A DNA stretch of 64,000 nucleotides, from positions 97,054 to 161,053 of the forward strand of contig NZ_CALUCN010000003.1 in the NCBI RefSeq assembly GCF_943914565.1, read 5' to 3'. Positions 1 through 64,000 of the stretch are shown in pieces. The position numbers were made by a program, and so were the translations under genes. The notes under the pieces are model-generated. The model saw nothing but the letters and a program-made list of their open reading frames with translations. It was not told the origin of the DNA and did not search any database. Within the stretch, counting starts at the first letter, position 1, and each line of letters starts with the position of its first letter. This stretch comes from an uncultured Tessaracoccus sp. (GTDB lineage: Bacteria; Actinomycetota; Actinomycetes; Propionibacteriales; Propionibacteriaceae).

Positions 1-1
1 C

Positions 2-1096
2 GTGCGGCAGGGCGCCGTCGTCGCGTGGATCTCGCCCGACTCCCTCGCAGCCCCGACGGGGGCCCGGGTCGTCGGGACGCACACCGACTCCCCGGCGTTC
101 AAGGTGAAGCCGGGCGAGCTGCTGCAGAGCGCCGGCTGGACGCAGATCGGCGTCGAGATCTACGGCGGCCCGCTGCTCAACTCGTGGCTTGACCGCGACC
201 TGGGCGTCGCTGGCCGCCTCGTCACGCGCGACGGCGCGGTGCACCTCGTGCGCACCGGCGCGATCGCGCGCATCCCGCAGCTCGCGATCCACCTCGACCG
301 CGGAGCCAACGACCAACTGCACCTCGACAAGCAGCTCCATCTGCAGCCCATCCTCACCACGGCGCCGAAGGGCGGGCTCATGGACCACCTCGCGGAGCTC
401 GCCGGGGTGCGCCGCGACGACATCGCCTTCCACGACCTGCACACGTTCGACACCCAGGCCCCGCAGGTGATCGGCCTCAACGACGAGTTCCTCGCCTCCG
501 GCCGCCTCGACAACCTCGCCTGCACGCACGCGGCGCTCGTCGCGATGGAACGGGCCGAGCCCGCGGAGCACCTCCAGCTCTTCGCCGCGTTCGACCACGA
601 GGAGGTCGGCTCCGGCACCACGACGGGCGCCGCCGGGCCGCTGCTCGAGGATGTCCTGGCCCGCATCACCGCCCGCCACGGGCTCGACGTGGACGCCACC
701 CGCGCGTTCATCGCGCGCTCGTCGTGCGTCTCGGCCGACACCGGCCACCTTGTCCACCCGAACTACCCCAACCACCACGACCCTGTCGTGCGCCCGCAGG
801 TCAACCAGGGCCCGCTGCTGAAGCTCAACGCGCAGCAGCGCTACGCCTCCGACGCCGTCGGCACCACCATCTGGCTCGACGCGTGCCAGCGGGCCGGGGT
901 GCCCACGCAGCCGTTCGTCAGCAACAACGCGATGCCCTGCGGCACGACGATCGGCCCGCTCACCGCGACGAGGCTCGGCATGACCACGGTCGACGTCGGT
1001 GTGGGCCTGTTGTCCATGCACTCCGCCCGCGAGATGTGTGGCGTCGACGACCCGGGCCACCTCGCCGCGGCCTGCCAGGCGTACTGGGCGGGCTGA
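2..1096 (+). CDS. M18 family aminopeptidase (aspartyl aminopeptidase-like), 5' partial
   Basis: Long ORF running off the window start. Motifs typical of M18 aminopeptidases (VVGTHTDSPAFKVKP, EEVGSGTTTG, CGTTIGP). Convergent with the downstream ABC ATPase. Confidence 0.85.
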   Translation: MRQGAVVAWISPDSLAAPTGARVVGTHTDSPAFKVKPGELLQSAGWTQIGVEIYGGPLLNSWLDRDLGVAGRLVTRDGAVHLVRTGAIARIPQLAIHLDRGANDQLHLDKQLHLQPILTTAPKGGLMDHLAELAGVRRDDIAFHDLHTFDTQAPQVIGLNDEFLASGRLDNLACTHAALVAMERAEPAEHLQLFAAFDHEEVGSGTTTGAAGPLLEDVLARITARHGLDVDATRAFIARSSCVSADTGHLVHPNYPNHHDPVVRPQVNQGPLLKLNAQQRYASDAVGTTIWLDACQRAGVPTQPFVSNNAMPCGTTIGPLTATRLGMTTVDVGVGLLSMHSAREMCGVDDPGHLAAACQAYWAG

Positions 1097-1100
1097 GCCC

Positions 1101-1949
1101 TCAGCTCGCGCGCTGCTGGGACGCCGGGAACGCGCCGGCGTTGGCGCCCGCGGTGACGAGGGCGCGGGCCTTGTTCGCGCCGCCGGAGCGCGGCACGTAG
1201 AAGTATGCGATCGGGCAGCCGGCGCACTCGCCGATCTCCATCTCGACGTCGAACACCTCGTGGAGGAGATCCTCGCGCACGATCTCCCTCGGCGTGCCGA
1301 CGGCGACGACACGGCCGTGCTTCATCGCGACGATCTGGTCGGCCCAGCAGGAGGCGTAGTTGATGTCGTGCACGACGATGACGACGGTCTTGCCGAGCTC
1401 GTCGGCAGCGCGGCGAAGCGTCATGAGCATGCCCTGCGAGTGGGCGACGTCGAGGTTGTTCAGCGGTTCGTCGAGGAGGACGTAGCGGGTGTCCTGCGCG
1501 AGCACCATCGCGACGAAGGCGCGCTGGCGCTGCCCGCCCGACATCTCGTCGAGGAACCGGTCGCGCAGCTCCGTGAGGTCCATCCACTCGATCGCCTGGT
1601 CGACGATGCGCCGGTCCTCGGCGGTCATCCTGCCTTGTGAGTGAGGGAACCGGCCGAAGCTGACGAGGTCCAGCACCGTGAGCCGGGCGGGCATCTCGTT
1701 GGACTGCCGGAGGATCGCCAGCGTCTTGGCGAGTTCGCGGGAGTCGCTGCGGTCCACGTCGAGACCACCGACCGTGATGCGCCCGGCATCCTTCTCCAGC
1801 AACCGCGCGATCATCGACAGCAGCGTCGACTTGCCCGCACCGTTGGCGCCCACGATGGCGGTCACGCCGCCGTCGGGGAGCTCGAGCGAGACCCCGTCGA
1901 CGACGAGGGACTTGCCGTAGGACTTGCTGACGTCGCTGACCTTGATCAC
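1101..1949 (-). CDS. iron-siderophore ABC transporter ATP-binding protein (FecE/FhuC-like)
   Basis: Walker A GANGAGKST, signature LSGGQRQR, Walker B LLDEP. GTG start overlaps the upstream permease stop (GTGA). The 686 aa six-frame ORF is an artefact; only the C-terminal 282 aa are genic. Confidence 0.9.
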   Translation of the reverse strand: MIKVSDVSKSYGKSLVVDGVSLELPDGGVTAIVGANGAGKSTLLSMIARLLEKDAGRITVGGLDVDRSDSRELAKTLAILRQSNEMPARLTVLDLVSFGRFPHSQGRMTAEDRRIVDQAIEWMDLTELRDRFLDEMSGGQRQRAFVAMVLAQDTRYVLLDEPLNNLDVAHSQGMLMTLRRAADELGKTVVIVVHDINYASCWADQIVAMKHGRVVAVGTPREIVREDLLHEVFDVEMEIGECAGCPIAYFYVPRSGGANKARALVTAGANAGAFPASQQRAS

Positions 1950-2926
1950 TTGCCACTCCTCACCACGAGCCAGATGAACACGATGCCGCCCACGAATTCG
2001 ACGACGACGCTGAGCACGGTGGCCATGCCGAAGCCGTGCTCCAGGACGGTCTGCCCGCCCACGAGCAGCAGTGCGCCGAGCGCACCGGCCATGGGCAGCA
2101 GGATCCGGTGCTTGGCGGTGCCGCCGACGAGGTTCGCGATCGCGGCGACGATCAGCCCCAGGAACGTGATGGGTCCGACGAGCGCCGTCGAGACCGCCAC
2201 GAGCAGCACCGATGCAAGCATGACGCGTCGGACGACGCGTCGGTAGGGGACCCCGAGCGAGACCGCGGGGTCGTGGCCGAGCAGCACCACGTCGAGCGTG
2301 GCGGCCTGCCGCACGAGCCACACCGAGACCAGCGCGACGACGCCCGCAGAGACCCACAGCAACGTCGGGTCCACGAGTGTGAACGACGCGAAGAGCTGCT
2401 GCTGCAGCACGAGGTACGACGTGGGGTCGAGCACGCGCTGCAGCAGGGTCGAGGCCGAGCGCAGCACCGCGCCCAGGACGAGACCGGCGAGCACCAGGAC
2501 GTGCACCGAGCGGCGCTCGCGGCCGAAGAGCAACGTGACGAGGCCGAGCGTCGCGACGAGGATCAACGCGGTGGTGAGCGCGAACATCGGCACCGCGCCG
2601 ATCGTCGTGGTGAACGTGACGCCGAGCACCACCACGAGCATCGTCTGCAGGAAGACGTAGAGGGCGTCGAGCCCCATGATCGACGGCGTGAGCAGGCGGT
2701 TGTGCGTCACGGTCTGGAACGCGACGGTGGCGATACCGGTGGCCCAGCCGACGAGCACCATGCTCGCGAGTTTCGGCAGCCGGAGCTCCATCACGAATGC
2801 GAGGTTGCTGCGCACGCCGAGGGTCAGGAACCCCACCGACGCGAGCGCGACCAGCGCGGCGACGAGCGCGACGCGGGTGCCGGGCCCGAGGCGGCGGGTG
2901 GGGGAGGGTGCGACGGTGGTGGTCAT
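1946..2926 (-). CDS. FecCD-family iron-siderophore ABC permease
   Basis: Multi-TM hydrophobic protein with FecCD/BtuC-like composition. ATGA overlap with the upstream permease and GTGA overlap with the ATPase. Confidence 0.85.
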   Translation of the reverse strand: MTTTVAPSPTRRLGPGTRVALVAALVALASVGFLTLGVRSNLAFVMELRLPKLASMVLVGWATGIATVAFQTVTHNRLLTPSIMGLDALYVFLQTMLVVVLGVTFTTTIGAVPMFALTTALILVATLGLVTLLFGRERRSVHVLVLAGLVLGAVLRSASTLLQRVLDPTSYLVLQQQLFASFTLVDPTLLWVSAGVVALVSVWLVRQAATLDVVLLGHDPAVSLGVPYRRVVRRVMLASVLLVAVSTALVGPITFLGLIVAAIANLVGGTAKHRILLPMAGALGALLLVGGQTVLEHGFGMATVLSVVVEFVGGIVFIWLVVRSGK

Positions 2927-3927
2927 GCCCTGCCCATCCTTCCGCCGAGGAGCAGCACCAGGAACACGATGCCGCCCAGGATGCCGGAGATCGTGCCGAC
3001 GGGGATCTCGTAGGGGTGGTTGATGGTGCGGGCGAGGAGGTCGCACACGAGCACGAAGCCGGCGCCCAGCAGCGCGCACCAGCCGATGTTGCGACGCAGG
3101 TTGTCGCCCAGCCACATGCTGACGAGGTTCGGCACCACGAGGCCGATGAACGGGATGGCACCCACGACGACGAGCGTGATCGCGCTGGCGGTCGCGACGA
3201 GTGAGAGTCCGAGGTTCACCGTCGAGCGGTAGCTGAGGCCGAGCCCCGTCGCCATGTCCTCGCCCAGGGACGCGACCGTGAACCGGTCGGCGAACAACCA
3301 CACGAGCGCGCCGACGCCGGCGAGCAGCCAGAGGAGTTCGTAGCGGCCGCGGAGGACACCGGCGAAGTCGCCCGCCATCCACGTGCCGAGCGCCTGGAGA
3401 AGATCGTGGCGGTAGGCGACGAAGGTCGTGCCCGCGGCGATGACCCCGCCCAGCATGATGCCCACCAGCGGCACGGCCACGACCGGCGCAGCCGGCGGCA
3501 GTGCACGGACGAGAGCCGTGAACGCCCACGTGCCCAGCAACGCCGTCGCCATCGCGACGAGCATCTTCACCACGACGGGGGCGCCGGGGGCGAGCAGGGT
3601 GACCGCGAGGATCCCGACGGTGGCGGACTCCGGCGTGCCGACGGTGCCGGGCTCGACGTAACGGTTGCGCACGAGCAGCTGCATGAGCAGGCCGCTCAGC
3701 GCGAGCGCGGCGCCGGCGAGCAGGACCGCGACCGTGCGTGGGATGCGGGCGGCGAACAGCACGAGCCGCTGCTCGGCGTCGAGCCCTCGGAAGAGGTCGG
3801 TGATGCCGAACTCCTGCACGCCGATGAACAGGCTCACCGCAGCCAGGAGCAGGAGCGCGACGAGACCGCCGACCCAGCCGATGCGCTGGGCGGCGGTCCG
3901 CGTCGGGTGCTGCAGCGTGGTGGTCAT
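2923..3927 (-). CDS. FecCD-family iron-siderophore ABC permease
   Basis: Second paralogous permease (starts MTTTLQHP). 4-bp overlaps with flanking genes. Confidence 0.85.
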   Translation of the reverse strand: MTTTLQHPTRTAAQRIGWVGGLVALLLLAAVSLFIGVQEFGITDLFRGLDAEQRLVLFAARIPRTVAVLLAGAALALSGLLMQLLVRNRYVEPGTVGTPESATVGILAVTLLAPGAPVVVKMLVAMATALLGTWAFTALVRALPPAAPVVAVPLVGIMLGGVIAAGTTFVAYRHDLLQALGTWMAGDFAGVLRGRYELLWLLAGVGALVWLFADRFTVASLGEDMATGLGLSYRSTVNLGLSLVATASAITLVVVGAIPFIGLVVPNLVSMWLGDNLRRNIGWCALLGAGFVLVCDLLARTINHPYEIPVGTISGILGGIVFLVLLLGGRMGRA

Positions 3928-4883
3928 GCGGCCTTGAGCAGCTCCTCGAGCATGGCCTTGGCGTTGTCGACGCCGTGGAGCATGAGGTACCAGCGGCCGC
4001 CGTCGAGGTAGACGACCTTCTCGTCCTTCCATGCGGTGGTCGAGTGCACGAGCTCGTTGTCGAGCACCTGCTGCGCGGCCTGACCACCCTCGGCGCCGAT
4101 CGCCGCGTCGCGGTCCATCACGTAGAGGATGTCGGGGTTGGCCTTCTGGATCGCCTCGAACGAGATGGCGTCGCCGTGGGCCTGCTCGCCGTCGGCCTGC
4201 TGCTTGATCGCCGGGGTGAGGCCGAGGCCGTCGTAGGCGAGGTCGAACCGGCCGCCGGGGTGGACGGCGCTGAGCTTGCCGCCGGAGCTCATCAGCATGA
4301 GCACCGCCTTCTCCGCGGGGATCTTGCCCTTGGCGTCGGCGATCGTGGACTTGAGGTCCTTGAGCTTCGTGTCCATCTCGGACTCCTTGCCGACGGCCTT
4401 GGCGACGATCTTCGCCGAGTACGCGACGCCCTCGTAGTAGTCGTCCTTGGTGTCGTAGGTGACGTCGACGGTGGGGAACTTCCCCATGAGCTCCTTGGCG
4501 AGCTTGGAGGTGCGGAAGCCGGCGATGACGAGGTCCGGGTCGAGCTCGGCGATGGCTTCGAGGTCGGGCTCCTTCAGGGTGCCGACGTCGGCGTACTTGT
4601 CGTCGCTGAACTGCTCGAGGGCCTTCGGCAGCGGGGTGCCCTTGGGGAGGCCGACCACCTTGTCCTGCAGACCCAGGGTCTGGAGGTTGTCGAGGCTGCC
4701 GAGGTCGAGCACGACGATGCGCTCGGCCGGGCCGTCGAGCTCGGTGGTGCCGGCGGTGTGGGTGATCGAGATCTTCTCGTCACCGGAGGCGGGTTCGGAG
4801 CCGCCCGTCGCGGAGGAGCCGCAGGCCGTCGTGAGGGCAATGAGACCGGCAGCGAGGGTGGCTGCCAGGCGCTGTAGCTTCAT
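3924..4883 (-). CDS. siderophore/iron(III) ABC substrate-binding lipoprotein
   Basis: Signal peptide plus lipobox (LTTAC). Periplasmic binding protein cluster-8 like sequence. First gene of the operon. Confidence 0.85.
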   Translation of the reverse strand: MKLQRLAATLAAGLIALTTACGSSATGGSEPASGDEKISITHTAGTTELDGPAERIVVLDLGSLDNLQTLGLQDKVVGLPKGTPLPKALEQFSDDKYADVGTLKEPDLEAIAELDPDLVIAGFRTSKLAKELMGKFPTVDVTYDTKDDYYEGVAYSAKIVAKAVGKESEMDTKLKDLKSTIADAKGKIPAEKAVLMLMSSGGKLSAVHPGGRFDLAYDGLGLTPAIKQQADGEQAHGDAISFEAIQKANPDILYVMDRDAAIGAEGGQAAQQVLDNELVHSTTAWKDEKVVYLDGGRWYLMLHGVDNAKAMLEELLKAA

Positions 4884-4924
4884 CGGAACTCTTTCGTGTT
4901 CGTTGGTGTTCGGTTCGTCGCGAC

Positions 4925-4943
4925 TTAGGTGAGCCTAACCTAG
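4925..4943. promoter_or_regulatory. IdeR/DtxR iron box (TTAGGTGAGCCTAACCTAG)
   Basis: 16/19 match to the consensus TTAGGTTAGGCTAACCTAA. Lies about 40 bp upstream of the binding-protein gene start in the divergent promoter region shared with a GNAT gene. Confidence 0.6.
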
Positions 4944-4998
4944 GTCGGTGGACCGATCAACCATCCTCCGGTATTTGAGAAAGGGATATGTATCGAAA

Positions 4999-5535
4999 AT
5001 GGGTGACGTCGTGATCCGATCCGCTCGCGTCGACGAATCCGACGCCGTGGCCGCGCTCGCAGCGGCGACGTTTCCCGACGCCTGCCCCGCTTCGATGCCC
5101 GAGGTGGCCATCCGGGCGTACATCGACGCGCACCTCTCGCCAGCACGCATCGCGGAGCACCTGATGGGCGACCAAGCGGAGGTGATCGTCGGGGAGCGGG
5201 CGGGGGAGCTCGTGGGGTACGTGCTGCTGTTCCGCGGCGACGCGGGCCGGCCGCCGACGGGTTCCGGGGTCACGGTCTCCCCGACGGCGTTGCTGTCCAA
5301 GTGCTACGTCCGGGCCGGGGTGCGCGGGGGTGGGGTTGCGGCCCAGCTGCTCGACGCCGCGCTCGAGTGGGGTCGCACGGAGGGCCTCGGCGGGCTGTGG
5401 CTGAACGTCAACCACGCCAACCACCGTGCGCAGCGCTTCTACGCCAAGCATGGATGGGAGCGGGTGGGCGAGCTGGACTTCCTCGTCGGCGACGTCGTCA
5501 ACCACGACCCGGTGTACCAGTACCCGCTCGACTGA
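4999..5535 (+). CDS. GNAT family N-acetyltransferase
   Basis: Acetyl-CoA binding motif region (RGGGVAAQLLDAALEW, YAKHGW). Start ambiguous (ATG 4999 or upstream 4948). Confidence 0.7.
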   Translation: MGDVVIRSARVDESDAVAALAAATFPDACPASMPEVAIRAYIDAHLSPARIAEHLMGDQAEVIVGERAGELVGYVLLFRGDAGRPPTGSGVTVSPTALLSKCYVRAGVRGGGVAAQLLDAALEWGRTEGLGGLWLNVNHANHRAQRFYAKHGWERVGELDFLVGDVVNHDPVYQYPLD

Positions 5536-5685
5536 CGCTTGTCGGGCGGCGGATCGGGGTGGTGGCACCCTGTGCTGCGCTGTCCCGGCACAGGTTGCAG
5601 GTGGTCCGGGGCCCGCGACGCCGGGCCCCCGTCGGCGCTGTCGGGGATTCGGCCCCTACTCAGGCGGGGACTAGACTGGGCCAGC

Positions 5686-6759
5686 GTGGCACTCACGATT
5701 GGAATCGTCGGCCTTCCCAACGCCGGCAAGTCGACCCTGTTCAACGCGCTGACGCGCAACGACGTGCTCGCCGCGAACTATCCCTTCGCGACGATCGAGC
5801 CCAACGTGGGCGTGGTCGGGGTGCCGGACCCGCGGCTGGCGCGGCTGGCCGAGATCTTCGAGTCGGAGAAGATCATCCCTGCGACGGTGAGCTTCGTCGA
5901 CATCGCGGGCATCGTGAAGGGGGCGAGCCAGGGCGAGGGCATGGGCAACGCGTTCCTCGCCAACATCCGCGAGGCCGACGCGATCTGCCAGGTCACGCGC
6001 GTCTTCGAGGACGACGACATCCTCCACGTCAACGGTGAGGTGAACCCCGCCAACGACATCGACACCATCAACACCGAGCTCATCCTCGCCGACCTGCAGA
6101 CCGTCGACAAGGCGCTGCCGCGGGTGGAGAAGGAGGCGAAGATCAAGAAGGAGACCCGCCCGAAGTTCGAGGCCTTCGCCGCAGCGAAGGAGGCGCTCGA
6201 GGCGGGCGTGCCGGTGCGCAACGCCGACGTGGACCACGAGCTCCTGCGTGAGCTGCACCTGCTCACCGCGAAGCCCTACATCTACGTCTTCAACTGCTCG
6301 CAGGAGGAACTCGCCGACGAAGCCCTCAAGGCTCGCATGCGCGACGTCGTGGCTCCGGCGGAGGCGATCTTCCTCGACGCGAAGTTCGAGGCCGAGCTCG
6401 TCGAGATGGAGGAGGGCGAGGCGCGCGAGTTCCTGGCCGAGGCGGGGATCGACGAGCCGGGCCTGGACGTGCTGGCGCGCGTCGGCTACGAGACGCTGGG
6501 TCTGCAGAGCTTCCTCACCGCAGGCCCGAAGGAGGCCCGCGGCTGGACGATCAAGCGCGGCTGGACCGCCCCCGAGGCCGCAGGCGTGATCCACACCGAC
6601 TTCCAGAAGGGCTTCATCAAGGCCGAGGTGATGACCTTCGACGACCTCGACGAGCTCGGCTCCGAGGCCGCCGTCCAGGCAGCCGGCAAGCTCCGCCTCG
6701 AGGGCAAGGACTACGTCATGGCCGACGGCGACGTCGTGGAGTTCAGGTTTTCAAACTGA
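5686..6759 (+). CDS. ychF: redox-regulated ATPase YchF (Obg-like GTPase family)
   Basis: G1 [20 protein letters not shown]4 NxxD region and C-terminal TGS domain ([11 protein letters not shown]). GTG start in frame. The longer six-frame ORF upstream is GC-rich run-on. Confidence 0.9.
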
Positions 6760-6912
6760 TTCTTGGGGGTTGAAGGGGAGAACTGGAGTCGAGCAGGTGC
6801 AGCTCCATGAAGCTGCGCTGCGGTACTCTGGAGTGGAGCATCTGTTCTGCTCATCGCTCATCGCGGTGGCAGTACCTGGACTGAGGCCTTGGGTATCTGA
6901 GGAGGGGCTGAG

Positions 6913-7263
6913 ATGAGCTCTACCAAGTTCGTCATTCGCATGATCACGGTTGACTGTGAGGACCCAGCGCGGCTTGCGGCGTTCTGGTCTCAAGCCACGG
7001 GGTGCCCTGTAGCTGCTGACTACGGTGACTTCGTCATGGTTGGTTCTGTTCCGGCGCTCGGGTTCCAGCGTGTCCCGGAAACAAGGTCTGGAAAAAACCG
7101 CATTCACTTCGACGGTGGTGGAGAAGACCGTGAAGTCTTGGTTCGTCGGCTCCGTGACCTTGGGGCGACCGAACACGAGACTCGCAGCGTTCCCGGGCTG
7201 ACGTGGACTGTCATGACCGATCCAGAAGGCAACTACTTCTGTGTTGGTAACCCCGAGGGATGA
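6913..7263 (+). CDS. VOC (glyoxalase/bleomycin-resistance fold) family protein
   Basis: 116 aa with the typical VOC pattern. Good SD (GAGGAGG) before the ATG. Lies in a region of clearly lower GC than the surroundings. Confidence 0.75.
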   Translation: MSSTKFVIRMITVDCEDPARLAAFWSQATGCPVAADYGDFVMVGSVPALGFQRVPETRSGKNRIHFDGGGEDREVLVRRLRDLGATEHETRSVPGLTWTVMTDPEGNYFCVGNPEG

Positions 7264-7429
7264 GTACTGTGGGGATGCTCAGCCTGTAATCAGGCAGCGT
7301 GAGCTGTCCATGCAGCCTCACAAGCGGCGATCTTCGCACGTGATAGCTCTATCCATCAAAACTCAGTGGAGTTCCAGTTTACCGTATAGCGATGTTGACT
7401 CAATGCGTCATGTTTGGTCCGTTGGAGGG

Positions 7430-7765
7430 GTGATCAGATCCTTCGGCGACCGTGACACGGAGCTTGTGTAGTTGCGTGAACGGGCTCGGCGGATCGATCC
7501 GAGAATCCATGAGACGGCGAACCGGAAGCTGCATCAGTTGGACGCTGCCGTGTCGCTCAACTCGCTTCGGGTCCCTCCACGCCGGATCGACGAGATTGTG
7601 CATGGCAAGCGGGCGATCACGGCCGACACGGCACTGCATCTGGGGCGCTACTTCGGTGTGGAGCCGCAATTCTGGCTCAACCTGCAGTCGCGCTACGAGC
7701 TCGAGCCGGCGGCGGATCGAGTGGCCGATCAGATCGCTGCCATCGCGCCGCTGCAGACGGCATGA
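7430..7765 (+). pseudogene. higBA: higB-higA remnant: HigB toxin N-terminus fused in frame to HigA antitoxin C-terminus, with an amber codon at 7469-7471
   Basis: VIRSFGDRDTELV-stop-...ARRIDPRIHETANRKLHQLDAAVSLNSLRVPP matches the HigB (PF05015) N-terminal half. It continues directly into PRRIDEIVHGKRAITADTALHLGRYFGVEPQFWLNLQ, the HigA-family HTH C-terminus. The HigB catalytic C-half and the HigA N-half are absent. Confidence 0.55.
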
Positions 7766-7786
7766 TGGTGCCGAAACTTGGGGCTG

Positions 7787-8111
7787 CGCCACTCTGGGGT
7801 CGCGTCGCCGTGGTCACGGGTGTGAGCCGGCGGCAGGGGCATTGGATAGGCGAGTGCGGTGCGGTTGGCGGCGGCTGGCGCTGACCTCTTCATCACTCAT
7901 CATCGTGCTCATGACGAATCTCAGCCGCGCGGTCTTGATGACGTCGGGGGCAGGGACTCGGGCCTCTGTCTGGAGACGTTGCCTACGGGGCGTCCAATGT
8001 GGGGATGTCGGGAATCACACTGACCTTGGCCGACCAGCTCTCCGACGATGGCATCACGCTCAACACCGTGAATCCGCGCCCGGTCGATACTGGCTACATG
8101 ACGCCTTCGTG
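7787..8111 (+). pseudogene. short-chain dehydrogenase/reductase (SDR) remnant, frameshifted with a large internal deletion
   Basis: Three frames carry SDR pieces: GRVAVVTGVSRRQGIG (Rossmann N-terminus), VRLAAAGADLFITHH, and AYGASNVGMSGITLTLADQLSDDGITLNTVNPRPVDTGYM (YxxxK region to C-terminal PG motif). Only about 320 bp remain of an expected ~750 bp. Confidence 0.5.
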
Positions 8112-8221
8112 ATGTATCCAAGTGCCTGAAGGTGGTCGAGTTCAGGTTCAGTCGTTGGTTCCTGCTCTCCAACCGGCATGTGATCGTCGGGCGATGTCCC
8201 GCCCGGGGATCACATGCCACT

Positions 8222-8640
8222 TCAGTCGAGGGCGCGCAGGGGTTCGAACACTCGCGGATGGCGGTGGTCGAAGCCGGCAATGGGCTGCTGGCGGTCCAGT
8301 CCGGCGATCGTGGACATCTCGTCCTTGGCGAGTTCGAAGTCGAAGAGGTCGATGATGGCGGCGAGGCGATCCGGGTGCGTCGACTTGGCAACTGCTGCTA
8401 CCCCGCGCTGCACGTGCCAGTGCAGGATGACCTGCTGCATCGGTCTGCGTGACCAGGTCGAGGTAGTCGGTGTCGAGTGCGCAGGGAGTCCTCGAAGGCC
8501 TGCGGCACGGCCCGCTGCCGACCCAGCACGGTCAACGGCGCGTGAGCGTGGGTCACGGGAACGGGCCTCCTTCCAGCAAACGGATGCTTCTTGACGCCAC
8601 CGACCCTGCCGGCGAGGAACCCGTTCCCCTACCCCAACAC
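8222..8640 (-). pseudogene. aldo/keto reductase remnant (frameshifts and internal deletion)
   Basis: AFEDSLRTLDTDYLDLV (AKR LGTDYIDLY motif) in one frame. QQVILHWHVQRGVAAVAKSTHPDRLAAIIDLFDFELAKDEMSTIAGLD (AKR C-terminal ALAW...NLAALDLELS region) in another. About 420 bp instead of ~1 kb. Confidence 0.5.
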
Positions 8641-8669
8641 AGTGACTACAACGTCACAGGGAAGTACAT

Positions 8670-9008
8670 CTAGAGGTCCAGCAGTAGGCCAAGCACCTCG
8701 CGAATCTCAGCGAGCAGGGCTGGTCCCACTGCACCCCGGGTGGCGATGAGTCGTTCGACGGAGATTGATCGCACGTGTTGGCACTGGGCGGCTGATGGCG
8801 CCTTGAGCTGGTTCTCCTTGTCTGGCTCAACGTACACTTCCGCGCCGCTGGACCGAATGGTCCGGGTCAGCGGGACAACCTGCACCACGTTCGGCTTGCC
8901 TCGCAGTACGCCAGTGGCGGTTACGACCACGGCTGGTCGCCGGAGGCCCGCCTCGCTCCCGATCGGGGTGCCAAGATCGACCTCGACGATGTCACCCGAG
9001 GTCAGCAT
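8670..9008 (-). CDS. mazF: type II toxin MazF/PemK family endoribonuclease
   Basis: GDIVEVDLGTPIGSEAGLRRPAVVV and downstream conserved blocks typical of MazF/PemK. Start at internal Met, overlapping the antitoxin 3' end. Confidence 0.8.
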   Translation of the reverse strand: MLTSGDIVEVDLGTPIGSEAGLRRPAVVVTATGVLRGKPNVVQVVPLTRTIRSSGAEVYVEPDKENQLKAPSAAQCQHVRSISVERLIATRGAVGPALLAEIREVLGLLLDL

Positions 9009-9189
9009 CGAGCCAAGTCTCTTCCTCATCGGTGAGCTTGGCGCTCAACTCCTGCCCCATCGACAGCTGCCTCAACGCACGCAGGGCCCGATCGACCGTC
9101 TGGTCGATGGTCTCGTGGCGTTGCTGGGCCAACCTCGTGATGCGGCTGTGTGTCTGGCGGCTGACCCGGATGGTGGTGGTGTCGCGCAT
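8992..9189 (-). CDS. mazE: MazE-like antitoxin (small DNA-binding protein)
   Basis: 65 aa ORF immediately upstream of and overlapping mazF by 17 bp. Basic N-terminus (RVSRQTHSRITRLAQQ) and acidic C-terminus, as expected for an antitoxin. Confidence 0.6.
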   Translation of the reverse strand: MRDTTTIRVSRQTHSRITRLAQQRHETIDQTVDRALRALRQLSMGQELSAKLTDEEETWLDADLG

Positions 9190-9206
9190 GAGTCCAGCCT
9201 ACCGCG

Positions 9207-9226
9207 TGTAGACAACATGGTCTACA
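9207..9226. promoter_or_regulatory. candidate mazEF operator: inverted repeat TGTAGAC-N6-GTCTACA
   Basis: Perfect 7-bp inverted repeat centred about 25 bp upstream of the mazE start. Confidence 0.4.
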
Positions 9227-9476
9227 TGGGAGGTGGTGCGACGAACAGCTTGGCGGGTTCGGCTCCGGACGTTCTGCTTCGCCCGCCGGGTGGTTCAAGG
9301 CGGCCGCGCGCAGATGGTTCTTCACGTGGGGGTGCGGTGGAGTTCCGCTTCACCGTGTGCGTACGTGGGTCTGGGGGCACGCACGCCTCGGCGTAGGTCT
9401 GGTCGTGGCGTGCGCGTGGCGCGCGGCCCAGCCGTCCTGGGAGCGGGCTGCATGCTGTGGCCAAGGGCTCCGCCGC

Positions 9477-9755
9477 TCAGGCGACGCGGGAGCCGTAACG
9501 CTGGCGGGCTGCTTCACCGGAGGTGCCGACGAAGGTGCCGATGTTCGCCCAGGACATCCCCGAAGCGCGTGCGCTCCTGACCGCTTCGAGCAGATGTCGT
9601 TCAGCGGCTGATTGTTCGGCCACGGCGTCGCGGAGTCGACGGATGGCCGAAGGGTCGAGTTCGTGCTCAGCGTCGGGTTCGTAGTTCTCGAACCGTGCGG
9701 CGAGCTCGTCGGCATGAGCCAGGATCTGCTCGACTGTGCGCGGCATGGTCATCAC
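9477..9755 (-). CDS. small HTH-containing protein, putative antitoxin of the upstream toxin-like gene
   Basis: 92 aa. Acidic N-half, C-terminal HTH-like segment (SGMSWANIGTFVGTSGEAARQRY). 4-bp overlap with the upstream gene. Last gene of a three-gene overlapping operon. Confidence 0.5.
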   Translation of the reverse strand: MMTMPRTVEQILAHADELAARFENYEPDAEHELDPSAIRRLRDAVAEQSAAERHLLEAVRSARASGMSWANIGTFVGTSGEAARQRYGSRVA

Positions 9756-10102
9756 CTCAGAAACCTCTCACGGGCTCGCGTCGCATGGACGATGACGAAG
9801 GCGGTGGAGCCCTGGACGTAGCCGACCTCAAGGAAGAGGGCGGCCTGATTGGGGCCGACGATCATCGTGAACCCGTCCCCAAGATCCCAAGCGCGCAGGG
9901 GGTTCCTGTAGGCGTGAAGGATCTCGTCTTCCGTCAGCCCGGGCCCCAGTGCTGACTGGGCGATGATCGGCTCGTCCACGATTCCAAGGTACCTTGTCGT
10001 TGTGTCGGGCTCAACGGCGAGGGTGGTGCGTCGTCCGGGAGTCTCGGATGCGGGGTGCTTGGCCAGAGATGCCGACGCGTCCGCGATAACGACGTCGCTC
10101 AC
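9752..10102 (-). CDS. DUF497/BrnT-like (RelE-fold) putative toxin
   Basis: C-terminal 70 aa (AYRNPLRAW...FTMIVGPNQAALFLEVGYVQGSTAFVIVHATRARERF) resembles the BrnT family pattern (F-DP ... VV-T-R-...IRIISARKA..E), recalled from memory. GTG start overlapping the upstream stop (GTGA). The six-frame ORF is longer but its upstream part is GC run-on. Confidence 0.5.
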   Translation of the reverse strand: MSDVVIADASASLAKHPASETPGRRTTLAVEPDTTTRYLGIVDEPIIAQSALGPGLTEDEILHAYRNPLRAWDLGDGFTMIVGPNQAALFLEVGYVQGSTAFVIVHATRARERFLR

Positions 10103-10593
10103 CCGATCATGTAGGCGAGGCCCAGCCCACGCGTCGCTATGTCCCGTGCGAACGTGCGCGCCTGGCCGAAGTATTCGAGGAAGTAGTCGCGGTCGTCTTC
10201 GTCCAACGTCGCGCAGAAGGCGTCGAGCTCCTCGGGCGTGACGCTGTCCAGGTCGTCCGCGATGGCTGCGACGGTGGCCACGTCGAGCACGGCGAGGTGC
10301 GGGTCCCAGGCCCGGTCGGTCAGCACCAGCGTGACCTGCCCCTGGAACAGCTGATACGCAGGGCGCGCCTCGCCCCCGTCGGGCCAGCTGAAGCGTTGCA
10401 GGATGGACCAACACTTGTCGAGGTAGAGCATCTCCGGCTTCGGGCGGTCGGTGAAGGCCCAGTGGTGCTCGTCGATGGGCTCGAGGCCCCACGCATCGGC
10501 GAGCGGGTCATCGGACATGACGCACCACGGGTCGCGCCGAGCGGCCTCCACCATGGCGGGTTCGACTGGATAGGCGTAGTAACGGATTCCCAT
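10099..10593 (-). CDS. DUF1877 (YfbM-like) family protein
   Basis: Starts MGIRYYAYP (YfbM-like MGM-GYF start). LDKCWSILQRF and the C-terminal DYFLEYFGQ...G pattern resemble the YfbM family, recalled from memory. First gene of the three-gene operon. Confidence 0.55.
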   Translation of the reverse strand: MGIRYYAYPVEPAMVEAARRDPWCVMSDDPLADAWGLEPIDEHHWAFTDRPKPEMLYLDKCWSILQRFSWPDGGEARPAYQLFQGQVTLVLTDRAWDPHLAVLDVATVAAIADDLDSVTPEELDAFCATLDEDDRDYFLEYFGQARTFARDIATRGLGLAYMIG

Positions 10594-10736
10594 GTCTGCA
10601 AGATGGCAGTGGCGAAGGCCTGCTGCCCGCGCAGCGGCGAATCTGTGGAGAACTCCACGGCCGAGCACCCCGCAGGCCTCGCGCGCTGCTCTGGCGTGAC
10701 GAGCCCCGGGATTCGGGAACTGGGCCGCGGTTCTGC

Positions 10737-11276
10737 CTACTCGCCGACCTGGCCGTCGATGGCCTCTCGGAGGAGGTCCGCATGGCCGTTGTGCCGTGCG
10801 TACTCCTCGATCATGTGGGTGAGCACCCACCGAAGGCTGGGTGCGTGCCCGTCCGGCCAACGGCGACGCGTTGGTTGCGCCAACCCGTCACGGGCGCGGG
10901 CCGCTTCGGCATTGGAGCGGGCACGCGCGACGGCGTGCCGCCACAGGTCGTGGAGTGTTTCCGGGGTGTCGTCGGCAGCGGACTCCCATGCCCAGTCCGG
11001 CGTCGTGGCCCAATCGACTGAGGCCCAGGGTTCGCGGAGGGGCCGGTCGTACAGCCAGTGGTCGAACCAGTGGTCCTCGACGTGGGCGAGGTGCTTCATC
11101 AAGCCGCCGAGCGTCATGGTGCTGGGCGACAGCGGCTGCGCCAGCTGCTCCGCAGTGAGGCCGTCGCACTTCCAGGCGAACGTTGCTCGCAGGAAGTCGA
11201 GGAAGCCGGTCAGGGTGTCCCATTCATCGCCGTCGAGAGGAGGCTCTGGTCGGCCGTGTTGATCGATGTCTGGCAT
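10737..11276 (-). CDS. DinB_2/DUF664 family protein (mycothiol maleylpyruvate isomerase-like N-terminal fold)
   Basis: Four-helix-bundle signature with the C-terminal MIEEYARHNGHADLLRE motif typical of DUF664/DinB_2. Confidence 0.8.
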   Translation of the reverse strand: MPDIDQHGRPEPPLDGDEWDTLTGFLDFLRATFAWKCDGLTAEQLAQPLSPSTMTLGGLMKHLAHVEDHWFDHWLYDRPLREPWASVDWATTPDWAWESAADDTPETLHDLWRHAVARARSNAEAARARDGLAQPTRRRWPDGHAPSLRWVLTHMIEEYARHNGHADLLREAIDGQVGE

Positions 11277-11458
11277 GTTCGGATCCTACGACGAGGTGCT
11301 GGGAAGCGTCTTGGGCAGTCAGCGCACACGGCGGGCCAGGGGTCGCTCTCGCCTTCGTGCATCGCCCTGCCCCGAGGTTCGCCAGCACGCGGAGCCTCAC
11401 AGCGGACGCACAGCCAGGGCACAGGAGCCAGCGATGATGGCGGCCTGTACTGGTTGCC

Positions 11459-13552
11459 ATGACCGCTACGACTGTCGCCGATCCGGCTCCACCGATCCCA
11501 CCCACCACGTCCACGAGCTCGCCCACCGTCGCTGCCGTCCCCGGCCGCGCGCGATGGGCGACTCCCGCCGTCCTCGTGCTCATGCTCGCGGCCGGCGTCG
11601 TCTACGCCATGGGCATCAAGCTCGGGCTGATCCACAACTACTACGGACCCGCCGTCTACTCCATGTCCCAGAGCTGGAAGGCCTTCTTCTGGGGAGCCTT
11701 CGACGGCAGTTCCATCACGCTCGACAAGATCCCGGGCGCCTTCTGGATCCAAGCGCTGTCGGCGCGGATCTTCGGCTGGTCCACCTGGTCGGTGCTCATG
11801 CCCCAGGTCCTCCAAGCCGTCGCCGCGATCGGGGTCCTCTACGCCACCGTCCGCCGTTGGGCGGGCGACGTCGCCGGCTTCCTCGCCGCTGCGGCACTCG
11901 CGGTGACCCCCGTCCTCGCCGCACTGGCACACTCCCAGATCGTCGACACCCAGCTCCTCCTGCTCACCGTTTGCGCCGCTTGGGCCTGGACGCACGCCGT
12001 GCAGAAGGGGTCGGGGTGGTGGCTCGCCCTTGCCGGGGTGTTCGTCGGCATGGGCTTCAACGCCAAGATGGCGCAGGCATGGGGCATCCTGCCCGCCCTC
12101 GCGATCACATACCTCCTCTTCGCGCCGACGACGCAGGTGAAGCGCTGGCTCCACACCCTCGTCGCGGGGGTGGTCACCCTTGCCAGCTCGCTGTGGTGGG
12201 TCCTCATCGCGTCCTTGGTGCCGGCGAGCTCGCGCCCTTGGATCGACGGGGCCGCTGACAACTCGGTGTGGACCATGGTGTTCGAGTACAACCTCCTCGG
12301 CCGCTACGAGTCGGGCCAGGGTGGGCCGGGCGGTGCGTCGGGATGGACGTACCTGCTCTCGTCCGACGTCGCGACGCAGTTCGGCTGGCTCCTCCCGGCC
12401 GCTGTGGTCGGGTTCGCGATCGTGCTCTGGGACCGTCGTCGCGTGCCCAGGACCGACCTCGTCCGCGCCGCCACCGTCATGTGGGGTGTGTGGCTGGCGA
12501 CCTTCGTCGTCGCGTTCTCGACCGGCCGCGTCGCACACTCGTTCTACACCGTGGCGCTGGCCCCGGCCATCGTCGCCCTCGCCGCGACGGGGGCTGCGGT
12601 CGCGTGGCAGGCCGCGCGGCGTGGTCAGCGCTGGCCGGCGTTGGCGATGATCGTGCCCACCGTCGCGTGGACGGCGTACCTCACCTTGCAGTTCCCGACC
12701 TTCCAGACGTGGACCCTGCCCGTCGTGATCGCGCTCGCCGTGGTCGGCGCGGTCCTGCTCTTCGTGCGCAAGTCGCCGCTGGCGTTGCGGACGGGAGCCG
12801 CGGCCCTCGTGATCTCGGCGCTCCTCACCCCGGCGGTCTGGGCCGCGTCCACCGTGCAGTCCGGGTACTCGGGCGCGTCGATCGGCCCCGCCGCGGGTCC
12901 GGTCCAGACCATGGGCGGCGGCCCGGGTGGTCAAGGTGGCCCCGGCGGTCAGGGTGGACCTGATGGACAGGGCGCCCCCGGGGATGGCGACGGCCAGGGC
13001 GGCTCTCAGGGTCAGCAGGACGGGACACCGTCCCAGCAGGGCGGCCCCCAGGGCCAGCAGGACGGTACGCCTCCGTCCGACGGTGGCCAGCCCCCGGAAG
13101 GAGTGACTCCGCCGAGCGGTGGGCAGGCTCCGCAGGCCGGTCAGGGCCAGGCCGGCTCGCAGCCGGATGGTCAGCCCCAGGGCGGCCCAGGCATGGATGG
13201 TGGCTCGACGTCGCAGGCGAGCTCCGCGCTGGCGTACATCACCGAGCACGACCCCGGCACCGTGTACGACGTCGTCGTGTTCGGGTACGGCACCGCCGGC
13301 AGCTACATCCAGGCCGGAGGCCGGGTGATCAGCGTCGGAGGGTTCACCGGACAGATGGCCAACCTCACCCTGAGCGAACTCCAGGCCATGGTGGCCGCGC
13401 ACGAGGTCACCTACGTGGTCGTTGACGGTGGTGGCCAGGGTGGCGGCCCTGGCGGGGGCAGCGGTTCCAACTCCACCAGTGAGATCACCGAGTGGGTGAC
13501 CGCCAACGCCACGGAGGTCGACGGCTACAACGGGCTCTACCACTTCGAATAG
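11459..13552 (+). CDS. glycosyltransferase family 39 (ArnT/PMT-like) membrane protein with Gly/Pro/Gln-rich low-complexity region and C-terminal extra domain
   Basis: N-terminal multi-TM region with a GT39-like periplasmic loop (KIPGAFWIQALSARIFG). Residues about 480-590 are GGPGGQGG/QGQQDGTP repeats (nt about 12900-13230). Confidence 0.8.
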   Translation: MTATTVADPAPPIPPTTSTSSPTVAAVPGRARWATPAVLVLMLAAGVVYAMGIKLGLIHNYYGPAVYSMSQSWKAFFWGAFDGSSITLDKIPGAFWIQALSARIFGWSTWSVLMPQVLQAVAAIGVLYATVRRWAGDVAGFLAAAALAVTPVLAALAHSQIVDTQLLLLTVCAAWAWTHAVQKGSGWWLALAGVFVGMGFNAKMAQAWGILPALAITYLLFAPTTQVKRWLHTLVAGVVTLASSLWWVLIASLVPASSRPWIDGAADNSVWTMVFEYNLLGRYESGQGGPGGASGWTYLLSSDVATQFGWLLPAAVVGFAIVLWDRRRVPRTDLVRAATVMWGVWLATFVVAFSTGRVAHSFYTVALAPAIVALAATGAAVAWQAARRGQRWPALAMIVPTVAWTAYLTLQFPTFQTWTLPVVIALAVVGAVLLFVRKSPLALRTGAAALVISALLTPAVWAASTVQSGYSGASIGPAAGPVQTMGGGPGGQGGPGGQGGPDGQGAPGDGDGQGGSQGQQDGTPSQQGGPQGQQDGTPPSDGGQPPEGVTPPSGGQAPQAGQGQAGSQPDGQPQGGPGMDGGSTSQASSALAYITEHDPGTVYDVVVFGYGTAGSYIQAGGRVISVGGFTGQMANLTLSELQAMVAAHEVTYVVVDGGGQGGGPGGGSGSNSTSEITEWVTANATEVDGYNGLYHFE

Positions 13553-13558
13553 GTGCCG

Positions 13559-13611
13559 CACTGACCTGTGGGGCCCGACGCTCACCGAGCGTCGGGCCCC
13601 ACAGGTCAGTG
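13559..13611. terminator. bidirectional intrinsic terminator hairpin (perfect 24-bp stem, 5-nt loop)
   Basis: CACTGACCTGTGGGGCCCGACGCTC-ACCGA-GCGTCGGGCCCCACAGGTCAGTG, placed between the convergent GT39 gene (ends 13552) and the minus-strand gene ending at 13634. Confidence 0.6.
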
Positions 13612-13633
13612 CGCGCGTGGAGGCGGTGGGCGG

Positions 13634-14614
13634 TCAGACCCCCAGCCCGCCGTCAGCCGGAATCTCGGCGTCGGGGGTGCCCTCGGGGCGGGCCCAGCCG
13701 TCCTCGACCCGCTCGCGGGCGATCGCCTCGAGCCGGTCGAGGGCGTCGAAGGTCTCCACCCGTGACTTCTCCACGGTGACCGCACCGCCGACCGCACCCT
13801 CGATGATCGCGAGTCGCCGCGCCCGCAGCCGCGCCTCGAGGAAACGCCCGTCCTTCTCCAGGTACATGCGGCCCCACTCGGCCATGTTCTCGTCGAACAA
13901 CTCGTGGAACCAGCTGTTGTCCTCCTTCGACTCCTCGCCGAACTCCTCGTCGTCGAACTCGTTCTCGTCGGGGTCGGGGCTGACCGGGTCGATGTGGGGG
14001 TGCCATGTCATGGGGACGACGAGCACGCCCTCCGACGAGTCGTCCGGCCGGTGCGGGAGGTCGTGCTGGCGCAGGGCCTCGACCACGCGTCGCTCCAGCT
14101 CCTCGTCGTTGCCGCTCAGACTCCGGTACAGGATGATCACGTCGACGGGACCCAGGTGCAGGTCCTCGACCATCTGGAAGTGGGTGATGACCGCGCCGAG
14201 GTCGTCCTCGTCGTCGTCCATCTCGGCCCACTCGGTGAACTCCTCGACCACGATGCCCTGCGCACGCAACTCGTCGAAGGCCGCGCCCAGCCGGTCCACG
14301 TCGGTGGTCTCTCCGTCCCAGGCGCGGGTGCGGCGGGCGGTGTCGTTCCACACCGCCCGGACGAAGCGTTCGACGTAGGTCAAGCGCTCGTCGTCGTCCT
14401 CGATGGAGTCGAGCTGGTCGATCCATGTGTCGGGATCGGGATAGGTCTCGGGGTCCTCGAAGAGGGGATAGGCGATCTCCTCCGGTGGCTCGGAGCACGC
14501 GAGTACATCTGCGCGCACGGCCTCGACGAGGGTGGAAAGCTCGGGATCGGAAACAAGGTCAGCGGGATTCACGTTGGTCATGCGCCCAGTCTGTATGGCG
14601 CCCCGGGTCACCAT
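13634..14614 (-). CDS. hypothetical highly acidic protein
   Basis: 326 aa ORF (alternative start at Met-12, 14581). Very acidic with D/E runs. Co-oriented with the SMI1/KNR4 gene. No recognisable catalytic motif. Confidence 0.55.
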   Translation of the reverse strand: MVTRGAIQTGRMTNVNPADLVSDPELSTLVEAVRADVLACSEPPEEIAYPLFEDPETYPDPDTWIDQLDSIEDDDERLTYVERFVRAVWNDTARRTRAWDGETTDVDRLGAAFDELRAQGIVVEEFTEWAEMDDDEDDLGAVITHFQMVEDLHLGPVDVIILYRSLSGNDEELERRVVEALRQHDLPHRPDDSSEGVLVVPMTWHPHIDPVSPDPDENEFDDEEFGEESKEDNSWFHELFDENMAEWGRMYLEKDGRFLEARLRARRLAIIEGAVGGAVTVEKSRVETFDALDRLEAIARERVEDGWARPEGTPDAEIPADGGLGV

Positions 14615-14657
14615 CCACAGATCCCGGCACCCACGTTCGACAGATGACTGGCCGTGC

Positions 14658-15551
14658 CTACTCCTCGTGCTCGCCGCGCAGGTTCATCAGGAACTCGGGC
14701 AGACTGGTGCCCAGTTGCTGGAACGGCTCCGCAGTGTTGTCCACGAATGGTTGGAACCACACCTCGTCCTCGGCGTCGTACGTGAACGGGAAGACCGGGT
14801 CCCAACCACCCACGACGATCGCCCCGGGCCAGATCGCCCGGATCGCGGCATCCCAGGGATGGCGGTCGACGATCTCCTGCACCGAGAGCAACTCGACGCC
14901 GATCTCACGACCCCACGGGCGGATCCGCAGCGGGCCCTCGTATCCGTCCGTGCGCTCGAGGACGGCACGGAGATCGGCGGGCAACCGGACCCCGAGGGCA
15001 GCCTCGGCCCTCTCGATTGCCGCGGGGGAGGCGCCGTCACGGAAGGCCGACGGGTCGAGCGCGTCGAGCGGGTCGACGGGGATCTCGCCGGGGTAGGACA
15101 CCACCGTGCCGTGCCGGCCCGACGGCTCCTCGTCGGCCCGGGCGACGACCTGCGCGAGCAGGTCAGCGAACGAGCCTGCGCACTGGTCGAGCACGTCGCC
15201 TGATCCGAGGTCGACGTCGAGGTAGCGCGGTCCGTCCTCGCCCTGGTGCAGGATCCAGCGCCAGCTGTCCGCGCCTGCGACGGCGATCCCCAGCTCCTCG
15301 ACCGTGTCGTGGCCCATGTCCTCCTCGACGCCGTCGGCGTCGTTCACGGGGAAGTACTGCACCGACGTGCCGTCCGGCCGGAGCAGATCCCCGGCGTAGC
15401 CGCCGAAGCGACGCACGGCGTCGACGTAGTCCGGTGGCAGTGGGTGACCGAACAGGGTCGCGATGCGCGCCAGGTCCTGCTCGTCGCAGCCGGCCACCTC
15501 CTCGTCGGGCTCGAAGAAGCGGGTGAGGTCGTCCGGATCCGTCGCTGTCAT
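14658..15551 (-). CDS. SMI1/KNR4 family protein (tandem SMI1 domains), immunity-protein-like
   Basis: Two copies of the SMI1/KNR4 signature (LARIATLFGHPLPPDYVDAVRRFGG and AIERAEAALGVRLPADLRAVLERTDG). Acidic protein. Start at the internal ATG. Confidence 0.7.
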   Translation of the reverse strand: MTATDPDDLTRFFEPDEEVAGCDEQDLARIATLFGHPLPPDYVDAVRRFGGYAGDLLRPDGTSVQYFPVNDADGVEEDMGHDTVEELGIAVAGADSWRWILHQGEDGPRYLDVDLGSGDVLDQCAGSFADLLAQVVARADEEPSGRHGTVVSYPGEIPVDPLDALDPSAFRDGASPAAIERAEAALGVRLPADLRAVLERTDGYEGPLRIRPWGREIGVELLSVQEIVDRHPWDAAIRAIWPGAIVVGGWDPVFPFTYDAEDEVWFQPFVDNTAEPFQQLGTSLPEFLMNLRGEHEE

Positions 15552-15637
15552 GCGTGCAGCGTAGGCAGAGAGGTGGGTCACCCATGGGACGGTTCGAGTG
15601 ATCGGCCTGGCCACGGACGCCTCCTCGGACGCTGCGG

Positions 15638-15817
15638 TCAGGAAGCCTCGCCTTCGAGCGCGACGTCAGTCCGCACTCCGCCCCGGAGCGACGACGTCGA
15701 GCCCCAGGACGCAGTGGTGCGGTCGAGCCACGCCAAGAGGGTCTCGCGCTCCGGCTGGTCGACGAGCAGTGCCGCGAGCGCGGAGGTGTCCACGTAGATG
15801 GTCGCTACGACGCTCAT
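15638..15817 (-). pseudogene. vapC: VapC (PIN domain) toxin N-terminal fragment
   Basis: MSVVATIYVDTSALAALLVDQPERETLLAWLD is the PIN N-terminal strand-helix with the first catalytic Asp. The ORF stops after 59 aa. Upstream, only a 15-codon possible VapB C-terminal remnant is left. Confidence 0.45.
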
Positions 15818-15907
15818 GCATGCTCCTCGCGCAGCACGCGGCCCGACTCGTTGCGCTACTCGCGCTGGGACAGGGGTTCCGGTCGTGGCTCCGGCAGACT
15901 CATGCCT

Positions 15908-15937
15908 GTGGGGCGTAGCACCCGTGCTACGCCCCAC
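15908..15937. promoter_or_regulatory. perfect palindrome GTGGGGCGTAGCAC-CC-GTGCTACGCCCCAC (operator or bidirectional terminator)
   Basis: 14-bp perfect inverted repeat with a 2-bp centre in the divergent region between the vapC remnant and the phosphatase gene. Confidence 0.35.
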
Positions 15938-16005
15938 CGAGATTGTGCCCCGCAAGGTTGCGCCCAACGCGACAGTCCCGCGCACGGGTTCCCGGGTTTC
16001 GGAGA

Positions 16006-16027
16006 GTTCACCGATTCGTCACCTTCG
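16006..16027 (+). promoter_or_regulatory. PHO box (PhoP direct-repeat units GTTCACCGATT / CGTCACCTTCG)
   Basis: Two 11-nt direct repeat units with the GTTCACC core, about 90 bp upstream of the alkaline phosphatase ATG. Weaker GTTCCC/GTTTCG units lie just upstream. Confidence 0.5.
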
Positions 16028-16115
16028 CGTACTGAGACGTTTCCTCGACAGGGCTTGGATGGTCACCGCAGGCGCTGTGTGCCCACGTCGGGCACCCCCA
16101 TCGAGCAAGAAGGAA

Positions 16116-19100
16116 GCCATGTCCACTCGCCCATCCAAGCATCGTGCCGCCCCGCTGGCGGCGCTCGCGTTGACCGGGATGATCGGGTCGTTGATGCTGA
16201 CGACGCCCTCCGGGGTCGCCGCAGACGGTGACACGACCCGTGCCTACAACGGCCCCGAGTCCTGCGTGACGATCGACGGCGACGGCAACGTCGTCGCGCC
16301 CGGTCCGGGCGACTGTGCCCAGTTCGGCAAGGCCGGCCAAGGGCGCACCGACAAGACCGCCCGCAACGTCATCCTCATCATCGGCGACGGCATGGGCCAG
16401 CAGGAGATCACCGCGGCCCGCAACTACCTCAAGGGTGCCGCCGGTCGCTTCGAGGGCATCGACGAACTCACCAGCGAGGGCCACTACACCCACCACTCGA
16501 TCGACCAGGACGGCAGCGTCAACTACGTGACCGACTCGGCCGCCTCGGGCACCGCGTGGTCGACGGGTACCAAGACCTACAACGGTGCGCTCGGCGTCCA
16601 GATCGACGGCACTCCGGTGCCCAACACGATCGAGCTCGCGAAGCTCGCCGGTATGCGCACGGGCAACGTCTCCACCTCTGAGATCCAGGACGCCACCCCG
16701 GCCGCCCAGGGATCGCACGCGATCGGCCGGAAGTGTTACGGCCCGGAGAACACCAAGTCTGCGAACAAGGGCTGCTTCGGCGACGTCTACAACCAGCAGT
16801 ACCGCGAGAACGGCGGTCTCGGCTCGATCTCCGAGCAGCTCGTCGAGACCCGCGCCGACGTCACCCTGGGCGGCGGCTCGAAGGCGTTCGACCAGATCGT
16901 GCAGCAGGGTGGCGAGGGCCGCAACCCGTACCTCACCGCCGACAAGGGCATGAAGCAGACGACGTGGACCGAGGGCAAGTCGGTCCTCGACAACGCCAAG
17001 GACAACGGCTTCCAGGTGGTGAACACCGCCGAGGAGTTGAAGGCCGTCCGGGAAGCCAACCAGGACCAGCCGCTGCTCGGCCTGTTCCACCCCGGCAACA
17101 TGACCACGCGATTCGCACCGCACCAGGCCACCGTCGGTGGCGCGAAGAAGGCCCCGGTGGAGTGCAAGAAGCAGGACATCGGCACCGAGCCCGAGCTGCC
17201 GCTCATGGCCAACAAGGCGATCGAGCTGCTCGACGACCCCACCGCAGACAAGGGCTTCTTCCTCCAGATCGAGTCCGCGTCGATCGACAAGCGGGCCCAC
17301 GGCTCCGACATCTGCGGTCAGATCGGTGAGACCGAGCGCCTCGACGAGGTCACCAAGGCCGCGCTCGACTTCGCCAAGAAGGACGGCGAGACGCTCGTCG
17401 TCGTGACCGCCGACCACTCGCACACCACCCAGATCGTCTACGACGAGGCCGACAACGTCTCGGCGACGGCGCGCGTCCTCACCAAGGACGGCACCCCGAT
17501 GACCGTGTCCTACGGCACCATCCCGACCGAGGCGATCGCCGACGGCTCGACGCAGCACACCGGCGCGCAGCTGCGTGTCGCCGCGTTCGGACCCGGCGAG
17601 GAGAACGTCCTCGGCCAGACCGACCAGACCGACCTCTTCTACACGGTGCTGAGCGCGCTCGACCTGAACCCAGACAAGGCCAAGGGCGCGTCGGAGTCCG
17701 GTCTGGGCAAGCCCGTCGCGGCGTCGAACCCGAACGAGACCTGCTTCAAGGTCGACGCCAACGGCAAGGTCGTCGCACCGCTGCCCGGTGAGTGTGCGCA
17801 GTACGGCACCACCGGTGAGCAGCGTTCCGACGCGCAGGCGAAGAACGTGATCCTGTTCATCGGCGACGGCATGGGCGACTCCGAGATCACCTCGGGCCGC
17901 AACTACCTCTACGGCGCCAACGGCAAGCTGCCCGGCATCGACGCGCTGCGCTACACCGGGTCCTACACCCACTGGGCGCTCAGCAAGAAGACCGGCAAGC
18001 CCGACTACGTGACCGATTCCGCGGCCTCCGGCTCCGGCTGGGCCACCGGCACCAAGACCTACAACGGTGCGATCAGCGTCGGCCTCGACGGCACGCCGCG
18101 GGCCAACCTCCTCGAGATGGCCAAGGCCAAGGGCATGAAGACCGGCAACGTCTCCACCGCGGAGATCCAGGACGCCACCCCGGCCGTGATGGGCTCGCAC
18201 TCGCTCAACCGCAAGTGCTACGGCCCCGAGCAGGACAAGAACTCCGGCTCCTGCCAGACCGAAGCGACCGCGTCGCAGTTCCGTGAAAACGGCGGCCTCG
18301 GCTCGATCTCCGAGCAGCTCGTCGACACCCGCGCCGACGTCACCCTCGGCGGCGGCGCGAAGGCCTTCGACCAGACGGTCCAGGTGAGCGGCACCGCCGG
18401 CAGCACCCAGTGGACCAAGGGCAAGACCGTCCTGCAGAACGCGAAGGACAACGGCTTCAAGGTCGTCACCGACGCGGCGCAGCTGAAGGGCGTCACCTCG
18501 GCCGATCAGAACACGCCGGTGCTCGGCCTGTTCTCGCCGGGCAACATGCCGCGCAACTTCCTGCGCAGCATCCCCACCGCCGACGGCGCCCAGCGCGACG
18601 CGGAGGAGTGCAAGGTGAACCCGGATCGGACGGCCGCCGTTCCGACGCTGGCCGACATGACCGCCAAGGCACTCGAGCTCCTGCCCAACGAGAAGGGCTT
18701 CTTCCTGCAGGTGGAGGGCGCGTCGATCGACAAGGCCGACCACGCCTCCGACATCTGCGGCCAGATCGGTGAGCTCGACGACCTCGACCAGGCGGTGCAG
18801 GTGGCCCGCAAGTGGGTGGCCAAGAGCGGTGAGCCGACCCTCATCGTCGTGACCGCCGACCACGCGCACACGTCGCAGATCGTCGCCAACGGCCCGCTCA
18901 CGTCGGGTCTCGTGACGAAGCTGCGCACCGTCGACGGCGATGACATGAGCGTCAACTACGCGACGGCCGCGACGAACCAGGCCGCCGTCGAGTCCGAGGC
19001 GTCCACCCACACCGGTGCCCAGCTGCGCATCGCGGCGGAGGGCCCGTCGGCGGAGAACGTCATCGGCTTCACCGACCAGACGGACCTGCACTTCACGCTG

Positions 19101-19475
19101 GCCAACGCGCTGAGCCTCCCGACGTCGGTCCAGGCCGGCATCCCGTTCGTCCCCCAGGGCGACACGGACCCGACCCCCGACCCGGACCCGAGCGAGCCGA
19201 ACCCGTCGCCGGACCCGAGCGAACCTTCCTCGTCGCCCGCGCCCAGCGAGCCCGGTGCGGCGAGCCCGTCCCCGGCGCCGAGCGAGCCGACCGACCCGAC
19301 GGCGAGCCCCGCCCCGTCGGAGAGCCCGGCTCCGTCGGAGAGCCCGACGCCCGCTGACCCGTCGAAGCCTCGTCCCGGGCTGCCCGGGACCGGCGCCGAC
19401 GGCGGCTCCACCGGTGCGGCGTTCGTGCTGTTCCTGCTGGGCGGCGCCGCGCTGATCGGCCGACGCCGGAAGTGA
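16116..19475 (+). CDS. phoA: cell-wall-anchored tandem double alkaline phosphatase (two PhoA-family domains, Pro/Ser-rich stalk, LPXTG sortase signal)
   Basis: Signal peptide. Two roughly 500-aa PhoA-like domains, each with DGMG, DSAASG(T/S)(A/G)W(S/A)TG(T)KTYNGA, ADHSHT/ADHAHT and HTGAQ motifs. C-terminal PDPSEPSP-type repeats then LPGTG, a hydrophobic stretch and RRRK. Strong SD GAAGGAAG. Confidence 0.85.
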   Translation, partial: AMSTRPSKHRAAPLAALALTGMIGSLMLTTPSGVAADGDTTRAYNGPESCVTIDGDGNVVAPGPGDCAQFGKAGQGRTDKTARNVILIIGDGMGQQEITAARNYLKGAAGRFEGIDELTSEGHYTHHSIDQDGSVNYVTDSAASGTAWSTGTKTYNGALGVQIDGTPVPNTIELAKLAGMRTGNVSTSEIQDATPAAQGSHAIGRKCYGPENTKSANKGCFGDVYNQQYRENGGLGSISEQLVETRADVTLGGGSKAFDQIVQQGGEGRNPYLTADKGMKQTTWTEGKSVLDNAKDNGFQVVNTAEELKAVREANQDQPLLGLFHPGNMTTRFAPHQATVGGAKKAPVECKKQDIGTEPELPLMANKAIELLDDPTADKGFFLQIESASIDKRAHGSDICGQIGETERLDEVTKAALDFAKKDGETLVVVTADHSHTTQIVYDEADNVSATARVLTKDGTPMTVSYGTIPTEAIADGSTQHTGAQLRVAAFGPGEENVLGQTDQTDLFYTVLSALDLNPDKAKGASESGLGKPVAASNPNETCFKVDANGKVVAPLPGECAQYGTTGEQRSDAQAKNVILFIGDGMGDSEITSGRNYLYGANGKLPGIDALRYTGSYTHWALSKKTGKPDYVTDSAASGSGWATGTKTYNGAISVGLDGTPRANLLEMAKAKGMKTGNVSTAEIQDATPAVMGSHSLNRKCYGPEQDKNSGSCQTEATASQFRENGGLGSISEQLVDTRADVTLGGGAKAFDQTVQVSGTAGSTQWTKGKTVLQNAKDNGFKVVTDAAQLKGVTSADQNTPVLGLFSPGNMPRNFLRSIPTADGAQRDAEECKVNPDRTAAVPTLADMTAKALELLPNEKGFFLQVEGASIDKADHASDICGQIGELDDLDQAVQVARKWVAKSGEPTLIVVTADHAHTSQIVANGPLTSGLVTKLRTVDGDDMSVNYATAATNQAAVESEASTHTGAQLRIAAEGPSAENVIGFTDQTDLHFTLANALSLPTSVQAGIPFVPQGDTDPTPDPDPSEPNPSPDPSEPSSSPAPSEPGAASPSPAPSEPTDPTASPAPSESPAPSESPTPADPSKPRPGLPGTGADGGSTGAAFVLFLLGGAALIGRRRK

Positions 19476-19543
19476 CCCACCCGACGAGCCCGGGGGCAGC
19501 GCGAGGCGCCGCCCCCGGGCCGTCCCGTCCCACCAGGAACCCC

Positions 19544-20320
19544 ATGTCCACACCCCACTCCGTCCGCGCCCGCAGAACCGCCGTCGGGCAGTCACTCGCC
19601 AGCACCTGCCTGCTCGCGCTGGCCACCGTGTTGTTCGGCATGCTCACCTCCGGGCGGTTCACCAACTACCTCCAGGCCTGGTTCCGGCCCTACCTGCTCG
19701 CCGCCACCCTCGTGATGATCGCGCTCGCGCTGTGGTCCCTGTTGACGACGAGCGACGCCCTCGAGGACGCAGCCGAGCAGGACGGGACGGACGACGAGGG
19801 GCGGCCGGGCGGGCACCAGCACGCCACGCCGAAGGTGAGCGCCCTGCTCCTCGTGCCCGCGCTCGTGTTCGCCGTCGCAGCCCCCGCAGCGCTCGGCACC
19901 GACGCGGCCACCCGACAGGACGCCGCCCAGCCGCGCCGTGTCGTCGGCGCCGAACCGGTCGACTTCACGCCGCTGCCCGCGCAGGGCGTCTCCGAGCTCA
20001 CCGTGCAGGACTACGCGGACCGCTTCACCTGGGGCAAGCCCGAGGACCTCGTCGACAAGCACGTCCGCATGCTCGGGTTCGTCGCGAAACCGAAGGACGA
20101 CGCCGACGGCCACTGGAGCGTCAACCGGTTCCGCATCTACTGCTGCGCCGCCGACGCCAACCTCTACAGCGTCGCGGTCTCCGGCGCCGACATGCCCGAG
20201 GGCGAGAACGTCTGGGTGCAGGTGGAGGGATTCCTCGACGAGGACGCCAGCACCGAGATGCCGGTGCTCGCCGCCACCGACGTGCAGGTGGTCGGGGAGC
20301 CGGAGGAACCCTACCTGTGA
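19544..20320 (+). CDS. TIGR03943/DUF1980 family membrane protein (partner of DUF318 permease)
   Basis: Two N-terminal TM helices followed by a soluble domain with the Cys-pair region (RIYCCAADANLYSVAV), typical of YcgQ/DUF1980 proteins. Start at the internal ATG. Confidence 0.65.
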   Translation: MSTPHSVRARRTAVGQSLASTCLLALATVLFGMLTSGRFTNYLQAWFRPYLLAATLVMIALALWSLLTTSDALEDAAEQDGTDDEGRPGGHQHATPKVSALLLVPALVFAVAAPAALGTDAATRQDAAQPRRVVGAEPVDFTPLPAQGVSELTVQDYADRFTWGKPEDLVDKHVRMLGFVAKPKDDADGHWSVNRFRIYCCAADANLYSVAVSGADMPEGENVWVQVEGFLDEDASTEMPVLAATDVQVVGEPEEPYL

Positions 20321-21291
20321 GCACGTTCCTCCGAGTCTGGCTCGCGCCCTTCGTGGCCGTGGCCGCACTGCTCCTGCTCCTGCGCACGCTCGACACCGAC
20401 GGCCCGCTGCTCGTGCTCGAGGGCGCGGCCTCGACGTTCGGCACCCTGCTGCTGGCCATCGTCGTGCAGGCCGTCCCGTTCCTCGTCCTCGGCGTCGTCG
20501 TCTCCGGTGCCATCGCCGCCTGGATGCCGAAGGACGTGCTGTCGAGGGTGACGCCCCGATCGCCGATGCTCGCGGTCCCGACCGCCGGCGTCGCCGGCAT
20601 GGTGCTGCCCGGGTGCGAGTGCGCGTCGGTGCCCGTCTCGCAGTCCCTCATGCGACGTGGGCTGCCGCAGGCTGCCGCGCTCGCCTTCCTGCTGGCCGCG
20701 CCGGCGGTGAACCCGATCGTGCTCGTCGCCACCGCCGTCGCGTTCCAGGGCAACCAGACGATGGTCTGGGCGCGCTTCGTCGCCTCGCTGCTCGCCGTCG
20801 TCGTGATCGGTTGGGCGTGGGTGATCCTCGGCCGTGAGGAGTGGATGAAGTCGCAGGGCGGACACGAACCCGACGACGTCCCGCGCAGCGAGGTGTTCCG
20901 TGAGACCGCGGTGCACGACCTGCTCCAGGCGGGCGGATTCCTCGTCGTCGGTGCCGCCGCGGCCGCGTTCCTCAAGGCGTTCGTGCCGACGTCGGTGCTC
21001 ACCACGCTGGGCGACCACCCCTGGTTGGCGGTGCTCGCGATGGCGGGGCTCGCCGTCGCGCTGTCGCTGTGCTCCGAGGCCGATGCGTTCGTCGTCTCGT
21101 CGCTCACGAGCGTGTCCCCGACGGCGCAGCTGGCGTTCCTCGTGGTCGGGCCGATGGTGGACATCAAACTCTTCGCCATGCAGTCCGGCGCGTTCGGCAC
21201 GAAGTTCGCGACGCGGTTCATGCCGCTGACGCTCGTGGTGTGCATCGGCGCGTCCGTCCTCGTCGGGCGGCTCATCTTCGGGACGTTCTGA
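20317..21291 (+). CDS. DUF318 family predicted permease
   Basis: Polytopic membrane protein with the GCECASVP motif characteristic of the DUF318/YraQ permease family. GTG start overlaps the upstream stop (GTGA). Confidence 0.75.
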   Translation: MSTFLRVWLAPFVAVAALLLLLRTLDTDGPLLVLEGAASTFGTLLLAIVVQAVPFLVLGVVVSGAIAAWMPKDVLSRVTPRSPMLAVPTAGVAGMVLPGCECASVPVSQSLMRRGLPQAAALAFLLAAPAVNPIVLVATAVAFQGNQTMVWARFVASLLAVVVIGWAWVILGREEWMKSQGGHEPDDVPRSEVFRETAVHDLLQAGGFLVVGAAAAAFLKAFVPTSVLTTLGDHPWLAVLAMAGLAVALSLCSEADAFVVSSLTSVSPTAQLAFLVVGPMVDIKLFAMQSGAFGTKFATRFMPLTLVVCIGASVLVGRLIFGTF

Positions 21292-21329
21292 GTCGTTCGT
21301 GCTCCCGTGCGCACGGCACCGACCCGCCT

Positions 21330-21346
21330 GGTATCACGGTGATACC
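21330..21346. promoter_or_regulatory. candidate phd-doc operator: perfect inverted repeat GGTATCAC-G-GTGATACC
   Basis: 8-1-8 palindrome ending immediately 5' of the antitoxin ATG. Confidence 0.45.
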
Positions 21347-21559
21347 ATGCTGGGTATGGCCATGACGCTGCGACTCACTCCCGCCGACGAGGAGCTCCTC
21401 GCCCAGCTCGCCGAGCAGGACGGCATCAGCCGTCACGAAGCAACGCTTCGAGCCATTCGTGAGGCCGCGGCGAGGCAAGGGCACGAATCCGAGGTGGCGA
21501 ACGCGTCGGCACGCGCCCGCGACCGCTACGCAGCGCTGTTGGAGCGGCTCGGGCAGTGA
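21347..21559 (+). CDS. ribbon-helix-helix antitoxin (Phd-like partner of Doc)
   Basis: 70 aa. The N-terminal MAMTLRLTPADEELLAQLAEQDGISRHEATLRAIRE is an RHH/CopG-type DNA-binding motif. 4-bp overlap with doc. Confidence 0.65.
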   Translation: MLGMAMTLRLTPADEELLAQLAEQDGISRHEATLRAIREAAARQGHESEVANASARARDRYAALLERLGQ

Positions 21560-21918
21560 CGCGGTACCTGTCCACCGAGGACCTGCTCCAGCTGGTCGTG
21601 GACCTCGGCGTGGGGCCGATCTGTGACCTGGGTCTGTTGGAGTCCGCGGCGGCACGCCCGCGAGCGTCCCTGTTCGGCGACGACGCCTACCCATCGCTCC
21701 CGGAGAAAGCAGCGGCACTCCTGGAGTCGCTGGTGCGCAACCATGCGCTGGCGGACGGGAACAGGCGGCTGGGTTGGTTGGCCGCCGTCGTGTTCCTGGA
21801 CGTGAATGGGGTCTGGCTCGAGGCGCCCGATGACGAGGCGTACGACCTGGTCATCGGCGTGGCCAGTGGCCGGGTGGCGCTGCGGCAGGTCACCGTGGCA
21901 CTCAGGCGATGGATGTAG
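21556..21918 (+). CDS. doc: Doc (death-on-curing) Fic-family toxin
   Basis: Fic motif HALADGNRRLG (HxFx(D/N)GNKR) and overall similarity to P1 Doc. GTG start. Confidence 0.85.
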   Translation: MTRYLSTEDLLQLVVDLGVGPICDLGLLESAAARPRASLFGDDAYPSLPEKAAALLESLVRNHALADGNRRLGWLAAVVFLDVNGVWLEAPDDEAYDLVIGVASGRVALRQVTVALRRWM

Positions 21919-21939
21919 TGCGCGCTGCCGGCCCCTCGA

Positions 21940-23583
21940 TCAGCGCTCCACGCACCCCTCGAGGTGGAGCCGCCGGCCGGGCCAGCGCTTGATCAGCCAC
22001 CGGTCGTGGCTGGCGACGACGAGCGTGCCGTTCCAGCCCGCGAGCGCGGCCTCGAGCGCCTCGACGGCGTCGAGGTCGAGGTAGTTCGTGGGCTCGTCGA
22101 TGACGAGCAGCTCGGGCGCGCCCCGCGTCGCGAGGGCGAGCTGGGCTCGGCGCTGGTTGCCGGCGGAGAGCTCCGGGACCGGCGTCGCCCACAGCGACGG
22201 GTGCAGCAGCCCGGCGCCGAGGTTGCCGACCCCGCCGCGCCACGTCGCGGCGTTCATGCCTGGATCACCGGGGGAGGGCAGACGTTGCGGGACGACGCCG
22301 ACGCGCCCGTCGACCACGACCGTGCCCGATGACGTCGCGCCGACGGGGGCCCGGCCGAGCGCGATCCATGACAGGAGTGTCGACTTGCCGGCGCCGTTCG
22401 GGCCGGTGACGAGGAGGCGCTCGCCGTGCGCGAGGTCGAGCGTCGTCGGGGCGAGCCGCCGGTCGACGGTGGCCCGGCGCGCCATGACCGCGAGGCCGGG
22501 GCGCGCGGGGACGGGGTCCAGCGCGAGGTGCAGTTCGAGGTGACGGGGTTTGCGGACCTCGACCCGGGCCAGCGCCTCCAGGCGGCGGTCGTCGTCGCGG
22601 GTGCGGCGTACGGATGTGGCCTGGGCACGATCGGCGAAGAACTTCTTCGCCTTGCCTTGTGCCTCGGCGAGCCGGACGCCGCCGCGCGCGATCGCCGTGC
22701 TCGCGTGGCGGTGCGCGCGGACGGCACGCGTCGTCGCCTGTTGCGACTGGTGCAGCGCCTCGTGCGCGGCCCTGGCCTGCTGCTTCGCGACGAGGTAGTC
22801 GCTGTACGTGCCGGCGCACGCCTGCACGCCGGGCAACCCGCCCTCCCCGCGGGCAGTCGCGAGCGCCTGCCACGCCGCGGTGTCGAGGTCGAGCACGACG
22901 GTCGCGACGTCGTCGATGAAGGCTCGGTCGTGGCTCGCGAACAGCAACGGACCGGTGCGACCCTGCAGCAGCCGCACCAAGAACTGCACCGCGTCGCCGT
23001 CGAGGTGGTTCGTCGGCTCGTCGAGCAGCAGCACCTCGGGGCTCGCGAGCAAGGTGGCGACGAGTTCGAGGCGCCGGGCCTGCCCGGGGGAGAGCGTGGC
23101 GAGTGGGCGGGCGCGACCCTCGTCGGTGAGTTGCGGGAGCCCGAGCCCCGCGAGGAGCTCGTCGGTGCGCGCGGAGAGCGACCACACGCCCAGGGCCGTC
23201 ATGGCGGCGAGCAGGCGGTCGTACGTCGCGACGAGGTCCGGGGCCGCGCCACCGTCAGCGAGGGCGGCGGTGGCCGCCTCGAAGCGCGCGGCGACGTCGA
23301 GCAGGGGAGCGCAGCAGCGGTCGAGGTGGTCCTGCACGGTGCCGTCGGCGGTGAGCACGTCGGGCAGGTGCTCGGGCGTGGCGTGGTGCGTGCCGGTGAC
23401 GGCCGCGGTGCCGGCGTCGGGGGTGAGCGAGCCGGCGACGAGGCGCAGGAGGGTGGTCTTGCCGGAGCCGTTGGGGCCGACGAGGCAGGCGCGCTCGCCG
23501 TCGCCGACGCGGAGGCTGACGTGCTCGAGCAGGGGACGGTCGGTGAAGGAGAAGGACAGGTGGTCGAGTTCGATCGTGGGCAT
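21940..23583 (-). CDS. ABC-F family ATPase (two ABC domains, no TMD; Uup/YheS-like)
   Basis: Two Walker A (GPNGSGKTT, GPNGAGKST), two LSxGQ signatures and an inter-domain linker. No membrane domain. Confidence 0.9.
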   Translation of the reverse strand: MPTIELDHLSFSFTDRPLLEHVSLRVGDGERACLVGPNGSGKTTLLRLVAGSLTPDAGTAAVTGTHHATPEHLPDVLTADGTVQDHLDRCCAPLLDVAARFEAATAALADGGAAPDLVATYDRLLAAMTALGVWSLSARTDELLAGLGLPQLTDEGRARPLATLSPGQARRLELVATLLASPEVLLLDEPTNHLDGDAVQFLVRLLQGRTGPLLFASHDRAFIDDVATVVLDLDTAAWQALATARGEGGLPGVQACAGTYSDYLVAKQQARAAHEALHQSQQATTRAVRAHRHASTAIARGGVRLAEAQGKAKKFFADRAQATSVRRTRDDDRRLEALARVEVRKPRHLELHLALDPVPARPGLAVMARRATVDRRLAPTTLDLAHGERLLVTGPNGAGKSTLLSWIALGRAPVGATSSGTVVVDGRVGVVPQRLPSPGDPGMNAATWRGGVGNLGAGLLHPSLWATPVPELSAGNQRRAQLALATRGAPELLVIDEPTNYLDLDAVEALEAALAGWNGTLVVASHDRWLIKRWPGRRLHLEGCVER

Positions 23584-23751
23584 GGTGATCTCCGGGGACG
23601 TCGAGGACAGGGGACGTCTCGGCAGGGCCGAGTGGAGATCACCAAGTCATCGGACCGGACCACACTCCTTCACGACGGGGTGACTGCCAAGGTAGCACGC
23701 TCGCGCCCGTCAGGCGGACCCGTGACGCGAGGGGATGGTAGGAATGTGCGC

Positions 23752-24726
23752 ATGACAGTGTCGTTGCGGCCCGTGCGGGAGGCGGATGCCGATTTCCTGT
23801 GGACCTGGCTCCACGCGACTCCCGACGCGCAGTGGAAGCGGTGGGACGCGCCGTACTTCCCGAAGGGTGCCCCGCCCAGCAGGGAGGAGTTCGAGCGGGA
23901 CCACCGTCGGGGCCTGCCTGATCCGCACCGGCGCACGATCGACGTCGATGGGGAGCCCGTCGGGATCGTCACTCGCGTGGAGGAAGCGCCGGCTGGGGGC
24001 GGTTGGTGGGAACTCGGCATCCTCGTCCTCGATCCCGAGCGGTGGGGGAGCGGCATCGGCACCGAGGCGCTTCGGCAGTGGAGCCGGGTGACGTTCGAGG
24101 AGACCGACGCGCACGTGCTCACGCTGCAGACGTGGTCGGGCAACGAACGCATGCTCGGCGCCGCTCGTCGAGCCGGGTACGCCGAGTGCGGCCGTGTGCC
24201 CGGCGCGAGGCAGTGGGACGGGCGCCGCTGGGACAGCGTGCGGATGTGCCTCGTTCGGCCCCGACCGGGTGCATGGGACTGCCGTCGCGACGAGCCCCTG
24301 CCCGACGACGTGGCCCGGCTGTTGGCGACGGTGCCGGAGTGGTTCGGGTTGCCGGAGGCGAACCAGGGGTACATCGACGCCGCCCGCACGTTGGAGACGT
24401 GGTCGGTGCGCGACGAGACGGGGAAGGTGGTCGGGGTGACGCTCGTCGACCGGGACTTCCCCGTCGCGGCGGACATCCACCTCACCGTGGTCGACCGCGC
24501 CCACCACGGGCAGGGCGTCGGCACCGCCATGATCGAGACGATCGTCGCCGCACTGCGTGCCGACGGGGTGCGCCTCCTACAGGTGAAGACGCTCGGGGCC
24601 TCGCACCCCGACGCCGGCTACGCCCGCACCCGGCACTTCTACGAGCGGTGCGGGTTCCTGCCACTCGAGGAGACCGATCTCTGGGGCGACGACAACCCCT
24701 GCCTGTTCATGGTGCGACCGCTGTAG
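23752..24726 (+). CDS. tandem GNAT N-acetyltransferase
   Basis: Two acetyltransferase domains (WGSGIGTEAL... and GQGVGTAMIETIV...). Start ATG at 23752. The upstream 440 codons of the six-frame ORF are run-on. Confidence 0.75.
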   Translation: MTVSLRPVREADADFLWTWLHATPDAQWKRWDAPYFPKGAPPSREEFERDHRRGLPDPHRRTIDVDGEPVGIVTRVEEAPAGGGWWELGILVLDPERWGSGIGTEALRQWSRVTFEETDAHVLTLQTWSGNERMLGAARRAGYAECGRVPGARQWDGRRWDSVRMCLVRPRPGAWDCRRDEPLPDDVARLLATVPEWFGLPEANQGYIDAARTLETWSVRDETGKVVGVTLVDRDFPVAADIHLTVVDRAHHGQGVGTAMIETIVAALRADGVRLLQVKTLGASHPDAGYARTRHFYERCGFLPLEETDLWGDDNPCLFMVRPL

Positions 24727-24784
24727 TGGGAAGCGCTTCGAGACAGGGGCCGGTCGAATTCGCGAATTCCTGCGGAGCCGCGGA

Positions 24785-25188
24785 ATGATCATCGACGACC
24801 CCTCGGCTGCCGCGCACATCTTGGCGAGAGTGAACTACTACCGGTTGAGCGGGTACTGGTACCCCTTTCGCGTTCGTCGCGACCATGGCCCTGCGGAGCA
24901 GTTCCGGGTGGGAACCAGCTTCGACGATGTGCTTGCCTTGTACGAGTTCGATGCGCGCCTGCGCGCGGTCACGTTCGCATCGCTCACTCCCATCGAGCTG
25001 GCCATTCGCACCCTGCTCGGCCACGAACTCGGGCGCGTGGACCCGACAGCTCATCTGCGGGTGCCGGCGAGCTCACAGCGCCGCAACTGCGTAGCTGGCT
25101 GAAGGTATTGAACGTCGTCCGCAACACTTGCGCGCATCATGGCCGGCTCTTCAGCCGAGGTCATACGCTCCTACCCTGACGTCCCACT
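24785..25188 (+). pseudogene. Abi_2 (AbiD/AbiF-like) abortive-infection protein remnant, frameshifted and truncated
   Basis: ARVNYYRLSGYWYPF (Abi_2 N-terminal motif) in one frame. VVRNTCAHHGRLF (Abi_2 RNxxAHHxRLWN motif) in a second frame ending 25188. About 400 bp versus roughly 900 bp for intact family members. Confidence 0.55.
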
Positions 25189-25310
25189 CATGCCCATTGA
25201 ACATCTGGGAGCGCCTGACCAGTGGTGGCGACGAAGCCGGTTGTGGGACATCGACGGGCCAGGGGGACCGGGGCACCAGGTGAGTAGCGGCGAGTGCGGA
25301 GACGTTGCCG

Positions 25311-27311
25311 TCACGCGCCGCCCAAGTCAACGGTCCGGTGGTTGGCCGACTCGTCGTCGAGGCACTGCAGCAGGAACGCCGCGACGTCGGCGCGGCCGAC
25401 GCGGGGCCCGACGCGGGGCCCGACGCGGCCGGACTCGGCCTCGGCGAGCGCGGTCACCTCGCCGGTCCACGCGGCGTTGGTCAGCCCGGCGGGGCGGACG
25501 ATGGTCCAGTCGAGGCCGCTCGCGCGGACCGCGGCCTCCTGCTGCTCGTGGTCCGCGAGCGGGTCGCGCAGCAGCACCCCGACGACCGGGCGCAGCGGCG
25601 GTGGGAGCCGCCGTGCCGAGTCGCCGGTGCCGAGCGACGTCTGCACGACGAGCCGCCGCACGCCCTCCGCGCGCATCGCTTCGATCACTTGGAGCGTCAC
25701 CGTCGTCCGAGCCGTTCGCGAGCTGCGCGCGCCGCCCACGGTGACGATCACCGCGTCCGCGCCCCGCACCGCGCGGCGCGCGACCTCCAAGTCCGACGCG
25801 TCGCCCCGGACCACCGTCGCCCCCTCGGGAGCCGAGCCGCGGCGGGAGACGCACGTCACGTCGTGGCCGAGGTCGACCGCGCGACACGCCAGCTCCTCGC
25901 CCGTCCCCGAGGACGCCCCGACGATGACCACGCGCCGCCCCGATCCCTCGGCCCGGGCGACGTGTGCCCGCCCCGGGCGGTCCTCCCGGCCGCCGCGCGC
26001 CGGCAGCACCCGGCGCGCGGCCCGCACGAGCCTGCGAATCGGTGGCCTCCAGCGGTCCCGGAATCCGATCCACGGCCCGATCACCTCGCGGTACGGAGCC
26101 GTGCCCGCGTCGGGGCCGAACAGCCGGCGCTCGACCTCACCCTCGTCGCGCCCGAACCGCGCCAGCAGCGCGGAGACGATCCGCAGCCCGACGTTGGTCG
26201 CGCTGCGCACCGCGTCGCGTTCGGCGACGTCGTCGCGCAGCTGCATCGCGTAGACCCCGAGCGCGGCGAGGTCGGGCACCCGGCGCGCGTCGTAGTCACT
26301 GAGCGGGTTCGCGGAGCCCGAGGCGAGCACGTCGGCCAGCACCCGGGCGTCCTCGAGACCCGCGTTCACACCCTCGCCCGTCGGTGGGATCACCGAGTGC
26401 GCCGCGTCGCCCAGCAGGGCGAGCCACTCGCCCTCGTGCACGCGCGGGCAGCGCACGACGGCACCGCCGAACGGGGCGCGGGAGAAGAAGGCGCGCAGGT
26501 CGTCGCGTGTGAGCAACGGCACCGTGAGCGGCGCGTGTCGGGCGAGGTGGTCGCGCAGCGCGCTGACGTGGGTGTCGCTCGGGTCGGTGCTGAGCAGCAG
26601 GTCCTCGGCCTCGTCGCCGGCGATGGCCGTGACCGCGACGCACCAGACCCCGTCGGGCAGGGTCGCGGTGTAGATGCCCTTGCTGGTGAAGATGTGGTGC
26701 CACGCCGGGTCGAGGCCCGGCGCCGTCGCGCCCGGACGGGAGAACAGCACGCGGAACTGCACGCCCCAGTCGTCCACCCGCGGCCGGAAGTCCTCGCGCT
26801 GCGCCTCGAGCGAGCGTCGCACGCGCGACCACACGCCGTCGCAGCCCACGACGAGCGACTCCGAGGCGTCCACGACGAGCGGCCCGCTCGCGGTGCGGAA
26901 GTGCAGGGCTCGCGCGTCCACGTCGACGCACTCGAGCTTGTGCCCGAACTCGACGGTGATCGCTGGCTCGGCCGCGGCGCGCTCGGCGAGGATGTTCGTC
27001 AGGCGCGCCCTCGTCGTGCCGATGAGCGTGCCCGACTCGAGCGACGCGACCACCCGTCGCCCGGCGCGGATCCTGAACCCCTCGACGAGTTCTCCGCGCT
27101 CGTGCAGCGCGTCGACGAGCGCCGGGTCGATCCGCCGCAGCGTCTCCTGCCCTCGGGGATTGACGCCAATGGGGTAGCTGTTGTCGTCGTCGAACGTGAG
27201 CGAATCGCCCGTCTCGTGCACCGTCACGACGTGGCCCTGCTGCGCGAGCAGGATCGCGGTCGCGAGCCCGACGGGGCCGGCCCCGACGACGACGGTGTGC
27301 GGTGCGGTCAC
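25311..27311 (-). CDS. FAD-dependent monooxygenase fused to a C-terminal NAD(P)-binding (NmrA/SDR-a like) domain
   Basis: N-terminal GAGPVGLATA dinucleotide fold, DG motif and GDAAH motif of UbiH/kynurenine-monooxygenase-type enzymes. The C-terminal 200 aa start VVIVGASSGTGEE with the NAD(P)-binding Rossmann signature. Confidence 0.8.
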   Translation of the reverse strand: MTAPHTVVVGAGPVGLATAILLAQQGHVVTVHETGDSLTFDDDNSYPIGVNPRGQETLRRIDPALVDALHERGELVEGFRIRAGRRVVASLESGTLIGTTRARLTNILAERAAAEPAITVEFGHKLECVDVDARALHFRTASGPLVVDASESLVVGCDGVWSRVRRSLEAQREDFRPRVDDWGVQFRVLFSRPGATAPGLDPAWHHIFTSKGIYTATLPDGVWCVAVTAIAGDEAEDLLLSTDPSDTHVSALRDHLARHAPLTVPLLTRDDLRAFFSRAPFGGAVVRCPRVHEGEWLALLGDAAHSVIPPTGEGVNAGLEDARVLADVLASGSANPLSDYDARRVPDLAALGVYAMQLRDDVAERDAVRSATNVGLRIVSALLARFGRDEGEVERRLFGPDAGTAPYREVIGPWIGFRDRWRPPIRRLVRAARRVLPARGGREDRPGRAHVARAEGSGRRVVIVGASSGTGEELACRAVDLGHDVTCVSRRGSAPEGATVVRGDASDLEVARRAVRGADAVIVTVGGARSSRTARTTVTLQVIEAMRAEGVRRLVVQTSLGTGDSARRLPPPLRPVVGVLLRDPLADHEQQEAAVRASGLDWTIVRPAGLTNAAWTGEVTALAEAESGRVGPRVGPRVGRADVAAFLLQCLDDESANHRTVDLGGA

Positions 27312-27386
27312 GTGGCGCCTCCCTGGCTCGACTCGGCACCGCCAGCCTACGCGTGGGCAACGGACCCCGCGGCGATGACGACGGGC

Positions 27387-28637
27387 TCAGCCGCTCGTGA
27401 TCATCGTCCAGTCGCCGTACGTGAAGCGGCCCGTGCGCCGCAGGTCGGACCACTCCTCGTCCCCGGCGGACCGTTCGACCGCGCCGGCCAGGGCCCGCAC
27501 CGCTTCGCGGCACGCCTCCTCCGACGTCGGCGCGACGAACAGCGTGGTGTCGCCACGCGCCACGCGGATCTCGTGCGCGTCCATGCGCATCTGCGTGCCC
27601 ACGGGGGCGGACCAGTCGATCACCGCGGTCTGCCGCCACGCGGGCGGCAGCAGCGGCAACGCCGTCACCAGCGGTACCAGCGTCAGCTCCAGCACGTGGG
27701 CGAGCTCCGTCGGATCCTGCGCGAGGAACCCGCCGTGGCACTCGGCGCCGACGGGAGTCCGCGCCATCGGGGTCCAGAAGAACCACAGGTAGGTCTCCGT
27801 GCTGTCCGCGTCACCGCTCCTGCCCTCGAGATGGACCTGCTCGTCGAACCAGGCGAGATCGTCGGCGTCGAGGTGGTCCACGTGGACGTGGAGTCCGTCG
27901 CGCCAGGGCCGCGGGCCGAGCTCGACCGCTCCGTCGGCGAGCAGCCAGCGGAGCGTGAGCGGCGGGCCGTGGACGAAGTCCGGGTTCCCGAGCCGTGACG
28001 TCCAGGCCTGCAGGAACGTGGGCCACTGCTCCCGCGGCAAGGTCTGCGACTCCTGCGGCAGCCACGCCCGCACCTGGTCGCTGGTGGGCGCGAGCGAGAG
28101 ATCTCCCAGCGCGTGGTGCAGCGACGCGGCCAGCGGGCTGGGCAGCAGCTCCAGTGCCTTGAGGCGTGTCACGTCCCTCGCGCACACGAGCGTGTAGAGG
28201 TGGTCGGGCCCGAAGTGGGGCGACGCCGCCAACCGTCGGGCGGCCTGCTGGCGCAGGTCCTCGTCGAAGCCCTCGACGAGGGCGCCAGCCCACACCCACA
28301 GTTCGAGCGTGCGCGGGTCGTGGGGGCCGACGAGGCCCTCCCACCGTCGCAACGCCTCGAGCACCGTGCTTTGCTCGCCCGTGGCGATGTCGGCCGCCGT
28401 CTGCGCGAAGCCGAGCAGCGTGCCGTCGGGGTGGGGGATCCGCTCGGCGAGTTCGACGAGGTAGCGGGCGTTGTCCCGGATGCTCCGGTCCTGGGCTGCG
28501 GTGCCCGGGCTGGGGGCGAGCCTGGTGCAGAGCGCTCGCAGCACGGCGAGCGTCTGTTCGTACCGTGCGGGGAGGTCCTCCGCGGGGACGGCCTCGCGGG
28601 CGTGGTGCGCGTCCGCGGGCTCCATCGGTGTCCACAT
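27387..28637 (-). CDS. hypothetical protein
   Basis: 416 aa ORF with a start at MWTPMEPAD. Codon usage consistent with the host. No recognised motif. The six-frame ORF extends upstream as run-on. Confidence 0.5.
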   Translation of the reverse strand: MWTPMEPADAHHAREAVPAEDLPARYEQTLAVLRALCTRLAPSPGTAAQDRSIRDNARYLVELAERIPHPDGTLLGFAQTAADIATGEQSTVLEALRRWEGLVGPHDPRTLELWVWAGALVEGFDEDLRQQAARRLAASPHFGPDHLYTLVCARDVTRLKALELLPSPLAASLHHALGDLSLAPTSDQVRAWLPQESQTLPREQWPTFLQAWTSRLGNPDFVHGPPLTLRWLLADGAVELGPRPWRDGLHVHVDHLDADDLAWFDEQVHLEGRSGDADSTETYLWFFWTPMARTPVGAECHGGFLAQDPTELAHVLELTLVPLVTALPLLPPAWRQTAVIDWSAPVGTQMRMDAHEIRVARGDTTLFVAPTSEEACREAVRALAGAVERSAGDEEWSDLRRTGRFTYGDWTMITSG

Positions 28638-28847
28638 GTGGTGCTCCTGGTGGTCGGTCCAGACGGGTCGGTCACCCGACGAGATCGGGCCATGGAAACC
28701 GAGCGTAATCGAGCGAAGGCGCATCGCGGAGCCGTCGTCGGCGAAGCAAGAATTTCTGAAGAGTTGTCGGCAATGTGGACGAAATTGGTCGGAGTGACCG
28801 GGTCGGTCGCTATCGTGCAGTCTCATTCGCCCGAAGGAAGGAGAGCC

Positions 28848-30356
28848 GTGACCGATACCACGTATCAGATCATCGCCATGGTGATCTACATGATCGCCAT
28901 GCTGGCCATCGGCTGGTACTCGTACCGAAAGACGCAGAACCTCAACGACTACATGCTGGGTGGTCGAGACCTCCATCCCGCCGTCGCCGCGCTCTCCGCC
29001 GGCGCCGCTGACATGTCGGGGTGGCTGCTGATGGGCCTCCCCGGTGCCGTCTACGCCACCGGGCTGGTCGAGGGGTGGATCGCCGTCGGCCTCACGCTCG
29101 GCGCGTGGTGCAACTGGAAGATCGTCGCCCCGCGGCTGCGCGCCTACACGCAGGTCGCCAACGACTCGATCACCGTGCCGAGCTTCCTCGAGAACCGCCT
29201 GAAGGATCGCTCGCGCATGCTGCGCATCGTCTCCGGGCTCATCATCCTCGCCTTCTTCACGTTCTACGTGAGTTCCGGCATGGTCGCCGGCGGCGTGTTC
29301 ATGCACTCGAGCTTCGGCCTCGACTACCGCCTCGGGATGGTCATCGTCGCCGTGGTCACGATCCTCTACACCCTCTTCGGCGGGTTCCTCGCCGTCAGCT
29401 ACACCGACTTCGTCCAGGGCATGATGATGGCCGCTGCGCTCGTCGCCGTCCCGATCGTGGGCATCATCACCCTCGGCGGGTTCGGGGAGACCGGCCGCCT
29501 CATCGGTGAGGCCGACGCCGTCGCCGGACTCGATCACCTCGCGGTGCTGCCCAGGGAGCTGACCGCCGTCGCGATCGTGGGCATCATCTCCTCGCTCGCC
29601 TGGGGCCTCGGCTACTTCGGCCAGCCGCACATCATCGTGCGCTTCATGGCGCTGCGCTCGACGAAGGAGGCGATCGCCGGTCGCCGCATCGGCGTCGGCT
29701 GGATGCTGCTCGCCGTCGTCGGTGCGCTGTCGACGTCGCTCATCGGCGTGGCCTGGTTCCAGCGCGAGGGGCAGGTGCTCGAGGACCCCGAGACCGTCTA
29801 CATCCGCATGGGTCAGATCCTCTTCCACCCGCTCATCGCGGGCTTCATGCTCGCCGCCGTGCTGGCCGCGATCATGTCGACGGTGTCCAGTCAGCTGATC
29901 GTCACCTCGTCCGCGCTCGTCGAGGACGTCACCAAGGCGCTCTCCCGCAAGGAGCGCCCGGACCACCAGTACGTGTTCCTCGGCCGGGCCGCGGTGCTCG
30001 TCGTGGCGCTCGTCGCCGCGGCGATGGCCTGGACCCAGAACGACACGATCCTCGCCCTCGTCGCCTTCGCCTGGGCCGGCTTCGGCGCGTCGTTCGGCCC
30101 GTCGGTGCTGCTGTCGCTGTTCTGGCGGCGGTTCTCGACCGCCGGTGCGCTGGCCAGCATGGTGACCGGCGCGGTCATCGTCGGGGTCTGGGGCAACGTC
30201 GACGGCGGCATCTTTGATCTCTACGAGCTGCTGCCCGGCTTCCTCGGCGCGCTCTTCGTGGGCTGGGTCGTGAGCCTCGCCACCCACAAGCCCCACCCCG
30301 AGGTGGAGCGGGAGTTCGACGAGGCCCTGGAAGTGGTCCAGAAGATCAAGGAGTGA
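28848..30356 (+). CDS. putP: sodium/proline symporter (SSS family)
   Basis: 13-TM SSS family signature regions (GGRDLHPAVAALSAGAADMSGWLLMGLPG, C-terminal GNVDGGIF region). GTG start preceded by GAAGGAAGGAGAG. Confidence 0.85.
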   Translation: MTDTTYQIIAMVIYMIAMLAIGWYSYRKTQNLNDYMLGGRDLHPAVAALSAGAADMSGWLLMGLPGAVYATGLVEGWIAVGLTLGAWCNWKIVAPRLRAYTQVANDSITVPSFLENRLKDRSRMLRIVSGLIILAFFTFYVSSGMVAGGVFMHSSFGLDYRLGMVIVAVVTILYTLFGGFLAVSYTDFVQGMMMAAALVAVPIVGIITLGGFGETGRLIGEADAVAGLDHLAVLPRELTAVAIVGIISSLAWGLGYFGQPHIIVRFMALRSTKEAIAGRRIGVGWMLLAVVGALSTSLIGVAWFQREGQVLEDPETVYIRMGQILFHPLIAGFMLAAVLAAIMSTVSSQLIVTSSALVEDVTKALSRKERPDHQYVFLGRAAVLVVALVAAAMAWTQNDTILALVAFAWAGFGASFGPSVLLSLFWRRFSTAGALASMVTGAVIVGVWGNVDGGIFDLYELLPGFLGALFVGWVVSLATHKPHPEVEREFDEALEVVQKIKE

Positions 30357-30417
30357 CCGACGACGCCCTGGCCCCGGCGCGGTTTGCCGGGGCCGGGGCG
30401 GTGGTCGTCGGTGTGGG

Positions 30418-31548
30418 TCAGCCGCGGCTGAACGTCACCGGCACCTCGACGACGCCGAGGTCGTCGACCTTCGACCGGCTGGAGACGTCCATGATGAGGT
30501 GGAGCTTGAGCTTCGCCTCCTTGGTGTCCGCGGGGAAGGGGAACCACAGGCGGTGCTGGAAGCGTTCCCCGAAGCCGGACACGTGCGTCAGCGGAGGAAC
30601 TTCGGTCTCGTCGGGGAGCACGAGCCTGACCTCCGTCTTGTCGTGGTCGAGGGAGTCGTTGGGTGCGGTCTTGATGTCGATGCCGAGGTAGAGCTGCTCG
30701 CCGTCGAGCCAGTTGGACCCGTCCGTGGTGGGCACGACGACGGCGGTGGTCACCTTGCCCTCCAGCTTCGCGTTGTCGTCGATGGCGCCCTTGAAGGGCT
30801 TGTTCCACGAGTTCGGCTCGCCGATCGTGGCCGTCGTCGGTGACGTGTACAGGTACTCGAGGTCGGACGCCGTGCGTTCGCCGGTGCAGAGGTCGAGCTG
30901 CTGCGCGACGCCCTGCTGGCTCGCGACGAACACGAAGCGCCCGTTGCCGTCCTCGGCGCGGGGCGTCCCGACGAACGTGAACGTGTCGCCCACGGCCTGC
31001 TCCTCGGGGAACGAGAAGCCGGGCAGCACGTCGGTGCCGCCGGCCCTGATCTCGATCTCTGGCAGGCCGATCGGGTCCTTCTTCGGCTCGGGCGTGGGGT
31101 AGACGGACTGCTCGACGATCAGCTCGGCCGCGCAGAACTGGAAGCCGTCGCCGGCCGAGACCTCGTCGGCCCAGGCCTCGTCGGTGTCGACGAGCTTCGT
31201 GGCGACCGTGCTGCTCACGGCATCCGGAGCGCCCGCCTTGGTGACGCGGTAGCGGACACCCATGAAGTCGAGCACGGACTTCTCCTTGTCAGCGACGGCC
31301 TCGAGGTTGAGCTCGTCGAGCGCCCCGACGAAGGTCTCCGCGCTGGTCTCGCCGATCTCGGCGCGCGGGCCGGCCGTCTCCGTCGCCTCCTCCTCGACGA
31401 CGTCCTGCGCCTGGGCAGCACCCGCATCCGACGCGGTGTCCGGTTCGGGCGAGGGGTCGTCGCCTCCGCCACAACCGGCGACGCCGAGGAGGAGGGCCGA
31501 GAGGCCGAGTGCGGTGAGGGAACGACGGGGATGGGGGATGAGCGACAT
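30418..31548 (-). CDS. hypothetical secreted lipoprotein
   Basis: Signal peptide with lipobox LLGVAGC, then an acidic low-complexity linker and a domain of unknown function. Confidence 0.6.
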   Translation of the reverse strand: MSLIPHPRRSLTALGLSALLLGVAGCGGGDDPSPEPDTASDAGAAQAQDVVEEEATETAGPRAEIGETSAETFVGALDELNLEAVADKEKSVLDFMGVRYRVTKAGAPDAVSSTVATKLVDTDEAWADEVSAGDGFQFCAAELIVEQSVYPTPEPKKDPIGLPEIEIRAGGTDVLPGFSFPEEQAVGDTFTFVGTPRAEDGNGRFVFVASQQGVAQQLDLCTGERTASDLEYLYTSPTTATIGEPNSWNKPFKGAIDDNAKLEGKVTTAVVVPTTDGSNWLDGEQLYLGIDIKTAPNDSLDHDKTEVRLVLPDETEVPPLTHVSGFGERFQHRLWFPFPADTKEAKLKLHLIMDVSSRSKVDDLGVVEVPVTFSRG

Positions 31549-31735
31549 GGCGACGTCCTTGCGATCGTGTCGAATGTGATGGACGGGACTTCCATCGAGC
31601 CCCGTCTTGAGTTAGGATACCGCCCCCTTGGTTCACATTCCGTTCCTTTGCGCGGCTCGGGAGGGGCTCACAAGGCCGGTTGTCCGTCGTGACCCGGTTG
31701 TTAGCGTGGGAGGCAGCCCCACGAAGGAGGACCAC

Positions 31736-32260
31736 ATGTCCGCACTGACCGAGAAATCCATCGCCGTCATCGCCACCAACGGGTTCGAGGACTCCGAACT
31801 CACCGCACCTCTCGAGGCCGTGAAGGAGGCGGGCGCCGACGTCACCGTCCTCTCCACGAAGACCGGGGAGATCGTCGGCAAGCACGACACGACGGTCACC
31901 GTCGACGCCACGACGGCCGACCACGTCGACACCACGTTCGACGCCATCATTCTCCCCGGCGGCACCGGCAATGCCGACACGATCCGCATGGATGCCGACG
32001 CCGTCGCGATCGTGCGCTCGCACGTCGAGGCTGGGCGACCGCTGGGCGCCATCTGCCACGCCGGGTGGCTCCTCGTCGAGGCCGACGTGGTGCGCGGCCG
32101 CACCGTCACGTCGTACCCGTCGCTGCAGACCGACCTGCGCAACGCCGGCGCCACCTGGGTCGACCAGGAGGTCGTCGAGGACGGCGGGATCGTCACCTCC
32201 CGCACGCCCGACGACCTCCCGGCCTTCAACGCCAAGCTCCTCGAGGTGTTCGCGCAGTAG
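31736..32260 (+). CDS. DJ-1/PfpI family protein (class I glutamine amidotransferase-like)
   Basis: Nucleophile elbow AICHAGW, overall PfpI/YhbO-type sequence. SD GAAGGAGGA. Confidence 0.85.
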   Translation: MSALTEKSIAVIATNGFEDSELTAPLEAVKEAGADVTVLSTKTGEIVGKHDTTVTVDATTADHVDTTFDAIILPGGTGNADTIRMDADAVAIVRSHVEAGRPLGAICHAGWLLVEADVVRGRTVTSYPSLQTDLRNAGATWVDQEVVEDGGIVTSRTPDDLPAFNAKLLEVFAQ

Positions 32261-32455
32261 CGCCCGCACGACGACCGACAGGCAGGGCCCCTGGTGGTAC
32301 GCCACCGGGGCCCTTGCATGTTTGCGGACGGCGAACACCCCTGGCCACGTCGTCGCCGCGCACTATCGTTGAAGCCGCAACGACCGCCGCGCGCAGCGGA
32401 GGGACCGCTTGCCCGTCGGTGGTGCATCGACCAGTGACCCGTGAGGAGGGTTCTG

Positions 32456-33100
32456 ATGACCAGCAAGACCCAGCCCGAACCGATCAGGGATCCGCAGACC
32501 GACCACCTGCTGACGCCGGAGAACGCCGTCGTCGCGCTCATCGACTACCAGCCCGAGCAGTACGCCACCGTCGGCTCGGCCACCAAGGACGGGATCAACC
32601 TGGGTGTCGTGACGCTCGCCCGCTTCGCCGCCACGTTCGAGCTCCCGACCGTGGTGTCCACCGTCGCCGTCGACATGGGCGTGAACGAGCCCACGGCGCG
32701 CGCAATCATGGACGTGCTGCCCGACGACCAGCAGGAGATCGACCGCACGGGCGTCAATGCGTGGGAGGATGAGGACTTCCGCGCCGCAATCGAGGCCAGC
32801 GGACGCAAGAAGGTGATCATCGCCGGCCTGTGGACCGAGGTGTGCCTCGCGTACCCGACGCTCGACATGTTGCGGGAGGGCTACGAGGTCTACCCGGTCA
32901 TCGACGCGGTCGGCGGCGTCACGCCCGTCTCGCACCGCACCGCGATCGAACGCATGGTGCAGGCCGGCGCCCAGCAGGTGACGTCCCTCGCGGTCGGCGC
33001 GGAGCTCATGCGCAACTGGGCCCGCCCGAGTGGTGACCTGTTCCGGCCCGTGATGCAGGACTACTTCCGCGGCCGCGACGCGCTCGGCCTCGGCAACTGA
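32456..33100 (+). CDS. isochorismatase-family cysteine hydrolase
   Basis: Conserved D...K...C triad context (VALIDYQ, KKVIIAGLWTEVC). Antisense ORF 32363..33361 rejected. Confidence 0.8.
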   Translation: MTSKTQPEPIRDPQTDHLLTPENAVVALIDYQPEQYATVGSATKDGINLGVVTLARFAATFELPTVVSTVAVDMGVNEPTARAIMDVLPDDQQEIDRTGVNAWEDEDFRAAIEASGRKKVIIAGLWTEVCLAYPTLDMLREGYEVYPVIDAVGGVTPVSHRTAIERMVQAGAQQVTSLAVGAELMRNWARPSGDLFRPVMQDYFRGRDALGLGN

Positions 33101-33118
33101 ATCGGCGGAGGAGCCCGC

Positions 33119-33742
33119 GTGCCCACGTCGCGTCTCGAGGCGTTCAGCGACGGCGTGCTCGCCATCATCATCACGATCATGGTGCTGGCGCTGCCGGTGC
33201 CCGAGGGCGAGACCTTCGGTGACCTCTGGCGGACGACGGGCCCCGGGCTCCTCACCTACGTGCTCAGCTTCGTCTACGTCGGCATCTACTGGAACAACCA
33301 CCACCACCTGCTCCACGCCGTCGAGCAGGTGACGGGCTCGGCCCTCTGGGCGAACCTGCACTTGCTGTTCTGGCTGAGCCTCCTGCCGCTGGCGACGGCG
33401 TGGATGGACTCCACCGCGTTGGCCCGTGCCCCGGTGCTCGCGTACGGGGTCGTGCTGCTCGCCTGCGCCGGGGCGTTCTTCGTGCTCCAGTCGAGGCTGC
33501 TGCGCGCGGAGGGGCCGGACTCGGCGTTCGCCCGCACGCTCGAGGCCGACGCCGCCGGCACCACCCGCAAGGACCGGATCTCGCTCGCCGGCTACCTCGT
33601 CGGCATCGTCGCGGTGCTGCTGGACGCTCGCGCGGTCCCGAGCCCCGTCGGGGTGACGATCGCGCTCGTCGCCTACGTCGCCGTGGCGCTCGTGTGGCTC
33701 GTGCCGGACCGCCGCTTCGAGTCCGTCGTGCGGCGCCGCTGA
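33119..33742 (+). CDS. TMEM175/DUF1211 family putative potassium channel
   Basis: RxxxFSD motif (RLEAFSDGVLAIIITIMVL) at TM1 and six TM segments. Confidence 0.75.
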   Translation: MPTSRLEAFSDGVLAIIITIMVLALPVPEGETFGDLWRTTGPGLLTYVLSFVYVGIYWNNHHHLLHAVEQVTGSALWANLHLLFWLSLLPLATAWMDSTALARAPVLAYGVVLLACAGAFFVLQSRLLRAEGPDSAFARTLEADAAGTTRKDRISLAGYLVGIVAVLLDARAVPSPVGVTIALVAYVAVALVWLVPDRRFESVVRRR

Positions 33743-33754
33743 CGGCCTGCCCGG

Positions 33755-35104
33755 TCAGAGACCCAGCACGGCCTTGGCGATGAGGAAGTAGATCACGAGG
33801 CCGGTGGCGTCGACGAGGGTGGTGATGAACGGGTTCGCGAACACCGCCGGGTCGATGCCGAAGCGCCTGGCGAGCAGTGGCATGCCGCCGCCGACCGTCG
33901 CGGCGAGCGTGCAGATGCTCAGCAGCGTGAGCCCGATCACGGCCCCGATCGCGAACCCGTAGAAGATCGACGCGATCCCACACCCGAGCAGCCCGAGCAG
34001 CAGCCCCAGCGACGCACCCACCCGGACCTCGCGCAGCAGCACCTTGCCGACGTCGCCGGGGTGGACGTCGCCGAGCGCGAGGGCGCGGGTCACCGTCGTG
34101 GCGGCCTGGTTGCCGGTGTTGCCGCCGGTGCCGATGAGCAGCGGCACGAAGACGGAGAGCACCACCAGCTGCGCGATCGTGTCCTCGAACGACTCCAGGA
34201 CCTGCACCGTGAGCGTCGCGCCGATCGCGAGCACGAGCAGCCACACCACGCGAGAGCGCACCAGCTCCGCCACCGGCGTCGCGAGGTACGCGCGACGCAG
34301 CGGCTCCGAACCGGACATGCGGGCGTGGTCCTCCGACTCCGCCTCCTCGAGGATCGCGAGCGCGTCGTCGACGGTGAGCAGGCCCACGAGCCGCGCCTCC
34401 TTGTCGACGATGGGCAGCGCCAGGCGTTGCCGGTCGGCACAGCGGCGGGCGGCCACCTCCGCGAGCTCGGTCGCCTCTGCGGTGTCCGCATCCTGCAGGA
34501 GGTCCCCGACGAGGGTGTCGGTCTCGGCGCGCAGCAGCTGCCGGAGGCTCACGACCCCGACGAGCCGCCGTCGCTCGCCGATGACGGGCAGGGTGTAGAT
34601 GGACTCGGCGTCGTCGAGCCGCCGACGGACGGCGGCGAGCGCCTCGTCGACACGAAGCTCGGGGTGCAGCGCGACGAACTCGGGGCTCATGCGTCGGACG
34701 ATCGAGTCCTCGGGGTAGCCCAGCACGATGCCGGTGAGCTGCCGCTCGTCGGGGGCGAGCCCCTCGAGCAGGCGGGTGGCGACCGAGGCGGGCAGCTCGT
34801 CGAGCAGCCCGGCGCGGTCGTCGGGCTCCATCGCGGCGAAGACCGACGTGACGTCCTCGCCGCGCAGCCCGGAGATGAGGTCGGCCTGGAGCGCCGGGTC
34901 GAGGCGGTCGAAGACCTGGACCGCGGTGTCCTTCGGCAACGTGCGGTAGACGACAGCACGCTGCGCGAGGTTGAGGCGGTCCATGAGGGCCGTGACGTCG
35001 TCGGGGGACTGGCTGGCGAGCAACGAGGAGGCCGCCTGGACGTCGTCCACCTGCAACGCCCGTCGGACGTCGTTCTCGAGCTCCTGCGAGGCGCGAGTGG
35101 TCAT
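33755..35104 (-). CDS. mgtE: magnesium transporter MgtE
   Basis: N-domain, tandem CBS and C-terminal 5-TM domain with the conserved GNxGNQ pore motif (GTGGNTGNQAAT). Confidence 0.9.
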   Translation of the reverse strand: MTTRASQELENDVRRALQVDDVQAASSLLASQSPDDVTALMDRLNLAQRAVVYRTLPKDTAVQVFDRLDPALQADLISGLRGEDVTSVFAAMEPDDRAGLLDELPASVATRLLEGLAPDERQLTGIVLGYPEDSIVRRMSPEFVALHPELRVDEALAAVRRRLDDAESIYTLPVIGERRRLVGVVSLRQLLRAETDTLVGDLLQDADTAEATELAEVAARRCADRQRLALPIVDKEARLVGLLTVDDALAILEEAESEDHARMSGSEPLRRAYLATPVAELVRSRVVWLLVLAIGATLTVQVLESFEDTIAQLVVLSVFVPLLIGTGGNTGNQAATTVTRALALGDVHPGDVGKVLLREVRVGASLGLLLGLLGCGIASIFYGFAIGAVIGLTLLSICTLAATVGGGMPLLARRFGIDPAVFANPFITTLVDATGLVIYFLIAKAVLGL

Positions 35105-35208
35105 GGCTCACCTCCGCGGTCCGGTCGAACGGTTGGCGGCTGCCTCCGAGGGCGCCACCTGTGGAGTCTACGAGGCCCTTCGTCGCGGCGCGAACCGCTG
35201 GACGAGGC

Positions 35209-35871
35209 TCAGCTCCGGATCGGCCACTCGGTGTTGGCGCGGACCTCCCGGGCGGCGTCGGCGCGACCCTGGCGTTCGAGCCAGCCGGCGTAGGACTCCT
35301 TCTGTGCCTTGTGGGAGCGGGCCTGGGCGGCGTTGGCGCGCTCGGGGCTCGGGAGGTTCGGCGCGAGGTGGGCCGCCAGCTGCGCTGCCGCGATCGCGTC
35401 GGCGCGGGCCCCGTGGGCGGCGTCGGCCGAGAGGGGGACGCCGTAGTGCCGGGCCACGTCGAGGAGCTGCCGCTTGCCGCGGCGGAAGCGGTCGATCTCC
35501 TTGTCGACGACGTACGGGTCGACGATGACGCCGCGGACCTCGAAGCGGCCGAGCCCGTGGCGCTGGCACTCGCGGTCGAGCACCGTGCAGTCATAGCTGG
35601 CGTTGAACACGCACAACGCGCCTCGTTCCGCCCAGAGAGCCTGGATCGCGTCGCGGATCTCGGCGATGCCGGCCGCGTGCGGGACGCCGTGCCGGGTGGC
35701 GTGCTCCGTGGTGATGCCGTGCACCGACGTCGCGGCGGCGGGGATGGGCGCGGTGGGTTGCAGGAGCCACTCCCGCTCGCCGACGCAGGCCGAGACGATC
35801 TCGGCGGTGCGGGGGTCAGGGCCGCTGGTCTCGGTGTCGAAACCGACGAACCGGATCTCGTTCCACAGCAC
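35209..35871 (-). CDS. DEDDh 3'-5' exonuclease (DnaQ-like)
   Basis: Exo I FDTETSG, Exo II FNASYD, Exo III HGARAD motifs. Confidence 0.8.
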   Translation of the reverse strand: MLWNEIRFVGFDTETSGPDPRTAEIVSACVGEREWLLQPTAPIPAAATSVHGITTEHATRHGVPHAAGIAEIRDAIQALWAERGALCVFNASYDCTVLDRECQRHGLGRFEVRGVIVDPYVVDKEIDRFRRGKRQLLDVARHYGVPLSADAAHGARADAIAAAQLAAHLAPNLPSPERANAAQARSHKAQKESYAGWLERQGRADAAREVRANTEWPIRS

Positions 35872-35903
35872 GGCGCGCTCCTTCGTTGCGATCGGTATCG
35901 AGC

Positions 35904-37700
35904 CTACCCGGCCGGCGCGTCCGTCAGCGCCAACAGCCGCTCGAGCGCATCCACGCCCACCGGCTCGTGGGATCGGGTGGCCACGAGGGCCATCCTCGGT
36001 GCCAGCTCCCGCACATGATCAACTTGTTCGCGTTCCTGCGCTGCTCGCCGGGCGAGCAGTGGCGACGACGGCCGGGCCGCGAGGAGCGAGTTGTTCACCA
36101 CCCAGGCCCACGGGCGCATGTCGGCACGCGCAAGGTCCTCCACCAGCGCCTCCGCCTCGGCCACGGGGGTCGTCTCGGGAAGCGTCACCACGATGATGCT
36201 CGTGTGGTCCGGGTCCTGCAGGCGCATCAAGGGCGTCGTGGCGCGAGCCCGCTGGCGTTCGTCGAGGTGTCGCACCATCTCGCGGTGGTACGAACCGGTG
36301 GCATCCATGAGCAGGAGCGTGTGTCCCGTCGGTGCGGTGTCCATCACGACGAACCTGGAACGCGCCAGACCCACTGCGCGGCTGAACTGCTGGAAGACCG
36401 CGACTTCCTCCGTGCAGGGACTGAGGAGGTCCTCGCGCAGTGCGGCCCGGCCGGCGTCGTCGAGACTCGCGCCCTTGGTAGCCATCACCTTGTCCCGGTA
36501 CTCCTGCGTGGCGCGCTCGGGATCGATGGCGTCGACGGTGAGGTGCTCGACCTCCCCGGCCACCGTGGTGTCGAGGTGAGCGGCAGGATCCGTCGTCGTC
36601 AGGTGCACGTCATGGCCCCGCCGCGCCAGCGCCAGCGCGATCGCGGCGGCGACGGTCGTCTTGCCGACGCCGCCCTTGCCCACCGTCATCACGAGACCAC
36701 GGCCACGAGACTCCAGCTGGTCCACGAGCGCGAGCAGCGTCTCATTCGACGGCGGGGCGGCATCAGCGTCCCTCCAAGCCTGGGCGCCGGTGACCGGGTG
36801 GGCAGGGGCGTCCGCAGCGAGCAACTCCTCGAGGGCGTCGAGGCCCACCATGTTGTCCGGACGCAGCGGGAGGAGGTCGACGTCGAGGCCGCGGAGCTCG
36901 GCGGGCAACGCCTCCAGCGCCGCGCGTTCCCGAGCGTGCACCGCCGCGTGCAACGGGTCAGCGGAGTCAGCGTCGGTCGGCGCCGGGAGCACGGCGTTCA
37001 CGACGAGGTGGTGTGCCCGGATGCCGAGCTCGGCCAGCTCACCAGCAGTGCGCGCGACCTCGCGCAGCGTCGAGGTCTGGGCCCTGGCGACGAGGACGAG
37101 ACGCGTCGTCCCGGGGTCGGTGAGTGCCTCGACCGCGGTGCGGTAGGTCGAACGGTGGCGTTCGAGTCCGCTCATCGGGCCGAGGCAGGATGCGTCGCCC
37201 TTGCCCTCGTCGAGGAAGCTCGTCCAGCTCCCCGGCAGCTGCAGGAGGCGGATGGTGTGCCCGGTGGGCGCGGTGTCGAAGAGCACGTGGTCGAAGCCCT
37301 CCGTGCGTGCAGGGTCCGCGAGGAGGCCGGTGAACTCGTTGAACGAGGCGATCTCGGTGGTGCACGATCCCGAGAGTTGCTCCGTGATCGTGGCGAGCTC
37401 GCGCTCGGGCAGCAACGGGCGCACGGGTGCGAGGATTGACTCCCGGTAGGCGGCCGCGGCCGCGTCGGGGTCGATCTCGAGCGCGGACAGGCCGGGCACG
37501 TCGGCCACGGGGGTGATGTCGGCGCCGATCGTCGTGCCGAGTGCCTGGGCGATGTTGCTTGCCGGATCAGTGCTGACCAGGAGCACACGTCGTCCCGCTC
37601 GTGCGAGGCGGACGGCCGTGGCGCAGGCGATGCTCGTCTTGCCGACCCCGCCCTTGCCGGTGAAGAAGACGTGCCGGGGGAGTTCGTCGAGGAAATGCAC
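35904..37700 (-). CDS. arsA: arsenite-transporting ATPase ArsA (two-domain)
   Basis: Duplicated P-loop GKGGVGKT(S/T) and DTAPTGHT signal-transduction motifs in both halves. Confidence 0.9.
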   Translation of the reverse strand: MHFLDELPRHVFFTGKGGVGKTSIACATAVRLARAGRRVLLVSTDPASNIAQALGTTIGADITPVADVPGLSALEIDPDAAAAAYRESILAPVRPLLPERELATITEQLSGSCTTEIASFNEFTGLLADPARTEGFDHVLFDTAPTGHTIRLLQLPGSWTSFLDEGKGDASCLGPMSGLERHRSTYRTAVEALTDPGTTRLVLVARAQTSTLREVARTAGELAELGIRAHHLVVNAVLPAPTDADSADPLHAAVHARERAALEALPAELRGLDVDLLPLRPDNMVGLDALEELLAADAPAHPVTGAQAWRDADAAPPSNETLLALVDQLESRGRGLVMTVGKGGVGKTTVAAAIALALARRGHDVHLTTTDPAAHLDTTVAGEVEHLTVDAIDPERATQEYRDKVMATKGASLDDAGRAALREDLLSPCTEEVAVFQQFSRAVGLARSRFVVMDTAPTGHTLLLMDATGSYHREMVRHLDERQRARATTPLMRLQDPDHTSIIVVTLPETTPVAEAEALVEDLARADMRPWAWVVNNSLLAARPSSPLLARRAAQEREQVDHVRELAPRMALVATRSHEPVGVDALERLLALTDAPAG

Positions 37701-37722
37701 GGTGCGGTCCCTTCCCGTCGCG

Positions 37723-38097
37723 TCAGCAGCAGTCGGAGCCGCCGCAACAGCCCTCCGACGTCGCCGTCAGTGGGAGCGTGCTCCGTTCGGCGTCCGTGAG
37801 CCCCGCCCAACGCTCGAGCTCGTCGCGGGTGGGGTAACGCCCGGTCAGCACGGTCACGTCGTCGACCAGCGTGAGCGGCAGACCCTCGGAGCCTGCGGTG
37901 CGCACGAAGGCGACCGCTGTCTCGTTGCTCGTGAAGGCGGCGGGGTCGATGCCGAGGTTGGCGCGGGTGACGTCGGCGCCGCGCTCGCGGAGAGCGTGGA
38001 GGTCCGCGGTGAACGTGACGAGGGTCTGGTCGACGTCGGTGCCGCAGACACCAGTGTTGCAGCACAGGGCGGGTTCGAAGATACGGATGGCGGGCAC
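37723..38097 (-). CDS. arsD: arsenical resistance operon repressor/metallochaperone ArsD
   Basis: N-terminal FEPALCCNTGVCG (Cys12/13/18 motif). GTG start with a GGGAGG SD. The upstream part of the six-frame ORF is not genic. Confidence 0.8.
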   Translation of the reverse strand: MPAIRIFEPALCCNTGVCGTDVDQTLVTFTADLHALRERGADVTRANLGIDPAAFTSNETAVAFVRTAGSEGLPLTLVDDVTVLTGRYPTRDELERWAGLTDAERSTLPLTATSEGCCGGSDCC

Positions 38098-38113
38098 GGG
38101 GGCCTCCCTGTTG

Positions 38114-38163
38114 GATTGACGATTGTCGATACGTTGGATCGTAGCAATGCATCGATGAGTGTC
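38114..38163. promoter_or_regulatory. direct repeats TGTCGATACGTTGG / TGTCAATACGTCGG in the arsD-arsR divergent promoter (candidate ArsR operator)
   Basis: 12/14 identical 14-mers 36 bp apart, flanking a CATCGATG palindrome, between the two divergent start codons. Confidence 0.35.
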
Positions 38164-38186
38164 AATACGTCGGGTAGGGTGCTCAC

Positions 38187-38561
38187 ATGACCACTGCAAC
38201 CGACGTGCGCCCCCGGGACACCGGTGGCTGTGCCCCCGCCGAACCCGACGTCCTCGACGAGGGCGTCGCGCAGCGCGTCGCCGATCTGGCCAAGGCGCTG
38301 AGCGACCCCGTGCGGCTCCGGATCTTTCATCACATCGCCGCCAGCCGCTGCTCGAGCGTCTGCGCCTGTCACCTGCCCGGCGTCTTCGGGGTGAGTCAGC
38401 CCACGCTGTCCCACCACCTCAAGAAGCTTGTCGACGCGGGGCTCGTCGACAAGGAGATGCGCGGACGCTGGGCCCATTTCACACCGAAGGACGAGGGGCT
38501 GACCCTGCTGCGTTCCTTCCTCGATACCCTGCCTCCCGCCACCATCCGTTCGAAAGGCTGA
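38187..38561 (+). CDS. arsR: ArsR/SmtB family metalloregulator
   Basis: wHTH with a metal-binding Cys cluster (ASRCSSVCACHL) and the SHHLKKL recognition helix. Confidence 0.85.
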   Translation: MTTATDVRPRDTGGCAPAEPDVLDEGVAQRVADLAKALSDPVRLRIFHHIAASRCSSVCACHLPGVFGVSQPTLSHHLKKLVDAGLVDKEMRGRWAHFTPKDEGLTLLRSFLDTLPPATIRSKG

Positions 38562-38564
38562 CCC

Positions 38565-38978
38565 ATGAATCGACCTGCGGTGTTGTTCATCTGCGTGAGA
38601 AACGGTGGCAAGAGCCAGATGGCCGCCGCCCTCGCGAGGTTGCATGCCGGCGACGACGTCGAGATCCATTCGGCAGGGACCGTGCCCGGGGAGCACCTCA
38701 ACGAGGAGTCCCGCGCGAGCATCGAGGCCGTCGGCGCCACCTTCGACGGCGAGCACCCGAAGCCCGTCGATCCCGACCTGCTGCGCCGAGCGGACCGCGT
38801 GGTCGTGCTCGGCACCGCGGCACGGGTGGAGCCGGTCGAGGGGATGCGCGCGCCGATCGAGGTGTGGGACACCGACGAGCCGTCGCTGCGCGGCATCACC
38901 GGCAGGGCACGCATGGACCTCGTGCGCGACGACATCGACGCCCGCGTCCGGCAGCTCCTCGCCGAGCTCGGCGCCTGA
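38565..38978 (+). CDS. arsC: arsenate reductase, LMW-PTP fold (mycothiol/thioredoxin-coupled ArsC)
   Basis: P-loop VLFICVRNGGKSQMA, the LMW-PTP-type arsenate reductase signature. Confidence 0.8.
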   Translation: MNRPAVLFICVRNGGKSQMAAALARLHAGDDVEIHSAGTVPGEHLNEESRASIEAVGATFDGEHPKPVDPDLLRRADRVVVLGTAARVEPVEGMRAPIEVWDTDEPSLRGITGRARMDLVRDDIDARVRQLLAELGA

Positions 38979-39196
38979 CCTCACACCATCGGCTGCGAGC
39001 GCGGGTCCTTGCGCAGCCGCAGGGCGTCGTGCGGGAGCCGGCGTGGCCGCGGGTTCCCGCACGGGGCGCGCCACCGTCGGGCGACGGGGGATTGGGACAA
39101 CCCTCAACCACTGGACCCTGCGGTGGGTAACGTGGGGCCACAGCACAGGCTGCGGGCGGCCGTCGAGGTGCCCGCGACGGATGCGGAAGGACGACG

Positions 39197-40468
39197 ATGA
39201 CCAGGAAGCAACGCACCGGGGCTGCGGCCACCGCGCTCGCCGTGGTCGCCGCCGCTGCTCTCTCGGGGTGCTCCGACGAGGGTGGGACGCCGGAGCTGAT
39301 GTGGTACATCAACCCCGACAACGGCGGCCAGGCGGAGATCGCGGCGAAGTGCACCGAGGAGGCGGGTGGCAAGTACCGGATCACCACCTCGCTCCTGCCG
39401 CGCGACGCGGCCTCGCAGCGTGAGCAGCTCGCCCGTCGACTGGCTGCCGGGGACCGCTCGATGGACATCATGAGCCTCGACCCGCCGTTCATTCCCGAGC
39501 TCGCCGAGCCCGGATTCCTCGCGCCCGTGCCGCAGTCGGTGATCGACGAGCGCACCAAGGGCGTCGTCGAGGGTGCGATCGAGTCCGCGAAGTGGAAGGA
39601 CGAGTTCGTCACCGTCCCGTTCTGGGCCAACACGCAGCTGCTGTGGTACCGCAAGTCCGTCGCGAAGGAGGCGGGCCTGGACATGACCAAGCCGGTCACG
39701 TGGGACCAGCTCGTCGAGGCCGCCAAGAAGACCGACAAGAAGCTGGGCGTGCAGGTCACTCGCGGCGAGTCGATGACCGTGTGGGTGAACGCACTCGTCG
39801 AGTCGCAGGGCGAGAGCCTGATCCGCAACCCCGGCGCCAGCTCGGACGAGACCGAGTTCGGGCTCGACTCCGAGGCCGGCACCAAGGCCGCGGACATCGT
39901 CGGCACCATCGGCAAGGAGAAGCTGTTCGGCGGTGGCGTCAACGCTGACGAATCGGCGAACAAGGACTTCTTCGCCACCGACGGCGGCTCGTTCATGGTC
40001 AACTGGCCCTTCGTCTGGACGGCGCTGAAGGACGAGGCACCCGAGGTGGCCCAGGACATGGGCTGGGCGGTGTACCCGCGCGTCGACGCGGGCACCGAGG
40101 CGGCGCCGCCGCTGGGTGGCATCAACCTGGGTGTGGGCGCGTCGAGCGCGCACCCGGAGCTCGCCTACGAGGCGGTGACGTGCATCACGAAGCCCGAGCA
40201 CCAGGCGAAGTACTTCGCCACCAACGGCAACCCGCCGGCGGCGGAGGCGGCCTACGAGGATCCTGAGGTCAAGGAGGCGTACCCCATGGCCGACGTGATC
40301 CGTGACTCGCTGAACCAGGCGAAGCCCCGCCCGCAGACGCCCTTCTACAACGAGGTCTCGACGGCGGTCCAGCAGCGTTGGACCCCCATCGACCAGGTCG
40401 GGGCAAACACCCCGAAGTCGACGCAACAGTTCGTCGGTGAGGTGCTCAGAGGGGAGCGGTTGCTGTGA
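39197..40468 (+). CDS. carbohydrate ABC transporter substrate-binding lipoprotein (SBP family 1)
   Basis: Signal peptide plus lipobox (LSGCS). Family-1 solute-binding-protein composition. First gene of a four-gene operon. Confidence 0.85.
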   Translation: MTRKQRTGAAATALAVVAAAALSGCSDEGGTPELMWYINPDNGGQAEIAAKCTEEAGGKYRITTSLLPRDAASQREQLARRLAAGDRSMDIMSLDPPFIPELAEPGFLAPVPQSVIDERTKGVVEGAIESAKWKDEFVTVPFWANTQLLWYRKSVAKEAGLDMTKPVTWDQLVEAAKKTDKKLGVQVTRGESMTVWVNALVESQGESLIRNPGASSDETEFGLDSEAGTKAADIVGTIGKEKLFGGGVNADESANKDFFATDGGSFMVNWPFVWTALKDEAPEVAQDMGWAVYPRVDAGTEAAPPLGGINLGVGASSAHPELAYEAVTCITKPEHQAKYFATNGNPPAAEAAYEDPEVKEAYPMADVIRDSLNQAKPRPQTPFYNEVSTAVQQRWTPIDQVGANTPKSTQQFVGEVLRGERLL

Positions 40469-41388
40469 GTGCAGAGACCATGACGAAACCCCCGCTGTCG
40501 GAGCGGGCGCGCTCCGAGCGTCGCCTCGGCTGGATGCTCGCCGGGCCCGCGTTCGTGCTCATGCTCGCGGTGACGGTGTACCCGATCCTGCAGGCCGTGT
40601 TCGACTCGATGTTCTCCTACCGGCTCACCGCTCCGGGGGAGAAGAAGTTCGTCCTGTTCGAGAACTACGCGGTGATCTTCTCCGACCCGGTGTTCTGGAG
40701 CGCGCTCGGCGTGACGGCGCTCATCACCGTGGTCACCGTCGCGATCGAACTCGTGCTCGGCTTCGCGCTGGCACTGGTGATGAACAGCGCGATCCGGGGC
40801 CTGCGTGGCCCGCTGCGCACGGCGATCCTCGTGCCCTACGGCACGATCACCGTCGTCTCCGCGTTCGCGTGGTTCTACGCCTTCGACCTGAACTCCGGGT
40901 TCGTGAACCACTGGCTGTCGTGGCTACCGGGCATCTCGGAGAACACCGACTGGTTCGCGTCGGCGCCGACCGCGCTGTTCGTCATCATGGCCTCGGAGAT
41001 CTGGAAGACGACGCCGTTCATCTCCCTGCTGCTGCTCTCGGGCCTGGCGCAGGTGCCGGGTGAGCTCACCGAGGCGGCCGAGGTCGACGGCGCGACGTGG
41101 TGGGAGCGGATGCGCAAGGTGATCCTGCCGAACATGAAGGCGGCGATCATGGTCGCGGTGCTGTTCCGCGCGCTCGACGCGTTCCGCATCTTCGACAACA
41201 TCTTCATCATGACCAACGGCGCCTACGGCACCGAGGTGCTCTCGCTGCTGGCCTACCGCACGTCGATCGGGCGGCTCGAGATCGGCATGGGCTCCGCGAT
41301 CTCCGTCGTGCTGTTCCTGTGCGTCATCGCGATCAGCGTGATCGCGATCAAGGGGTTCAAGGTCGATCTCGCCGAAGGGGGTCGCTGA
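40465..41388 (+). CDS. carbohydrate ABC permease (MalF/UgpA-like)
   Basis: Six TM segments, EAA loop region (TEAAEVDGATWWERMRKVILP). 4-bp overlap with the upstream gene. Confidence 0.85.
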   Translation: MSAETMTKPPLSERARSERRLGWMLAGPAFVLMLAVTVYPILQAVFDSMFSYRLTAPGEKKFVLFENYAVIFSDPVFWSALGVTALITVVTVAIELVLGFALALVMNSAIRGLRGPLRTAILVPYGTITVVSAFAWFYAFDLNSGFVNHWLSWLPGISENTDWFASAPTALFVIMASEIWKTTPFISLLLLSGLAQVPGELTEAAEVDGATWWERMRKVILPNMKAAIMVAVLFRALDAFRIFDNIFIMTNGAYGTEVLSLLAYRTSIGRLEIGMGSAISVVLFLCVIAISVIAIKGFKVDLAEGGR

Positions 41389-41399
41389 CGGTGAAGAAG

Positions 41400-42218
41400 A
41401 AGCTCATCTGGACGCTCATCGCGATCGTCGTCGGCATCTACACGCTGTTCCCCGTGTTCTCGATCCTCGCGACGTCGTTCAAGCCCGTCGCCGAGCTGTC
41501 GTCGGGCAAACTCCTGCCGGCGAACCCGACGGGGGACAACTACGCGAACATCTTCGCCGGCTCCGCGTCGGACCTGTTCATCCCCGCGCTGCTGAACTCG
41601 CTGGGCATCACACTCATCTCGACGTTCATCGCCGTGGTGCTCGCGACGTTCTGTGCCTACGCGATCGCGCGGCTGGACTTCCCCGGCAAGCGGATCATCC
41701 TCGCCGCGGCACTCGGCGTCTCGATCTTCCCCGTGATCTCGATCGTGACGCCGCTGTTCAACCTGTGGCGGCAGATCGGCCTGTACGACACGTGGCCGGG
41801 CCTCATCATCCCGTACCTGTCGCTCACGCTGCCGATCTCGATCTACACGCTCTCGGCGTTCTTCCAGCAGATCCCGTGGGACCTCGAGAAGGCGGCGCAG
41901 GTCGACGGCGCGACGAACTGGGAGGCGTTTCGCAAGGTGATCGTGCCGCTGGCGAGCCCCGGGGTGTTCACGACGGCGATCATCGCGTTCTTCATCGCCT
42001 GGAACGACTTCGTCTACGGCATCTCGCTCACGTCGACGTCGGCCGCGCGGCCCGTGCCGGCGGCGCTCGCGTTCTTCACGGGCGCCTCGCAGTTCGAGGA
42101 ACCCACCGGCGCCATCTCGGCCGCCGCGATCATCGTCACCATCCCCGTCATCATCATCGTCATGCTGTTCCAGCGGCAGATCGTCTCCGGTCTGACGCAG
42201 GGCGCGGTCAAGGGCTGA
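41400..42218 (+). CDS. carbohydrate ABC permease (MalG/UgpE-like)
   Basis: EAA motif (EKAAQVDGATNWEAFRKVIVP). GTG start after the upstream stop. Confidence 0.85.
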   Translation, partial: KLIWTLIAIVVGIYTLFPVFSILATSFKPVAELSSGKLLPANPTGDNYANIFAGSASDLFIPALLNSLGITLISTFIAVVLATFCAYAIARLDFPGKRIILAAALGVSIFPVISIVTPLFNLWRQIGLYDTWPGLIIPYLSLTLPISIYTLSAFFQQIPWDLEKAAQVDGATNWEAFRKVIVPLASPGVFTTAIIAFFIAWNDFVYGISLTSTSAARPVPAALAFFTGASQFEEPTGAISAAAIIVTIPVIIIVMLFQRQIVSGLTQGAVKG

Positions 42219-42232
42219 ACAAGGAGTAGCCG

Positions 42233-43483
42233 ATGTCAACCATCACGCTCACGAACATCGTCAAGAAGTACGACGACGGGTTCCCGGCCGTCAACGACGT
42301 CAGCATCGACGTCGCCGACGGCGAGTTCCTGATCCTCGTCGGCCCCTCCGGATGCGGCAAGTCGACCCTGCTCAGGATGATCGTCGGCCTCGAGGACATC
42401 ACCTCCGGCGAGTTGCAGATCGACGGCAAGCGCATGAATGAGGCGGCGCCCAGGGACCGCAACCTCGCGATGGTGTTCCAGAACTACGCGCTTTACCCGC
42501 ACCTCACCGTCTTCGAGAACATCGCGTTCCCACTCAGGCTCGGGGCCAACAAGGTCGACGACGACGAGGTGCGCCGCAAGGTCGAGATGGCCGCGGAGAT
42601 GCTCGACCTCGGTGACCACCTCGAACGCAAACCGAAGAACCTCTCCGGCGGGCAGCGACAGCGCGTCGCGATGGGACGGGCGATCGTCCGAGACGCCGAT
42701 GCGTTCCTGTTCGACGAGCCGCTGTCGAACCTCGACGCGAAGCTGCGTGGGCAGATGCGCACCCAGATCGCGCAGCTCCAACGCCGGCTCGGCATCACGT
42801 CGATCTACGTCACGCACGACCAGACCGAGGCGATGACCCTGGGCGACCGCGTCGCCGTGCTGAAGAAGGGCGTCCTGCAGCAGATCGCGTCGCCGCGGGA
42901 GCTCTACGAGCAGCCGGCCAACCTGTTCGTCGCGGGCTTCATCGGCGCCCCGTCGATGAACTTCCTGCCCGCCCGCCTCGACGGCGGACGCATGCACACC
43001 CCGATCGGCGACCTCGACGTGCCGGAGACCGTCCGCGCCGCGGCCGAGGGACGGGACCTGGTCCTCCTGGGCGTCCGGCCGGAGCACTTCGAGGACGCGA
43101 GCCTCGTCGACGAGGCCCTGCGCGACAAGGGCACCGTGTTCTCCGCGGACGTGAGCCACACCGAGTGGCTCGGCAACGAGCAGTACGGCTACATCCACTA
43201 CGAGTCCGAGGACAAGGTGAAGACGCTCCTCGACGAGCTCGCGAAGGACCTCGACGGCGACGAGATGGAGCCGGTGGTCGTCGCGTCGTTCGACACCGCG
43301 AGCCGGATCCGTGGCGGCGACCGTGCGGACATCTGGGTCGACGGCCGGAAGATGCACGTCTTCGACCTCGAGACCGGCGAGAACCTCACCCGCGACGAGG
43401 AAGCCGGCGCCGAGCTCACCCGGCAGGCCCGCGAGGAGCGCGATCGCGAGATGCGTCGCGCCCGCGAACGCGACGACGACTGA
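42233..43483 (+). CDS. ABC transporter ATP-binding protein, MalK/UgpC family with C-terminal regulatory domain
   Basis: Walker A GPSGCGKST, LSGGQRQR, Walker B FLFDEPLSNLD, and a C-terminal TOBE-like domain. Confidence 0.9.
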   Translation: MSTITLTNIVKKYDDGFPAVNDVSIDVADGEFLILVGPSGCGKSTLLRMIVGLEDITSGELQIDGKRMNEAAPRDRNLAMVFQNYALYPHLTVFENIAFPLRLGANKVDDDEVRRKVEMAAEMLDLGDHLERKPKNLSGGQRQRVAMGRAIVRDADAFLFDEPLSNLDAKLRGQMRTQIAQLQRRLGITSIYVTHDQTEAMTLGDRVAVLKKGVLQQIASPRELYEQPANLFVAGFIGAPSMNFLPARLDGGRMHTPIGDLDVPETVRAAAEGRDLVLLGVRPEHFEDASLVDEALRDKGTVFSADVSHTEWLGNEQYGYIHYESEDKVKTLLDELAKDLDGDEMEPVVVASFDTASRIRGGDRADIWVDGRKMHVFDLETGENLTRDEEAGAELTRQAREERDREMRRARERDDD

Positions 43484-43550
43484 CCCCGACGGTGTCCACC
43501 CGGAGCGATTCGTCGTCGGCGAGGTGGCCGGTGCGCTTACCATCGAAGAC

Positions 43551-44531
43551 ATGATTCGCACCGCCATCATCGGATACGGCAACTTGGGACGCAGCGTCGA
43601 GCGAGTGATCGCCGCGCAGCCCGACATGGAGCTCGTCGGCGTGTTCTCGCGCCGCGACGCCCTCGACACCACCGCGCGCGTCCTGCCCGCGGCCGACGTC
43701 GAGCAGTACGCCGACGAGATCGACGTCCTGTTCGTCTGCCTCGGCTCCGCCACGGACGTGCCCGAGCAGGCCCCGGCGCTCGCACGGCACTTCACCACCG
43801 TCGACACCTACGACAACCACCACGAGATCCCCCACCACCGAGCCCGGATGGACGAGGCCGCCCGGGCCGGCGGCACCGTCGCGATGATCTCGACGGGCTG
43901 GGATCCGGGGCTGTTCTCCCTCAACCGTGTGCTCGGCCGCGCGGTCCTGCCGGGCTCGGACCAGATGACGTTCTGGGGCCCGGGGCTCTCGCAGGGCCAC
44001 TCCGACGCGGTCCGGCGCGTGCCGGGCGTGCGCAAGGGCGTCCAGTACACCGTGCCCAAGCCGGAGGCCGTCGACGCGGTCCGCCGGGGCGAGGGCGCGG
44101 ACCTCAAGGGCAACGAGTGCCACCTGCGCGAGGTGGTCGTCGTCGCCGACGAGACCGGTGACGCCGCCGCTGACGAGGAGCTGCGGGCCCGCATCCGCGA
44201 GACGATCGTGACGATGCCCGACTACTTCGAGCCCTACGAGACCACGGTGCGGTTCGTCTCCGACGAGGAGTTCGACCGCGAGCACCAGGGCATGCCGCAC
44301 GGCGGCCGCGTGATCACGCGGGGGCGCGCCGGGGAGTCGGGCCACGTCGTGGAGTTCCAGCTCGAACTCGAGCGCAACCCCGACTTCACCGCGGCCGTCC
44401 AGGTGGCCTACGGCCGGGCCGCCCACCGGCTGCGGCAGGCAGGCGAGGTCGGCGCCCGCACCGTGTTCGAGGTGCCCCCGTACCTGCTCGCGCAGGAGGG
44501 CCTCGACCAACTCGTCGAGTCGAACCTCTGA
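43551..44531 (+). CDS. ddh: meso-diaminopimelate D-dehydrogenase
   Basis: Near-collinear with Corynebacterium glutamicum Ddh (IGYGNLGRSVE, VDTYDNH, STGWDPG, FWGPGLSQGHSDA, MPDYF, GMPHGG, FTA). The upstream 80 codons of the six-frame ORF are not genic. Confidence 0.85.
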   Translation: MIRTAIIGYGNLGRSVERVIAAQPDMELVGVFSRRDALDTTARVLPAADVEQYADEIDVLFVCLGSATDVPEQAPALARHFTTVDTYDNHHEIPHHRARMDEAARAGGTVAMISTGWDPGLFSLNRVLGRAVLPGSDQMTFWGPGLSQGHSDAVRRVPGVRKGVQYTVPKPEAVDAVRRGEGADLKGNECHLREVVVVADETGDAAADEELRARIRETIVTMPDYFEPYETTVRFVSDEEFDREHQGMPHGGRVITRGRAGESGHVVEFQLELERNPDFTAAVQVAYGRAAHRLRQAGEVGARTVFEVPPYLLAQEGLDQLVESNL

Positions 44532-45055
44532 GCAGCGAGCCGGAGGCCGGCCGCCGAGGCCGCCCCACCGTCGCGCTGCTGTGCGGGCTGACGTGCTCCG
44601 GCAAGAGCACCTGGGCCAGCCGGTTGGCCGACGAGGGGTGGGCCTGGCTGTCCGTCGACCGCGACGCGTGGGACCTGGGCCACGTCGAGCAGCCGCTGCC
44701 CGGCCCGGTGCAGCGGGAGATCAAGGTGCGGCACAAGCGGAAGCTCCGGGAGCTCGTCGCCCAGGGCCGCGACGTCGTGCTCGACTACGCGCTGCCGTCC
44801 CGCGCGCGCCGCGACGAGTACCGGGCCCTCGCGCTCGCGACGGGGGCCCGGGTCGAGCTGCACCACCTCGACGTGGCCCCGGACGAGCTGCACCGTCGGC
44901 TCGCGCGACGCAACGCCGGCCCGCGGGGCCCGCACGCCGTCGCGGTGTCGCACGAGCAGCTCGATCGCTGGATCGAGCGGTTCGAGCCACCCGGGGAGGA
45001 CGAGCACCCGATGGTGCTCCTCCCCGACGGGGCCGGGGGTTTCCGACGGGGCTGA
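44528..45055 (+). CDS. P-loop NTPase / AAA_33-like putative kinase, start codon non-canonical or lost
   Basis: Walker A GLTCSGKST lies upstream of the first canonical in-frame start (TTG 44624). No ATG/GTG/TTG in frame between the ddh 3' end and the P-loop. The assigned CTG start at 44528 is an assumption. Confidence 0.4.
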   Translation: MSSEPEAGRRGRPTVALLCGLTCSGKSTWASRLADEGWAWLSVDRDAWDLGHVEQPLPGPVQREIKVRHKRKLRELVAQGRDVVLDYALPSRARRDEYRALALATGARVELHHLDVAPDELHRRLARRNAGPRGPHAVAVSHEQLDRWIERFEPPGEDEHPMVLLPDGAGGFRRG

Positions 45056-45073
45056 GCCACCGTCGGGGTGGGG

Positions 45074-46483
45074 TCAGTCCAGTGGCTCGGCCGGGACGGC
45101 GGGCGGGTCGCTCAGCAGCACCTTCTCGCCCATCGCGGCGACGACGGCCATGATCCCGAGTTCGTCCTCGATGCGGCGCTCGAGCGCCTCGGCCGCCTGC
45201 GGCTCGCCGTGGGTGAGGTAGACGGTCTCGGGTGCGGGGTCGAGGGCCGCGACCCAGGCGACGAGCTCGGAGGCGTCGGCGTGCCCGGAGAACTCGCGGT
45301 CCTGGACCACGTCGGCGCGGCGGGGCACGTGGCGGCCGAAGAGCTTCACGTGCCGGGCCCCGTCGACGAGCGCCCGACCGCGGGTGCCCTCGGCCTGGAA
45401 GCCGGTGAGGATGACGGCGTTGCGCGGGTCGGGCAGGAGCTGCTGCAGGTGGGCGAGCGCGCGGCCGCCCTCGAGCATGCCGGAGCTGGAGACGATGATG
45501 CGCGGGTCCTTGCGGCGACGCACCTTGCGCGACTCGCCGGCGGTGCGGGTCTCGATGAAGTGCGAGCTGGCGGTGAAGCCGCTCATGCGCACCTCGTCGC
45601 GGAACTCGTCGGGCATGTCGCGGTAGACGTCGAGGGCCTTCATGCTCATCGGCCCGTCGATGATGACCGGCACCTCGGGGATGCGCCCGTCGGCCTGCAT
45701 CTCGGCGAGCTCGTACATGATCGCCTGCGTGCGATCGATCGCGAACGCAGGGATCAACACCGAGCCGCCGCGGGCGATGGTGCGGTTGATCGTGGTGACG
45801 AATTCCTCGTGGGGCACCGCCGGCTCGGCGTGCTCACGGTCGCCGTAGGTCGACTCGCACACCACCCAGCGCGCGCCGGCGGGAGTGTCGCGGGGACGGA
45901 GCAGCTTGTGGTCCGGACGGCCGAGGTCGCCCGAGAACAGCACCGCGACGTCGTCGACCGTGAGGTGCACGCTCGCCGAACCCAGGATGTGGGCCGCGCG
46001 CGTCCACCGGGCCGTGACCCCGTCGAGGACCTCGACGTCCTCGTCGAAGTCGACGCGGCGCAGCTGCCGGACGGCGCGTTGCGCGTCGCCGGTGGTGTAG
46101 AGCGGGCGAGGCTCGGCGTGCTTGGAGTAGCCGCCGCGGATGGCCTGCTCAGTGGCGAGCTCCTGGAGGTGCGCGGCGTCGAGCATCACGATCTCCGCGA
46201 GGCGCGCGGTGGCGTCGGTGCACCACACGGGGCCGGTGAACCCCTGGTTCACGAGGGCGGGCAGGTAGGCGGTGTGGTCGGCGTGCGCATGGGTGAGGAC
46301 GACCGCGTCGATCGTCGCGGCGTCGACGGGGAAGTCGGCCCAGTTGCGCTCTCGGAGGGCCTTCTCGCCCTGGAACATGCCGGCGTCGAGCAGGATGCGA
46401 CGGTCACCGGCCTCGACGAGGTACTTCGAGCCGGTCACGGTGCCGGCGGCGCCCAGGAACTGCAGGGTCACGGAATCAGCCAT
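45074..46483 (-). CDS. MBL-fold metallo-hydrolase with beta-CASP/RNA-specificity domain (RNase J-like)
   Basis: HxHxDH motif (THAHADH), beta-CASP motifs downstream. Confidence 0.8.
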   Translation of the reverse strand: MADSVTLQFLGAAGTVTGSKYLVEAGDRRILLDAGMFQGEKALRERNWADFPVDAATIDAVVLTHAHADHTAYLPALVNQGFTGPVWCTDATARLAEIVMLDAAHLQELATEQAIRGGYSKHAEPRPLYTTGDAQRAVRQLRRVDFDEDVEVLDGVTARWTRAAHILGSASVHLTVDDVAVLFSGDLGRPDHKLLRPRDTPAGARWVVCESTYGDREHAEPAVPHEEFVTTINRTIARGGSVLIPAFAIDRTQAIMYELAEMQADGRIPEVPVIIDGPMSMKALDVYRDMPDEFRDEVRMSGFTASSHFIETRTAGESRKVRRRKDPRIIVSSSGMLEGGRALAHLQQLLPDPRNAVILTGFQAEGTRGRALVDGARHVKLFGRHVPRRADVVQDREFSGHADASELVAWVAALDPAPETVYLTHGEPQAAEALERRIEDELGIMAVVAAMGEKVLLSDPPAVPAEPLD

Positions 46484-46531
46484 GCCCCAACCATGCCCGA
46501 GCAGCGGGTCGGGTGGGTGTGAATCGCGACG

Positions 46532-47623
46532 TCAGGCCGCAGGCTTGTGCGGTGACGACGACGCCAGACGCTCCAAGGTGGCACGGACCTCGCTCGCGCC
46601 TCGACCGTTGCCGACGGCGAGCCCCATCAGATGTGCGGTGACGGCAGCCATGGGGCGGGCCCCAGCGTGCGCGACATGCTTGGTCATGCCGAGGACGGCA
46701 TCGACGTCGACGCGCGACGGGGCCACGTCGAGGAGAGCGCAGGCGTGTTCGATGAACAGATCCCACGCAGCGCGGTCCTCCGTCGGCGCGCTGGCGCGTT
46801 GCAGGCGACGGGTCCAGCGGTCGTGGTCGTCCCAGGTGTCGACGTCGTCGACGTCGGCGGGGTCCGCAGCAGCGACGAGCACCGGGTCCAGCCGGCCAAG
46901 CAACGATCCCACCGAGCGATTGCGCGGGTCCCCGTGTTCCTGCGCGGCGTCGCGCAGCGCGTCGCTGCGGTAGAGCGCCAGAAGCCATTCCGGGCCCCCG
47001 TCCCGGCGCGTGAGGCAGTACGCGTCGTGTTCTCGAGCTGCGGTGAGCAACCTCGGCGCCGCGCGGGGCGCGCCAGGCTGGTCGCAGGCGAGGACGAGCG
47101 TCCAGGGGGCCGGCGTCGCGATGGCGTCGAGGCCAGCGACGATGCCCGCTGCAGGCCCAGTCCCGGGCGGGTCCTCGCGGGTGACGAGCACACCGTCGGG
47201 GGCCTCCACGGGGCCCACCACGACTGTGGTCCGAGCCCCCGCACAGGCCGTGAGGACGCGGTCGAGCAGGCGCACCCCGTCGACCTTGAGGCGAGCCTTG
47301 TCGATCCCCCCGAGCCGACGGCCCGTGCCGCCGGCAAGCACGACCGCGTCGTAGGCGGCGACACCAGCGATCTCCCGCGCTGCGGTCACCACGGCTGCTC
47401 GCTGCGCCTCGGGATCGCAGTCCGGGTGGCTGGCCCGCGCGAGCCCCCAGATGCAAGCGGCGACGGGGGCCATGGGCCGCAGGAACTCCCTGGCGACCAC
47501 ACGGGTGAGGCCGTGGATCTCCTCGACGTCCACGAGCCGGCGGTCGAGGTCGAGCGCGGCGCACACCTCGTCGATCCAGGCACTCCAGTCCTCGGCAGCT
47601 TCGACAAGATTCGCCATCGTCAT
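46532..47623 (-). CDS. mobA: molybdenum cofactor guanylyltransferase MobA-like core flanked by two homologous DUF6457-like domains
   Basis: Central VVLAGGTGRRLGGIDKARL (MobA NTP-transferase motif). The N- and C-terminal about 90-aa segments are mutually similar (IDEVCAALDLDRRLVDVEEIHGLTRVVA... versus IEHACALLDVAPSRVDVDAVLGMTKHVA...). ATGA overlap with narI. Confidence 0.7.
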   Translation of the reverse strand: MTMANLVEAAEDWSAWIDEVCAALDLDRRLVDVEEIHGLTRVVAREFLRPMAPVAACIWGLARASHPDCDPEAQRAAVVTAAREIAGVAAYDAVVLAGGTGRRLGGIDKARLKVDGVRLLDRVLTACAGARTTVVVGPVEAPDGVLVTREDPPGTGPAAGIVAGLDAIATPAPWTLVLACDQPGAPRAAPRLLTAAREHDAYCLTRRDGGPEWLLALYRSDALRDAAQEHGDPRNRSVGSLLGRLDPVLVAAADPADVDDVDTWDDHDRWTRRLQRASAPTEDRAAWDLFIEHACALLDVAPSRVDVDAVLGMTKHVAHAGARPMAAVTAHLMGLAVGNGRGASEVRATLERLASSSPHKPAA

Positions 47624-48366
47624 CGCCTCACCGGGCTCGTCGAGGCGCGGTCCCACGTGCCGGCGGGGGCCTTGTGGCGGTTGTACCGGTCCGGTTTGTC
47701 GCCGGCGGAGCGGTAGACGACGTAGGGACGGGTGAGGTAGCCGAGCGGTGCGCTGAACACGTGCACGAGGCGGGTGAATGGCCAGATGAGGAACAGCGCG
47801 AATGCCACCAGCGCGTGCACCTGGAACGAGATCGGGGCGTCGGCGATCAGAGACGCATCGGGCTGGAGGGTGAAGATGCTGCGGAACCACGGCGAGACGC
47901 CGTCGCGGTAGTTGTACCCGGCGTTGAAGGTGGTGCTGAGCGTGTTCCACACACCGGTGGCGATCGCGAAGCCCATCACGAGGTACATCACCTTGTCGCT
48001 CACGGAGGTGGCCTTGAACACCGTTGGAACGGTGATACGTCGGAGGACGAGCAGCGCGAACCCGGCCACGACCATGATCCCGGCCACCCAACCGCCGACG
48101 ACGGCCACGAGGTGGTACGTGTGCTGGCTGATGCCCATCGTGTCGGTCCACGCCTTTGGGATGACGAGGCCCATGACGTGCCCCACGATCGCGAGGAGCA
48201 CGCCGAAGTGGAACAGTGGCGACGCGATGCGCAGCATCCGCGTCTCGTAGAACTGCGAACTGCGGGTCGTCCAGCCGAACTTGTCGTGGCGGTAGCGCCA
48301 GACGAGTCCGACGACGAACACGGCCAGGGCGATGTACGGGAAGATCACCCAGAGGAAGGTGGTCAT
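47620..48366 (-). CDS. narI: respiratory nitrate reductase gamma subunit
   Basis: Five TM helices with the conserved heme-ligand His positions. Overlaps narJ. Confidence 0.9.
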   Translation of the reverse strand: MTTFLWVIFPYIALAVFVVGLVWRYRHDKFGWTTRSSQFYETRMLRIASPLFHFGVLLAIVGHVMGLVIPKAWTDTMGISQHTYHLVAVVGGWVAGIMVVAGFALLVLRRITVPTVFKATSVSDKVMYLVMGFAIATGVWNTLSTTFNAGYNYRDGVSPWFRSIFTLQPDASLIADAPISFQVHALVAFALFLIWPFTRLVHVFSAPLGYLTRPYVVYRSAGDKPDRYNRHKAPAGTWDRASTSPVRR

Positions 48367-49106
48367 CGCAGGGCTCCTTGACGGTCGAGGGTGGGGGCAG
48401 CGTCGGGGTCACTGTCGGGATGTGGGTTGAGCAGCGGGTCGAGCGAGTAGGCGTCGAAGCCGACGTGTTCGTTCGGCGGGCCTTGTGCGAGGAGTGCTGC
48501 GACGGCTTCGCGCTGGTCACCGTCAAGCTCAGGCAGCGTGGCCCGCAGAGCCCGGACCGCGCCGGCCCACGGCGACTGCCACTCGTCGAGCCCGCGCTGG
48601 AGCAGCTCGACGCTCACGCGGTGATCGTTGAGCAGGCGCCAGCTGGTGCCGACGTCGGCTGTGGCGCCGAACTGCAGCACGACGCACAGGTGATCGGGTA
48701 GCTCGCGGTCGTTGACCTCGAGCCCACCGCGACGGAACGCCTGCTTGAACTGCACGAGCGCGATTCCGCGCTTGCGCGTGTCGCCGTGGACGTAGTACGT
48801 GAGGTGCAGCGCGCGCTTGCGCGTCGTGTCGAACGTGGCGACGTAGTCGCCCTGCAACGAGCGCAACGGTGTGCGCTCGAGGTGGTCACACAGGCCGGCA
48901 AGCGGTGTGCGCACCCACGTGGGGAACCCCGTGAGCGCTTCTCGCACCAGCGGCAGCTGCGCGACGAGTGTCTCCGTCGGGTAGTCGAGCAGCAGGGACA
49001 GCACCTGCCACGCGGCGCGCAGTTGCGCCTCGGGCAGTGTCGGCTGCGGATGCTGACGCCGACGTCGGTGGATGCGCCGTGTGGGCGAGGGGAGCCAGCG
49101 CCTCAT
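48363..49106 (-). CDS. narJ: nitrate reductase molybdenum cofactor assembly chaperone
   Basis: NarJ/TorD-family pattern, placed between narH and narI with 4-bp overlaps. Confidence 0.85.
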   Translation of the reverse strand: MRRWLPSPTRRIHRRRRQHPQPTLPEAQLRAAWQVLSLLLDYPTETLVAQLPLVREALTGFPTWVRTPLAGLCDHLERTPLRSLQGDYVATFDTTRKRALHLTYYVHGDTRKRGIALVQFKQAFRRGGLEVNDRELPDHLCVVLQFGATADVGTSWRLLNDHRVSVELLQRGLDEWQSPWAGAVRALRATLPELDGDQREAVAALLAQGPPNEHVGFDAYSLDPLLNPHPDSDPDAAPTLDRQGALR

Positions 49107-50749
49107 CGCGGCTCACCGCATTCTGGCTGGTCCGCGCCTCGCGCGGACTGCGTCGGCAGGCCCTTGCCGTCCCAGTTGAGATAGCTGACAGACCCGGGCA
49201 CCTCTGACATGTCGTCGGCCTGCATGCGCGCCTTGGCCTCCTCGAACGTCTCGATCGCGACGGGGACCGGCTGACCGGACCCGGTGCCGAACACTGACGG
49301 GCCGCCCTCGCCCACGGGACACTCGGTTGCGAGCTCCTCGAGCGCGTGCGCCTGCTCCTTGTGTGCGGGCGGGATGACGTAGCGCTCGTCGTACTTCGCG
49401 ATGGCGAGCAGGCGGAACATCTCGCGGAGCTCCCTGCCGTTCATGCCGACGGCGCTCGCGATCTCCTCCTGCGGCTCACGTCCCAAGTTGACGTCGCGCA
49501 TGTAGGAGCGCATCGCGGCGAGCTTGTCGAGCACCATCCGCACCGGTCGGACGTCGCCCGCGGTGAAGAGGTTGGCGAGGTACTCGACGGGGATCCGCAG
49601 TGCGTCGATCGCGCCGAAGAGGTTGCCGGCGTCCTCGCCGTCGTGGCCGGTGCCCGAGAGCGCCCCGACCACGGGCGAAAGCGGCGGGATGTACCAGACC
49701 ATCGGCATGGTGCGGTACTCCGGGTGCAGCGGCAGCGCCACCTTGTAGTCCTGGATGAGTCGCAGCACCGGCGACCGCTTGGCCGCCTCGATCCAGTCCG
49801 AGGGGATGCCCTGGCATTCCGCCTCGCCCGCGATCGACGGGTCACGCGGGTCCAGGAACACGTCGCGCTGCGCCTCGTATAGGCGTTGGTCGTCCTCGGT
49901 GGACGCCGCATCGAGGACCCGATCGGCGTCGTAGAGCATGAGGCCCAGGTAGCGCAGCCGGCCGACGCAGGTCTCGGAGCACACCGTTGGGATGCCCACC
50001 TCGACGCGCGGGTAGCAGAACGTGCACTTCTCGGCCTTGCCGGTGTTGTGGTTGAAGTAGATCTTCTTGTAGGGGCAGCCCGAGATGCACATGCGCCAAC
50101 CGCGGCAGCGGTTCTGGTCGACGAGGACGATGCCGTCCTCCTCGCGCTTGTAGATCGCGCCCGACGGGCACGAGGCTGAGCACGACGGGTTGAGGCAGTG
50201 CTCGCAGATCCTCGGCAGGTAGAACATGAACGTCTGCTCGAACTCGAACTTCACCTTGTCGGCGATGCCCTTCAGCATCGGGTCCTCGTGGCCGGTGACG
50301 TAGGTGCCGCCGAGGTCGTCGTCCCAGTTCGCGCCCCACTCGGGCTTCATGGGCTTGCCGGTGAACATCGAGTGGGGACGCGCGACAGGGAAGTGCTTCT
50401 GCGCCGGCGCGCTCAGCAGGTTCTCGTAGTCGTAGGTCCATGGCTCGTAGTAGTCGGTGACCTCGGGCATCTTCGGGTTGCCGAAAATCGTGAGCAGCTT
50501 GCGGAGGCGTCCACCTCCCTTGAGCTTCAGCCGGCCGTTGGGCTTCAGCTCCCAGCCACCCTTCCAGTGGTCCTGGTCCTCGTAGCGGCGCGGGTAGCCG
50601 AGACCGGGGCGCGTCTCGACGTTGTTGAACCACACGTACTCGAGGCCGGTCCGGTTCGTCCACGCCTGCTTGCAGGTGACGGAACAGGTGTGGCAACCGA
50701 TGCACTTGTCAAGGTTCATGACCATCGCCATCTGGGCCATGATGCGCAT
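49103..50749 (-). CDS. narH: respiratory nitrate reductase beta subunit
   Basis: Four Fe-S cluster Cys motifs (CIGCHTC..., CEHCLNPSC..., CRGWRMCISGC...), high similarity to NarH throughout. Confidence 0.95.
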   Translation of the reverse strand: MRIMAQMAMVMNLDKCIGCHTCSVTCKQAWTNRTGLEYVWFNNVETRPGLGYPRRYEDQDHWKGGWELKPNGRLKLKGGGRLRKLLTIFGNPKMPEVTDYYEPWTYDYENLLSAPAQKHFPVARPHSMFTGKPMKPEWGANWDDDLGGTYVTGHEDPMLKGIADKVKFEFEQTFMFYLPRICEHCLNPSCSASCPSGAIYKREEDGIVLVDQNRCRGWRMCISGCPYKKIYFNHNTGKAEKCTFCYPRVEVGIPTVCSETCVGRLRYLGLMLYDADRVLDAASTEDDQRLYEAQRDVFLDPRDPSIAGEAECQGIPSDWIEAAKRSPVLRLIQDYKVALPLHPEYRTMPMVWYIPPLSPVVGALSGTGHDGEDAGNLFGAIDALRIPVEYLANLFTAGDVRPVRMVLDKLAAMRSYMRDVNLGREPQEEIASAVGMNGRELREMFRLLAIAKYDERYVIPPAHKEQAHALEELATECPVGEGGPSVFGTGSGQPVPVAIETFEEAKARMQADDMSEVPGSVSYLNWDGKGLPTQSARGADQPECGEPR

Positions 50750-50772
50750 GTCGATCCTCCTTCGATGGGTGG

Positions 50773-53700
50773 TCAGTACTGAACGTCTTGGGAACGACGG
50801 CGGATCATCGTGACCTCGTCGCGGTTGTTACCGGTGGGGCCGATGTAGTTGAACGCATACGCGAGTTGCGCGTAGCCGCCGATGATGTGGCTGGGCTTGA
50901 TGAGGATCCGCGTCATGGAGTTGTGAATGCCGCCGCGGCGTCCGTTCGTCTCGGTGAGCGGCACGTCGATCAGCCGGTCCTGCGAGTGGTACATGTACAC
51001 GGTGCCCTTTGGCATCCGGTGCGACACGATCGCTCGGGCAGTGACGACGCCGTTGCGATTGACGAGCTCGATCCACTCGTTGTCCTTGATGCCGGCCTTC
51101 TCGGCGTCCTCGACGCTCATCCACACCTGCTGCCCGCCACGGGAGAGGTTCTGCATGAACCAGTTGTCCTGGTACTGGGAGTGGATGGCCCACTTGAAGT
51201 GGGGGGTGAGGTAGCGCACGGACACACCGAGCTCGTTCTCGTCGCCGAGGGGCGTCTCACCGAACAGCTGGTGCATGTTGAGTGGGCCGCGGTAGGTGGG
51301 CAGGGCCTCGCCGAGTGCGAGCATCCAGTCGTGGTCGAGGTAGAAGTGCTGGCGGCCGGTGAGCGTGTGCCAAGGCTTCTTGCGCTCGACGTTGATCGTG
51401 AACGGGCTGTACCGACGTCCGCCGCTCTCCGACCCGGACCACTCCGGCGAGGTGATGACCGTCGTGGGCTGGCCGACGATCTCGTCGAACGTGACGATCT
51501 TCCCCTCGTGCTCGGCAGCGAGGTCGTGCAGCGGGGTGCCCGTGCGTCGCTCGAGGGTCTTGAAGCCCTGCGTGGCGAGGTGACCGTTCGTGGTCCCGGC
51601 GAGCGCCATGATCGTCTCCGCCACCTGGATGCCGTTGTCGAGGCGAGGCCTACCCGCCGCGACGCCGGCATCCTCGCCGCGGACACCACTGCGGGCCTTG
51701 AGGTACTCCACCGCTTGGGTGACGTCGTAGTGGACGCCCTTGGTCGCCGTGCCGGCCTTGTCCAGCACGGGGCCGACTGCGCCGTACTTCTCGCCGATGC
51801 GCGTGTAGTCGCGCTCCACGACGACGAGCTTCGGCATGGTCACGCCCGGAATCGGCTCGACCTCGCCGTGTTTCCAGTCGAGAACCGCGCCGTGCGGCGT
51901 CGCCATCGCGTCGGCGGAGTCGTGTGCGAGTGGGACCGCGACAACGTCCTTGCGGGTACCGAGGTGTGTCTTCGCGAACTCCGAGAGGCGGTCGGAGAGC
52001 CGCTGGAAGATCTCCCAGTCGGTCTTGGCCTGCCACGGCGGGTTGATCGCGGGGGTGAACGGGTGCACGAAGGGGTGCATGTCCGTGGTGTTGATGTCGT
52101 GCTTCTCGTACCACGTGGCGGCGGGAAGGATCACGTCGGACATCAGCGTCGAGCTGGTCATGCGGAAGTCGAGCGTGCAGACCATGTCGAGCTTGCCCTC
52201 GGGAGCTTTGTCGTGCCAGACGATGTCGGTGGGGCGCAGGTGCTCGGGCGCCTCGTCGGCGGTGACCGCGTGGTCGGTGCCGAGCAGGTGCTTCAGGAAA
52301 TACTCGTCGCCCTTGGCGGAGTTGCCGAACAGGTTCGCCCGCCACAGCGTGAGGGCGCGGGGCCAGTTCTCCTCCGCGTCGGGGTCCTCGACCGCGAAGC
52401 GCATCTCACCGGACTTCAGCTGGTCGACGACGTGTGGCCCGACCGCCTTCCCGGCCGCGGCTGCCTCGTCGGCGATCGCGAGCGGGTTCTTGTTGAAGGT
52501 GGGGTAGGAGGGCATCCATCCCGAACGGGCCGACTGCGCGAACAGGTCGGCGGTGGTGCGGCCCGCGAAGGCGTTGTTGCCGACCTCGCCGGCGCACAGG
52601 TCGTCGGCGCCGAACGTGTCGTGACGCCACTGGTCGGTGTTGACGTACCAGTAGCCGGTCTGGATCATCTGCCGCGGGGGACGTGTCCAGTCCAGGCCGA
52701 ACGCCATCTGCGCCCAGCCGGTGAACGGACGCGCCTTCTCCTGCCCGACGTAGTGGGCCCAGCCGCCGCCGTTGCGTCCCTGGCAACCGGTTATGGTGGT
52801 GAGCATCAGCATCGTGCGGTAGATGACGTCGGAGTGGTACCAGTGGTTGGTCCCCGCTCCCATGATGATCATCGAGCGGCCCTCGGTGTCCTCCGCGTTC
52901 TGGGCGAACTCACGGGCGATGCGCGTCACCTGGTCGGCCGGGACGTTGGTGATGGTCTCCTGCCAAGCGGGGGTGTAGGCACCCTCGGGGTCGTCGTAGC
53001 CCGTCGGCCACTCGCCGGGGAGCCCGTCGCGGGCGACACCGTACTGCGCGAGCATGAGGTCGAACACCGTCGTGACGAGGCGGTCGCCGACGCGGCGGAC
53101 GGGCACGCCCCGTCGCAGCGCGCGGACCTTGCGGGTGGTGTCGTCGAACGCCGGCAGCGCGATCTCGACGGCGTCGGCGCCGTCGCCGAGCATGCTGAGC
53201 GCGGGGCGGAGGTCACCCAGCTCGAGGTTCCACTTGCCCTCGCCCTCGTCGCCGAAGCGGTGGCCGAGCGTGCCGTGGGGGATCGCGGGCGCGCCCGTGG
53301 ACTCGTCCCACATGGCGGGCTTGAACATGGCATTCTCCGCGTCGCGCTGCGGGTTGTCGAAGTCGCCTGCTACGAGGAACTTGCCCGGCTTCCACGTGCC
53401 GTCGTCGTCCTGGTCGAGCGCGACGAGGAACGGCAGGTCCGTGTACTGCTTGCAGTACTGGTCGAAGTGGTCGACGGTGCGGTCGACGAAGAACTCACGG
53501 AGGATGACGTGCCCCATGGCCATGCCGAGCGCTGCGTCGGTGCCCGGCGCGACGGGGAGCCACTCGTCGGCGAACTTCACGTTCTCCGCGTAGTCCGGGC
53601 TCATCACGACGACCTTCTGGCCGCGGTAGCGGGCTTCGGTCATCCAGTGCGCGTCGGGGGTCCTGGTGAGGGGGACGTTGGATCCCCACATCAGGAGGTA

Positions 53701-54486
53701 CCCGGCGTTCCACCAGTCGCCCGACTCCGGTACGTCGGTCTGGTCGCCGAAGACCTGGGGGCTGGCGACGGGCAGGTCGGCGTACCAGTCGTAGAAGCTC
53801 AGCATCGAGCCGCCGATGAGGCTCGTGTAGCGGGCGCCGGAGGCGTGGGAGACCATGCTCATCGCTGGGATGGGGGAGAACCCGGCGATGCGGTCGGGGC
53901 CCCAGCGTTTGATGATGTATGTGTGCGCGGCGGCGACCATCTCGATCGCCTCGTCCCACGTCGCGCGCACCAGCCCGCCCTTGCCGCGGGCGGACTTGTA
54001 GCGTCGGGACTTCGCTTCGTCCTGGACGATGGACGCCCAGGCTACGACGGGGTCCCCGTGCTCACGTTTGGCCTCGCGGTACATCTCCAGCAGCACCCCG
54101 CGGACGTAGGGGTAGCGCACGCGGGTGGGGGAGTAGGTGTACCAAGAGAACGACGCGCCGCGCGGGCAGCCCCGCGGCTCGTACTCGGGCATGTCCGGGC
54201 CTGCCGACGGGTAGTCGGTCTCCTGCGCCTCCCACGTGATCACGCCGTCCTTGACGTAGACCTTCCACGAGCAGGACCCGGTGCAGTTCACGCCGTGGGT
54301 GGACCGGACCACCTTGTCGTAGGCCCACCGGTCGCGGTAGAACCAGTCGCCTCGTCCACCCTCGTGGGTAATGGTGCGCTTGTCGGGGGAAACCTTCGCG
54401 CGGGTGAAGAACCTTCGGGCGCCCACCAGTGCGTCGGTCAGGGGGCCGTCGAGCCCGGCGGCACGCGATTCATGGGTGTCGGTCAT
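50773..54486 (-). CDS. narG: respiratory nitrate reductase alpha subunit
   Basis: 1237 aa. N-terminal His/Cys cluster motif (HGVNCTGSCSWKVYVKDG) and bis-MGD family blocks throughout. The N-terminal 140 codons of the six-frame ORF are upstream-gene overlap. Confidence 0.95.
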   Translation of the reverse strand: MTDTHESRAAGLDGPLTDALVGARRFFTRAKVSPDKRTITHEGGRGDWFYRDRWAYDKVVRSTHGVNCTGSCSWKVYVKDGVITWEAQETDYPSAGPDMPEYEPRGCPRGASFSWYTYSPTRVRYPYVRGVLLEMYREAKREHGDPVVAWASIVQDEAKSRRYKSARGKGGLVRATWDEAIEMVAAAHTYIIKRWGPDRIAGFSPIPAMSMVSHASGARYTSLIGGSMLSFYDWYADLPVASPQVFGDQTDVPESGDWWNAGYLLMWGSNVPLTRTPDAHWMTEARYRGQKVVVMSPDYAENVKFADEWLPVAPGTDAALGMAMGHVILREFFVDRTVDHFDQYCKQYTDLPFLVALDQDDDGTWKPGKFLVAGDFDNPQRDAENAMFKPAMWDESTGAPAIPHGTLGHRFGDEGEGKWNLELGDLRPALSMLGDGADAVEIALPAFDDTTRKVRALRRGVPVRRVGDRLVTTVFDLMLAQYGVARDGLPGEWPTGYDDPEGAYTPAWQETITNVPADQVTRIAREFAQNAEDTEGRSMIIMGAGTNHWYHSDVIYRTMLMLTTITGCQGRNGGGWAHYVGQEKARPFTGWAQMAFGLDWTRPPRQMIQTGYWYVNTDQWRHDTFGADDLCAGEVGNNAFAGRTTADLFAQSARSGWMPSYPTFNKNPLAIADEAAAAGKAVGPHVVDQLKSGEMRFAVEDPDAEENWPRALTLWRANLFGNSAKGDEYFLKHLLGTDHAVTADEAPEHLRPTDIVWHDKAPEGKLDMVCTLDFRMTSSTLMSDVILPAATWYEKHDINTTDMHPFVHPFTPAINPPWQAKTDWEIFQRLSDRLSEFAKTHLGTRKDVVAVPLAHDSADAMATPHGAVLDWKHGEVEPIPGVTMPKLVVVERDYTRIGEKYGAVGPVLDKAGTATKGVHYDVTQAVEYLKARSGVRGEDAGVAAGRPRLDNGIQVAETIMALAGTTNGHLATQGFKTLERRTGTPLHDLAAEHEGKIVTFDEIVGQPTTVITSPEWSGSESGGRRYSPFTINVERKKPWHTLTGRQHFYLDHDWMLALGEALPTYRGPLNMHQLFGETPLGDENELGVSVRYLTPHFKWAIHSQYQDNWFMQNLSRGGQQVWMSVEDAEKAGIKDNEWIELVNRNGVVTARAIVSHRMPKGTVYMYHSQDRLIDVPLTETNGRRGGIHNSMTRILIKPSHIIGGYAQLAYAFNYIGPTGNNRDEVTMIRRRSQDVQY

Positions 54487-55289
54487 GCGGGAGCGCCTTT
54501 CGTCGAGGGTGGTGTGGCCCGGTGAGGGCTCGGGATGAGATCGATGGGGGTGACGGTGGTGGCGACGCAGGCCACGCCGTCGAACACGGGGGTCACGTCC
54601 AGCGAGGCGTCGGACTCGCCGAGGGCGTCGAGCATGCCGCGCAGAACGCCCTTGTGCGCGCTGCACACGAGCTCCGGGTGGGCTCGGGCGCGGTCGAGCA
54701 TCGGGCACGAGTGCAGGCGGAGCTGCGCCTCGTGGCCGCTCTTCGACGTCGAGAGCTCGGGCGCATAGCCCCACTGGTCGAGCATGTCGAGCAACGCCCC
54801 GAGCTTGCCCAGCCACTCCAGGCGGTTGGTCGCCGGGGCCGGTGGCCAAGCGTCGAACGGGTGGGGCGAGACGACCTGGTCGGCATGTTGGTTGAGCCAC
54901 GTCCGGCCGAGCTCCTCGGCATCGACGCCCTCCGGGTGGTCCAGCGCCGCGTCGATGAGCTGGGTGAAATGCCGGTACGCATCGGAGTCGAGGATCTCCG
55001 TCGACGGTGTGGCAAGCGCGCGGTAGCAGCGGCGTGGCCGTCCCACCTGGCCACGTTCGTCGTGGGAGTCGAGCAGTCCTGCGGCGAGCAGCTGGTCGAG
55101 GTGGAACCGGGCGGTGGTGACGTGCACGCCGAGCTCGTCGGCGAGCTCGGCGGCTGAGAGGCCCCGGTCGCGCGTCGAGGGGGCGTCCTGCGCGGGGACA
55201 TGGGGCAGGCGCGAGAGGATGTCGACGATCGCCTTCCTGATCGGCGATTCCAGGAGACGCAGGGTCGTGTCACTCAAATCTTCCATTTG
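54483..55289 (-). CDS. wHTH (ArsR-like) transcriptional regulator with C-terminal domain, translationally coupled to narG
   Basis: LSAAELADELGVHVTTARFHLDQLLAAGLL is a winged-HTH. Stop overlaps the narG ATG (ATGA). SD GGAGAG before the ATG at 55289. Confidence 0.65.
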   Translation of the reverse strand, partial: QMEDLSDTTLRLLESPIRKAIVDILSRLPHVPAQDAPSTRDRGLSAAELADELGVHVTTARFHLDQLLAAGLLDSHDERGQVGRPRRCYRALATPSTEILDSDAYRHFTQLIDAALDHPEGVDAEELGRTWLNQHADQVVSPHPFDAWPPAPATNRLEWLGKLGALLDMLDQWGYAPELSTSKSGHEAQLRLHSCPMLDRARAHPELVCSAHKGVLRGMLDALGESDASLDVTPVFDGVACVATTVTPIDLIPSPHRATPPSTKGAPA

Positions 55290-55306
55290 CTCTCCGCTCA
55301 GTGCAA

Positions 55307-55502
55307 TTTGGAGGAGTCGCTGCCTCTCATCAAAGCACACGGCAATGCGCGGCGCAATCCTCTAAATCCTCCAAATTTGCGTGGGGGTTTGCTGAGGTGC
55401 CCGGAGTGCAGAATGCCTTGACCGGCTGGGATTCGTGGCATAGCCTGCAAGATGAATCCGCATTTGGCGGAGGGCAATCATCTCTGAATTTGGACATCCA
55501 TG
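55307..55502. promoter_or_regulatory. narK/nar-regulator divergent promoter region with four copies of an ATTTGG(A/C)(G/C)GAG-like motif
   Basis: CAATTTGGAGGA (55307) and its reverse complement TCCTCCAAATTTG (55370). CATTTGGCGGAGGG (55464) and GAATTTGGACATCC (55489). GC is locally lower. Confidence 0.35.
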
Positions 55503-56744
55503 ACCACCAATGATGCACGCCGGGAAGCCCCGGGGGCCGTAGGGGTACTCACCCTTTCAACCATCTCGTTCACTCTCATGTTCGCCGTGTGGCTCATGTT
55601 CGGCATTCTCGGTGTGCCGATCCAGGAGGAGTTCGGGCTCACCAACCCGCAGCTCTTCTGGATCTCCGCTCTCGCGGTGCTGAACGGCTCGATGTGGCGA
55701 CTCCCGGCCGGCATGATCGCCGACCGCGTCGGTGGCAAGGTGGTCATGGTCACCTTGCTGCTCGTCGGTGCCGCTGCCTCGATCGCGGTCGCGAACGCGC
55801 AGAACTACCCCATGCTGCTCGCGCTCGCGTTCGTCGTGGGCCTCGTCGGCAACAGCTTCAGCGTCGGCGTCGCATGGAACTCCGCGTGGTTCACCGATCG
55901 CCGCAAGGGCCTGGCGCTCGGCATCTTCGGAGCGGGCAACGTCGGCGCCTCGGTCACGAAGCTGATCGGCCCCGGCATCATCGCCGCCACCGCCGGCAGC
56001 ACCTATGTCCTCGGCATCCGGGGCGGTTGGCGCCTGATTCCGGTGATCTACGCCGTGCTGCTGGTGGTCATGGCCGTCCTCACGGTCCTGCTCGTGCCGC
56101 GGGAGGACCGCAAGCCAGCCTCCGCGATGTCGATCGGCGCGATGCTCGAGCCCTTGAAGGAGCTTCGCGTCTGGCGCTTCAGCTACTACTACGTGATCGT
56201 GTTCGGCGCCTACGTCGCCTTCTCGGCCTACCTGCCCTCGTACTACGTGCAGAACTTCGACGTCTCGCTGGGCGCTGCGGCTGCGTTCACCGCGACGTTC
56301 ATCTTCCCGGCCTCCCTCCTGCGCCCGCTGGGTGGCTGGGTGAGCGACCAGTGGGGTGCGCGCAAGGCGATGTACCTCACGTTCACCGTCATGCTCGCTG
56401 CCACCGGGGTGCTCTCGATCCCGACCCTCGACGTCTGGACCTTCGCCGTGCTCGTGTTCGTCGTCGGCTGCGCGATGGGCATCGGCAAGGCCGCCGTCTA
56501 CAAGCACATCCCCAACTACTTCCCGAACCACGTCGGCTCCGTCGGCGGGCTCGTCGGCATGCTCGGCGGCCTCGGCGGATTCTTCCTGCCGATCATGTTC
56601 TCCTACGCCCAAGACGGCACCGGCCGGTGGTCGACGGCGTGGTTCATCCTATTCATGTTCACCGCCATCGCCATGGTGTGGATGCACCTGACCATCCGCG
56701 GCATGCAGCGTCGCGGCGGTGCGCTCCACCCCGACCATGTCTGA
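55503..56744 (+). CDS. narK: NarK-type MFS nitrate/nitrite transporter
   Basis: 12-TM MFS with NNP-family signature regions. ATG at 55503 by my reading (the track lists 55500). Confidence 0.85.
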   Translation, partial: TTNDARREAPGAVGVLTLSTISFTLMFAVWLMFGILGVPIQEEFGLTNPQLFWISALAVLNGSMWRLPAGMIADRVGGKVVMVTLLLVGAAASIAVANAQNYPMLLALAFVVGLVGNSFSVGVAWNSAWFTDRRKGLALGIFGAGNVGASVTKLIGPGIIAATAGSTYVLGIRGGWRLIPVIYAVLLVVMAVLTVLLVPREDRKPASAMSIGAMLEPLKELRVWRFSYYYVIVFGAYVAFSAYLPSYYVQNFDVSLGAAAAFTATFIFPASLLRPLGGWVSDQWGARKAMYLTFTVMLAATGVLSIPTLDVWTFAVLVFVVGCAMGIGKAAVYKHIPNYFPNHVGSVGGLVGMLGGLGGFFLPIMFSYAQDGTGRWSTAWFILFMFTAIAMVWMHLTIRGMQRRGGALHPDHV

Positions 56745-56780
56745 CCAGAACCCCGTGACCCTGCAAGGAGGTCGTACCCC

Positions 56781-58166
56781 ATGACCGAGAGACGTGACAC
56801 CCGCTCCGGCGAGTGGCTGCAGCACTGGAACCCGGAGGACGAGCAGAGCTGGGACAAGACGCTCGCCTGGCGCACGCTGTGGATCTCGACGTTCTCGCTC
56901 ACCATGTGCTTCGTCGCGTGGTTCCTCCCCAGCGCGCTCATCCCGAAGCTGGGCGCCATCGGATTCACCTTCACGAAGACGCAGCTGTACTGGATGGCCG
57001 CCATGCCCGGTCTCTCGGGCGGGCTGCTCCGGCTCGTCTGGATGGTGCTCCCTCCCATCATGGGCACCCGCAAGATGGTCACAGTCACCACGGGGCTGCT
57101 CGTGCTCCCGCTCATCGGCTGGGCTGTCGCCATCCAGGACCCGAGTACGCCGTACTGGCTGCTGATGCTGCTCGCGTTCCTCGCCGGCATCGGCGGTGGT
57201 GCGTTCTCGGGCTTCATGCCGTCGACGTCCTACTTCTTCCCCAAACGCCTCTCCGGCACGGCGCTGGGGCTCCAGGCCGGCATCGGCAACTTCGGTGTCT
57301 CGCTCGTGCAGCTGCTCACGCCGCTGCTCATCGGCTTCGCGATGATCGGCGCCCCGCAGGTCGTCCACGTCTCGGGGCAGCCTGAGCAGCAGGTCTGGTA
57401 CCAGAACGCCGGCTTTTTCTGGGTGCCGTTCGTGATCGTCGGCATCGTGCTCGCGTGGATGTTTCTGAAGTCGGTGCCGATCAAGGCGAACATCAAGCAG
57501 CAGTTCGACATCTTCGGCAATGCCGACACCTGGTGGATGACCCTGCTCTACATCATGACCTTCGGCACGTTCTCGGGCCTGTCGGCCCAGTTCGGTCTGT
57601 TGACCACGAACCTCTACGGATCCGGCAACGCCGACATCGTCTCAGGCTCTGGCGCGGCGGCGCAGGTGCTCATCGACGGCTACACCGTGCCCGAGCCGGC
57701 ACAGTTCGTCTTCTGGGGTGCGCTCGTCGGCGCCGGCGCCCGCGTCGTGTTCTCGCCGCTCACCGACAAGATGGGCGGCGCCATCTGGACCCTCATCTCA
57801 GGGCTCGGTCTCATCGGATCAATCGCCTTCACGATGACGGCGCTCACCCCTGACACCACGTCGGCGGCCACCCTCGAGATGGGCTTCCAGAAGTTCTTCT
57901 GGGGCATGATGCTCATCTTCCTGTTTTCGGGCATCGGCAACGCATCCACGTTCAAGCAGATGCCGATGATCTTCGAGAAGCGGCAGGCCGGTGGCGTGAT
58001 CGGGTGGACCTCGGCCATTGCCGCGTTCGGACCGTTCTTCTTCGGCGTGGGGCTGAGCTCGATCGGACCGGTCGCGTTCTACGCCGTCGGCATCCTGTTC
58101 GCGATCGGCTGCGTCGTCATCACCTGGGTGCGCTACGCACGCCCGGGCGCACCGAAGCCGAGCTGA
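56781..58166 (+). CDS. narK: NarK-type MFS nitrate/nitrite transporter (second paralogue)
   Basis: 12-TM MFS, NNP-family. Follows the first narK by 36 bp with its own SD. Confidence 0.85.
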   Translation: MTERRDTRSGEWLQHWNPEDEQSWDKTLAWRTLWISTFSLTMCFVAWFLPSALIPKLGAIGFTFTKTQLYWMAAMPGLSGGLLRLVWMVLPPIMGTRKMVTVTTGLLVLPLIGWAVAIQDPSTPYWLLMLLAFLAGIGGGAFSGFMPSTSYFFPKRLSGTALGLQAGIGNFGVSLVQLLTPLLIGFAMIGAPQVVHVSGQPEQQVWYQNAGFFWVPFVIVGIVLAWMFLKSVPIKANIKQQFDIFGNADTWWMTLLYIMTFGTFSGLSAQFGLLTTNLYGSGNADIVSGSGAAAQVLIDGYTVPEPAQFVFWGALVGAGARVVFSPLTDKMGGAIWTLISGLGLIGSIAFTMTALTPDTTSAATLEMGFQKFFWGMMLIFLFSGIGNASTFKQMPMIFEKRQAGGVIGWTSAIAAFGPFFFGVGLSSIGPVAFYAVGILFAIGCVVITWVRYARPGAPKPS

Positions 58167-58208
58167 CCGCCGGCGGGGTCGCGGGGTTCGGGTCCGCTGG
58201 GGCCGGCC

Positions 58209-58826
58209 TCAATGCGCACGGAACACGACCGTGAGCGCCGTCTCGACGACGATGTCCTCCGGCCTGGCTTCCACCGGGTCGGGCGCCACCGGGGCTGCGC
58301 CGGCGAACCGCATCGCGGTCCCGGCGAAGGCTGGTGCGGACGAGCGTGCGTCGTCGGTCACGTGCACCACCTCGAGCCCCGTCGCGCCGAGATGGTTCGC
58401 GATCACCTCGGCCTTGGTACGGGCCTGGTCCAGCGCGTCGCCCACGAGCCCAGCCAAGGCGTCACGGCGGCTCGCGTCGCTGAGGCGCCACGACGTGTAC
58501 CGCACCTCGACGCCCGCCGCGGCCCACGCGCCCGTGCACTCGGCCATGCGGGTGAAATCGGCGAACGTGACCCGCACCTGACCGGTCGCCGTGTGCGTCG
58601 TCCGGCGGTCGTGGTCGTCCGCCCAGCTGCGGACCCCGTCGGTGTGGACGGCCGTGACGGTTCCGTCCGGCAGGTGGTCGATTTCCTCGAGGAGTCGGTT
58701 GGTGCGCGCGTGGACGTCGGCGGTGACCCGGGCCGCGTCGCGCCCGGATCCCTCGACGACGAGCGTGACGACGGCCTCGTCGGGTGCGACGGCGGTCTCG
58801 GCCTGGCCGGTGATGCTGATCTCCAT
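58209..58826 (-). CDS. SIMPL/DUF541 domain protein
   Basis: Typical SIMPL-domain sequence pattern over 205 aa. Confidence 0.8.
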   Translation of the reverse strand: MEISITGQAETAVAPDEAVVTLVVEGSGRDAARVTADVHARTNRLLEEIDHLPDGTVTAVHTDGVRSWADDHDRRTTHTATGQVRVTFADFTRMAECTGAWAAAGVEVRYTSWRLSDASRRDALAGLVGDALDQARTKAEVIANHLGATGLEVVHVTDDARSSAPAFAGTAMRFAGAAPVAPDPVEARPEDIVVETALTVVFRAH

Positions 58827-58901
58827 GCCCCCACGCTAGACGCTCCGCGGCTTCCCAGGGTGGGGCAACGAGTGCGGGTGCGGTGCAACTACCCTTGGCA
58901 C

Positions 58902-59405
58902 ATGGCCTATCACGCGGACGCAACGGACCTTGACCAGAAGGAAGTGCTCACCTGGCAGGGCCTGGGTGACGCCACCGACGAGCTCGCCCACTCGATCGTG
59001 GACTCGGGCTTCCACCCGGAGATCATCATCGCCGTCGCCCGCGGGGGCCTGCTGCTCGCAGGAGGACTCACGTACGCACTGGGCGTGAAGCTCACCGACG
59101 CGATCAACGTCGAGTTCTACACCGACGTCAACGCCACCCTGCCCGACCCGGTCCTGCTCGCCCCGATGCTCGACACCGAGGCCATCGCCGGCAAGCAGCT
59201 CCTCGTCGTCGACGACGTGGCCGACTCCGGCCGCACGCTCGGCCTCGTCATGAAGCTGCTCCGCGGTTTCGGCGCCGACGTGCGCTCGGCCGTGCTCTAC
59301 GCCAAGCCGCGCACCGTCGTCGAGCCCGACTACGTGTGGAAGTTCACCGACCAGTGGATCGTCTTCCCCTGGTCGGCCAAGCCGCCGCTCTTGCCGCAGG
59401 GCTGA
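58902..59405 (+). CDS. phosphoribosyltransferase family protein
   Basis: PRPP-binding motif LLVVDDVADSGRT. Probable leaderless start with a TACCCT -10 box at -12..-7. Confidence 0.75.
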   Translation: MAYHADATDLDQKEVLTWQGLGDATDELAHSIVDSGFHPEIIIAVARGGLLLAGGLTYALGVKLTDAINVEFYTDVNATLPDPVLLAPMLDTEAIAGKQLLVVDDVADSGRTLGLVMKLLRGFGADVRSAVLYAKPRTVVEPDYVWKFTDQWIVFPWSAKPPLLPQG

Positions 59406-59474
59406 CCCACCGTCGGGGCGCGGTTGCGTGCGGTTCGATTCCCGATCGAGCGCGCCGGGCAGCGCCTGACTGGC

Positions 59475-59835
59475 GTGGCGAATGCGAGGCGCGCCCGCCG
59501 TCGGTGGTGGGTTTGCCAACGTTTGGTCTGGTTCGCCAATTCTGGGGGCGGTTCGCCAATGCTTGGTCCGGTTTGCCAACGCTTGGTCTGATTCGCCAAC
59601 GGTGTGCGGGTTTGCCAACGGTTCGGTCCCGTGGGCGTGCCGCGAACGTCATGCAACGTTGGCAAACCGTCACAGCGTTGGCGAACGGACCCCTTCGTTG
59701 GCGAACGGGCCCGCGGTTGGCAAACGGAGCCCGCGGTTGGCAAACGCAGCCCTCCGTTGGCAAACGGACCCCTTCGTTGGCGAACGGGCCCCTCCGTTGG
59801 CAAAGCCGCCCCACGGTTGGCAAACCCCACCCAAC
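59475..59835. repeat. phased array of about 15 ten-bp boxes at 20-bp period in two inverted arms: 6x (G)GTT(T/C)GCCAA(C/T) then 9x GTTGGC(A/G)AAC
   Basis: Arm 1 boxes start 59511, 59531, 59551, 59571, 59591 and 59610. Arm 2 boxes start 59658, 59677, 59697, 59716, 59736, 59756, 59776, 59796 and 59816. One extra arm-2-type box sits at about 59475. Period is 19-20 bp throughout. Non-coding (the period is not a multiple of 3 and all six frames are broken or garbage). Confidence 0.7.
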
Positions 59836-59923
59836 CAGTACCCACACGATGGTCCACCAGATGCGCTTCGCTGCGGGTCTACGATGGCTGCGGAACACAT
59901 TTGCCCCCGGAAAGGAGTGACGG

Positions 59924-60121
59924 ATGCCCGAGACCCGTACGTTCGACCCCTCCGAGGGCGACGACCTGGCCAAGCTGGTCCGCGACGCGCTCGGTGAGCA
60001 CGTGCGCCCCACGGAGCCCGGCTCGGATGCCGCCGCCGACCGGCTCGAGCAGCCGGACCCCGAGCCCGACGAGGCCGGCGGCGCCGCGTCGATCCTCGAC
60101 CTGCCGGTGTTCGACTTCTGA
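59924..60121 (+). CDS. small acidic hypothetical protein (65 aa)
   Basis: Strong SD (AAAGGAG) 7 nt before the ATG. Acidic, Pro-rich. Lies between the repeat array and tkt. Confidence 0.35.
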   Translation: MPETRTFDPSEGDDLAKLVRDALGEHVRPTEPGSDAAADRLEQPDPEPDEAGGAASILDLPVFDF

Positions 60122-60216
60122 ACACACCCCCGGCGCGCCATCTCGCCCTCGCAACTATCCTTGGCTGGGACGACCACGAACACTCGCCAACGACTGAGAG
60201 AGCCGAGGACACACAA

Positions 60217-62268
60217 GTGACGTTCGAATGGACCGACATCGATGCACGAGCGGTCGACACCGCCCGGGTACTCGCCGCCGACGCCGTCGAGAAGACGGGC
60301 AACGGACACCCGGGCACGCCCATCTCCATGGCGCCCGTGGCGCACCTGCTGTACCAGAAGGTGCTGCGCACGGACCCCGCCGACGACAAGTGGATCGGCC
60401 GTGACCGGTTCGTCCTCTCGGCCGGGCACGCGTCGATGCTGCAGTACGCGCAGCTCTACCTGGGCGGACTCGGCCTCGAGCTCGAGGACATCCAGTCCCT
60501 GCGCCAGTGGGGGTCGAAGACGCCCGGGCACCCGGAGTACAACCACACGAAGTTCATCGAGTGCACCACCGGCCCGCTCGGCGCCGGCGTGAGCAACGCC
60601 GTCGGCATGGCGATGGCCGCCAGGCGTCAGCGCGGCCTGTTCGAGCCGGAGGCGAAGCCGGGGGAGTCGCTGTTCGACTACACCGTCTACGTCCTCGCCG
60701 GCGACGGCTGCCTGCAGGAGGGCGTCGCGTCCGAGGCCTCGTCGCTCGCGGGCACGCAGAACCTCGGCAACCTGATCCTCATCTACGACGACAACGCCAT
60801 CTCGATCGAGGGCGACACGAACATCTCGTTCACCGAGGACGTCGCCAAGCGCTACGAGGCCTACGGCTGGCACGTCCAGGACGTCGACTGGACCAACGGC
60901 CACACCGAGTACCGCGAGGACGTCGAAGCACTGTTCAACGCGATCGAGGAGGCCAAGCGGGTCACCGACAAGCCGTCGTTCATCCACCTCCACAGCATCA
61001 TCGGCTGGCCACTGCCCAACAAGCAGGGCGACGCCGGCGTCCACGGCGCCAAGATCGGCGGCGACGAGATCTCGGCCCTGAAGGAGGTCCTCGGCTTCCC
61101 CGACGAGCCGTTCGCGATCGACCAGGACCTCGTCCGCACGACGAGGGCCAGCCTCGCCGAACGCGGCCAGGCCCTGCGCGCCGAGTGGGACGCCCGCTTC
61201 AAGGAGTGGAGCGCCGAGCACCCCGACCGCGCCGCACTGCTTGAACGCGTCCGCGCCGGCAAACTGCCCGAGGACCTCTCGCTGCCGGTGTTCGAGGAGG
61301 GCGAGCTCGCCACACGCGCCGCGTCGGGCGAGGTGCTCAATGCACTCGCGTCGCAGCTGCCCGAGCTGTGGGGCGGATCGGCCGACCTCGCCGGGTCGAA
61401 CAACACCGCGATGAAGGGCGAGCCCAGCTTCCTTCCCGAGGAGCGCCAGAGCGCGCAGTGGCGCGGCTCCGAGTACGGCCGCAACCTGCACTTCGGCGTC
61501 CGCGAGCACGCGATGGGCGGCATCCTGAACGGCATCAACCTGGCGAGCCTCACCCGTGCCTACGCGGCGACGTTCCTCGTCTTCTCCGACTACATGCGGC
61601 CCCCCGTGCGTCTCGCCGCGCTGTCCGGGATCCCCAGCATCTTCGTCTGGACCCACGACTCCGTCGGCGTCGGCGAGGACGGCCCGACGCACCAGCCGAT
61701 CGAGCACCTCGCGTCGCTGCGCGCGATCCCCGGCCTCGCGGTCGTCCGGCCCTCGGACGCCAACGAGACCTCCGTCGCGTGGGGGGAGGTGCTGCGTCGC
61801 GCCGACGCGCCGGCGGCCCTGGTCCTGTCCAGGCAGAAGCTGCGCACCGTCCCGCGTGGAGAGCGCTACGCGTCCGCCGAGGGCGTCGCGCAGGGCGCCT
61901 ACGTGCTCAGCGAGGCGTCGAGCACGCCGAAGCTCGTGCTCATCGCCACCGGCTCCGAGGTCGAGCTCGCACTCGACGCGCAGGAGCGGCTCGAGGCCGA
62001 CGGCACGCCCACTCGCGTCGTGTCGATGCCCTGCCAGGAGTGGTTCGACGAGCAGCCGCAGGCGTACCGCGACGAGGTCCTGCCCGAGGGCACCGCACGG
62101 CTCAGCATCGAGGCCGGCGTCGCCATGGGCTGGTCGAGGTACGTCGGTCGCGACGGCGGCTCGGTCTCGATCGAGCACTTCGGCGCCTCGGCCGCCGGCA
62201 CGCGTTGCTTCGAGGAGTTCGGCTTCACCGTCGACAACGTCGTGGCCAAGGCCAAGGCGCTCCTCTGA
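60217..62268 (+). CDS. tkt: transketolase
   Basis: Thiamine-pyrophosphate binding GDGCLQEGV motif, TK C-terminal domain. 683 aa. Confidence 0.95.
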   Translation: MTFEWTDIDARAVDTARVLAADAVEKTGNGHPGTPISMAPVAHLLYQKVLRTDPADDKWIGRDRFVLSAGHASMLQYAQLYLGGLGLELEDIQSLRQWGSKTPGHPEYNHTKFIECTTGPLGAGVSNAVGMAMAARRQRGLFEPEAKPGESLFDYTVYVLAGDGCLQEGVASEASSLAGTQNLGNLILIYDDNAISIEGDTNISFTEDVAKRYEAYGWHVQDVDWTNGHTEYREDVEALFNAIEEAKRVTDKPSFIHLHSIIGWPLPNKQGDAGVHGAKIGGDEISALKEVLGFPDEPFAIDQDLVRTTRASLAERGQALRAEWDARFKEWSAEHPDRAALLERVRAGKLPEDLSLPVFEEGELATRAASGEVLNALASQLPELWGGSADLAGSNNTAMKGEPSFLPEERQSAQWRGSEYGRNLHFGVREHAMGGILNGINLASLTRAYAATFLVFSDYMRPPVRLAALSGIPSIFVWTHDSVGVGEDGPTHQPIEHLASLRAIPGLAVVRPSDANETSVAWGEVLRRADAPAALVLSRQKLRTVPRGERYASAEGVAQGAYVLSEASSTPKLVLIATGSEVELALDAQERLEADGTPTRVVSMPCQEWFDEQPQAYRDEVLPEGTARLSIEAGVAMGWSRYVGRDGGSVSIEHFGASAAGTRCFEEFGFTVDNVVAKAKALL

Positions 62269-62283
62269 CCTGACCCCGTCCGG

Positions 62284-62328
62284 ACGCCCGGGTGGGCCGC
62301 ACCGCGTGTGGGCCGACCCGGGCGTTTG
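62284..62328 (+). terminator. candidate intrinsic terminator after tkt (15-bp stem, 1 mismatch, followed by TTTG)
   Basis: ACGCCCGGGTGGGCC...GGCCGACCCGGGCGT-TTTG, 15 bp after the tkt stop. Confidence 0.45.
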
Positions 62329-62340
62329 TACGCTGGGGGC

Positions 62341-64000
62341 ATGGCACATCCCCTGAGCGCACTGCAGAAGCTGGTGGGCGCGAGCCCCGTCGTCCTCGAA
62401 CTCGACCTGGCGCACGGCGTCCTCGCGGCCCGGCCCGACAACCCCCTCCAGGCGTTGCAGCTCGTGAACGCCACCCGCGTCGAGACCCTCCGCGCCACGC
62501 TGCGCGACGCCGCCGGCGACGACCGCGTGCGCGGGCTCATCGTGCACGCCTCCGCCGAGCGCTTCCCGCTCGCGATCCTCGACGAGGTCGCGCTCGAGGT
62601 CGCACGCTTCGCCGAGCACAAGCCGACCGCCTGCTGGAGCGAGAGCTTCGGTGAGCTCACTCCGTCACTCGGGCTCTACGCGATGGCCACCGCCGCGCAC
62701 GAGATCTGGGTGCAGCCCACCGGCACGCTCTCGATCAGCGGCCCCGAGCTGCAGGTCGTCCTCCTGAAGGGCGGGCTCGCGAAGCTCGGCATCGAGCCGC
62801 AGTTCGGCCAGCGCCACGAGTACAAGACCGCCGCGGACCAGTTCGCCGCCGACGAGGTCACCCCCGCCAACCGCGAGATGATGACCTCGATCGTGGAGTC
62901 CCTCGTCGAGGAGGCCTGCGGGACGATCGGCGCCCGACGCGGGCTCGAGCCCGGCGCCGTCCGGGATGCCGTCGAGGCCGCACCGCTCACGCCGGAGGAC
63001 GCGCTCGAACGGGGACTCATCGACCACATCGGCTACCGCGACGAGCTCTACGAGCACGTCCTCGACGAGTGGGCGGCCACGCCGGAACACCTCGCCTACG
63101 TCAATCGCTACGCGCTGCGCCCCCGACTCTCGCGCGCGCTGGCGGGCCCCCGTCGCAAGCGCATCGGCGTCGTCGACGTCCACGGCGCGATCGTCACCGG
63201 CCGGGGCAACGCGGGCCCCGGGCGGCGCAGCGTGGGCGCGGACGTCGTCGCCGAGCAGCTGCGGCACGCCGCCGACGACGATCAGGTCGCGGCGATCCTC
63301 CTCGACGTGAACTCGCCCGGCGGCTCCGCCGTCGCCTCGGACACGATCCACCGCGCGGTGCTGCAGGCCAGCGCGGCCGGCACACCGGTCATCGCGACGA
63401 TGGGGGAGTACGCGGCCTCCGGCGGCTACTACGCGTCGATGGGGGCCGACGAGATCGTGGCGCTGCCCAGCACACTCACCGGCTCGATCGGCGTCGTCGC
63501 GGGCAAGCTCGTGACGACGGGCCTCTACGACAAGCTCGGGCTCGTGCGCGAGTCGATCACCGCCGACGAGGGTGCGGCCGCGCTGAGCGACGCCCGGCCG
63601 ATGACCGACGAGGAGTGGGCCAAGCTCGAGGCATGGCTCGACCGCGTCTACGACGACTTCGTCCGAAAGGCCGCCGACGGCCGCGCCATGAGCGTGGACG
63701 AGCTCGAGCCGCTCGCGCGCGGCCGGGTGTGGACCGGGGCCCAAGCGCTCGACCTGGGCCTCGTCGACCACGTGGGCGGACGTGGCCGTGCCATCGAGCG
63801 TGCCGCGTCGCTCGCGAACCTCGAGCCCGACGAGGTCGACGTCGTGCCCGTGGGGCCGCGCGGGATGCTGGCTCGGTTCCGGCCCGCGCAGTCCTCGGCG
63901 GCGCTCGCCGGCGTCCGGCGTCGTGCCGTGACGCCCGAGGCGCTGTTCGCCGGCGCGCTCGAGCACCTCGGCGTCGCCGCCCCCGGGGTGCTCTCGATGC
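62341..64000 (+). CDS. sppA: signal peptide peptidase SppA (S49 family), 3' partial
   Basis: Two S49 domains (GGYYASMGADEIVALPSTLTGSIGV, catalytic Ser region). The ORF runs off the window end, so it is absent from the supplied plus-strand track. Confidence 0.85.
   Translation, partial: MAHPLSALQKLVGASPVVLELDLAHGVLAARPDNPLQALQLVNATRVETLRATLRDAAGDDRVRGLIVHASAERFPLAILDEVALEVARFAEHKPTACWSESFGELTPSLGLYAMATAAHEIWVQPTGTLSISGPELQVVLLKGGLAKLGIEPQFGQRHEYKTAADQFAADEVTPANREMMTSIVESLVEEACGTIGARRGLEPGAVRDAVEAAPLTPEDALERGLIDHIGYRDELYEHVLDEWAATPEHLAYVNRYALRPRLSRALAGPRRKRIGVVDVHGAIVTGRGNAGPGRRSVGADVVAEQLRHAADDDQVAAILLDVNSPGGSAVASDTIHRAVLQASAAGTPVIATMGEYAASGGYYASMGADEIVALPSTLTGSIGVVAGKLVTTGLYDKLGLVRESITADEGAAALSDARPMTDEEWAKLEAWLDRVYDDFVRKAADGRAMSVDELEPLARGRVWTGAQALDLGLVDHVGGRGRAIERAASLANLEPDEVDVVPVGPRGMLARFRPAQSSAALAGVRRRAVTPEALFAGALEHLGVAAPGVLSM

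What the first reader, a model, noticed from the sequence alone, without database searches (positions are those of the whole stretch)
7430..7765. In-frame HigB::HigA chimera created by deletion at a shared VPP microhomology, plus an amber codon
The ORF reads HigB N-half (to LRVPP) and then, without frame change, continues as HigA C-half (PRRIDEIVHGKRAITADTALHLGRYFGVEPQFWLNLQ). The HigB catalytic half and the HigA HTH N-half are precisely excised. Both parent genes contain a VPP codon stretch at the junction, which suggests microhomology-mediated deletion. An amber stop (7469-7471) interrupts the HigB part after about 13 codons, with a TTG immediately after. The toxin was neutralised twice. What remains, if expressed, would be a tail of HigA.
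Basis: partly seen in the sequence, partly recalled or inferred. Interest (0 to 1): 0.55.

Follow-up and report, generated by a model that had tools for sequence, protein, structure and literature searches.

The report
Dead higBA toxin-antitoxin fusion remnant
This is the wreck of a HigB/HigA toxin-antitoxin gene pair: one 254-base deletion fused the front of the toxin gene to the back of the antitoxin gene, and a stop codon also hit the toxin part. This is ordinary gene decay, but it sits in a graveyard of mobile-element remnants stacked behind the ychF gene.

Summary
Window 7430-7765 reads in one frame as HigB residues 1-50 followed by HigA residues 39-99. A TAG lies at 7469-7471 where relatives have TGG (Trp).

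An intact relative, metagenome contig L002, is about 85-87% identical in DNA and carries separate higB (93 aa) and higA (99 aa). The window differs from it by one 254-bp deletion between GTCCCTCCG (higB Val48-Pro50) and GTCCCGCCG (higA Val36-Pro38).

The remnant is almost certainly a pseudogene:
- The HigA tail carries four substitutions never seen in 96 close full-length HigAs.
- The HTH is incomplete.
- No promoter-like site was found.
- The downstream SDR gene of the same block is broken by two further deletions (311 and 182 bp) and two 1-nt insertions.

RefSeq nevertheless names the last 71 codons a HigA antitoxin.

The context is the more interesting part. The block is one of several small cassettes bounded by direct copies of the last 24 nt of ychF. 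That site is an integration hot spot used by tyrosine and large serine recombinases across Actinomycetota, and other decayed higBA remnants lie in similar blocks elsewhere. The finding itself is ordinary and interest is low.

The parts
7366..7389 (+). Degenerate copy of the last 7 codons plus stop of ychF (GTGGAGTTCCAGTTTACCGTATAG, reads VEFQFTV*). It marks the left boundary of the higBA block.
   Evidence: In L002, L052, L073, L091 and L093 the same core directly precedes higB.
7390..7429 (+). Diverged higBA leader/promoter region (cgatgttgactcaatgcgtcatg...). Intact cassettes have cgttattgac...cgttat here.
   Evidence: The consensus scan found no sigma-70-like site.
7430..7579 (+). higB remnant, codons 1-50 (the N-terminal helices). 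The whole C-terminal part (residues 51-93, ending in the conserved DYH) is deleted.
7469..7471 (+). Amber codon TAG replacing Trp14 (TGG in L002; W in P0005 and the other HigB sequences).
7571..7579 (+). Deletion junction GTCCCTCCA (Val-Pro-Pro). The breakpoint lies somewhere inside this shared stretch.
   Evidence: The deletion is 254 bp relative to L002 (261 to 515).
7580..7765 (+). higA remnant, codons 39-99 plus stop (helix 3 of the HTH, helices 4-5 and the C-terminal helix). It carries four substitutions at otherwise invariant positions. RefSeq calls 7550-7765 a 71-aa HigA (WP_296136813.1).
7765..8105 (+). Remnant of the short-chain dehydrogenase gene that follows higA in intact cassettes. 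It has 1-nt insertions at 7835 and 7946, a 311-bp deletion at 7923/7924 and a 182-bp deletion at 8105/8106.
8106..8158 (+). Right end of the block: a conserved arm (ttcgtgatgtatccaagtgcctgaaggtg) plus a ychF-end core copy (GTCGAGTTCAGGTTCAGTCGTTGG).

Best explanation
The locus is a non-functional remnant (pseudogene) of a HigB/HigA (GraT/GraA-type) type II toxin-antitoxin operon.

A single 254-bp deletion between two short direct repeats removed three things: the sequence for the C-terminal 43 residues of HigB, the 8-bp spacer, and the first 35-38 codons of higA. The repeats are the Val-Pro-Pro codons of higB and of higA. The two genes lie in different frames, and the end points fall at equivalent codon positions, so the product is an in-frame fusion.

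The likely mechanism is replication slippage or another illegitimate, microhomology-guided recombination. This step is inferred.

A separate TGG-to-TAG mutation truncates the HigB part at codon 14. Either lesion alone inactivates the toxin. The deletion also destroys the antitoxin's helix-turn-helix, which is tolerable only because the toxin is dead.

Since then the remnant has drifted neutrally. The same erosion hit the neighbouring SDR gene. The whole block is a decaying leftover of a mobile element that once inserted at the 3' end of ychF and carried higBA as its addiction module. The addiction role is inferred.
For: - The alignment to the intact operon of a relative maps one clean 254-bp gap with GTCCC(T/G)CCG at both end points.
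- Both halves show the same divergence from L002 (84.8% and 86.8% nt), so they come from one ancestral operon.
- TAG corresponds to TGG.
- The HigA tail has N-to-D, R-to-H, L-to-P and Q/E-to-A changes at positions where 0 of 96 close full-length HigAs carry these residues.
- HigA profile positions 1-27 are absent. The HigB profile is matched only at positions 16-58 of 91.
- There is no promoter-like site, and the leader has diverged from that of intact cassettes.
- The same block carries two more deletions (311 and 182 bp), each at imperfect direct repeats, and two frameshifting insertions. In all, 747 nt, about half of the block, are lost.
- Other HigB::HigA deletion fusions with different junctions exist. 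P0005 on L091 is fused at ...CCG.CGATCCAC, and P0012 on L092 at LE(K/P)L. A frameshifted and stopped higBA lies downstream of ychF in Cutibacterium L025.
- An adjacent aldo/keto reductase fragment is also a remnant.
Against: - An uninterrupted 97-codon ORF (TTG 7472 to 7765) survives and AlphaFold predicts helices with mean pLDDT 80, so a small helical product cannot be excluded.
- Crude branch counts of non-synonymous and synonymous changes are too small to show relaxed selection formally.
- The microhomology is only 8 of 9 in the one intact relative available and is not the best in the operon, so the slippage mechanism is plausible rather than shown.
- All copies of the chimera are nearly identical (one strain or species), so there is no population-level test.
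Confidence: 0.9

Rival explanations
1. The surviving ORF (97 or 71 codons) is a functional mini-antitoxin or regulator. It would be a truncated HigA that still dimerises or binds a HigB encoded elsewhere in the genome, which is in effect how RefSeq annotates it.
For: The ORF is open. RefSeq names it a HigA family antitoxin. The predicted helices of the tail superpose on solved HigA/GraA structures over 61-66 columns at rmsd 3-4 A.
Against: HTH helices 1-2 are missing. There are four substitutions at invariant positions, including Asn in RRINEIV and a Pro inside the C-terminal helix. No promoter-like site was found. No higB exists in the 64-kb window. The surrounding genes are also wrecked.
Confidence: 0.06
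2. The chimera arose by recombination between two different higBA loci, with higB from one and higA from another, rather than by an intra-operon deletion.
For: Relatives carry two higBA pairs about 1.5 kb apart in the same array (L001, L002). The VPP codons would offer the same microhomology between paralogues.
Against: Both halves are closest to the same L002 pair (85% and 87% nt). The second pair is far more distant (HigB2 37%, HigA2 61% aa). The SDR gene that follows higA of pair 1 also follows the chimera.
Confidence: 0.03
3. The fusion or the stop codon is a sequencing or assembly artefact.
For: None specific. The relatives used are metagenome assemblies.
Against: The identical junction occurs in four further contigs from different samples and assemblers (SRR3183419, SRR3182384, ERZ26881177, ERZ1034712), three of which also span the amber codon and carry it. 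The protein is on record on 16 contigs.
Confidence: 0.01

Closest known systems
HigB/HigA type II toxin-antitoxin systems of the GraT/GraA type (PDB 6F8S; Pfam PF05015 plus TIGR02607/HTH_3)
   Same: The intact relative's HigB matches GraT at E 3e-27, and its HigA matches VapI/HigA/GraA structures at E 1e-15 to 8e-20. Gene order is toxin first. The conserved RVPPGNRLE and GVPPRRINEIV motifs are present.
   Different: Only HigB residues 1-50 and HigA residues 39-99 remain here, fused and interrupted by a stop. There is no toxin core and no complete HTH.
Decayed or orphan toxin-antitoxin loci (toxin lost first or together with the antitoxin)
   Same: The toxin is inactivated, by both a nonsense mutation and a deletion, without ever leaving an active toxin unguarded. 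Similar HigB::HigA deletion fusions occur in other metagenome contigs (P0005, P0012, P0006).
   Different: In P0005 the antitoxin stays complete, making a solo HigA. Here the deletion also removes half of the antitoxin's DNA-binding domain.
Integrative elements that target the 3' end of ychF in Actinomycetota, for example pipolins encoding large serine recombinases (PMC11551731)
   Same: The block is bounded by copies of the ychF 3' end. The same 24-nt core lies next to large serine recombinase and tyrosine integrase genes in viral or prophage contigs and directly behind ychF in several genomes.
   Different: No recombinase is present anywhere in the 64-kb window. The blocks are only 0.6-1.2 kb and are mostly gene fragments or toxin-antitoxin pairs.
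Tandem accretion of integrative elements with cis-mobilisable remnants, and toxin-antitoxin cassettes of chromosomal integrons (both recalled from my own knowledge, not tested)
   Same: These are arrays of small units separated by direct repeats of an attachment site. They are often toxin-antitoxin pairs, and their order differs between relatives.
   Different: No attC-like structure or integron integrase is present. The repeat is the end of a housekeeping gene. Mobility of the small blocks is not shown.

Membership tests
HigB-like RelE-superfamily toxin (PF05015) | Full-length domain match above the curated threshold | tested here: not met
   17.4 bits against a cut-off of 27. Only profile positions 16-58 of 91 are matched.
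HigB-like RelE-superfamily toxin (PF05015) | C-terminal part of the protein (residues 51-93), ending in the conserved DYH. That this part holds the beta-sheet and the catalytic residues is my own knowledge of RelE-type toxins. | tested here: not met
   Residues 51-93 of the intact relative are deleted.
HigB-like RelE-superfamily toxin (PF05015) | Uninterrupted reading frame | tested here: not met
   TAG at codon 14.
HigB-like RelE-superfamily toxin (PF05015) | Descent from a higB gene (homology of the N-terminal part) | tested here: met
   79% identity to the L002 HigB over 61 residues, E 6e-25. The DNA is collinear, including the leader.
HigA antitoxin (TIGR02607 / HTH_3) | Sequence match above the curated threshold | tested here: met
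   63.7 bits against a cut-off of 47.7, but only profile positions 28-79 of 81 are matched.
HigA antitoxin (TIGR02607 / HTH_3) | Complete five-helix HTH domain, with helices 1-2 present | tested here: not met
   HigA residues 1-35 are deleted. The model superposes on HigA only over the tail.
HigA antitoxin (TIGR02607 / HTH_3) | Conserved residues of the recognition helix and core maintained | tested here: not met
   N-to-D, R-to-H and L-to-P changes, each 0 of 96 in close homologues.
HigA antitoxin (TIGR02607 / HTH_3) | Neutralises a cognate HigB and represses its own promoter | not testable with these tools
   This needs expression and rescue assays.
Integrative element at the ychF attB | Flanked by direct repeats of the ychF 3' end | tested here: met
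   Cores at 7366 and 8135. The peptide motif VEF[RQK]F occurs only four times in the six-frame translation of the window, all on the + strand between 6736 and 9337.
Integrative element at the ychF attB | Encodes its own recombinase | tested here: not met
   No homologue of the six recombinases found next to the core elsewhere is present in the window, and I saw none among the ORFs listed for 1-17000.

The most novel reading that the evidence does not exclude
The chimera may be a dead unit of an integron-like array. Small, recombinase-less cassettes are each bounded by a copy of the last 24 nt of ychF plus a conserved upstream arm. They are often toxin-antitoxin pairs, and elsewhere they carry mercury or heavy-metal resistance genes. 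In this reading they are excised and re-inserted in trans by serine or tyrosine recombinases that target the ychF 3' end, so that Actinomycetota would have a cassette-shuffling platform behind a housekeeping gene. Supporting this, the same three blocks occur in the opposite order in the window (higBA, PemK, X) and in contig L001 (X, PemK, higBA). The higBA block also follows different neighbours in different genomes.
Probability: 0.25. Interest if true: 0.6.

Novelty: new member of a known kind. Interest (0 to 1): 0.2.

Why it matters
The chimera itself matters little. It is a clean, precisely mapped example of how a toxin-antitoxin pair can be lost in one safe step, with toxin core and antitoxin removed together. 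It is also a caution for annotation, because RefSeq lists the 71-codon tail as a HigA antitoxin.

The context may matter more. The 3' end of ychF is an integration hot spot in Actinomycetota, used by several recombinase families. Behind it lie arrays of short blocks bounded by ychF-end repeats. In other genomes these blocks hold toxin-antitoxin pairs and metal-resistance genes. If these blocks move as units, that would be a cassette system in a phylum where, to my knowledge, integrons are rarely if ever found.

Tried and rejected
- I looked for the orthologous site in sequenced species with YchF as the query. The intact operon had to come from metagenome contigs.
- Nucleotide-level searches for ychF 3'-end copies (blastn-short and sliding local alignment) gave nothing above background in this GC-rich DNA. 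The repeats became clear only at peptide level and in comparison with other loci.
- The promoter/terminator scan found no promoter.
- Parsimony counts of non-synonymous and synonymous changes on the window branch were too few to be informative.
- The structure prediction and fold search only recovered the HigA tail. They gave no sign that the HigB helix rebuilds an HTH domain.
- The plasmid search found no plasmid-borne copy of the cassette, only a Nocardia farcinica replicon with another array.
- Literature searches for insertions at the ychF end or for the core sequence found nothing, apart from one paper naming ychF as an integration site of LSR-encoding pipolins.

Full report
**1. The observation**

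Reading 7430-7768 in frame gives VIRSFGDRDTELV*LRERARRIDPRIHETANRKLHQLDAAVSLNSLRVPPRRIDEIVHGKRAITADTALHLGRYFGVEPQFWLNLQSRYELEPAADRVADQIAAIAPLQTA*. The amber codon is at 7469-7471 and a TTG follows it. The ORF lister gives 7472-7765 as a 97-codon ORF.

With the stop read as Trp, the C-terminal part matches the HigA equivalog TIGR02607 at E 1e-17. Only profile positions 28-79 of 81 are matched. The N-terminal part matches Pfam HigB-like toxin only weakly, at 17.4 bits and profile positions 16-58 of 91.

A search of the 5.8-billion-protein collection returned three kinds of hit:
- a 71-aa protein, 99% identical, named 'HigA family addiction module antitoxin [uncultured Tessaracoccus sp.]';
- many 99-aa HigAs at 80-92% identity over the tail;
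- several proteins that carry both HigB and HigA domains.

**2. Mapping the lesion against an intact relative**

The closest full-length HigA (P0009) lies on contig L002. That contig carries higB (93 aa, PF05015), higA (99 aa) and an SDR gene in a row.

The DNA alignment shows the window collinear with L002 from the leader onward, at 84.8% identity up to 7576. A 254-bp gap follows, and then identity is 86.8%.

The gap runs from GTC CCT CCG (higB Val48-Pro50) to GTC CCG CCG (higA Val36-Pro38). The window reads GTCCCTCCA at 7571-7579.

The two genes are in different frames in L002. The end points sit at equivalent codon positions, so the fusion is in frame. Lost are HigB residues 51-93, the 8-bp spacer and HigA residues 1-35.

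The lost HigB segment ends in the conserved DYH. The intact HigB matches GraT of PDB 6F8S at E 3e-27. That this segment holds the beta-sheet and catalytic residues is my own knowledge of RelE-type toxins, not something tested here. The lost HigA segment holds helices 1-2 of the HTH, judging from the alignments to solved HigA structures and my own knowledge of the XRE fold.

TAG at 7469 is TGG in L002. Trp is also found at this position in P0005, whose N-terminus (DRDTELVWLRE) is the closest to the window's.

The junction is found in four further contigs from other samples, and the amber codon in the three of them that span it. The 64-kb window holds no other higB or higA.

**3. Is anything left that works?**

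The evidence points to no.
- In the 61 retained HigA residues, four positions carry residues seen in 0 of 96 close full-length HigAs. These are Asn-to-Asp in RRINEIV, Arg-to-His in TALRLG, Leu-to-Pro in the C-terminal helix, and Gln/Glu-to-Ala.
- The leader has diverged from the cgttattgac...cgttat pattern of intact cassettes.
- No promoter-like site is found.
- AlphaFold gives four helices (mean pLDDT 80, pTM 0.50). Only the HigA-derived 61-66 residues superpose on solved HigA/GraA structures.
- Branch counts of substitutions are too small for a formal test.

RefSeq's protein WP_296136813.1 is, in my reading, a mis-annotated pseudogene fragment.

**4. Mechanism of formation**

The end points share GTCCC-CCG (8 of 9) in the one intact relative. 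That is a typical but modest microhomology. The operon contains one shared 9-mer and several 8-mers elsewhere, so the site was not uniquely predisposed.

Two further deletions in the same block also lie at imperfect direct repeats:
- 311 bp between GCCGTGGGGTGCAGATGACATCG and GCCGTGTGGTCTTGATGACGTCG;
- 182 bp between ATGACGCC and ATGATGCGG.

Other deletion fusions of HigB and HigA exist with other junctions. P0005 on L091 is fused at a shared Pro-Ile-His stretch, and P0012 on L092 at Leu-Glu.

I therefore infer short-repeat-guided illegitimate recombination, by replication slippage or a similar process. This is inferred, not shown. The order of the amber mutation and the deletion cannot be resolved. 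Either order is viable, because each lesion kills the toxin.

**5. Surroundings**

Relative to L002 the block 7366-8158 has lost 747 nt, about half its length, through the three deletions. It has also gained two 1-nt insertions in the SDR gene. Next to it lies a 72-codon C-terminal fragment of an aldo/keto reductase at 8222-8440 on the minus strand. Intact neighbours are a glyoxalase-like gene (6913-7263), a PemK/MazF pair (8670-9189, minus strand) and a pair of small genes (9477-10021, minus strand).

The peptide motif VEF[RQK]F, the C-terminus of YchF, occurs only four times in the six-frame translation of the whole window. All four are on the + strand, at 6736 (the ychF end itself), 7366, 8135 and 9337. 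These are the boundaries of the blocks.

The same pattern appears behind ychF in other Actinomycetota fetched with YchF. Between one and four extra copies of the host's own ychF end lie downstream, always on the + strand. The taxa are Enemella, Cutibacterium, Nocardioides, Marmoricola, Brevibacterium, Demequina and Corynebacterium jeikeium. In C. jeikeium all copies read VEFKFNV*, matching its own variant.

The pattern also appears on contigs L001, L002 and L091 and in Nocardia farcinica. The core is GTSGAGTTCMRSTTYAAYGTSTRR.

higBA blocks always start directly after a core with cgttattgac. In C. jeikeium, ORFs that look like a mercuric reductase with a MerR-type regulator, and a P-type ATPase with an ArsR-type regulator, lie between cores. 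These assignments are my reading of the ORF translations and were not tested against profiles.

Block order differs between genomes. In the window it is higBA-SDR, then PemK, then block X. In L001 it is X, then PemK, then higBA-SDR. In Brevibacterium L052 a higBA block ends with only the last ~95 bp of the SDR gene plus the same right-hand arm. This shows that internal deletion with retention of the ends is common.

**6. Who uses this site**

The core occurs in ten IMG/VR contigs, in three arrangements:
- Three contigs start at a genuine ychF end.
- Three carry a phage attP-like copy, followed about 80 bp later by a small tyrosine integrase.
- Four have a large serine recombinase gene abutting the left side of the core. 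One of these (L101) also has a 388-aa tyrosine integrase abutting the right side of the core.

Homologues of that 388-aa integrase sit directly behind ychF in a Micrococcales MAG, Modestobacter and Amycolatopsis. A 2024 paper names ychF as an integration site of pipolins encoding large serine recombinases in Actinomycetota (PMC11551731).

The window has no recombinase homologue. The most economical reading is tandem accretion of integrative elements at the ychF attB, followed by deletional decay. The reversed block order leaves room for movement of the small blocks in trans.

**7. Comparison with known systems, and verdict**

The parent system is an ordinary HigBA/GraTA-type module. The chimera fails the defining features of both families in three ways: it lacks the HigB C-terminal part, its HTH is incomplete, and invariant residues are lost. 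It is a pseudogene descended from them and not a member in the functional sense.

Loss of toxin-antitoxin pairs by deletion is well known, so interest in the finding itself is low. The array of ychF-end-bounded blocks is the part worth a follow-up, and I found it described only partly.

Noticed in passing
window 6736-6759, 7366-7389, 8135-8158, 9337-9360 (+ strand): The last 7 codons plus stop of ychF recur three times downstream as degenerate direct repeats. They delimit small blocks: a glyoxalase-like gene, then the higB::higA fusion plus SDR remnant, then the AKR fragment plus PemK pair. The peptide motif VEF[RQK]F occurs nowhere else in the six-frame translation of the 64-kb window.
   Followed up: yes
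L011, L025, L040, L041, L043, L052, L060, L073, L079, L088 (behind ychF); L001, L002, L091, L093: The same arrays of ychF-end copies, on the + strand only, occur behind ychF in many Actinomycetota. In C. jeikeium (L073), ORFs resembling a mercuric reductase with a MerR-type regulator, an epimerase, higBA, and a P-type ATPase with an ArsR-type regulator lie between cores (my reading of the translations). Nocardia farcinica has four cores, including a higBA block.
   Followed up: partly
L094-L103 (IMG/VR contigs); L064, L066, L074: The 24-nt core lies next to small tyrosine integrases (attP-like), a 388-aa tyrosine integrase and large serine recombinases. Homologues of the 388-aa integrase sit directly behind ychF in three genomes. 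One paper (PMC11551731) names ychF as an integration site of LSR-encoding pipolins in Actinomycetota.
   Followed up: partly
window 7366-10014 versus L001 1972-4743: The same three blocks (higBA-SDR, PemK pair, two small genes) are 85-89% identical but in opposite order, each in the same orientation. This suggests block-level reshuffling or independent acquisition.
   Followed up: partly
window 7765-8105: The short-chain dehydrogenase gene downstream of the chimera is a wreck. It has two 1-nt insertions and deletions of 311 and 182 bp, each at imperfect direct repeats.
   Followed up: yes
window 8222-8440 (- strand): A 72-codon ORF is only the C-terminal end (profile positions 240-289 of 291) of an aldo/keto reductase. 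It is another gene fragment in the array.
   Followed up: partly
window 7550-7765: RefSeq lists the last 71 codons as WP_296136813.1, 'HigA family addiction module antitoxin [uncultured Tessaracoccus sp.]'. This is probably an annotation of a pseudogene fragment. It also suggests the source organism.
   Followed up: partly
L091 344-700; L092 150-563; P0006; L025 16526-17083: These are further decayed higBA loci. P0005 fuses about 24 HigB N-terminal residues to HigA at a shared Pro-Ile-His stretch. P0012 is fused at Leu-Glu. P0006 has the HigB part broken off after LRV. Cutibacterium higB is frameshifted and its higA has an internal stop.
   Followed up: partly
L001 4778-5345; L002 1629-2196: Relatives carry a second, divergent higBA pair (52% and 73% aa identity) in the next block of the array. 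The window has no trace of it.
   Followed up: partly
window 6422-6430: A 9-bp in-frame indel inside ychF (CGCGCGAGT, present in the window and absent from contig L008) is the only difference over 4.1 kb between the two assemblies.
   Followed up: no
window 8175-8218: An inverted repeat of 19-nt arms (89% complementary, 6-nt loop) lies just after the core at 8135-8158. Its function is unknown.
   Followed up: no

Follow-up and report, generated by a model that had tools for sequence, protein, structure and literature searches.

RelS-RelI (Rv2663-Rv2664) is a toxin-antitoxin (TA) system of Mycobacterium tuberculosis with a structure in PDB entry 9SDC (Han et al., Nucleic Acids Res June 2026; PMC13284704). 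In brief, the toxin RelS cleaves 16S rRNA between C1520 and U1521 and is neutralised by RelI, an antitoxin with an HTH linked to ClpC2 by HHpred (PMC13284704). Residues K9, H10, H64 and R69 are required for the toxicity of RelS. The K9A and H10A substitutions each abolish toxicity, K9A in two hosts; H10A by itself also does away with translation inhibition and with the cleavage of 16S rRNA (PMC13284704). In the published study, DNA binding by the M. tuberculosis pair was not supported by any evidence, contacts with RelS were proposed to keep the HTH occupied, and an inverted repeat at the promoter was not found (PMC13284704). The BrnT-BrnA system of Brucella abortus contains an RNase that, like RelS, uses a Lys-His pair (PMC13284704).

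We analysed a 64,000-nucleotide stretch of DNA from an uncultured Tessaracoccus sp., hereafter the window. The original prediction for this region was a tripartite cassette of three minus strand genes overlapping pairwise by 4 bp, in which a DUF1877 protein is obligatorily co-translated with a 116 aa BrnT-like toxin and an HTH antitoxin. The three open reading frames are all present on the minus strand as first read: gene 1 at 10593..10099 (ATG start, 164 aa), gene 2 at 10102..9752 (GTG start, 116 aa) and gene 3 at 9755..9477 (GTG start, 92 aa). Paralogues of the three were not found elsewhere in the 64-kb window, and none of the three proteins matched the PADLOC defence-system models. What the prediction missed is that genes 2 and 3 belong to the characterised RelS-RelI family, and that the RelS copy found here is without two residues essential for toxicity. 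We consider it likely that the region consists of two independent units, a stand-alone DUF1877/YfbM-fold gene and a RelS-RelI operon with its own promoter and a probably non-toxic toxin.

Identification of genes 2 and 3

A toxin-first pair, in which the gene of a RelE/BrnT-like toxin precedes that of a small HTH protein, had been proposed for genes 2 and 3, and matches to the chains of 9SDC bear this out. The gene 2 product matched the RelS chain (9sdc_C) with a phmmer E-value of 7e-5 alone and of 3e-8 with the family profile, KHG being aligned on KHG, and the gene 3 product matched the RelI chain (9sdc_A) at 8e-8 over residues 14-89. By these alignments the toxin is a homologue of RelS (Rv2663), and the protein encoded immediately downstream is one of RelI (Rv2664). 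Among 80 RelS loci, 79 have a RelI homologue directly downstream of relS.

Pfam and NCBIfam gave no family for gene 2 or gene 3, and the identification came solely via the PDB sequence search. The toxin did not match PF04365 (BrnT_toxin/DUF497), nor the antitoxin BrnA, at E <= 1 in either collection, and gene 3 had no match among the Pfam HTH families of the HTH_3/XRE type; the BrnT/DUF497, BrnA and HTH_XRE memberships first proposed were thus not recovered in the HMM check. Among phage protein profiles, the 'toxin' profile phrog_17063 matched relS at 1e-15 (residues 2-75), and gene 3 matched phrog_18428 at 2e-22 and the 'HTH' profile phrog_686 at 6e-7, its C-terminal half matching the phage HTH families phrog_686 and phrog_7061.

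Gene boundaries

The relS homologue occupies 9752..9979 on the minus strand and encodes a RelE/BrnT-like toxin of 75 aa from a GTG start. The 119 nt between it and gene 1 (9980..10098, minus strand) form a non-coding spacer. Both the first reading and the NCBI annotation (PGAP) of the same genome assigned it to gene 2 as its first 41 codons, and in the latter gene 2 is the 116 aa protein WP_296136819.1. We collected 344 relS homologues; 54 of the 121 homologue clusters are exactly 75 aa long and most others 76-78 aa. The exact 75 aa protein of the window, looked up on contigs, gave no record.

Comparison with a sister genome (L005) separates the spacer from the genes. The spacer is 68% identical, with mismatches distributed 9/10/8 over the three codon positions, and its 5' 77 nt are 68.8% identical, with mismatches of 9/8/7; neither has codon periodicity. 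In the coding regions, identity is 90-94% and mismatches are in excess at third positions, with 90.7% identity and 11/8/27 mismatches for gene 1, 90.4% and 4/5/13 for relS, and 94.4% and 2/0/13 for relI. The GTG that overlaps the stop codon of gene 1 is CTG in the sister genome. Propioniferax innocua has an in-frame TAA four codons upstream of the relS ATG, and an in-frame stop just upstream of the relS start is found in approximately 21 of 80 species.

The tripartite reading draws support from GTGA, which is literally present at both junctions, and from the independent 116 aa call by PGAP. Against it stand the CTG at the supposed overlap, an extension that evolves as non-coding DNA, and the in-frame stops that break this extension in many species. 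Gene 2 is 75 aa and not 116 aa long, and its 4 bp overlap with gene 1 therefore results from over-extension of the reading frame; as read from the sequence, the overlap is not biologically real. An in-frame upstream GTG in a high-GC genome produced both the 116 aa call and the apparent overlap, which is a lesson for annotation. We also considered whether the stretch 'ASASLAKHPAS', at the N-terminus of the 116 aa frame, is a duplicated or displaced active-site segment, and rejected this, as its divergence pattern is that of non-coding DNA.

The second junction is tight, but it is probably a gap of 5 nt and not a 4 bp overlap. The relI homologue (9477..9746, minus strand) encodes an HTH antitoxin of 89 aa, and its ATG follows the relS stop codon by 5 nt. 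The Shine-Dalgarno sequence of relI, GAGGTGAT, lies at 9751..9758 on the minus strand and spans the relS stop codon TGA (9754..9752), so that the GTGA at this junction is a by-product of the Shine-Dalgarno sequence and the stop codon. The relI start at 9746 is the only one conserved universally, being ATG at 78 of 79 loci and GTG at one, and the junction aGGTGAtgannATG is conserved at 79/80 loci and also in M. tuberculosis. The 89 aa form is the commonest gene call (23 contigs). RelI is apparently intact in its predicted sequence and remains under purifying selection.

Promoter and putative operator

Actinobacterial -10 hexamers follow the rule TANNNT. A TACCTT hexamer is found at 9991..9986 on the minus strand, 17 nt downstream of a -35-like hexamer, TTGAGC (10009..10014, minus strand), and we call it a -10 element because of this rule and its conservation. 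TACCTT is contained in a perfect 12 bp palindrome, CAAGGTACCTTG (9985..9996, both strands), which is a putative operator, and starts exactly 12 nt upstream of the relS GTG, the geometry of a leaderless gene. A scan with the E. coli consensus detected no promoter between 9300 and 10900; such a scan is blind to TACCTT, which matches TATAAT at just 3/6 positions. With its start 119 nt downstream of gene 1 and a conserved promoter of its own, relS does not fit an obligatory co-translation with gene 1. A minus strand terminator scan of 9300-10900 found none, including between gene 1 and relS, and read-through co-transcription of the two is therefore possible, a point in favour of the tripartite reading.

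The palindrome motif is present at 74/80 RelS loci of distinct species, with an information content of about 2 bits at 10/12 positions. In the 64-kb window, CAAGNTANCTTG has a single match, which is the palindrome, where 0.02 are expected by chance. At 59 loci, TAnCTT stands exactly 12 nt ahead of an ATG, GTG or TTG that opens a 70-80 aa toxin reading frame. The -35-like position has the column consensus T-t-g-c-c in 74 loci, and TTGAGC is kept in the sister genome and in P. innocua. The palindrome is duplicated in Gordonia phage Wrigley. This promoter geometry is shared by M. tuberculosis and its relatives, in which the inverted repeat is specific to the clade (TGTAAAGGT/ACGTTTACA in M. tuberculosis), and is also present on a Gordonia phage and on a Rhodococcus plasmid. 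The 'SYLG' motif of over-extended database proteins is the palindrome in translation, which speaks further against the 116 aa toxin of the tripartite reading.

Contrary to the published report, the RelS-RelI family, including Rv2663, thus carries an inverted repeat at its promoter. From the position of the -10 hexamer, 12 nt before the relS GTG, we infer a leaderless mRNA, and the relS gene is probably leaderless. The palindrome is a probable operator. A family-wide inverted repeat over a promoter of leaderless geometry offers a concrete candidate for this role, and its relevance is wider than the copy in the window.

Loss of the catalytic pair in RelS

Codons 12-13 of relS (9941..9946, minus strand) are GGG CCC, encoding Gly-Pro, where the family has AAG CAY, encoding Lys-His. 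Gly12 and Pro13 are aligned opposite K9 and H10 of M. tuberculosis RelS. All 119 other homologue clusters have the His of this pair, which is preceded by Lys or Arg in approximately 115 of them; Gly-Pro is unique among the 121 clusters. Relative to both the sister genome and P. innocua, the region of codons 12-13 carries five nucleotide changes within 7 nt. An assembly error is excluded, because the variant occurs on 13 and 8 independent contigs. A further substitution on the branch of the window copy, M67T, falls in a column in which at least 90% of the sequences agree. Equivalents of H64 and R69 are retained as H65 and R70, so that, judged by alignment to the set K9, H10, H64 and R69, the window toxin has lost the first two residues and kept the last two.

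Since K9A and H10A each abolish the toxicity of M. tuberculosis RelS, the Gly-Pro toxin is most probably catalytically dead and non-toxic. With equivalents of H64 and R69 in place, residual activity is possible on sequence alone. A fully functional RelS-RelI module, with a Gly-Pro RelS that keeps its RNase activity or toxicity through His65, Arg70 and other basic residues, would be consistent with this conservation, with the prevalence of third position changes between relS and its counterpart in the sister genome, with the intact promoter, Shine-Dalgarno sequence and relI, and with rare natural variants of the Lys position in the family (Thr, Gln and Asn). We nevertheless regard such a module as unlikely: no other cluster departs from the His, single substitutions at either position are sufficient to abolish RelS toxicity, both residues are altered here, one of them to proline, and the five clustered changes resemble a selected or tolerated knock-out. 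For a dead toxin, the third position bias outside codons 12-13 implies either a recent inactivation or a non-catalytic role that has been kept.

Decay of the toxin with RelI kept was also seen at other loci (for example L033, L063, L080, L081 and L087). The recurrent loss of the catalytic pair or the reading frame of the toxin bears on the decay of chromosomal TA systems, and the retention of RelI bears on whether orphaned antitoxins act as immunity against mobile copies. The copy in the window is in itself one more degenerate Tessaracoccus member of a TA family characterised in 2026, and the tripartite lead is removed.

Gene 1 and its neighbourhood

Gene 1 (10099..10593, minus strand, 164 aa) is an independent neighbour outside the TA module. 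Its assignment to DUF1877/YfbM was upheld. The Pfam match to PF08974 is near the cut-off (21.7 bits against 22; E 2.5e-4), spans nearly the whole length (protein 1-157, profile 1-158 of 163), and is shared at E <= 0.01 by 16 of the 18 family members that were aligned (lowest E 3.8e-7). The 535 homologues of gene 1 share the invariant motifs MGIRYYAY, DPLADAW and LYLDK-W. A search of the PDB sequences with the gene 1 family profile did not detect YfbM; the likeness was seen by fold search. The AlphaFold2 model of gene 1 (pLDDT 92.1) had chain 1RYL_B, E. coli YfbM, as its best PDB match in Foldseek (probability 1.00, E 4.5e-3, TM 0.52/0.56), and all subsequent matches had E > 0.1. The model thus predicts a YfbM fold, and gene 1 is a real gene of this family. 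We found no functional account of DUF1877/YfbM in the literature, in which 'YFBM' mostly refers to yolk-free body mass in papers on poultry, and none tying gene 1 or E. coli YfbM to TA systems.

Gene 1 is not linked to RelS-RelI beyond one close relative. At 80 RelS-RelI loci from distinct species, no homologue of gene 1 was found within 3 kb by tblastn or the family HMM (0/80), and at 80 loci of the gene 1 family there was no RelS, RelI or palindrome (0/80). The sister genome has all three genes in an unchanged order, at the orthologous position and with gene 1 88% identical, which is a point for a tripartite cassette. A 147 aa gene upstream of relS in P. innocua was considered as a homologue of gene 1 and rejected, since the two have no similarity. 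Because the counts are 0/80 in both directions, the trio essentially never co-occurs, and the characterised RelS-RelI family is a two-component system. Taken with the gene boundaries, this makes the translationally coupled tripartite cassette highly improbable.

We also considered whether gene 1 has a loose functional tie to TA modules of any type, acting as an accessory factor or modulator that is neither specific to RelS-RelI nor translationally coupled. Its homologues adjoin different TA types in several lineages: VapBC lies upstream, a FitA-like RHH and PIN pair lies downstream in Gordonia, and a MarR/HEPN pair lies upstream in Tersicoccus. In raw counts, the 113 neighbouring ORFs of 56 metagenome loci include five PIN and two Phd/YefM proteins. 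Most loci, however, lack a TA neighbour; where there is one, its position, orientation and spacing differ between loci, and the same census of 113 ORFs contains conserved housekeeping neighbours (YchF and LytR_cpsA_psr). The pattern fits a variable spot of the chromosome that gathers mobile TA cassettes, and a general accessory role seems to us quite improbable. In the window, gene 1 is set in a variable stretch with ychF on one side and a PMT_2 glycosyltransferase gene on the other. We retain gene 1 as a stand-alone gene beside the RelS-RelI operon.

The cassette had been placed in a TA-rich island of lower GC. A MazF/PemK module does adjoin it, which agrees in part with the first point. Its GC content is 0.655-0.675 against approximately 0.67-0.75 for the flanks, while the real dip (0.57-0.58) is at approximately 6700-7600.

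Proposed function

By homology with the M. tuberculosis system, RelS would be a small RelE/BrnT-like RNase that acts on assembled 30S subunits, in which it cleaves the anti-Shine-Dalgarno region of the 16S rRNA, and RelI an HTH protein with an N-terminal helix that covers the RelS active site. We suggest that the operon (9979..9477) is transcribed from its own promoter, with TTGAGC separated by 17 nt from TACCTT inside the palindrome. The palindrome may be bound by a dimer that acts as repressor, for which RelI or the RelS-RelI complex is the likeliest candidate, and the operon would thereby be autoregulated. The relI gene would be translated from the ATG 5 nt past the relS stop, by means of a strong GAGGTGAT that lies within the 3' end of relS. 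In the present lineage, the cluster of five nucleotide changes has converted the Lys-His of RelS to Gly-Pro. The module may now serve, for example, as a regulator, or in anti-addiction against phage- or plasmid-borne RelS.

The arrangement of the two genes allows a further, tentative suggestion. The sequence GAGGTGAT is complementary to the 3' end of 16S rRNA, AUCACCUC. With the residue numbering of PMC13284704, of the eight nucleotides that pair with it, six (AUCACC) are on the 5' side of the C1520/U1521 cut. Translation of a leaderless toxin gene would be independent of the anti-Shine-Dalgarno sequence, and the antitoxin would use the shifted, extended Shine-Dalgarno GAGGTGAT; both genes could therefore stay translatable on cut ribosomes, on which ordinary mRNAs led by GGAGG would be shut off. 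The clade-specific palindrome over the -10 hexamer would allow autoregulation by RelI, and in the disarmed copy of the window RelI and the operator may persist as a module for anti-addiction or for immunity to RelS of phages and plasmids. Taken together, we put this forward as speculation that is rather unlikely to hold in all its parts.

Comparison with known systems

The type member of DUF1877, E. coli YfbM (PDB 1RYL), is the top fold match of the gene 1 model and belongs to the family of its borderline, full-length Pfam match, but the two proteins have a sequence identity of 13% and a TM-score of just 0.52-0.56.

In true three-component TA systems, such as the toxin-antitoxin-chaperone (TAC) system of M. 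tuberculosis, the pair is accompanied by the third gene from genome to genome. TAC (HigB1-HigA1-SecB-like) likewise consists of three small neighbouring genes, all on one strand, and one of them encodes a toxin of the RelE superfamily. In contrast, gene 1 and RelS-RelI are found apart in both directions and the pair has its own promoter; co-occurrence of a third gene across genomes was not observed, nor was translational coupling of all three genes, while relS and relI alone are plausibly coupled.

BrnT-BrnA of B. abortus is also toxin-first, with a small RNase of the RelE fold. Phage copies of the window's toxin family are annotated as 'BrnT-like toxin'. The only link to BrnT is transitive: PF04365 is scored weakly by some relatives that are 68-71% identical to Rv2663. 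RelI differs from BrnA-type antitoxins as an HTH protein related to ClpC2, and the target of RelS is 16S rRNA and not free mRNA, unlike that of BrnT.

The closest system is RelS-RelI of M. tuberculosis. Both proteins are homologous, the order is toxin-first, and the sizes agree (toxin approximately 75-78 aa, antitoxin approximately 85-89 aa). In both, GAGGTGAT precedes the antitoxin start, which follows the toxin stop by a few nt. Each toxin start has a TAnnnT hexamer 12 nt upstream that is overlapped by an inverted repeat, and the window toxin has equivalents of H64 and R69. The core of the two toxins is just about 35% identical, and the palindromes differ, CAAGnTAnCTTG in the window clade and GTAAAGG..CCTTTAC in M. 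tuberculosis. M. tuberculosis RelS has the essential K9-H10, where the window toxin has Gly-Pro. Rv2663 has small hypothetical genes and a transposase gene as its neighbours, and the window copy has a DUF1877 gene and a MazEF module. By descent, the window copy is a member of RelS-RelI, but its toxin is probably not a working one.

Identity of the three genes

The locus is an ordinary one: a degenerate RelS-RelI module, from a family characterised only recently, adjoins an unrelated gene. Three open reading frames lie on the minus strand, gene 1 at 10593..10099 (ATG start, 164 aa), a long gene 2 at 10102..9752 (GTG start, 116 aa) and a long gene 3 at 9755..9477 (GTG start, 92 aa), with the string GTGA at both the gene 1/gene 2 and gene 2/gene 3 junctions. 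The NCBI annotation of the source genome, an uncultured Tessaracoccus sp., gives 164, 116 (WP_296136819.1) and 91 aa respectively. None of the three genes has a paralogue in the window.

Pfam and NCBIfam searches of the gene 2 and gene 3 proteins returned no family. In a PDB sequence search, residues 49-114 of the long gene 2 matched chain C, 'Toxin', of 9SDC (E 7e-5), and gene 3 matched chain A, 'RelI' (E 8e-8); the toxin match improves to 3e-8 with a profile of gene 2 homologues. These matches bear out the predicted toxin-first order of a RelE/BrnT-fold protein and a DNA-binding partner, and we refer to genes 2 and 3 as relS and relI. The 9SDC structure comes from the study of Han et al. (Nucleic Acids Res 2026; PMC13284704) on Rv2663-Rv2664 (RelS-RelI), a type II system of M. 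tuberculosis in which the toxin gene comes first. In brief, RelS, an atypical RNase of RelE/BrnT-like type, cleaves the 16S rRNA of assembled 30S subunits between C1520 and U1521, and RelI is an actinomycete-specific, ClpC2-related HTH protein whose N-terminal helix covers the active site of RelS (PMC13284704). Because some relatives 68-71% identical to Rv2663 weakly match PF04365 (BrnT_toxin), and phage copies of the gene 2 family are annotated as 'BrnT-like toxin', RelS is most appropriately placed as a divergent branch of BrnT/DUF497. The window's own protein falls short of the PF04365 model.

Gene 1 belongs to a large, well conserved actinobacterial family (535 matches) with invariant MGIRYYAY, DPLADAW and LYLDK-W motifs. 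Its full-length match to PF08974 reaches 21.7 bits at a cut-off of 22, the model is matched by 16 of 18 aligned relatives, and for the confident AlphaFold2 model of gene 1 (pLDDT 92) the sole convincing PDB fold match is E. coli YfbM (1RYL). The DUF1877 assignment stands. We found no useful literature on the function of gene 1 or DUF1877.

Start of relS

Gene 2 homologues are exactly 75 aa long in 54 of 121 clusters and 76-78 aa in most others, and on the short, 75-aa gene 2 the PHROG 'toxin' profile covers residues 2-75. A sister genome (GCA_029984135, locus L005) carries the same three genes, with gene 1 88% identical; the codon that would overlap the gene 1 stop is CTG there, not GTG. Propioniferax innocua has an in-frame TAA four codons ahead of the relS ATG, and a stop at exactly this position is found in about 21 of 80 species. 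The first 77 nt past the gene 1 stop are 68.8% identical to L005, with mismatches distributed 9/8/7 by codon position. A third-position excess is seen in gene 1 (90.7% identical, 11/8/27), relS (90.4%, 4/5/13) and relI (94.4%, 2/0/13). On this evidence gene 2 encodes 75 aa and is uncoupled from gene 1, the N-terminal extension of the 116-aa ORF is non-coding, and the gene 1/gene 2 'overlap' results from over-extension of an ORF in GC-rich DNA.

Linkage and genomic neighbourhood

Searches by tblastn and with the family HMM on six-frame ORFs found no gene 1 homologue within 3 kb of any of 80 RelS-RelI loci, and none of 80 gene-1-family metagenome loci (at least 700 nt of downstream sequence in 63 of them) holds RelS, RelI or the palindrome found upstream of relS. 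Otherwise the trio occurs only in a close relative, at the orthologous position (L005/L006). These comparisons indicate that the trio is not a unit; with a non-coding gene 2 extension and a gene 1 that lacks linkage to RelS-RelI, the tripartite co-translated cassette of the original prediction falls away.

The window and L005 share a frame, GNAT-YchF ... RelI-RelS-gene 1 ... PMT_2, with different inserted genes: a MazEF-like pair, a glyoxalase gene, an aldo-keto-reductase fragment and a DinB/MST gene only in the window, and a SoFic-like gene in L005. This marks the YchF-PMT_2 stretch as a variable spot gathering small cassettes. Directly downstream of relI in the window is a MazF/PemK module (8670-9189, minus strand), consisting of the toxin gene (8670-9029; PF02452, 63.6 bits) and a preceding 65-aa antitoxin-like ORF (8992-9189); in L005 the SoFic-like gene takes its place. 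A 72-aa ORF at 8222-8440 (minus strand), probably the remnant of a gene, aligns to an aldo/keto reductase profile over the profile's final ~50 positions alone (240-289 of 291). The GC content dips to 0.57-0.58 at ~6700-7600, where the glyoxalase-like gene lies (6913-7263, plus strand), and not at the cassette. A DinB/mycothiol-S-transferase family gene (10737-11276, minus strand; PF04978, 145 bits) separates gene 1 from the PMT_2 glycosyltransferase gene; it is missing at the orthologous position of L005, another indel of this variable stretch.

Gene 1 homologues adjoin VapBC in L007-L010, RHH+PIN in Gordonia and MarR/HEPN in Tersicoccus; in Ruania no toxin-antitoxin module lies beside the homologue. 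Recurrence beside such different modules (L007-L010, L174-L176, L177 and the census of loci L091-L170) may reflect a loose functional link of DUF1877-family genes to toxin-antitoxin modules, but ychF and LytR_cpsA_psr genes recur there as well: among 113 neighbour ORFs from 56 loci, we counted PIN 5, Phd/YefM 2, YchF 5 and LytR_cpsA_psr 6. A hotspot fits this pattern better than a dedicated toxin-antitoxin partner.

State of the toxin and mobility of the family

The toxicity of RelS is severely reduced by K9A, H10A and H64A; in M. tuberculosis it is abolished by K9A and by H10A, and the H10A protein is inactive in vitro (PMC13284704). The window's RelS has Gly12-Pro13 at the position of K9-H10, where all 119 other homologue clusters have His, preceded by Lys or Arg in about 115. 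The codons CTC AAG CAT GGG (L005, P. innocua) read CTG GGG CCC GGG in the window, five changes in seven bases within otherwise near-identical surroundings. Since the Gly-Pro variant is present on 13 and 8 independent contigs, it is not an assembly error. The substitution makes GGGGCCCGGG at 9941-9949 (minus strand), with overlapping ApaI (GGGCCC) and SmaI (CCCGGG) sites, probably a coincidence in GC-rich DNA. The window branch also carries M67T, in a column that is conserved across at least 90% of sequences; equivalents of H64 and R69 are kept and the remainder of the gene still looks constrained. As a single alanine at either K9 or H10 suffices to abolish toxicity, the window's RelS is very probably non-toxic. 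The Lys-His loss may be recent, or RelS may retain a non-catalytic role, e.g. co-repression. The codon-position mismatches against L005 place relI under clear purifying selection.

Premature stops or frameshifts interrupt relS in L033 and L063 (Tessaracoccus MAGs), L070, L080, L081 and L087, the start codon is lost (AAG) in L021, and the toxin His is Tyr in L060. RelI homologues are still detected at the decayed loci L033, L063, L080, L081 and L087. About one in ten RelS loci of other species has a decayed toxin and a retained promoter motif.

RelS-like toxins ~53% identical to the window's family are found in 27 Gordonia phage records, and others on Rhodococcus and Actinomyces plasmids, a distribution which indicates that the RelS-RelI family is mobile. 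In Gordonia phage Wrigley, the single record inspected, an integrase gene adjoins the toxin gene (L171, 31374-31610), and a RelI-like gene follows the toxin gene.

Putative promoter of relS

The GTG at 9979 is directly preceded on the minus strand by TTGAGC - 17 nt - TACCTT - GGAATC, and the TACCTT hexamer is enclosed by a perfect palindrome, CAAGGTACCTTG, at 9985..9996. The pattern CAAGNTANCTTG is matched once in the window, at the palindrome, against a chance expectation of 0.02 matches. CAAGnTAnCTT[G/T] recurs at this place in 74 of 80 RelS loci from distinct species, and 10 of its 12 positions carry ~2 bits of information. TAnCTT begins exactly 12 nt 5' of the ATG/GTG/TTG opening a 70-80-aa toxin ORF in 59 of these 74, and a consensus T-t-g-c-c lies ~17 nt 5' of the hexamer. 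Across 427 kb of fetched loci the palindrome had no match outside the one site per locus. Its translation is the 'SYLG' motif of over-extended database proteins.

Leaderless transcripts with a TANNNT -10 element are common in Actinomycetota. A -10 hexamer at -12 to -7, counted from the start codon's first base, has leaderless-mRNA geometry, and relS appears to be leaderless. The CAAG/CTTG arms are kept beyond the need of a -10 element, and this suggests a DNA-binding protein that is dimeric.

The relS-relI junction

Across the 80 RelS loci (L011-L090) the junction is aGGTGAtgannATGCC(n)CG, and the same junction is found in the window and in M. tuberculosis (L179, 1727-1737). The GTG overlapping the relS stop is nearly ubiquitous, but it belongs to GAGGTGAT (window 9751-9758), which is complementary to the 16S rRNA 3' region AUCACCUC and, properly spaced from the relI ATG, acts as the Shine-Dalgarno sequence of relI. 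It should be noted that the AGG-TGA codons also constrain this sequence. Given the Shine-Dalgarno, and since the ATG of MPRT... is universal, 5 nt (rarely 4-6 nt) past the relS stop, and the in-frame ATG chosen by PGAP is absent from 17 loci, relI most probably spans 9746..9477 (89 aa, its commonest gene call). The ORFs and GTGA strings observed originally are present, while of the two 4-bp overlaps one is an annotation artefact and the other a Shine-Dalgarno/stop composite. relS and relI may plausibly be tightly coupled, though not through a 4-bp overlap.

After a RelS cut behind the second C of ACC (C1520/U1521), six of the eight bases pairing with GAGGTGAT would survive, and a canonical GGAGG site would retain only two. 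Since relS appears leaderless and the relI Shine-Dalgarno would be largely cleavage-proof, the operon might be translatable on toxin-cut ribosomes. This relI site is family-wide, not specific to the window, and worth an experiment.

[quoted passage not shown] At the same position the M. tuberculosis clade has a different inverted repeat: in M. tuberculosis, TGTAAAGGT/ACGTTTACA (L179, 1481-1499) over TAACGT 12 nt 5' of the annotated GTG, with an additional half-site upstream. The R. ruber repeat is CGTAAAGG-TAT-CCTTTACG, and L183/L184 have two copies; a second upstream copy is seen in some RelS-RelI loci. Family-wide, a clade-specific inverted repeat lies over a -10-like hexamer 12 nt 5' of the toxin start (window 9985-9996; L011-L090; L171 1451-1491; L172; L173 1175-1193; L179 1465-1499; L181-L184).

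The published study found no inverted repeats upstream of relS-relI and no evidence for DNA binding (PMC13284704). Contrary to that statement, our comparisons suggest an inverted repeat there, a putative binding site. The conserved palindrome with its leaderless geometry is a property of the family, not particular to the window, and deserves an experiment. The two clades differ in its sequence, which is CAAGnTAnCTTG in the window's clade and GTAAAGG..CCTTTAC in the M. tuberculosis clade, Rv2663 included.

What the first reader, a model, noticed from the sequence alone, without database searches (positions are those of the whole stretch)
16006..19475. PHO-box-preceded, sortase-anchored tandem double alkaline phosphatase
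A single 1119-aa secreted protein contains two complete PhoA-family catalytic domains. Each has intact active-site motifs (the DSAASG Ser nucleophile and the metal ligands). The two domains share long near-identical DNA stretches, which points to a fairly recent internal duplication. A Pro/Ser-rich stalk and an LPGTG cell-wall sorting signal follow. Canonical PhoP direct-repeat units (GTTCACC core, 11-nt spacing) lie about 90 bp upstream. Doubling the catalytic domain on a wall-anchored stalk is unusual for PhoA-type enzymes.
Basis: partly seen in the sequence, partly recalled or inferred. Interest (0 to 1): 0.6.

Follow-up and report, generated by a model that had tools for sequence, protein, structure and literature searches.

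The report
Wall-anchored tandem double alkaline phosphatase
This is a real gene for a secreted, cell-wall-anchored phosphate-scavenging enzyme with two complete, intact alkaline-phosphatase domains, but the doubling is ancient and shared by dozens of related bacteria, so it is a member of an existing, unstudied family.

Summary
Window 16119-19475 (+) is one uninterrupted 1118-aa ORF. It has a Sec-type signal peptide, two full PhoA domains, a Pro/Ser-rich stalk of about 85 aa, and an LPGTG + hydrophobic + RRRK sorting signal.

Each domain is 54-56% identical to E. coli PhoA. Each keeps all 12 catalytic and metal-binding residues and both disulfide cysteine pairs.

The "recent duplication" reading is wrong. 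D1 and D2 are 55% (aa) and 66% (nt) identical, the longest identical DNA run is 29 nt, and synonymous sites are saturated. All D1s and all D2s form separate clades (100/100 bootstrap) across Propionibacteriaceae, Actinomycetaceae and Corynebacterium. That points to one ancient duplication, with both active sites kept in 64/65 D1 and 65/65 D2.

The PHO-box-like repeat (GTTCACC-N4-CGTCACC) is weak statistically within the window. It is conserved at -113 in orthologous promoters whose flanks have diverged.

AlphaFold gives pTM 0.85 with an ordered linker, so I infer a single-chain pseudo-dimer of an enzyme that normally works as a homodimer.

One new point: a Cys-motif DUF1980/ArsP_1 permease pair follows the gene in 20 of 53 double-domain loci and in none of 33 single-domain loci.

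Verdict: new member of a known kind, moderate interest.

The parts
16006..16027 (+). PHO-box-like element: two 11-nt direct-repeat units, GTTCACCgatt and CGTCACCttcg
   Evidence: Read directly from the sequence. The exact pattern occurs once in the window. The same repeat sits at -112 to -115 from the ATG in L001, L003, L005, L006, L008, L009 and L010, although the flanks have diverged. PhoP binding has not been tested.
16039..16060 (+). Possible further in-phase unit (GTTTCCT, 33 nt after unit 1) and candidate -10 region (TTGGAT; orthologues have GATGrGAT)
   Evidence: Partly conserved columns in alignment A2. This is inference only. The sigma-70 consensus scan found no promoter and no transcription start is mapped.
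16110..16116 (+). Ribosome-binding site AAGGAAG
   Evidence: Read from the sequence. AAGAAAGG is conserved before the ATG in orthologues.
16119..19475 (+). Coding sequence of the tandem double PhoA (1118 aa plus stop)
   Evidence: ORF and GC3 of 0.92. The start agrees with the 97%-identical P0001 (1117 aa), and M1 is nearly invariant in A1.
16119..16223 (+). Sec-type signal peptide (aa 1-35; basic N-region, hydrophobic core, V-A-A then D36)
   Evidence: Read from the sequence. pLDDT is below 50 for aa 1-36. There is no twin-arginine motif and no lipobox cysteine.
16227..17666 (+). Domain D1 (aa 37-516): N-terminal Cys hairpin C49/C66 plus the PhoA catalytic core, nucleophile S140
   Evidence: All 12 catalytic residues are present.
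17667..17729 (+). Inter-domain linker (aa 517-537)
   Evidence: phmmer domain limits. Mean pLDDT is 75-88 over aa 521-560, so it is predicted to be ordered.
17730..19121 (+). Domain D2 (aa 538-1001): Cys hairpin C542/C559 plus the PhoA catalytic core, nucleophile S634
   Evidence: phmmer against E. coli PhoA chains in the PDB gives E=7e-133.
19125..19379 (+). Pro/Ser-rich stalk (aa 1003-1087; 33% P, 20% S)
   Evidence: Composition. pLDDT is below 50 from aa 1025 onward. Short PSEP-type DNA repeats appear (families D8, D10).
19380..19472 (+). Cell-wall sorting signal: LPGTG, hydrophobic segment, RRRK tail
   Evidence: Relatives carry LPxTG, MPKTG, LAxTG, a plain TM anchor or an SLH domain at the same place.
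19483..19524 (+). Strong GC-rich hairpin without a U-tract, between the phoA stop and the next gene
   Evidence: MFE -41.4 kcal/mol, z = -4.3. Hairpins of -42 to -50 kcal/mol with different sequences occupy the same place in L003, L005 and L006. A role as terminator, attenuator or stabiliser is inferred.
19544..20320 (+). DUF1980 / TIGR03943 putative permease subunit, with the invariant CCAADA motif
   Evidence: Pfam PF09323 and PF21537. TIGR03943 scores 128 bits against a cut-off of 88.8. Motif conservation is shown and linkage to the double PhoA.
20317..21291 (+). ArsP_1 (PF03773) permease with the invariant LPGCECASVP motif; its start overlaps the DUF1980 stop (GTGA)
   Evidence: Pfam 186 bits. 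It has a weak, below-cut-off resemblance to SO_0444 Cu/Zn efflux transporters (78 bits against a cut-off of 300). The motif is shown. The start is inferred from the 324-aa orthologue in L001.

Best explanation
The gene encodes a phosphate-scavenging exoenzyme of a Tessaracoccus-like member of the Propionibacteriaceae.

**Export and anchoring.** The pre-protein is exported unfolded through Sec. It is oxidised outside the membrane, with three cysteine pairs per domain. A sortase then cuts it at LPGTG and links it to peptidoglycan. The disordered Pro/Ser stalk of about 85 aa lets the catalytic body reach through the wall.

**Catalytic body.** The body consists of two PhoA domains, both catalytically competent. 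They arose from one ancient tandem duplication and have been kept under purifying selection ever since. PhoA is active only as a dimer, so I infer that D1 and D2 pack against each other as an intramolecular pseudo-dimer. One polypeptide with one anchor would then give a complete two-site enzyme without having to find a second tethered chain.

**Regulation.** Transcription is most likely switched on under phosphate limitation. A PhoP-type response regulator would bind the conserved 11-nt direct repeats centred about 105 nt upstream of the ATG.

**Shown:** ORF integrity, two intact domains, the ancient duplication, the tripartite sorting signal, conservation of the repeat, and a confident rigid two-domain prediction.

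**Inferred:** pseudo-dimer geometry, sortase processing, PhoP control, and enzyme activity.
For: **Two full PhoA domains**
- Searches detect two full domains.
- All catalytic and metal residues and all cysteines are present in both.
- Those residues are kept in 64/65 D1 and 65/65 D2 across the family.

**Ancient duplication**
- D1 and D2 are 55% (aa) and 66.5% (nt) identical, with saturated synonymous sites.
- The D1, D2 and D1+D2 clades each have 100/100 bootstrap support.

**Pseudo-dimer**
- AF2 gives pTM 0.85 and mean pLDDT 86.8 with about 130 disordered residues. That is about the ceiling for two rigidly placed domains; my estimate for one placed domain is about 0.5.
- The linker pLDDT is 75-88.
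- E. coli AP is a homodimer, and the monomeric T59R mutant is 1000-fold less active (PMC9912328).
- The T59 equivalent is kept in 64/65 D1 and 65/65 D2, and R62 in all.
- In P0061, D1 has lost 9 of 12 catalytic residues yet is retained full length in 4 independent contigs. That fits a structural role as dimer partner.
- Both domains replaced the E. coli-type N-terminal arm with a Cys hairpin that is absent from 55 single-domain relatives.

**Anchor:**

**PHO box:** it sits at a conserved position (-112 to -115) in 8 promoters, counting the window, whose flanks have diverged.
Against: - I could not inspect the coordinates or the PAE of the model. That the D1:D2 packing matches the E. coli dimer is inferred from pTM only.
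- Single-domain actinobacterial PhoAs are also wall-anchored (54/56). Tethering alone therefore does not force a fusion.
- Within the window the PHO-box match is not significant. The second unit is imperfect, no transcription start is known, and PhoP sites have not been characterised in Propionibacteriaceae.
- No sortase gene lies in the window. No LPXTG HMM hit was reported.
Confidence: 0.7

Rival explanations
1. Beads on a string. The two domains do not pair with each other. Each pairs with a domain of another chain, giving inter-chain dimers or chains on the wall. The duplication simply doubles the number of catalytic sites per anchor.
For: Single-domain anchored PhoAs evidently dimerise between chains. 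The 48 residues between the two cores would be long enough to allow freedom.
Against: A pTM of 0.85 and an ordered linker argue for a fixed intramolecular arrangement. A catalytically dead but full-length D1 is retained in P0061, which is hard to explain if D1 only adds sites.
Confidence: 0.2
2. Subfunctionalised domains. D1 and D2 have diverged to prefer different substrates, for example small monoesters versus nucleotides or polymer-bound phosphate. The fusion would then broaden the substrate range.
For: D1 and D2 form deep, separate, well-conserved clades. D1 carries a conserved insertion of about 11-17 aa (GGxxRNPFL...TxW) that is absent from D2 and from E. coli PhoA. This reading is compatible with the pseudo-dimer model.
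Against: All first-shell active-site residues are identical in both domains, including R166, D153 and K328. No substrate data exist.
Confidence: 0.3
3. The upstream direct repeat is not a Pho box. It would be the site of another OmpR/PhoB-family regulator or a chance match, and the gene would be expressed constitutively or under a different signal, such as metal or envelope stress.
For: Within the window the match is not significant. The second unit matches GTTCACC at only 5 of 7 positions. The downstream genes look metal-related.
Against: The position and core are conserved in 8 promoters, counting the window, whose flanks have diverged. PhoA genes are classic Pho-regulon members, and the core equals the Streptomyces PhoP consensus as I recall it.
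Confidence: 0.25
4. Artefact. The tandem arrangement would be an assembly error, or a fusion of two adjacent genes by a frameshift or a lost stop.
For: None found.
Against: The same architecture occurs in 64 protein clusters and 47 species-representative genome loci, including complete chromosomes. The domains are only 66% identical in DNA, so assembly collapse or expansion is implausible.
Confidence: 0.01

Closest known systems
E. coli PhoA (periplasmic alkaline phosphatase; PDB 1ALK, 1ED8 and others)
   Same: Each domain is 54-56% identical to it over about 440 residues. The Ser nucleophile, R166, the Zn1, Zn2 and Mg ligands and both disulfides are conserved. The NCBIfam equivalog NF007810 is matched.
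   Different: E. coli PhoA has one domain per chain and is a soluble homodimer. It has an N-terminal arm where each domain here has a Cys hairpin. It has no stalk and no wall anchor.
Unstudied double-PhoA proteins of Tessaracoccus/Propionibacteriaceae, Actinomycetaceae and Corynebacterium (database name "alkaline phosphatase"; P0001-P0064)
   Same: They share the same D1-D2 architecture. Orthologous D1 and D2 clades are 52-98% identical in full-length alignment A1. All carry a C-terminal surface tether.
   Different: The tether type varies. The window has LPGTG, its closest relatives have MPKTG or MPRTG, and others have LAxTG, a TM helix or an SLH domain. Only some carry the DUF1980/ArsP_1 pair.
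Single-domain wall-anchored PhoA of Microbacteriaceae, Cellulomonas and others (P0066-P0120)
   Same: They have a signal peptide, a PhoA core, a stalk and an LAxTG/LPxTG signal. They form the sister group of the D1+D2 clade.
   Different: They have one domain and an E. coli-like N-terminal arm. None has the Cys hairpin, and none of the 33 loci has the DUF1980/ArsP_1 pair.
Streptomyces PhoP PHO boxes (11-nt direct-repeat units with a GTTCACC core; recalled from the literature, not checked here)
   Same: Two adjacent 11-nt units are present. The first has an exact GTTCACC core, and they lie upstream of a phosphatase gene.
   Different: This is a different family (Propionibacteriaceae). The second unit is imperfect, and the regulator, binding and transcription start are all untested.
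Dedicated metal export for exoenzyme metallation (TerC-family MeeF/MeeY for Mn in B. subtilis; ZnT5-7 for vertebrate alkaline phosphatase; recalled, not checked here)
   Same: This is only an analogy for the DUF1980/ArsP_1 pair: a membrane transporter genetically coupled to a secreted metallo-enzyme.
   Different: The protein families are unrelated. The substrate and direction of transport are unknown here.

Membership tests
PhoA-type alkaline phosphatase (Pfam PF00245; NCBIfam NF007810) | Profile match above the curated cut-off, over the full length of the model | tested here: met
   PF00245 scores 594.6 bits against a cut-off of 24.4, and the best stretch covers model positions 1-422 of 423. 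NF007810 scores 1117 bits against 540 in 2 stretches. phmmer with E. coli PhoA finds aa 56-516 and 565-1000.
PhoA-type alkaline phosphatase (Pfam PF00245; NCBIfam NF007810) | Ser nucleophile, the phosphate-binding Arg, and the ligands of two Zn and one Mg, in each domain | tested here: met
   D51, S102, D153, T155, R166, E322, D327, K328, H331, D369, H370 and H412 correspond to D90, S140, D191, T193, R204, E385, D390, K391, H394, D432, H433 and H480 in D1. In D2 they correspond to D583, S634, D685, T687, R698, E866, D871, K872, H875, D914, H915 and H964.
PhoA-type alkaline phosphatase (Pfam PF00245; NCBIfam NF007810) | The two structural disulfides of E. coli PhoA (C168-C178 and C286-C336) | tested here: met
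   All four cysteines align in both domains. C286 and C336 are invariant in the family, while C168 and C178 are kept in about half of the relatives.
PhoA-type alkaline phosphatase (Pfam PF00245; NCBIfam NF007810) | Phosphomonoesterase activity of each domain | not testable with these tools
   This needs enzyme assays of the S140A and S634A variants.
Sortase-anchored surface protein (LPXTG sorting signal) | N-terminal signal peptide, and a C-terminal LPXTG followed by a hydrophobic stretch and a basic tail | tested here: met
   The N-terminus reads MSTRPSKHRAAPLAALALTGMIGSLMLTTPSGVAA|D. The C-terminus reads LPGTG-ADGGSTG-AAFVLFLLGGAALIG-RRRK.
Sortase-anchored surface protein (LPXTG sorting signal) | Match to a curated LPXTG-anchor profile | tested here: not met
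   No anchor model was listed at E<=0.01 in Pfam or NCBIfam. These short models often miss actinobacterial signals, so this only weakly counts against membership.
Sortase-anchored surface protein (LPXTG sorting signal) | A cognate sortase in the genome, and covalent wall linkage | not testable with these tools
   No TLxTC sortase motif occurs in any plausible ORF of the 64-kb window. The rest of the genome is not available.
Pho regulon promoter (PhoP-type PHO box) | At least two 11-nt direct-repeat units with a GTTCACC-like core upstream of the gene | tested here: met
   16006-16027 matches 12 of 14 core positions.
Pho regulon promoter (PhoP-type PHO box) | More than a chance occurrence | tested here: inconclusive
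   In the window the pattern occurs twice against 0.43 expected. Conservation at -112 to -115 in seven orthologous promoters with diverged flanks supports function.
Pho regulon promoter (PhoP-type PHO box) | PhoP binding and induction by phosphate starvation | not testable with these tools
   This needs EMSA or footprinting and qRT-PCR.
Double-PhoA family (D1-D2 tandem, Actinomycetota) | D1 groups with other D1s and D2 with other D2s; both carry the N-terminal C...PGDCAQ hairpin | tested here: met
   NJ tree and bootstrap of 100/100 for each clade. C49 and C66 are invariant, and C542 and C559 are conserved in at least 90% of A1.

The most novel reading that the evidence does not exclude
The double PhoA would be a single-chain pseudo-dimer that is inherited together with a dedicated metal-delivery system. 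The downstream DUF1980 (CCAADA motif) and ArsP_1 (LPGCECASVP motif) proteins would form a two-component thiol-lined permease. It would export Zn2+ to the wall zone to load the four Zn sites of each newly secreted enzyme under phosphate starvation. That would be a bacterial counterpart of the ZnT-dependent activation of vertebrate alkaline phosphatase.

The conserved hairpin between the genes would set a high-PhoA, low-permease expression ratio.
Probability: 0.15. Interest if true: 0.65.

Novelty: new member of a known kind. Interest (0 to 1): 0.35.

Why it matters
PhoA is a textbook obligate homodimer and a standard reporter enzyme. A natural single-chain version would be a ready-made example of how tethered exoenzymes meet the need for a dimer. 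It is conserved across Corynebacterium, Actinomycetaceae and Propionibacteriaceae, many of them human skin, urogenital and oral commensals. It could also serve as a scaffold for a single-chain PhoA reporter.

The linkage with an uncharacterised Cys-motif permease pair gives a testable lead to the function of DUF1980/TIGR03943, and to how Gram-positive bacteria metallate secreted zinc enzymes.

For the window itself, the gene is an ordinary member of that family.

Tried and rejected
1. **Recent duplication or gene conversion.** Rejected by the codon-level comparison and the tree.
2. **Assembly or fusion artefact.** Rejected by the wide occurrence of the architecture.
3. **Pseudo-domain.** Rejected for the window, where both sites are intact. 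One relative, P0061, does have a dead D1.
4. **Sortase gene in the window.** None found.
5. **Conserved 5'-UTR hairpin.** The consensus fold is weak, with an unfavourable covariation term (+2.33 in a total of -9.98 kcal/mol). The window's own segment folds no better than shuffles, z = -0.07. Dropped.
6. **Sigma-70 consensus promoter.** None found. This is uninformative for a high-GC actinobacterium.
7. **Rfam scan of the window.** No hits.
8. **Literature.** I searched for tandem PhoA, DUF1980, TIGR03943, COG3689/COG0701 and ycgQ/PF03773. Nothing relevant turned up in the held library.
9. **Other Pho-regulon genes in the window.** The window ORFs scanned with Pfam contain no pst or phoU gene and no response regulator.
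10. **Model coordinates.** I could not obtain them, so the D1:D2 interface geometry was not compared with the E. coli dimer.


Full report
**1. Observation**

The region holds one uninterrupted ORF. The biologically sensible start is the ATG at 16119, preceded by AAGGAAG. This gives 1118 aa ending at the stop 19473-19475. The finding's start, 16006, is the first base of the upstream repeat, not of the gene. The start agrees with a 97%-identical database protein of 1117 aa.

- Pfam PF00245 scores 594.6 bits. The NCBIfam PhoA equivalog NF007810 scores 1117 bits in two stretches.
- phmmer with E. coli PhoA delimits D1 as aa 56-516 and D2 as aa 565-1000.
- In a three-way alignment with mature E. 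coli PhoA, all twelve catalytic and metal residues are present in both domains. These are D51, S102, D153, T155, R166, E322, D327, K328, H331, D369, H370 and H412. The four disulfide cysteines are present too.
- The C-terminus is an 85-aa stalk (33% Pro, 20% Ser) followed by LPGTG, a hydrophobic stretch and RRRK.
- The N-terminus is a Sec-type signal peptide.

**2. The duplication is old, not recent**

- D1 and D2 are 55% identical in protein. That equals their distance to E. coli PhoA, 54% and 56%.
- Over 475 aligned codons the DNA identity is 66.5%, and third positions are 62.7% identical.
- Identical residues use the same codon in 72.5% of cases, against 67.8% expected from codon usage.
- The longest identical run is 29 nt, and it lies on conserved motifs.

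So there are no long near-identical stretches.

A protein search found 64 clusters with the same two-domain architecture (about 1030-1270 aa). They come from Propionibacteriaceae, Neoactinobaculum, Boudabousia, Actinomyces, Arcanobacterium, Ancrocorticia and many Corynebacterium species. A genome scan found 47 such loci in GTDB species-representative genomes. The closest, at 77-79%, are Tessaracoccus and Propionibacteriaceae MAGs, so the window comes from a Tessaracoccus-like propionibacterium.

In an NJ tree of 187 domains, all D1s form one clade and all D2s another. Together they are sister to single-domain actinobacterial PhoAs. Bootstrap support is 100/100 for each of the three nodes in a 63-sequence subset. 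That means one ancient duplication.

Both active sites have been maintained, in 64/65 D1 and 65/65 D2. The single exception is P0061, whose D1 has lost 9 of 12 residues but is still full length. It is seen on four independent contigs.

**3. How the two domains probably work together**

E. coli alkaline phosphatase is a homodimer, and its monomeric T59R mutant is 1000-fold less active (PMC9912328). The T59 equivalent is kept in 64/65 D1 and 65/65 D2, and R62 is kept in all.

AlphaFold2, run with a 50-sequence alignment, gives mean pLDDT 86.8 and pTM 0.85. About 130 residues are disordered (signal peptide and stalk). The inter-domain segment has pLDDT 75-88. By my estimate a model with only one confidently placed domain would score about 0.5, and 0.85 is about the ceiling for two rigidly placed domains. 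The prediction is therefore a fixed D1:D2 body.

Two further observations fit this:
- Both domains have replaced the E. coli-type N-terminal arm with a Cys hairpin (C...PGDCAQ). This hairpin is absent from 55 single-domain relatives.
- P0061 retains a catalytically dead D1.

I infer an intramolecular pseudo-dimer: one chain and one anchor give one complete enzyme. I could not inspect coordinates, so the geometry is an inference.

One point weakens the idea that tethering forced the fusion. Single-domain relatives are also wall-anchored, 54 of 56.

**4. Regulation**

GTTCACCgattCGTCACC lies at 16006-16023. It has the 11-nt periodicity and the core of Streptomyces PhoP boxes; I recalled that consensus and did not check it.

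Within the window the evidence is weak. The a-priori pattern with up to 2 mismatches occurs twice, against 0.43 expected. The second hit is a palindrome inside a gene.

Phylogenetic footprinting is stronger. In L001, L003, L005, L006, L008, L009 and L010 the same repeat (GTTCAY[C/G]-N4-[C/G]GTCAY) sits at -112 to -115 from the ATG, while the surrounding sequence has diverged. A related repeat, GTTAACC-N4-GGACACC, occurs in Propioniferax.

Control by a PhoP-type regulator is therefore likely but untested. No promoter matched the sigma-70 consensus, and no transcription start is known.

**5. Surroundings**

A DUF1980/TIGR03943 gene (19544-20320) and an ArsP_1 permease gene (20317-21291) lie immediately downstream on the same strand.

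- This trio is conserved in relatives whose outer flanks differ.
- The pair follows the double PhoA in 20 of 53 loci: Tessaracoccus-like genomes, nine Corynebacterium species and Arcanobacterium hippocoleae. It follows none of the 33 single-domain loci.
- DUF1980 is only 30-37% identical across families. Even so, the motifs R[FY][RK]I[YF]CCAADA and LPGCEC[ASG][SA]VP (LPGCECASVP in 11 of the 13 loci) are kept in all 13 trio loci checked. That suggests a thiophilic-metal site.
- The permease resembles Cu/Zn efflux transporters only weakly, 78 bits against a cut-off of 300.
- A strong hairpin without a U-tract separates phoA from the pair (-41 kcal/mol, z = -4.3). Its structure, but not its sequence, is conserved in orthologues. 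This is probably a terminator or attenuator, or a 3' stabiliser with partial read-through.

A role in supplying Zn to the secreted enzyme is an attractive hypothesis, but it is unproven. I found no literature on these families.

The rest of the window is ordinary chromosome: YchF, a PMT-type glycosyltransferase, an ABC-F protein, MgtE, ArsA, a sugar-type ABC transporter, narGHJI and transketolase. There are no pst or phoU genes, no sortase and no Rfam hits.

**6. Comparison and verdict**

The protein is a bona fide PhoA-family enzyme, twice over. It carries a classical tripartite sortase signal. It belongs to an existing family of double PhoAs that is widespread in databases and annotated only as "alkaline phosphatase".

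I found no paper describing the tandem architecture in the held library. The family is thus known to databases but not studied.

The finding is real. Its headline inference of a recent duplication and an unusual arrangement is not supported. The more interesting points are the likely single-chain pseudo-dimer and the conserved link to a Cys-motif permease pair.

- Novelty: new member of a known kind.
- Interest: 0.35.

Noticed in passing
window 19544-21291; also L001-L003, L005-L010, L018, L020-L023, L025, L047, L048, L050, L051, L053: A DUF1980/TIGR03943 gene and an ArsP_1 permease gene follow the double PhoA in 20 of 53 loci across three actinobacterial families, and in none of 33 single-domain PhoA loci. 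The motifs CCAADA and LPGCEC are kept in all 13 trio loci checked although overall identity is low. They may form a metal (Zn?) transporter coupled to the enzyme.
   Followed up: partly
window 19483-19524; L003 about 8248-8301; L005 about 8221-8265; L006 about 8266-8310: A very stable GC-rich hairpin without a U-tract lies between the phoA stop and the DUF1980 start (-41 to -50 kcal/mol, z -3.7 to -6.4). Its structure is conserved but its sequence is not. It is probably an intercistronic terminator, attenuator or mRNA stabiliser.
   Followed up: partly
protein P0061 (loci L087 4001-7192, L088 2467-5658): This double-PhoA relative has lost 9 of 12 catalytic residues in D1 (DSDTREDKHDHH has become DAGFVEADATHA), yet D1 is still full length. 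D2 is intact. It is seen on four independent contigs and is a natural half-dead variant.
   Followed up: partly
protein P0065 (731 aa), compared with P0011 (Neoactinobaculum massilliense, 1208 aa): This single-domain protein has the N-terminus of P0011's D1, while its core groups with P0011's D2. It looks like a D1/D2 recombinational deletion or an assembly collapse of the tandem.
   Followed up: no
C-termini of P0002-P0007 (closest relatives, 77-81% identical): Where the window has PGLPGTG, these proteins have PGMPKTG or PGMPRTG, followed by the usual hydrophobic and basic tail. This is an unusual Met-first sorting motif. P0016 has MARTG.
   Followed up: no
window 21299-21918, compared with L001 7254-7263; window 13634-15614, compared with L001 342-1868: The window has a Fic/Doc toxin gene with a small upstream ORF between the permease and the ABC-F gene. 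The 97%-identical relative L001 lacks it. Upstream of phoA, L001 instead carries PIN and PemK toxin modules where the window has SUKH (SMI1/KNR4) and DUF6891 genes. The flanks of the trio are variable.
   Followed up: no
window about 6800-10700: This stretch has lower G+C (0.63-0.65, against about 0.70). No ORFs with high GC3 were found, and the three longest ORFs (7452-8129, 8740-9396, 9752-10492) have no Pfam hits. It may be foreign or non-coding DNA.
   Followed up: no
window 46235-46252 (-): A palindrome, GTGAACCAGGGGTTCACC, lies inside the beta-CASP/metallo-beta-lactamase RNase gene (45074-46483). It is the only other window hit to the PHO-box pattern and is probably chance.
   Followed up: no
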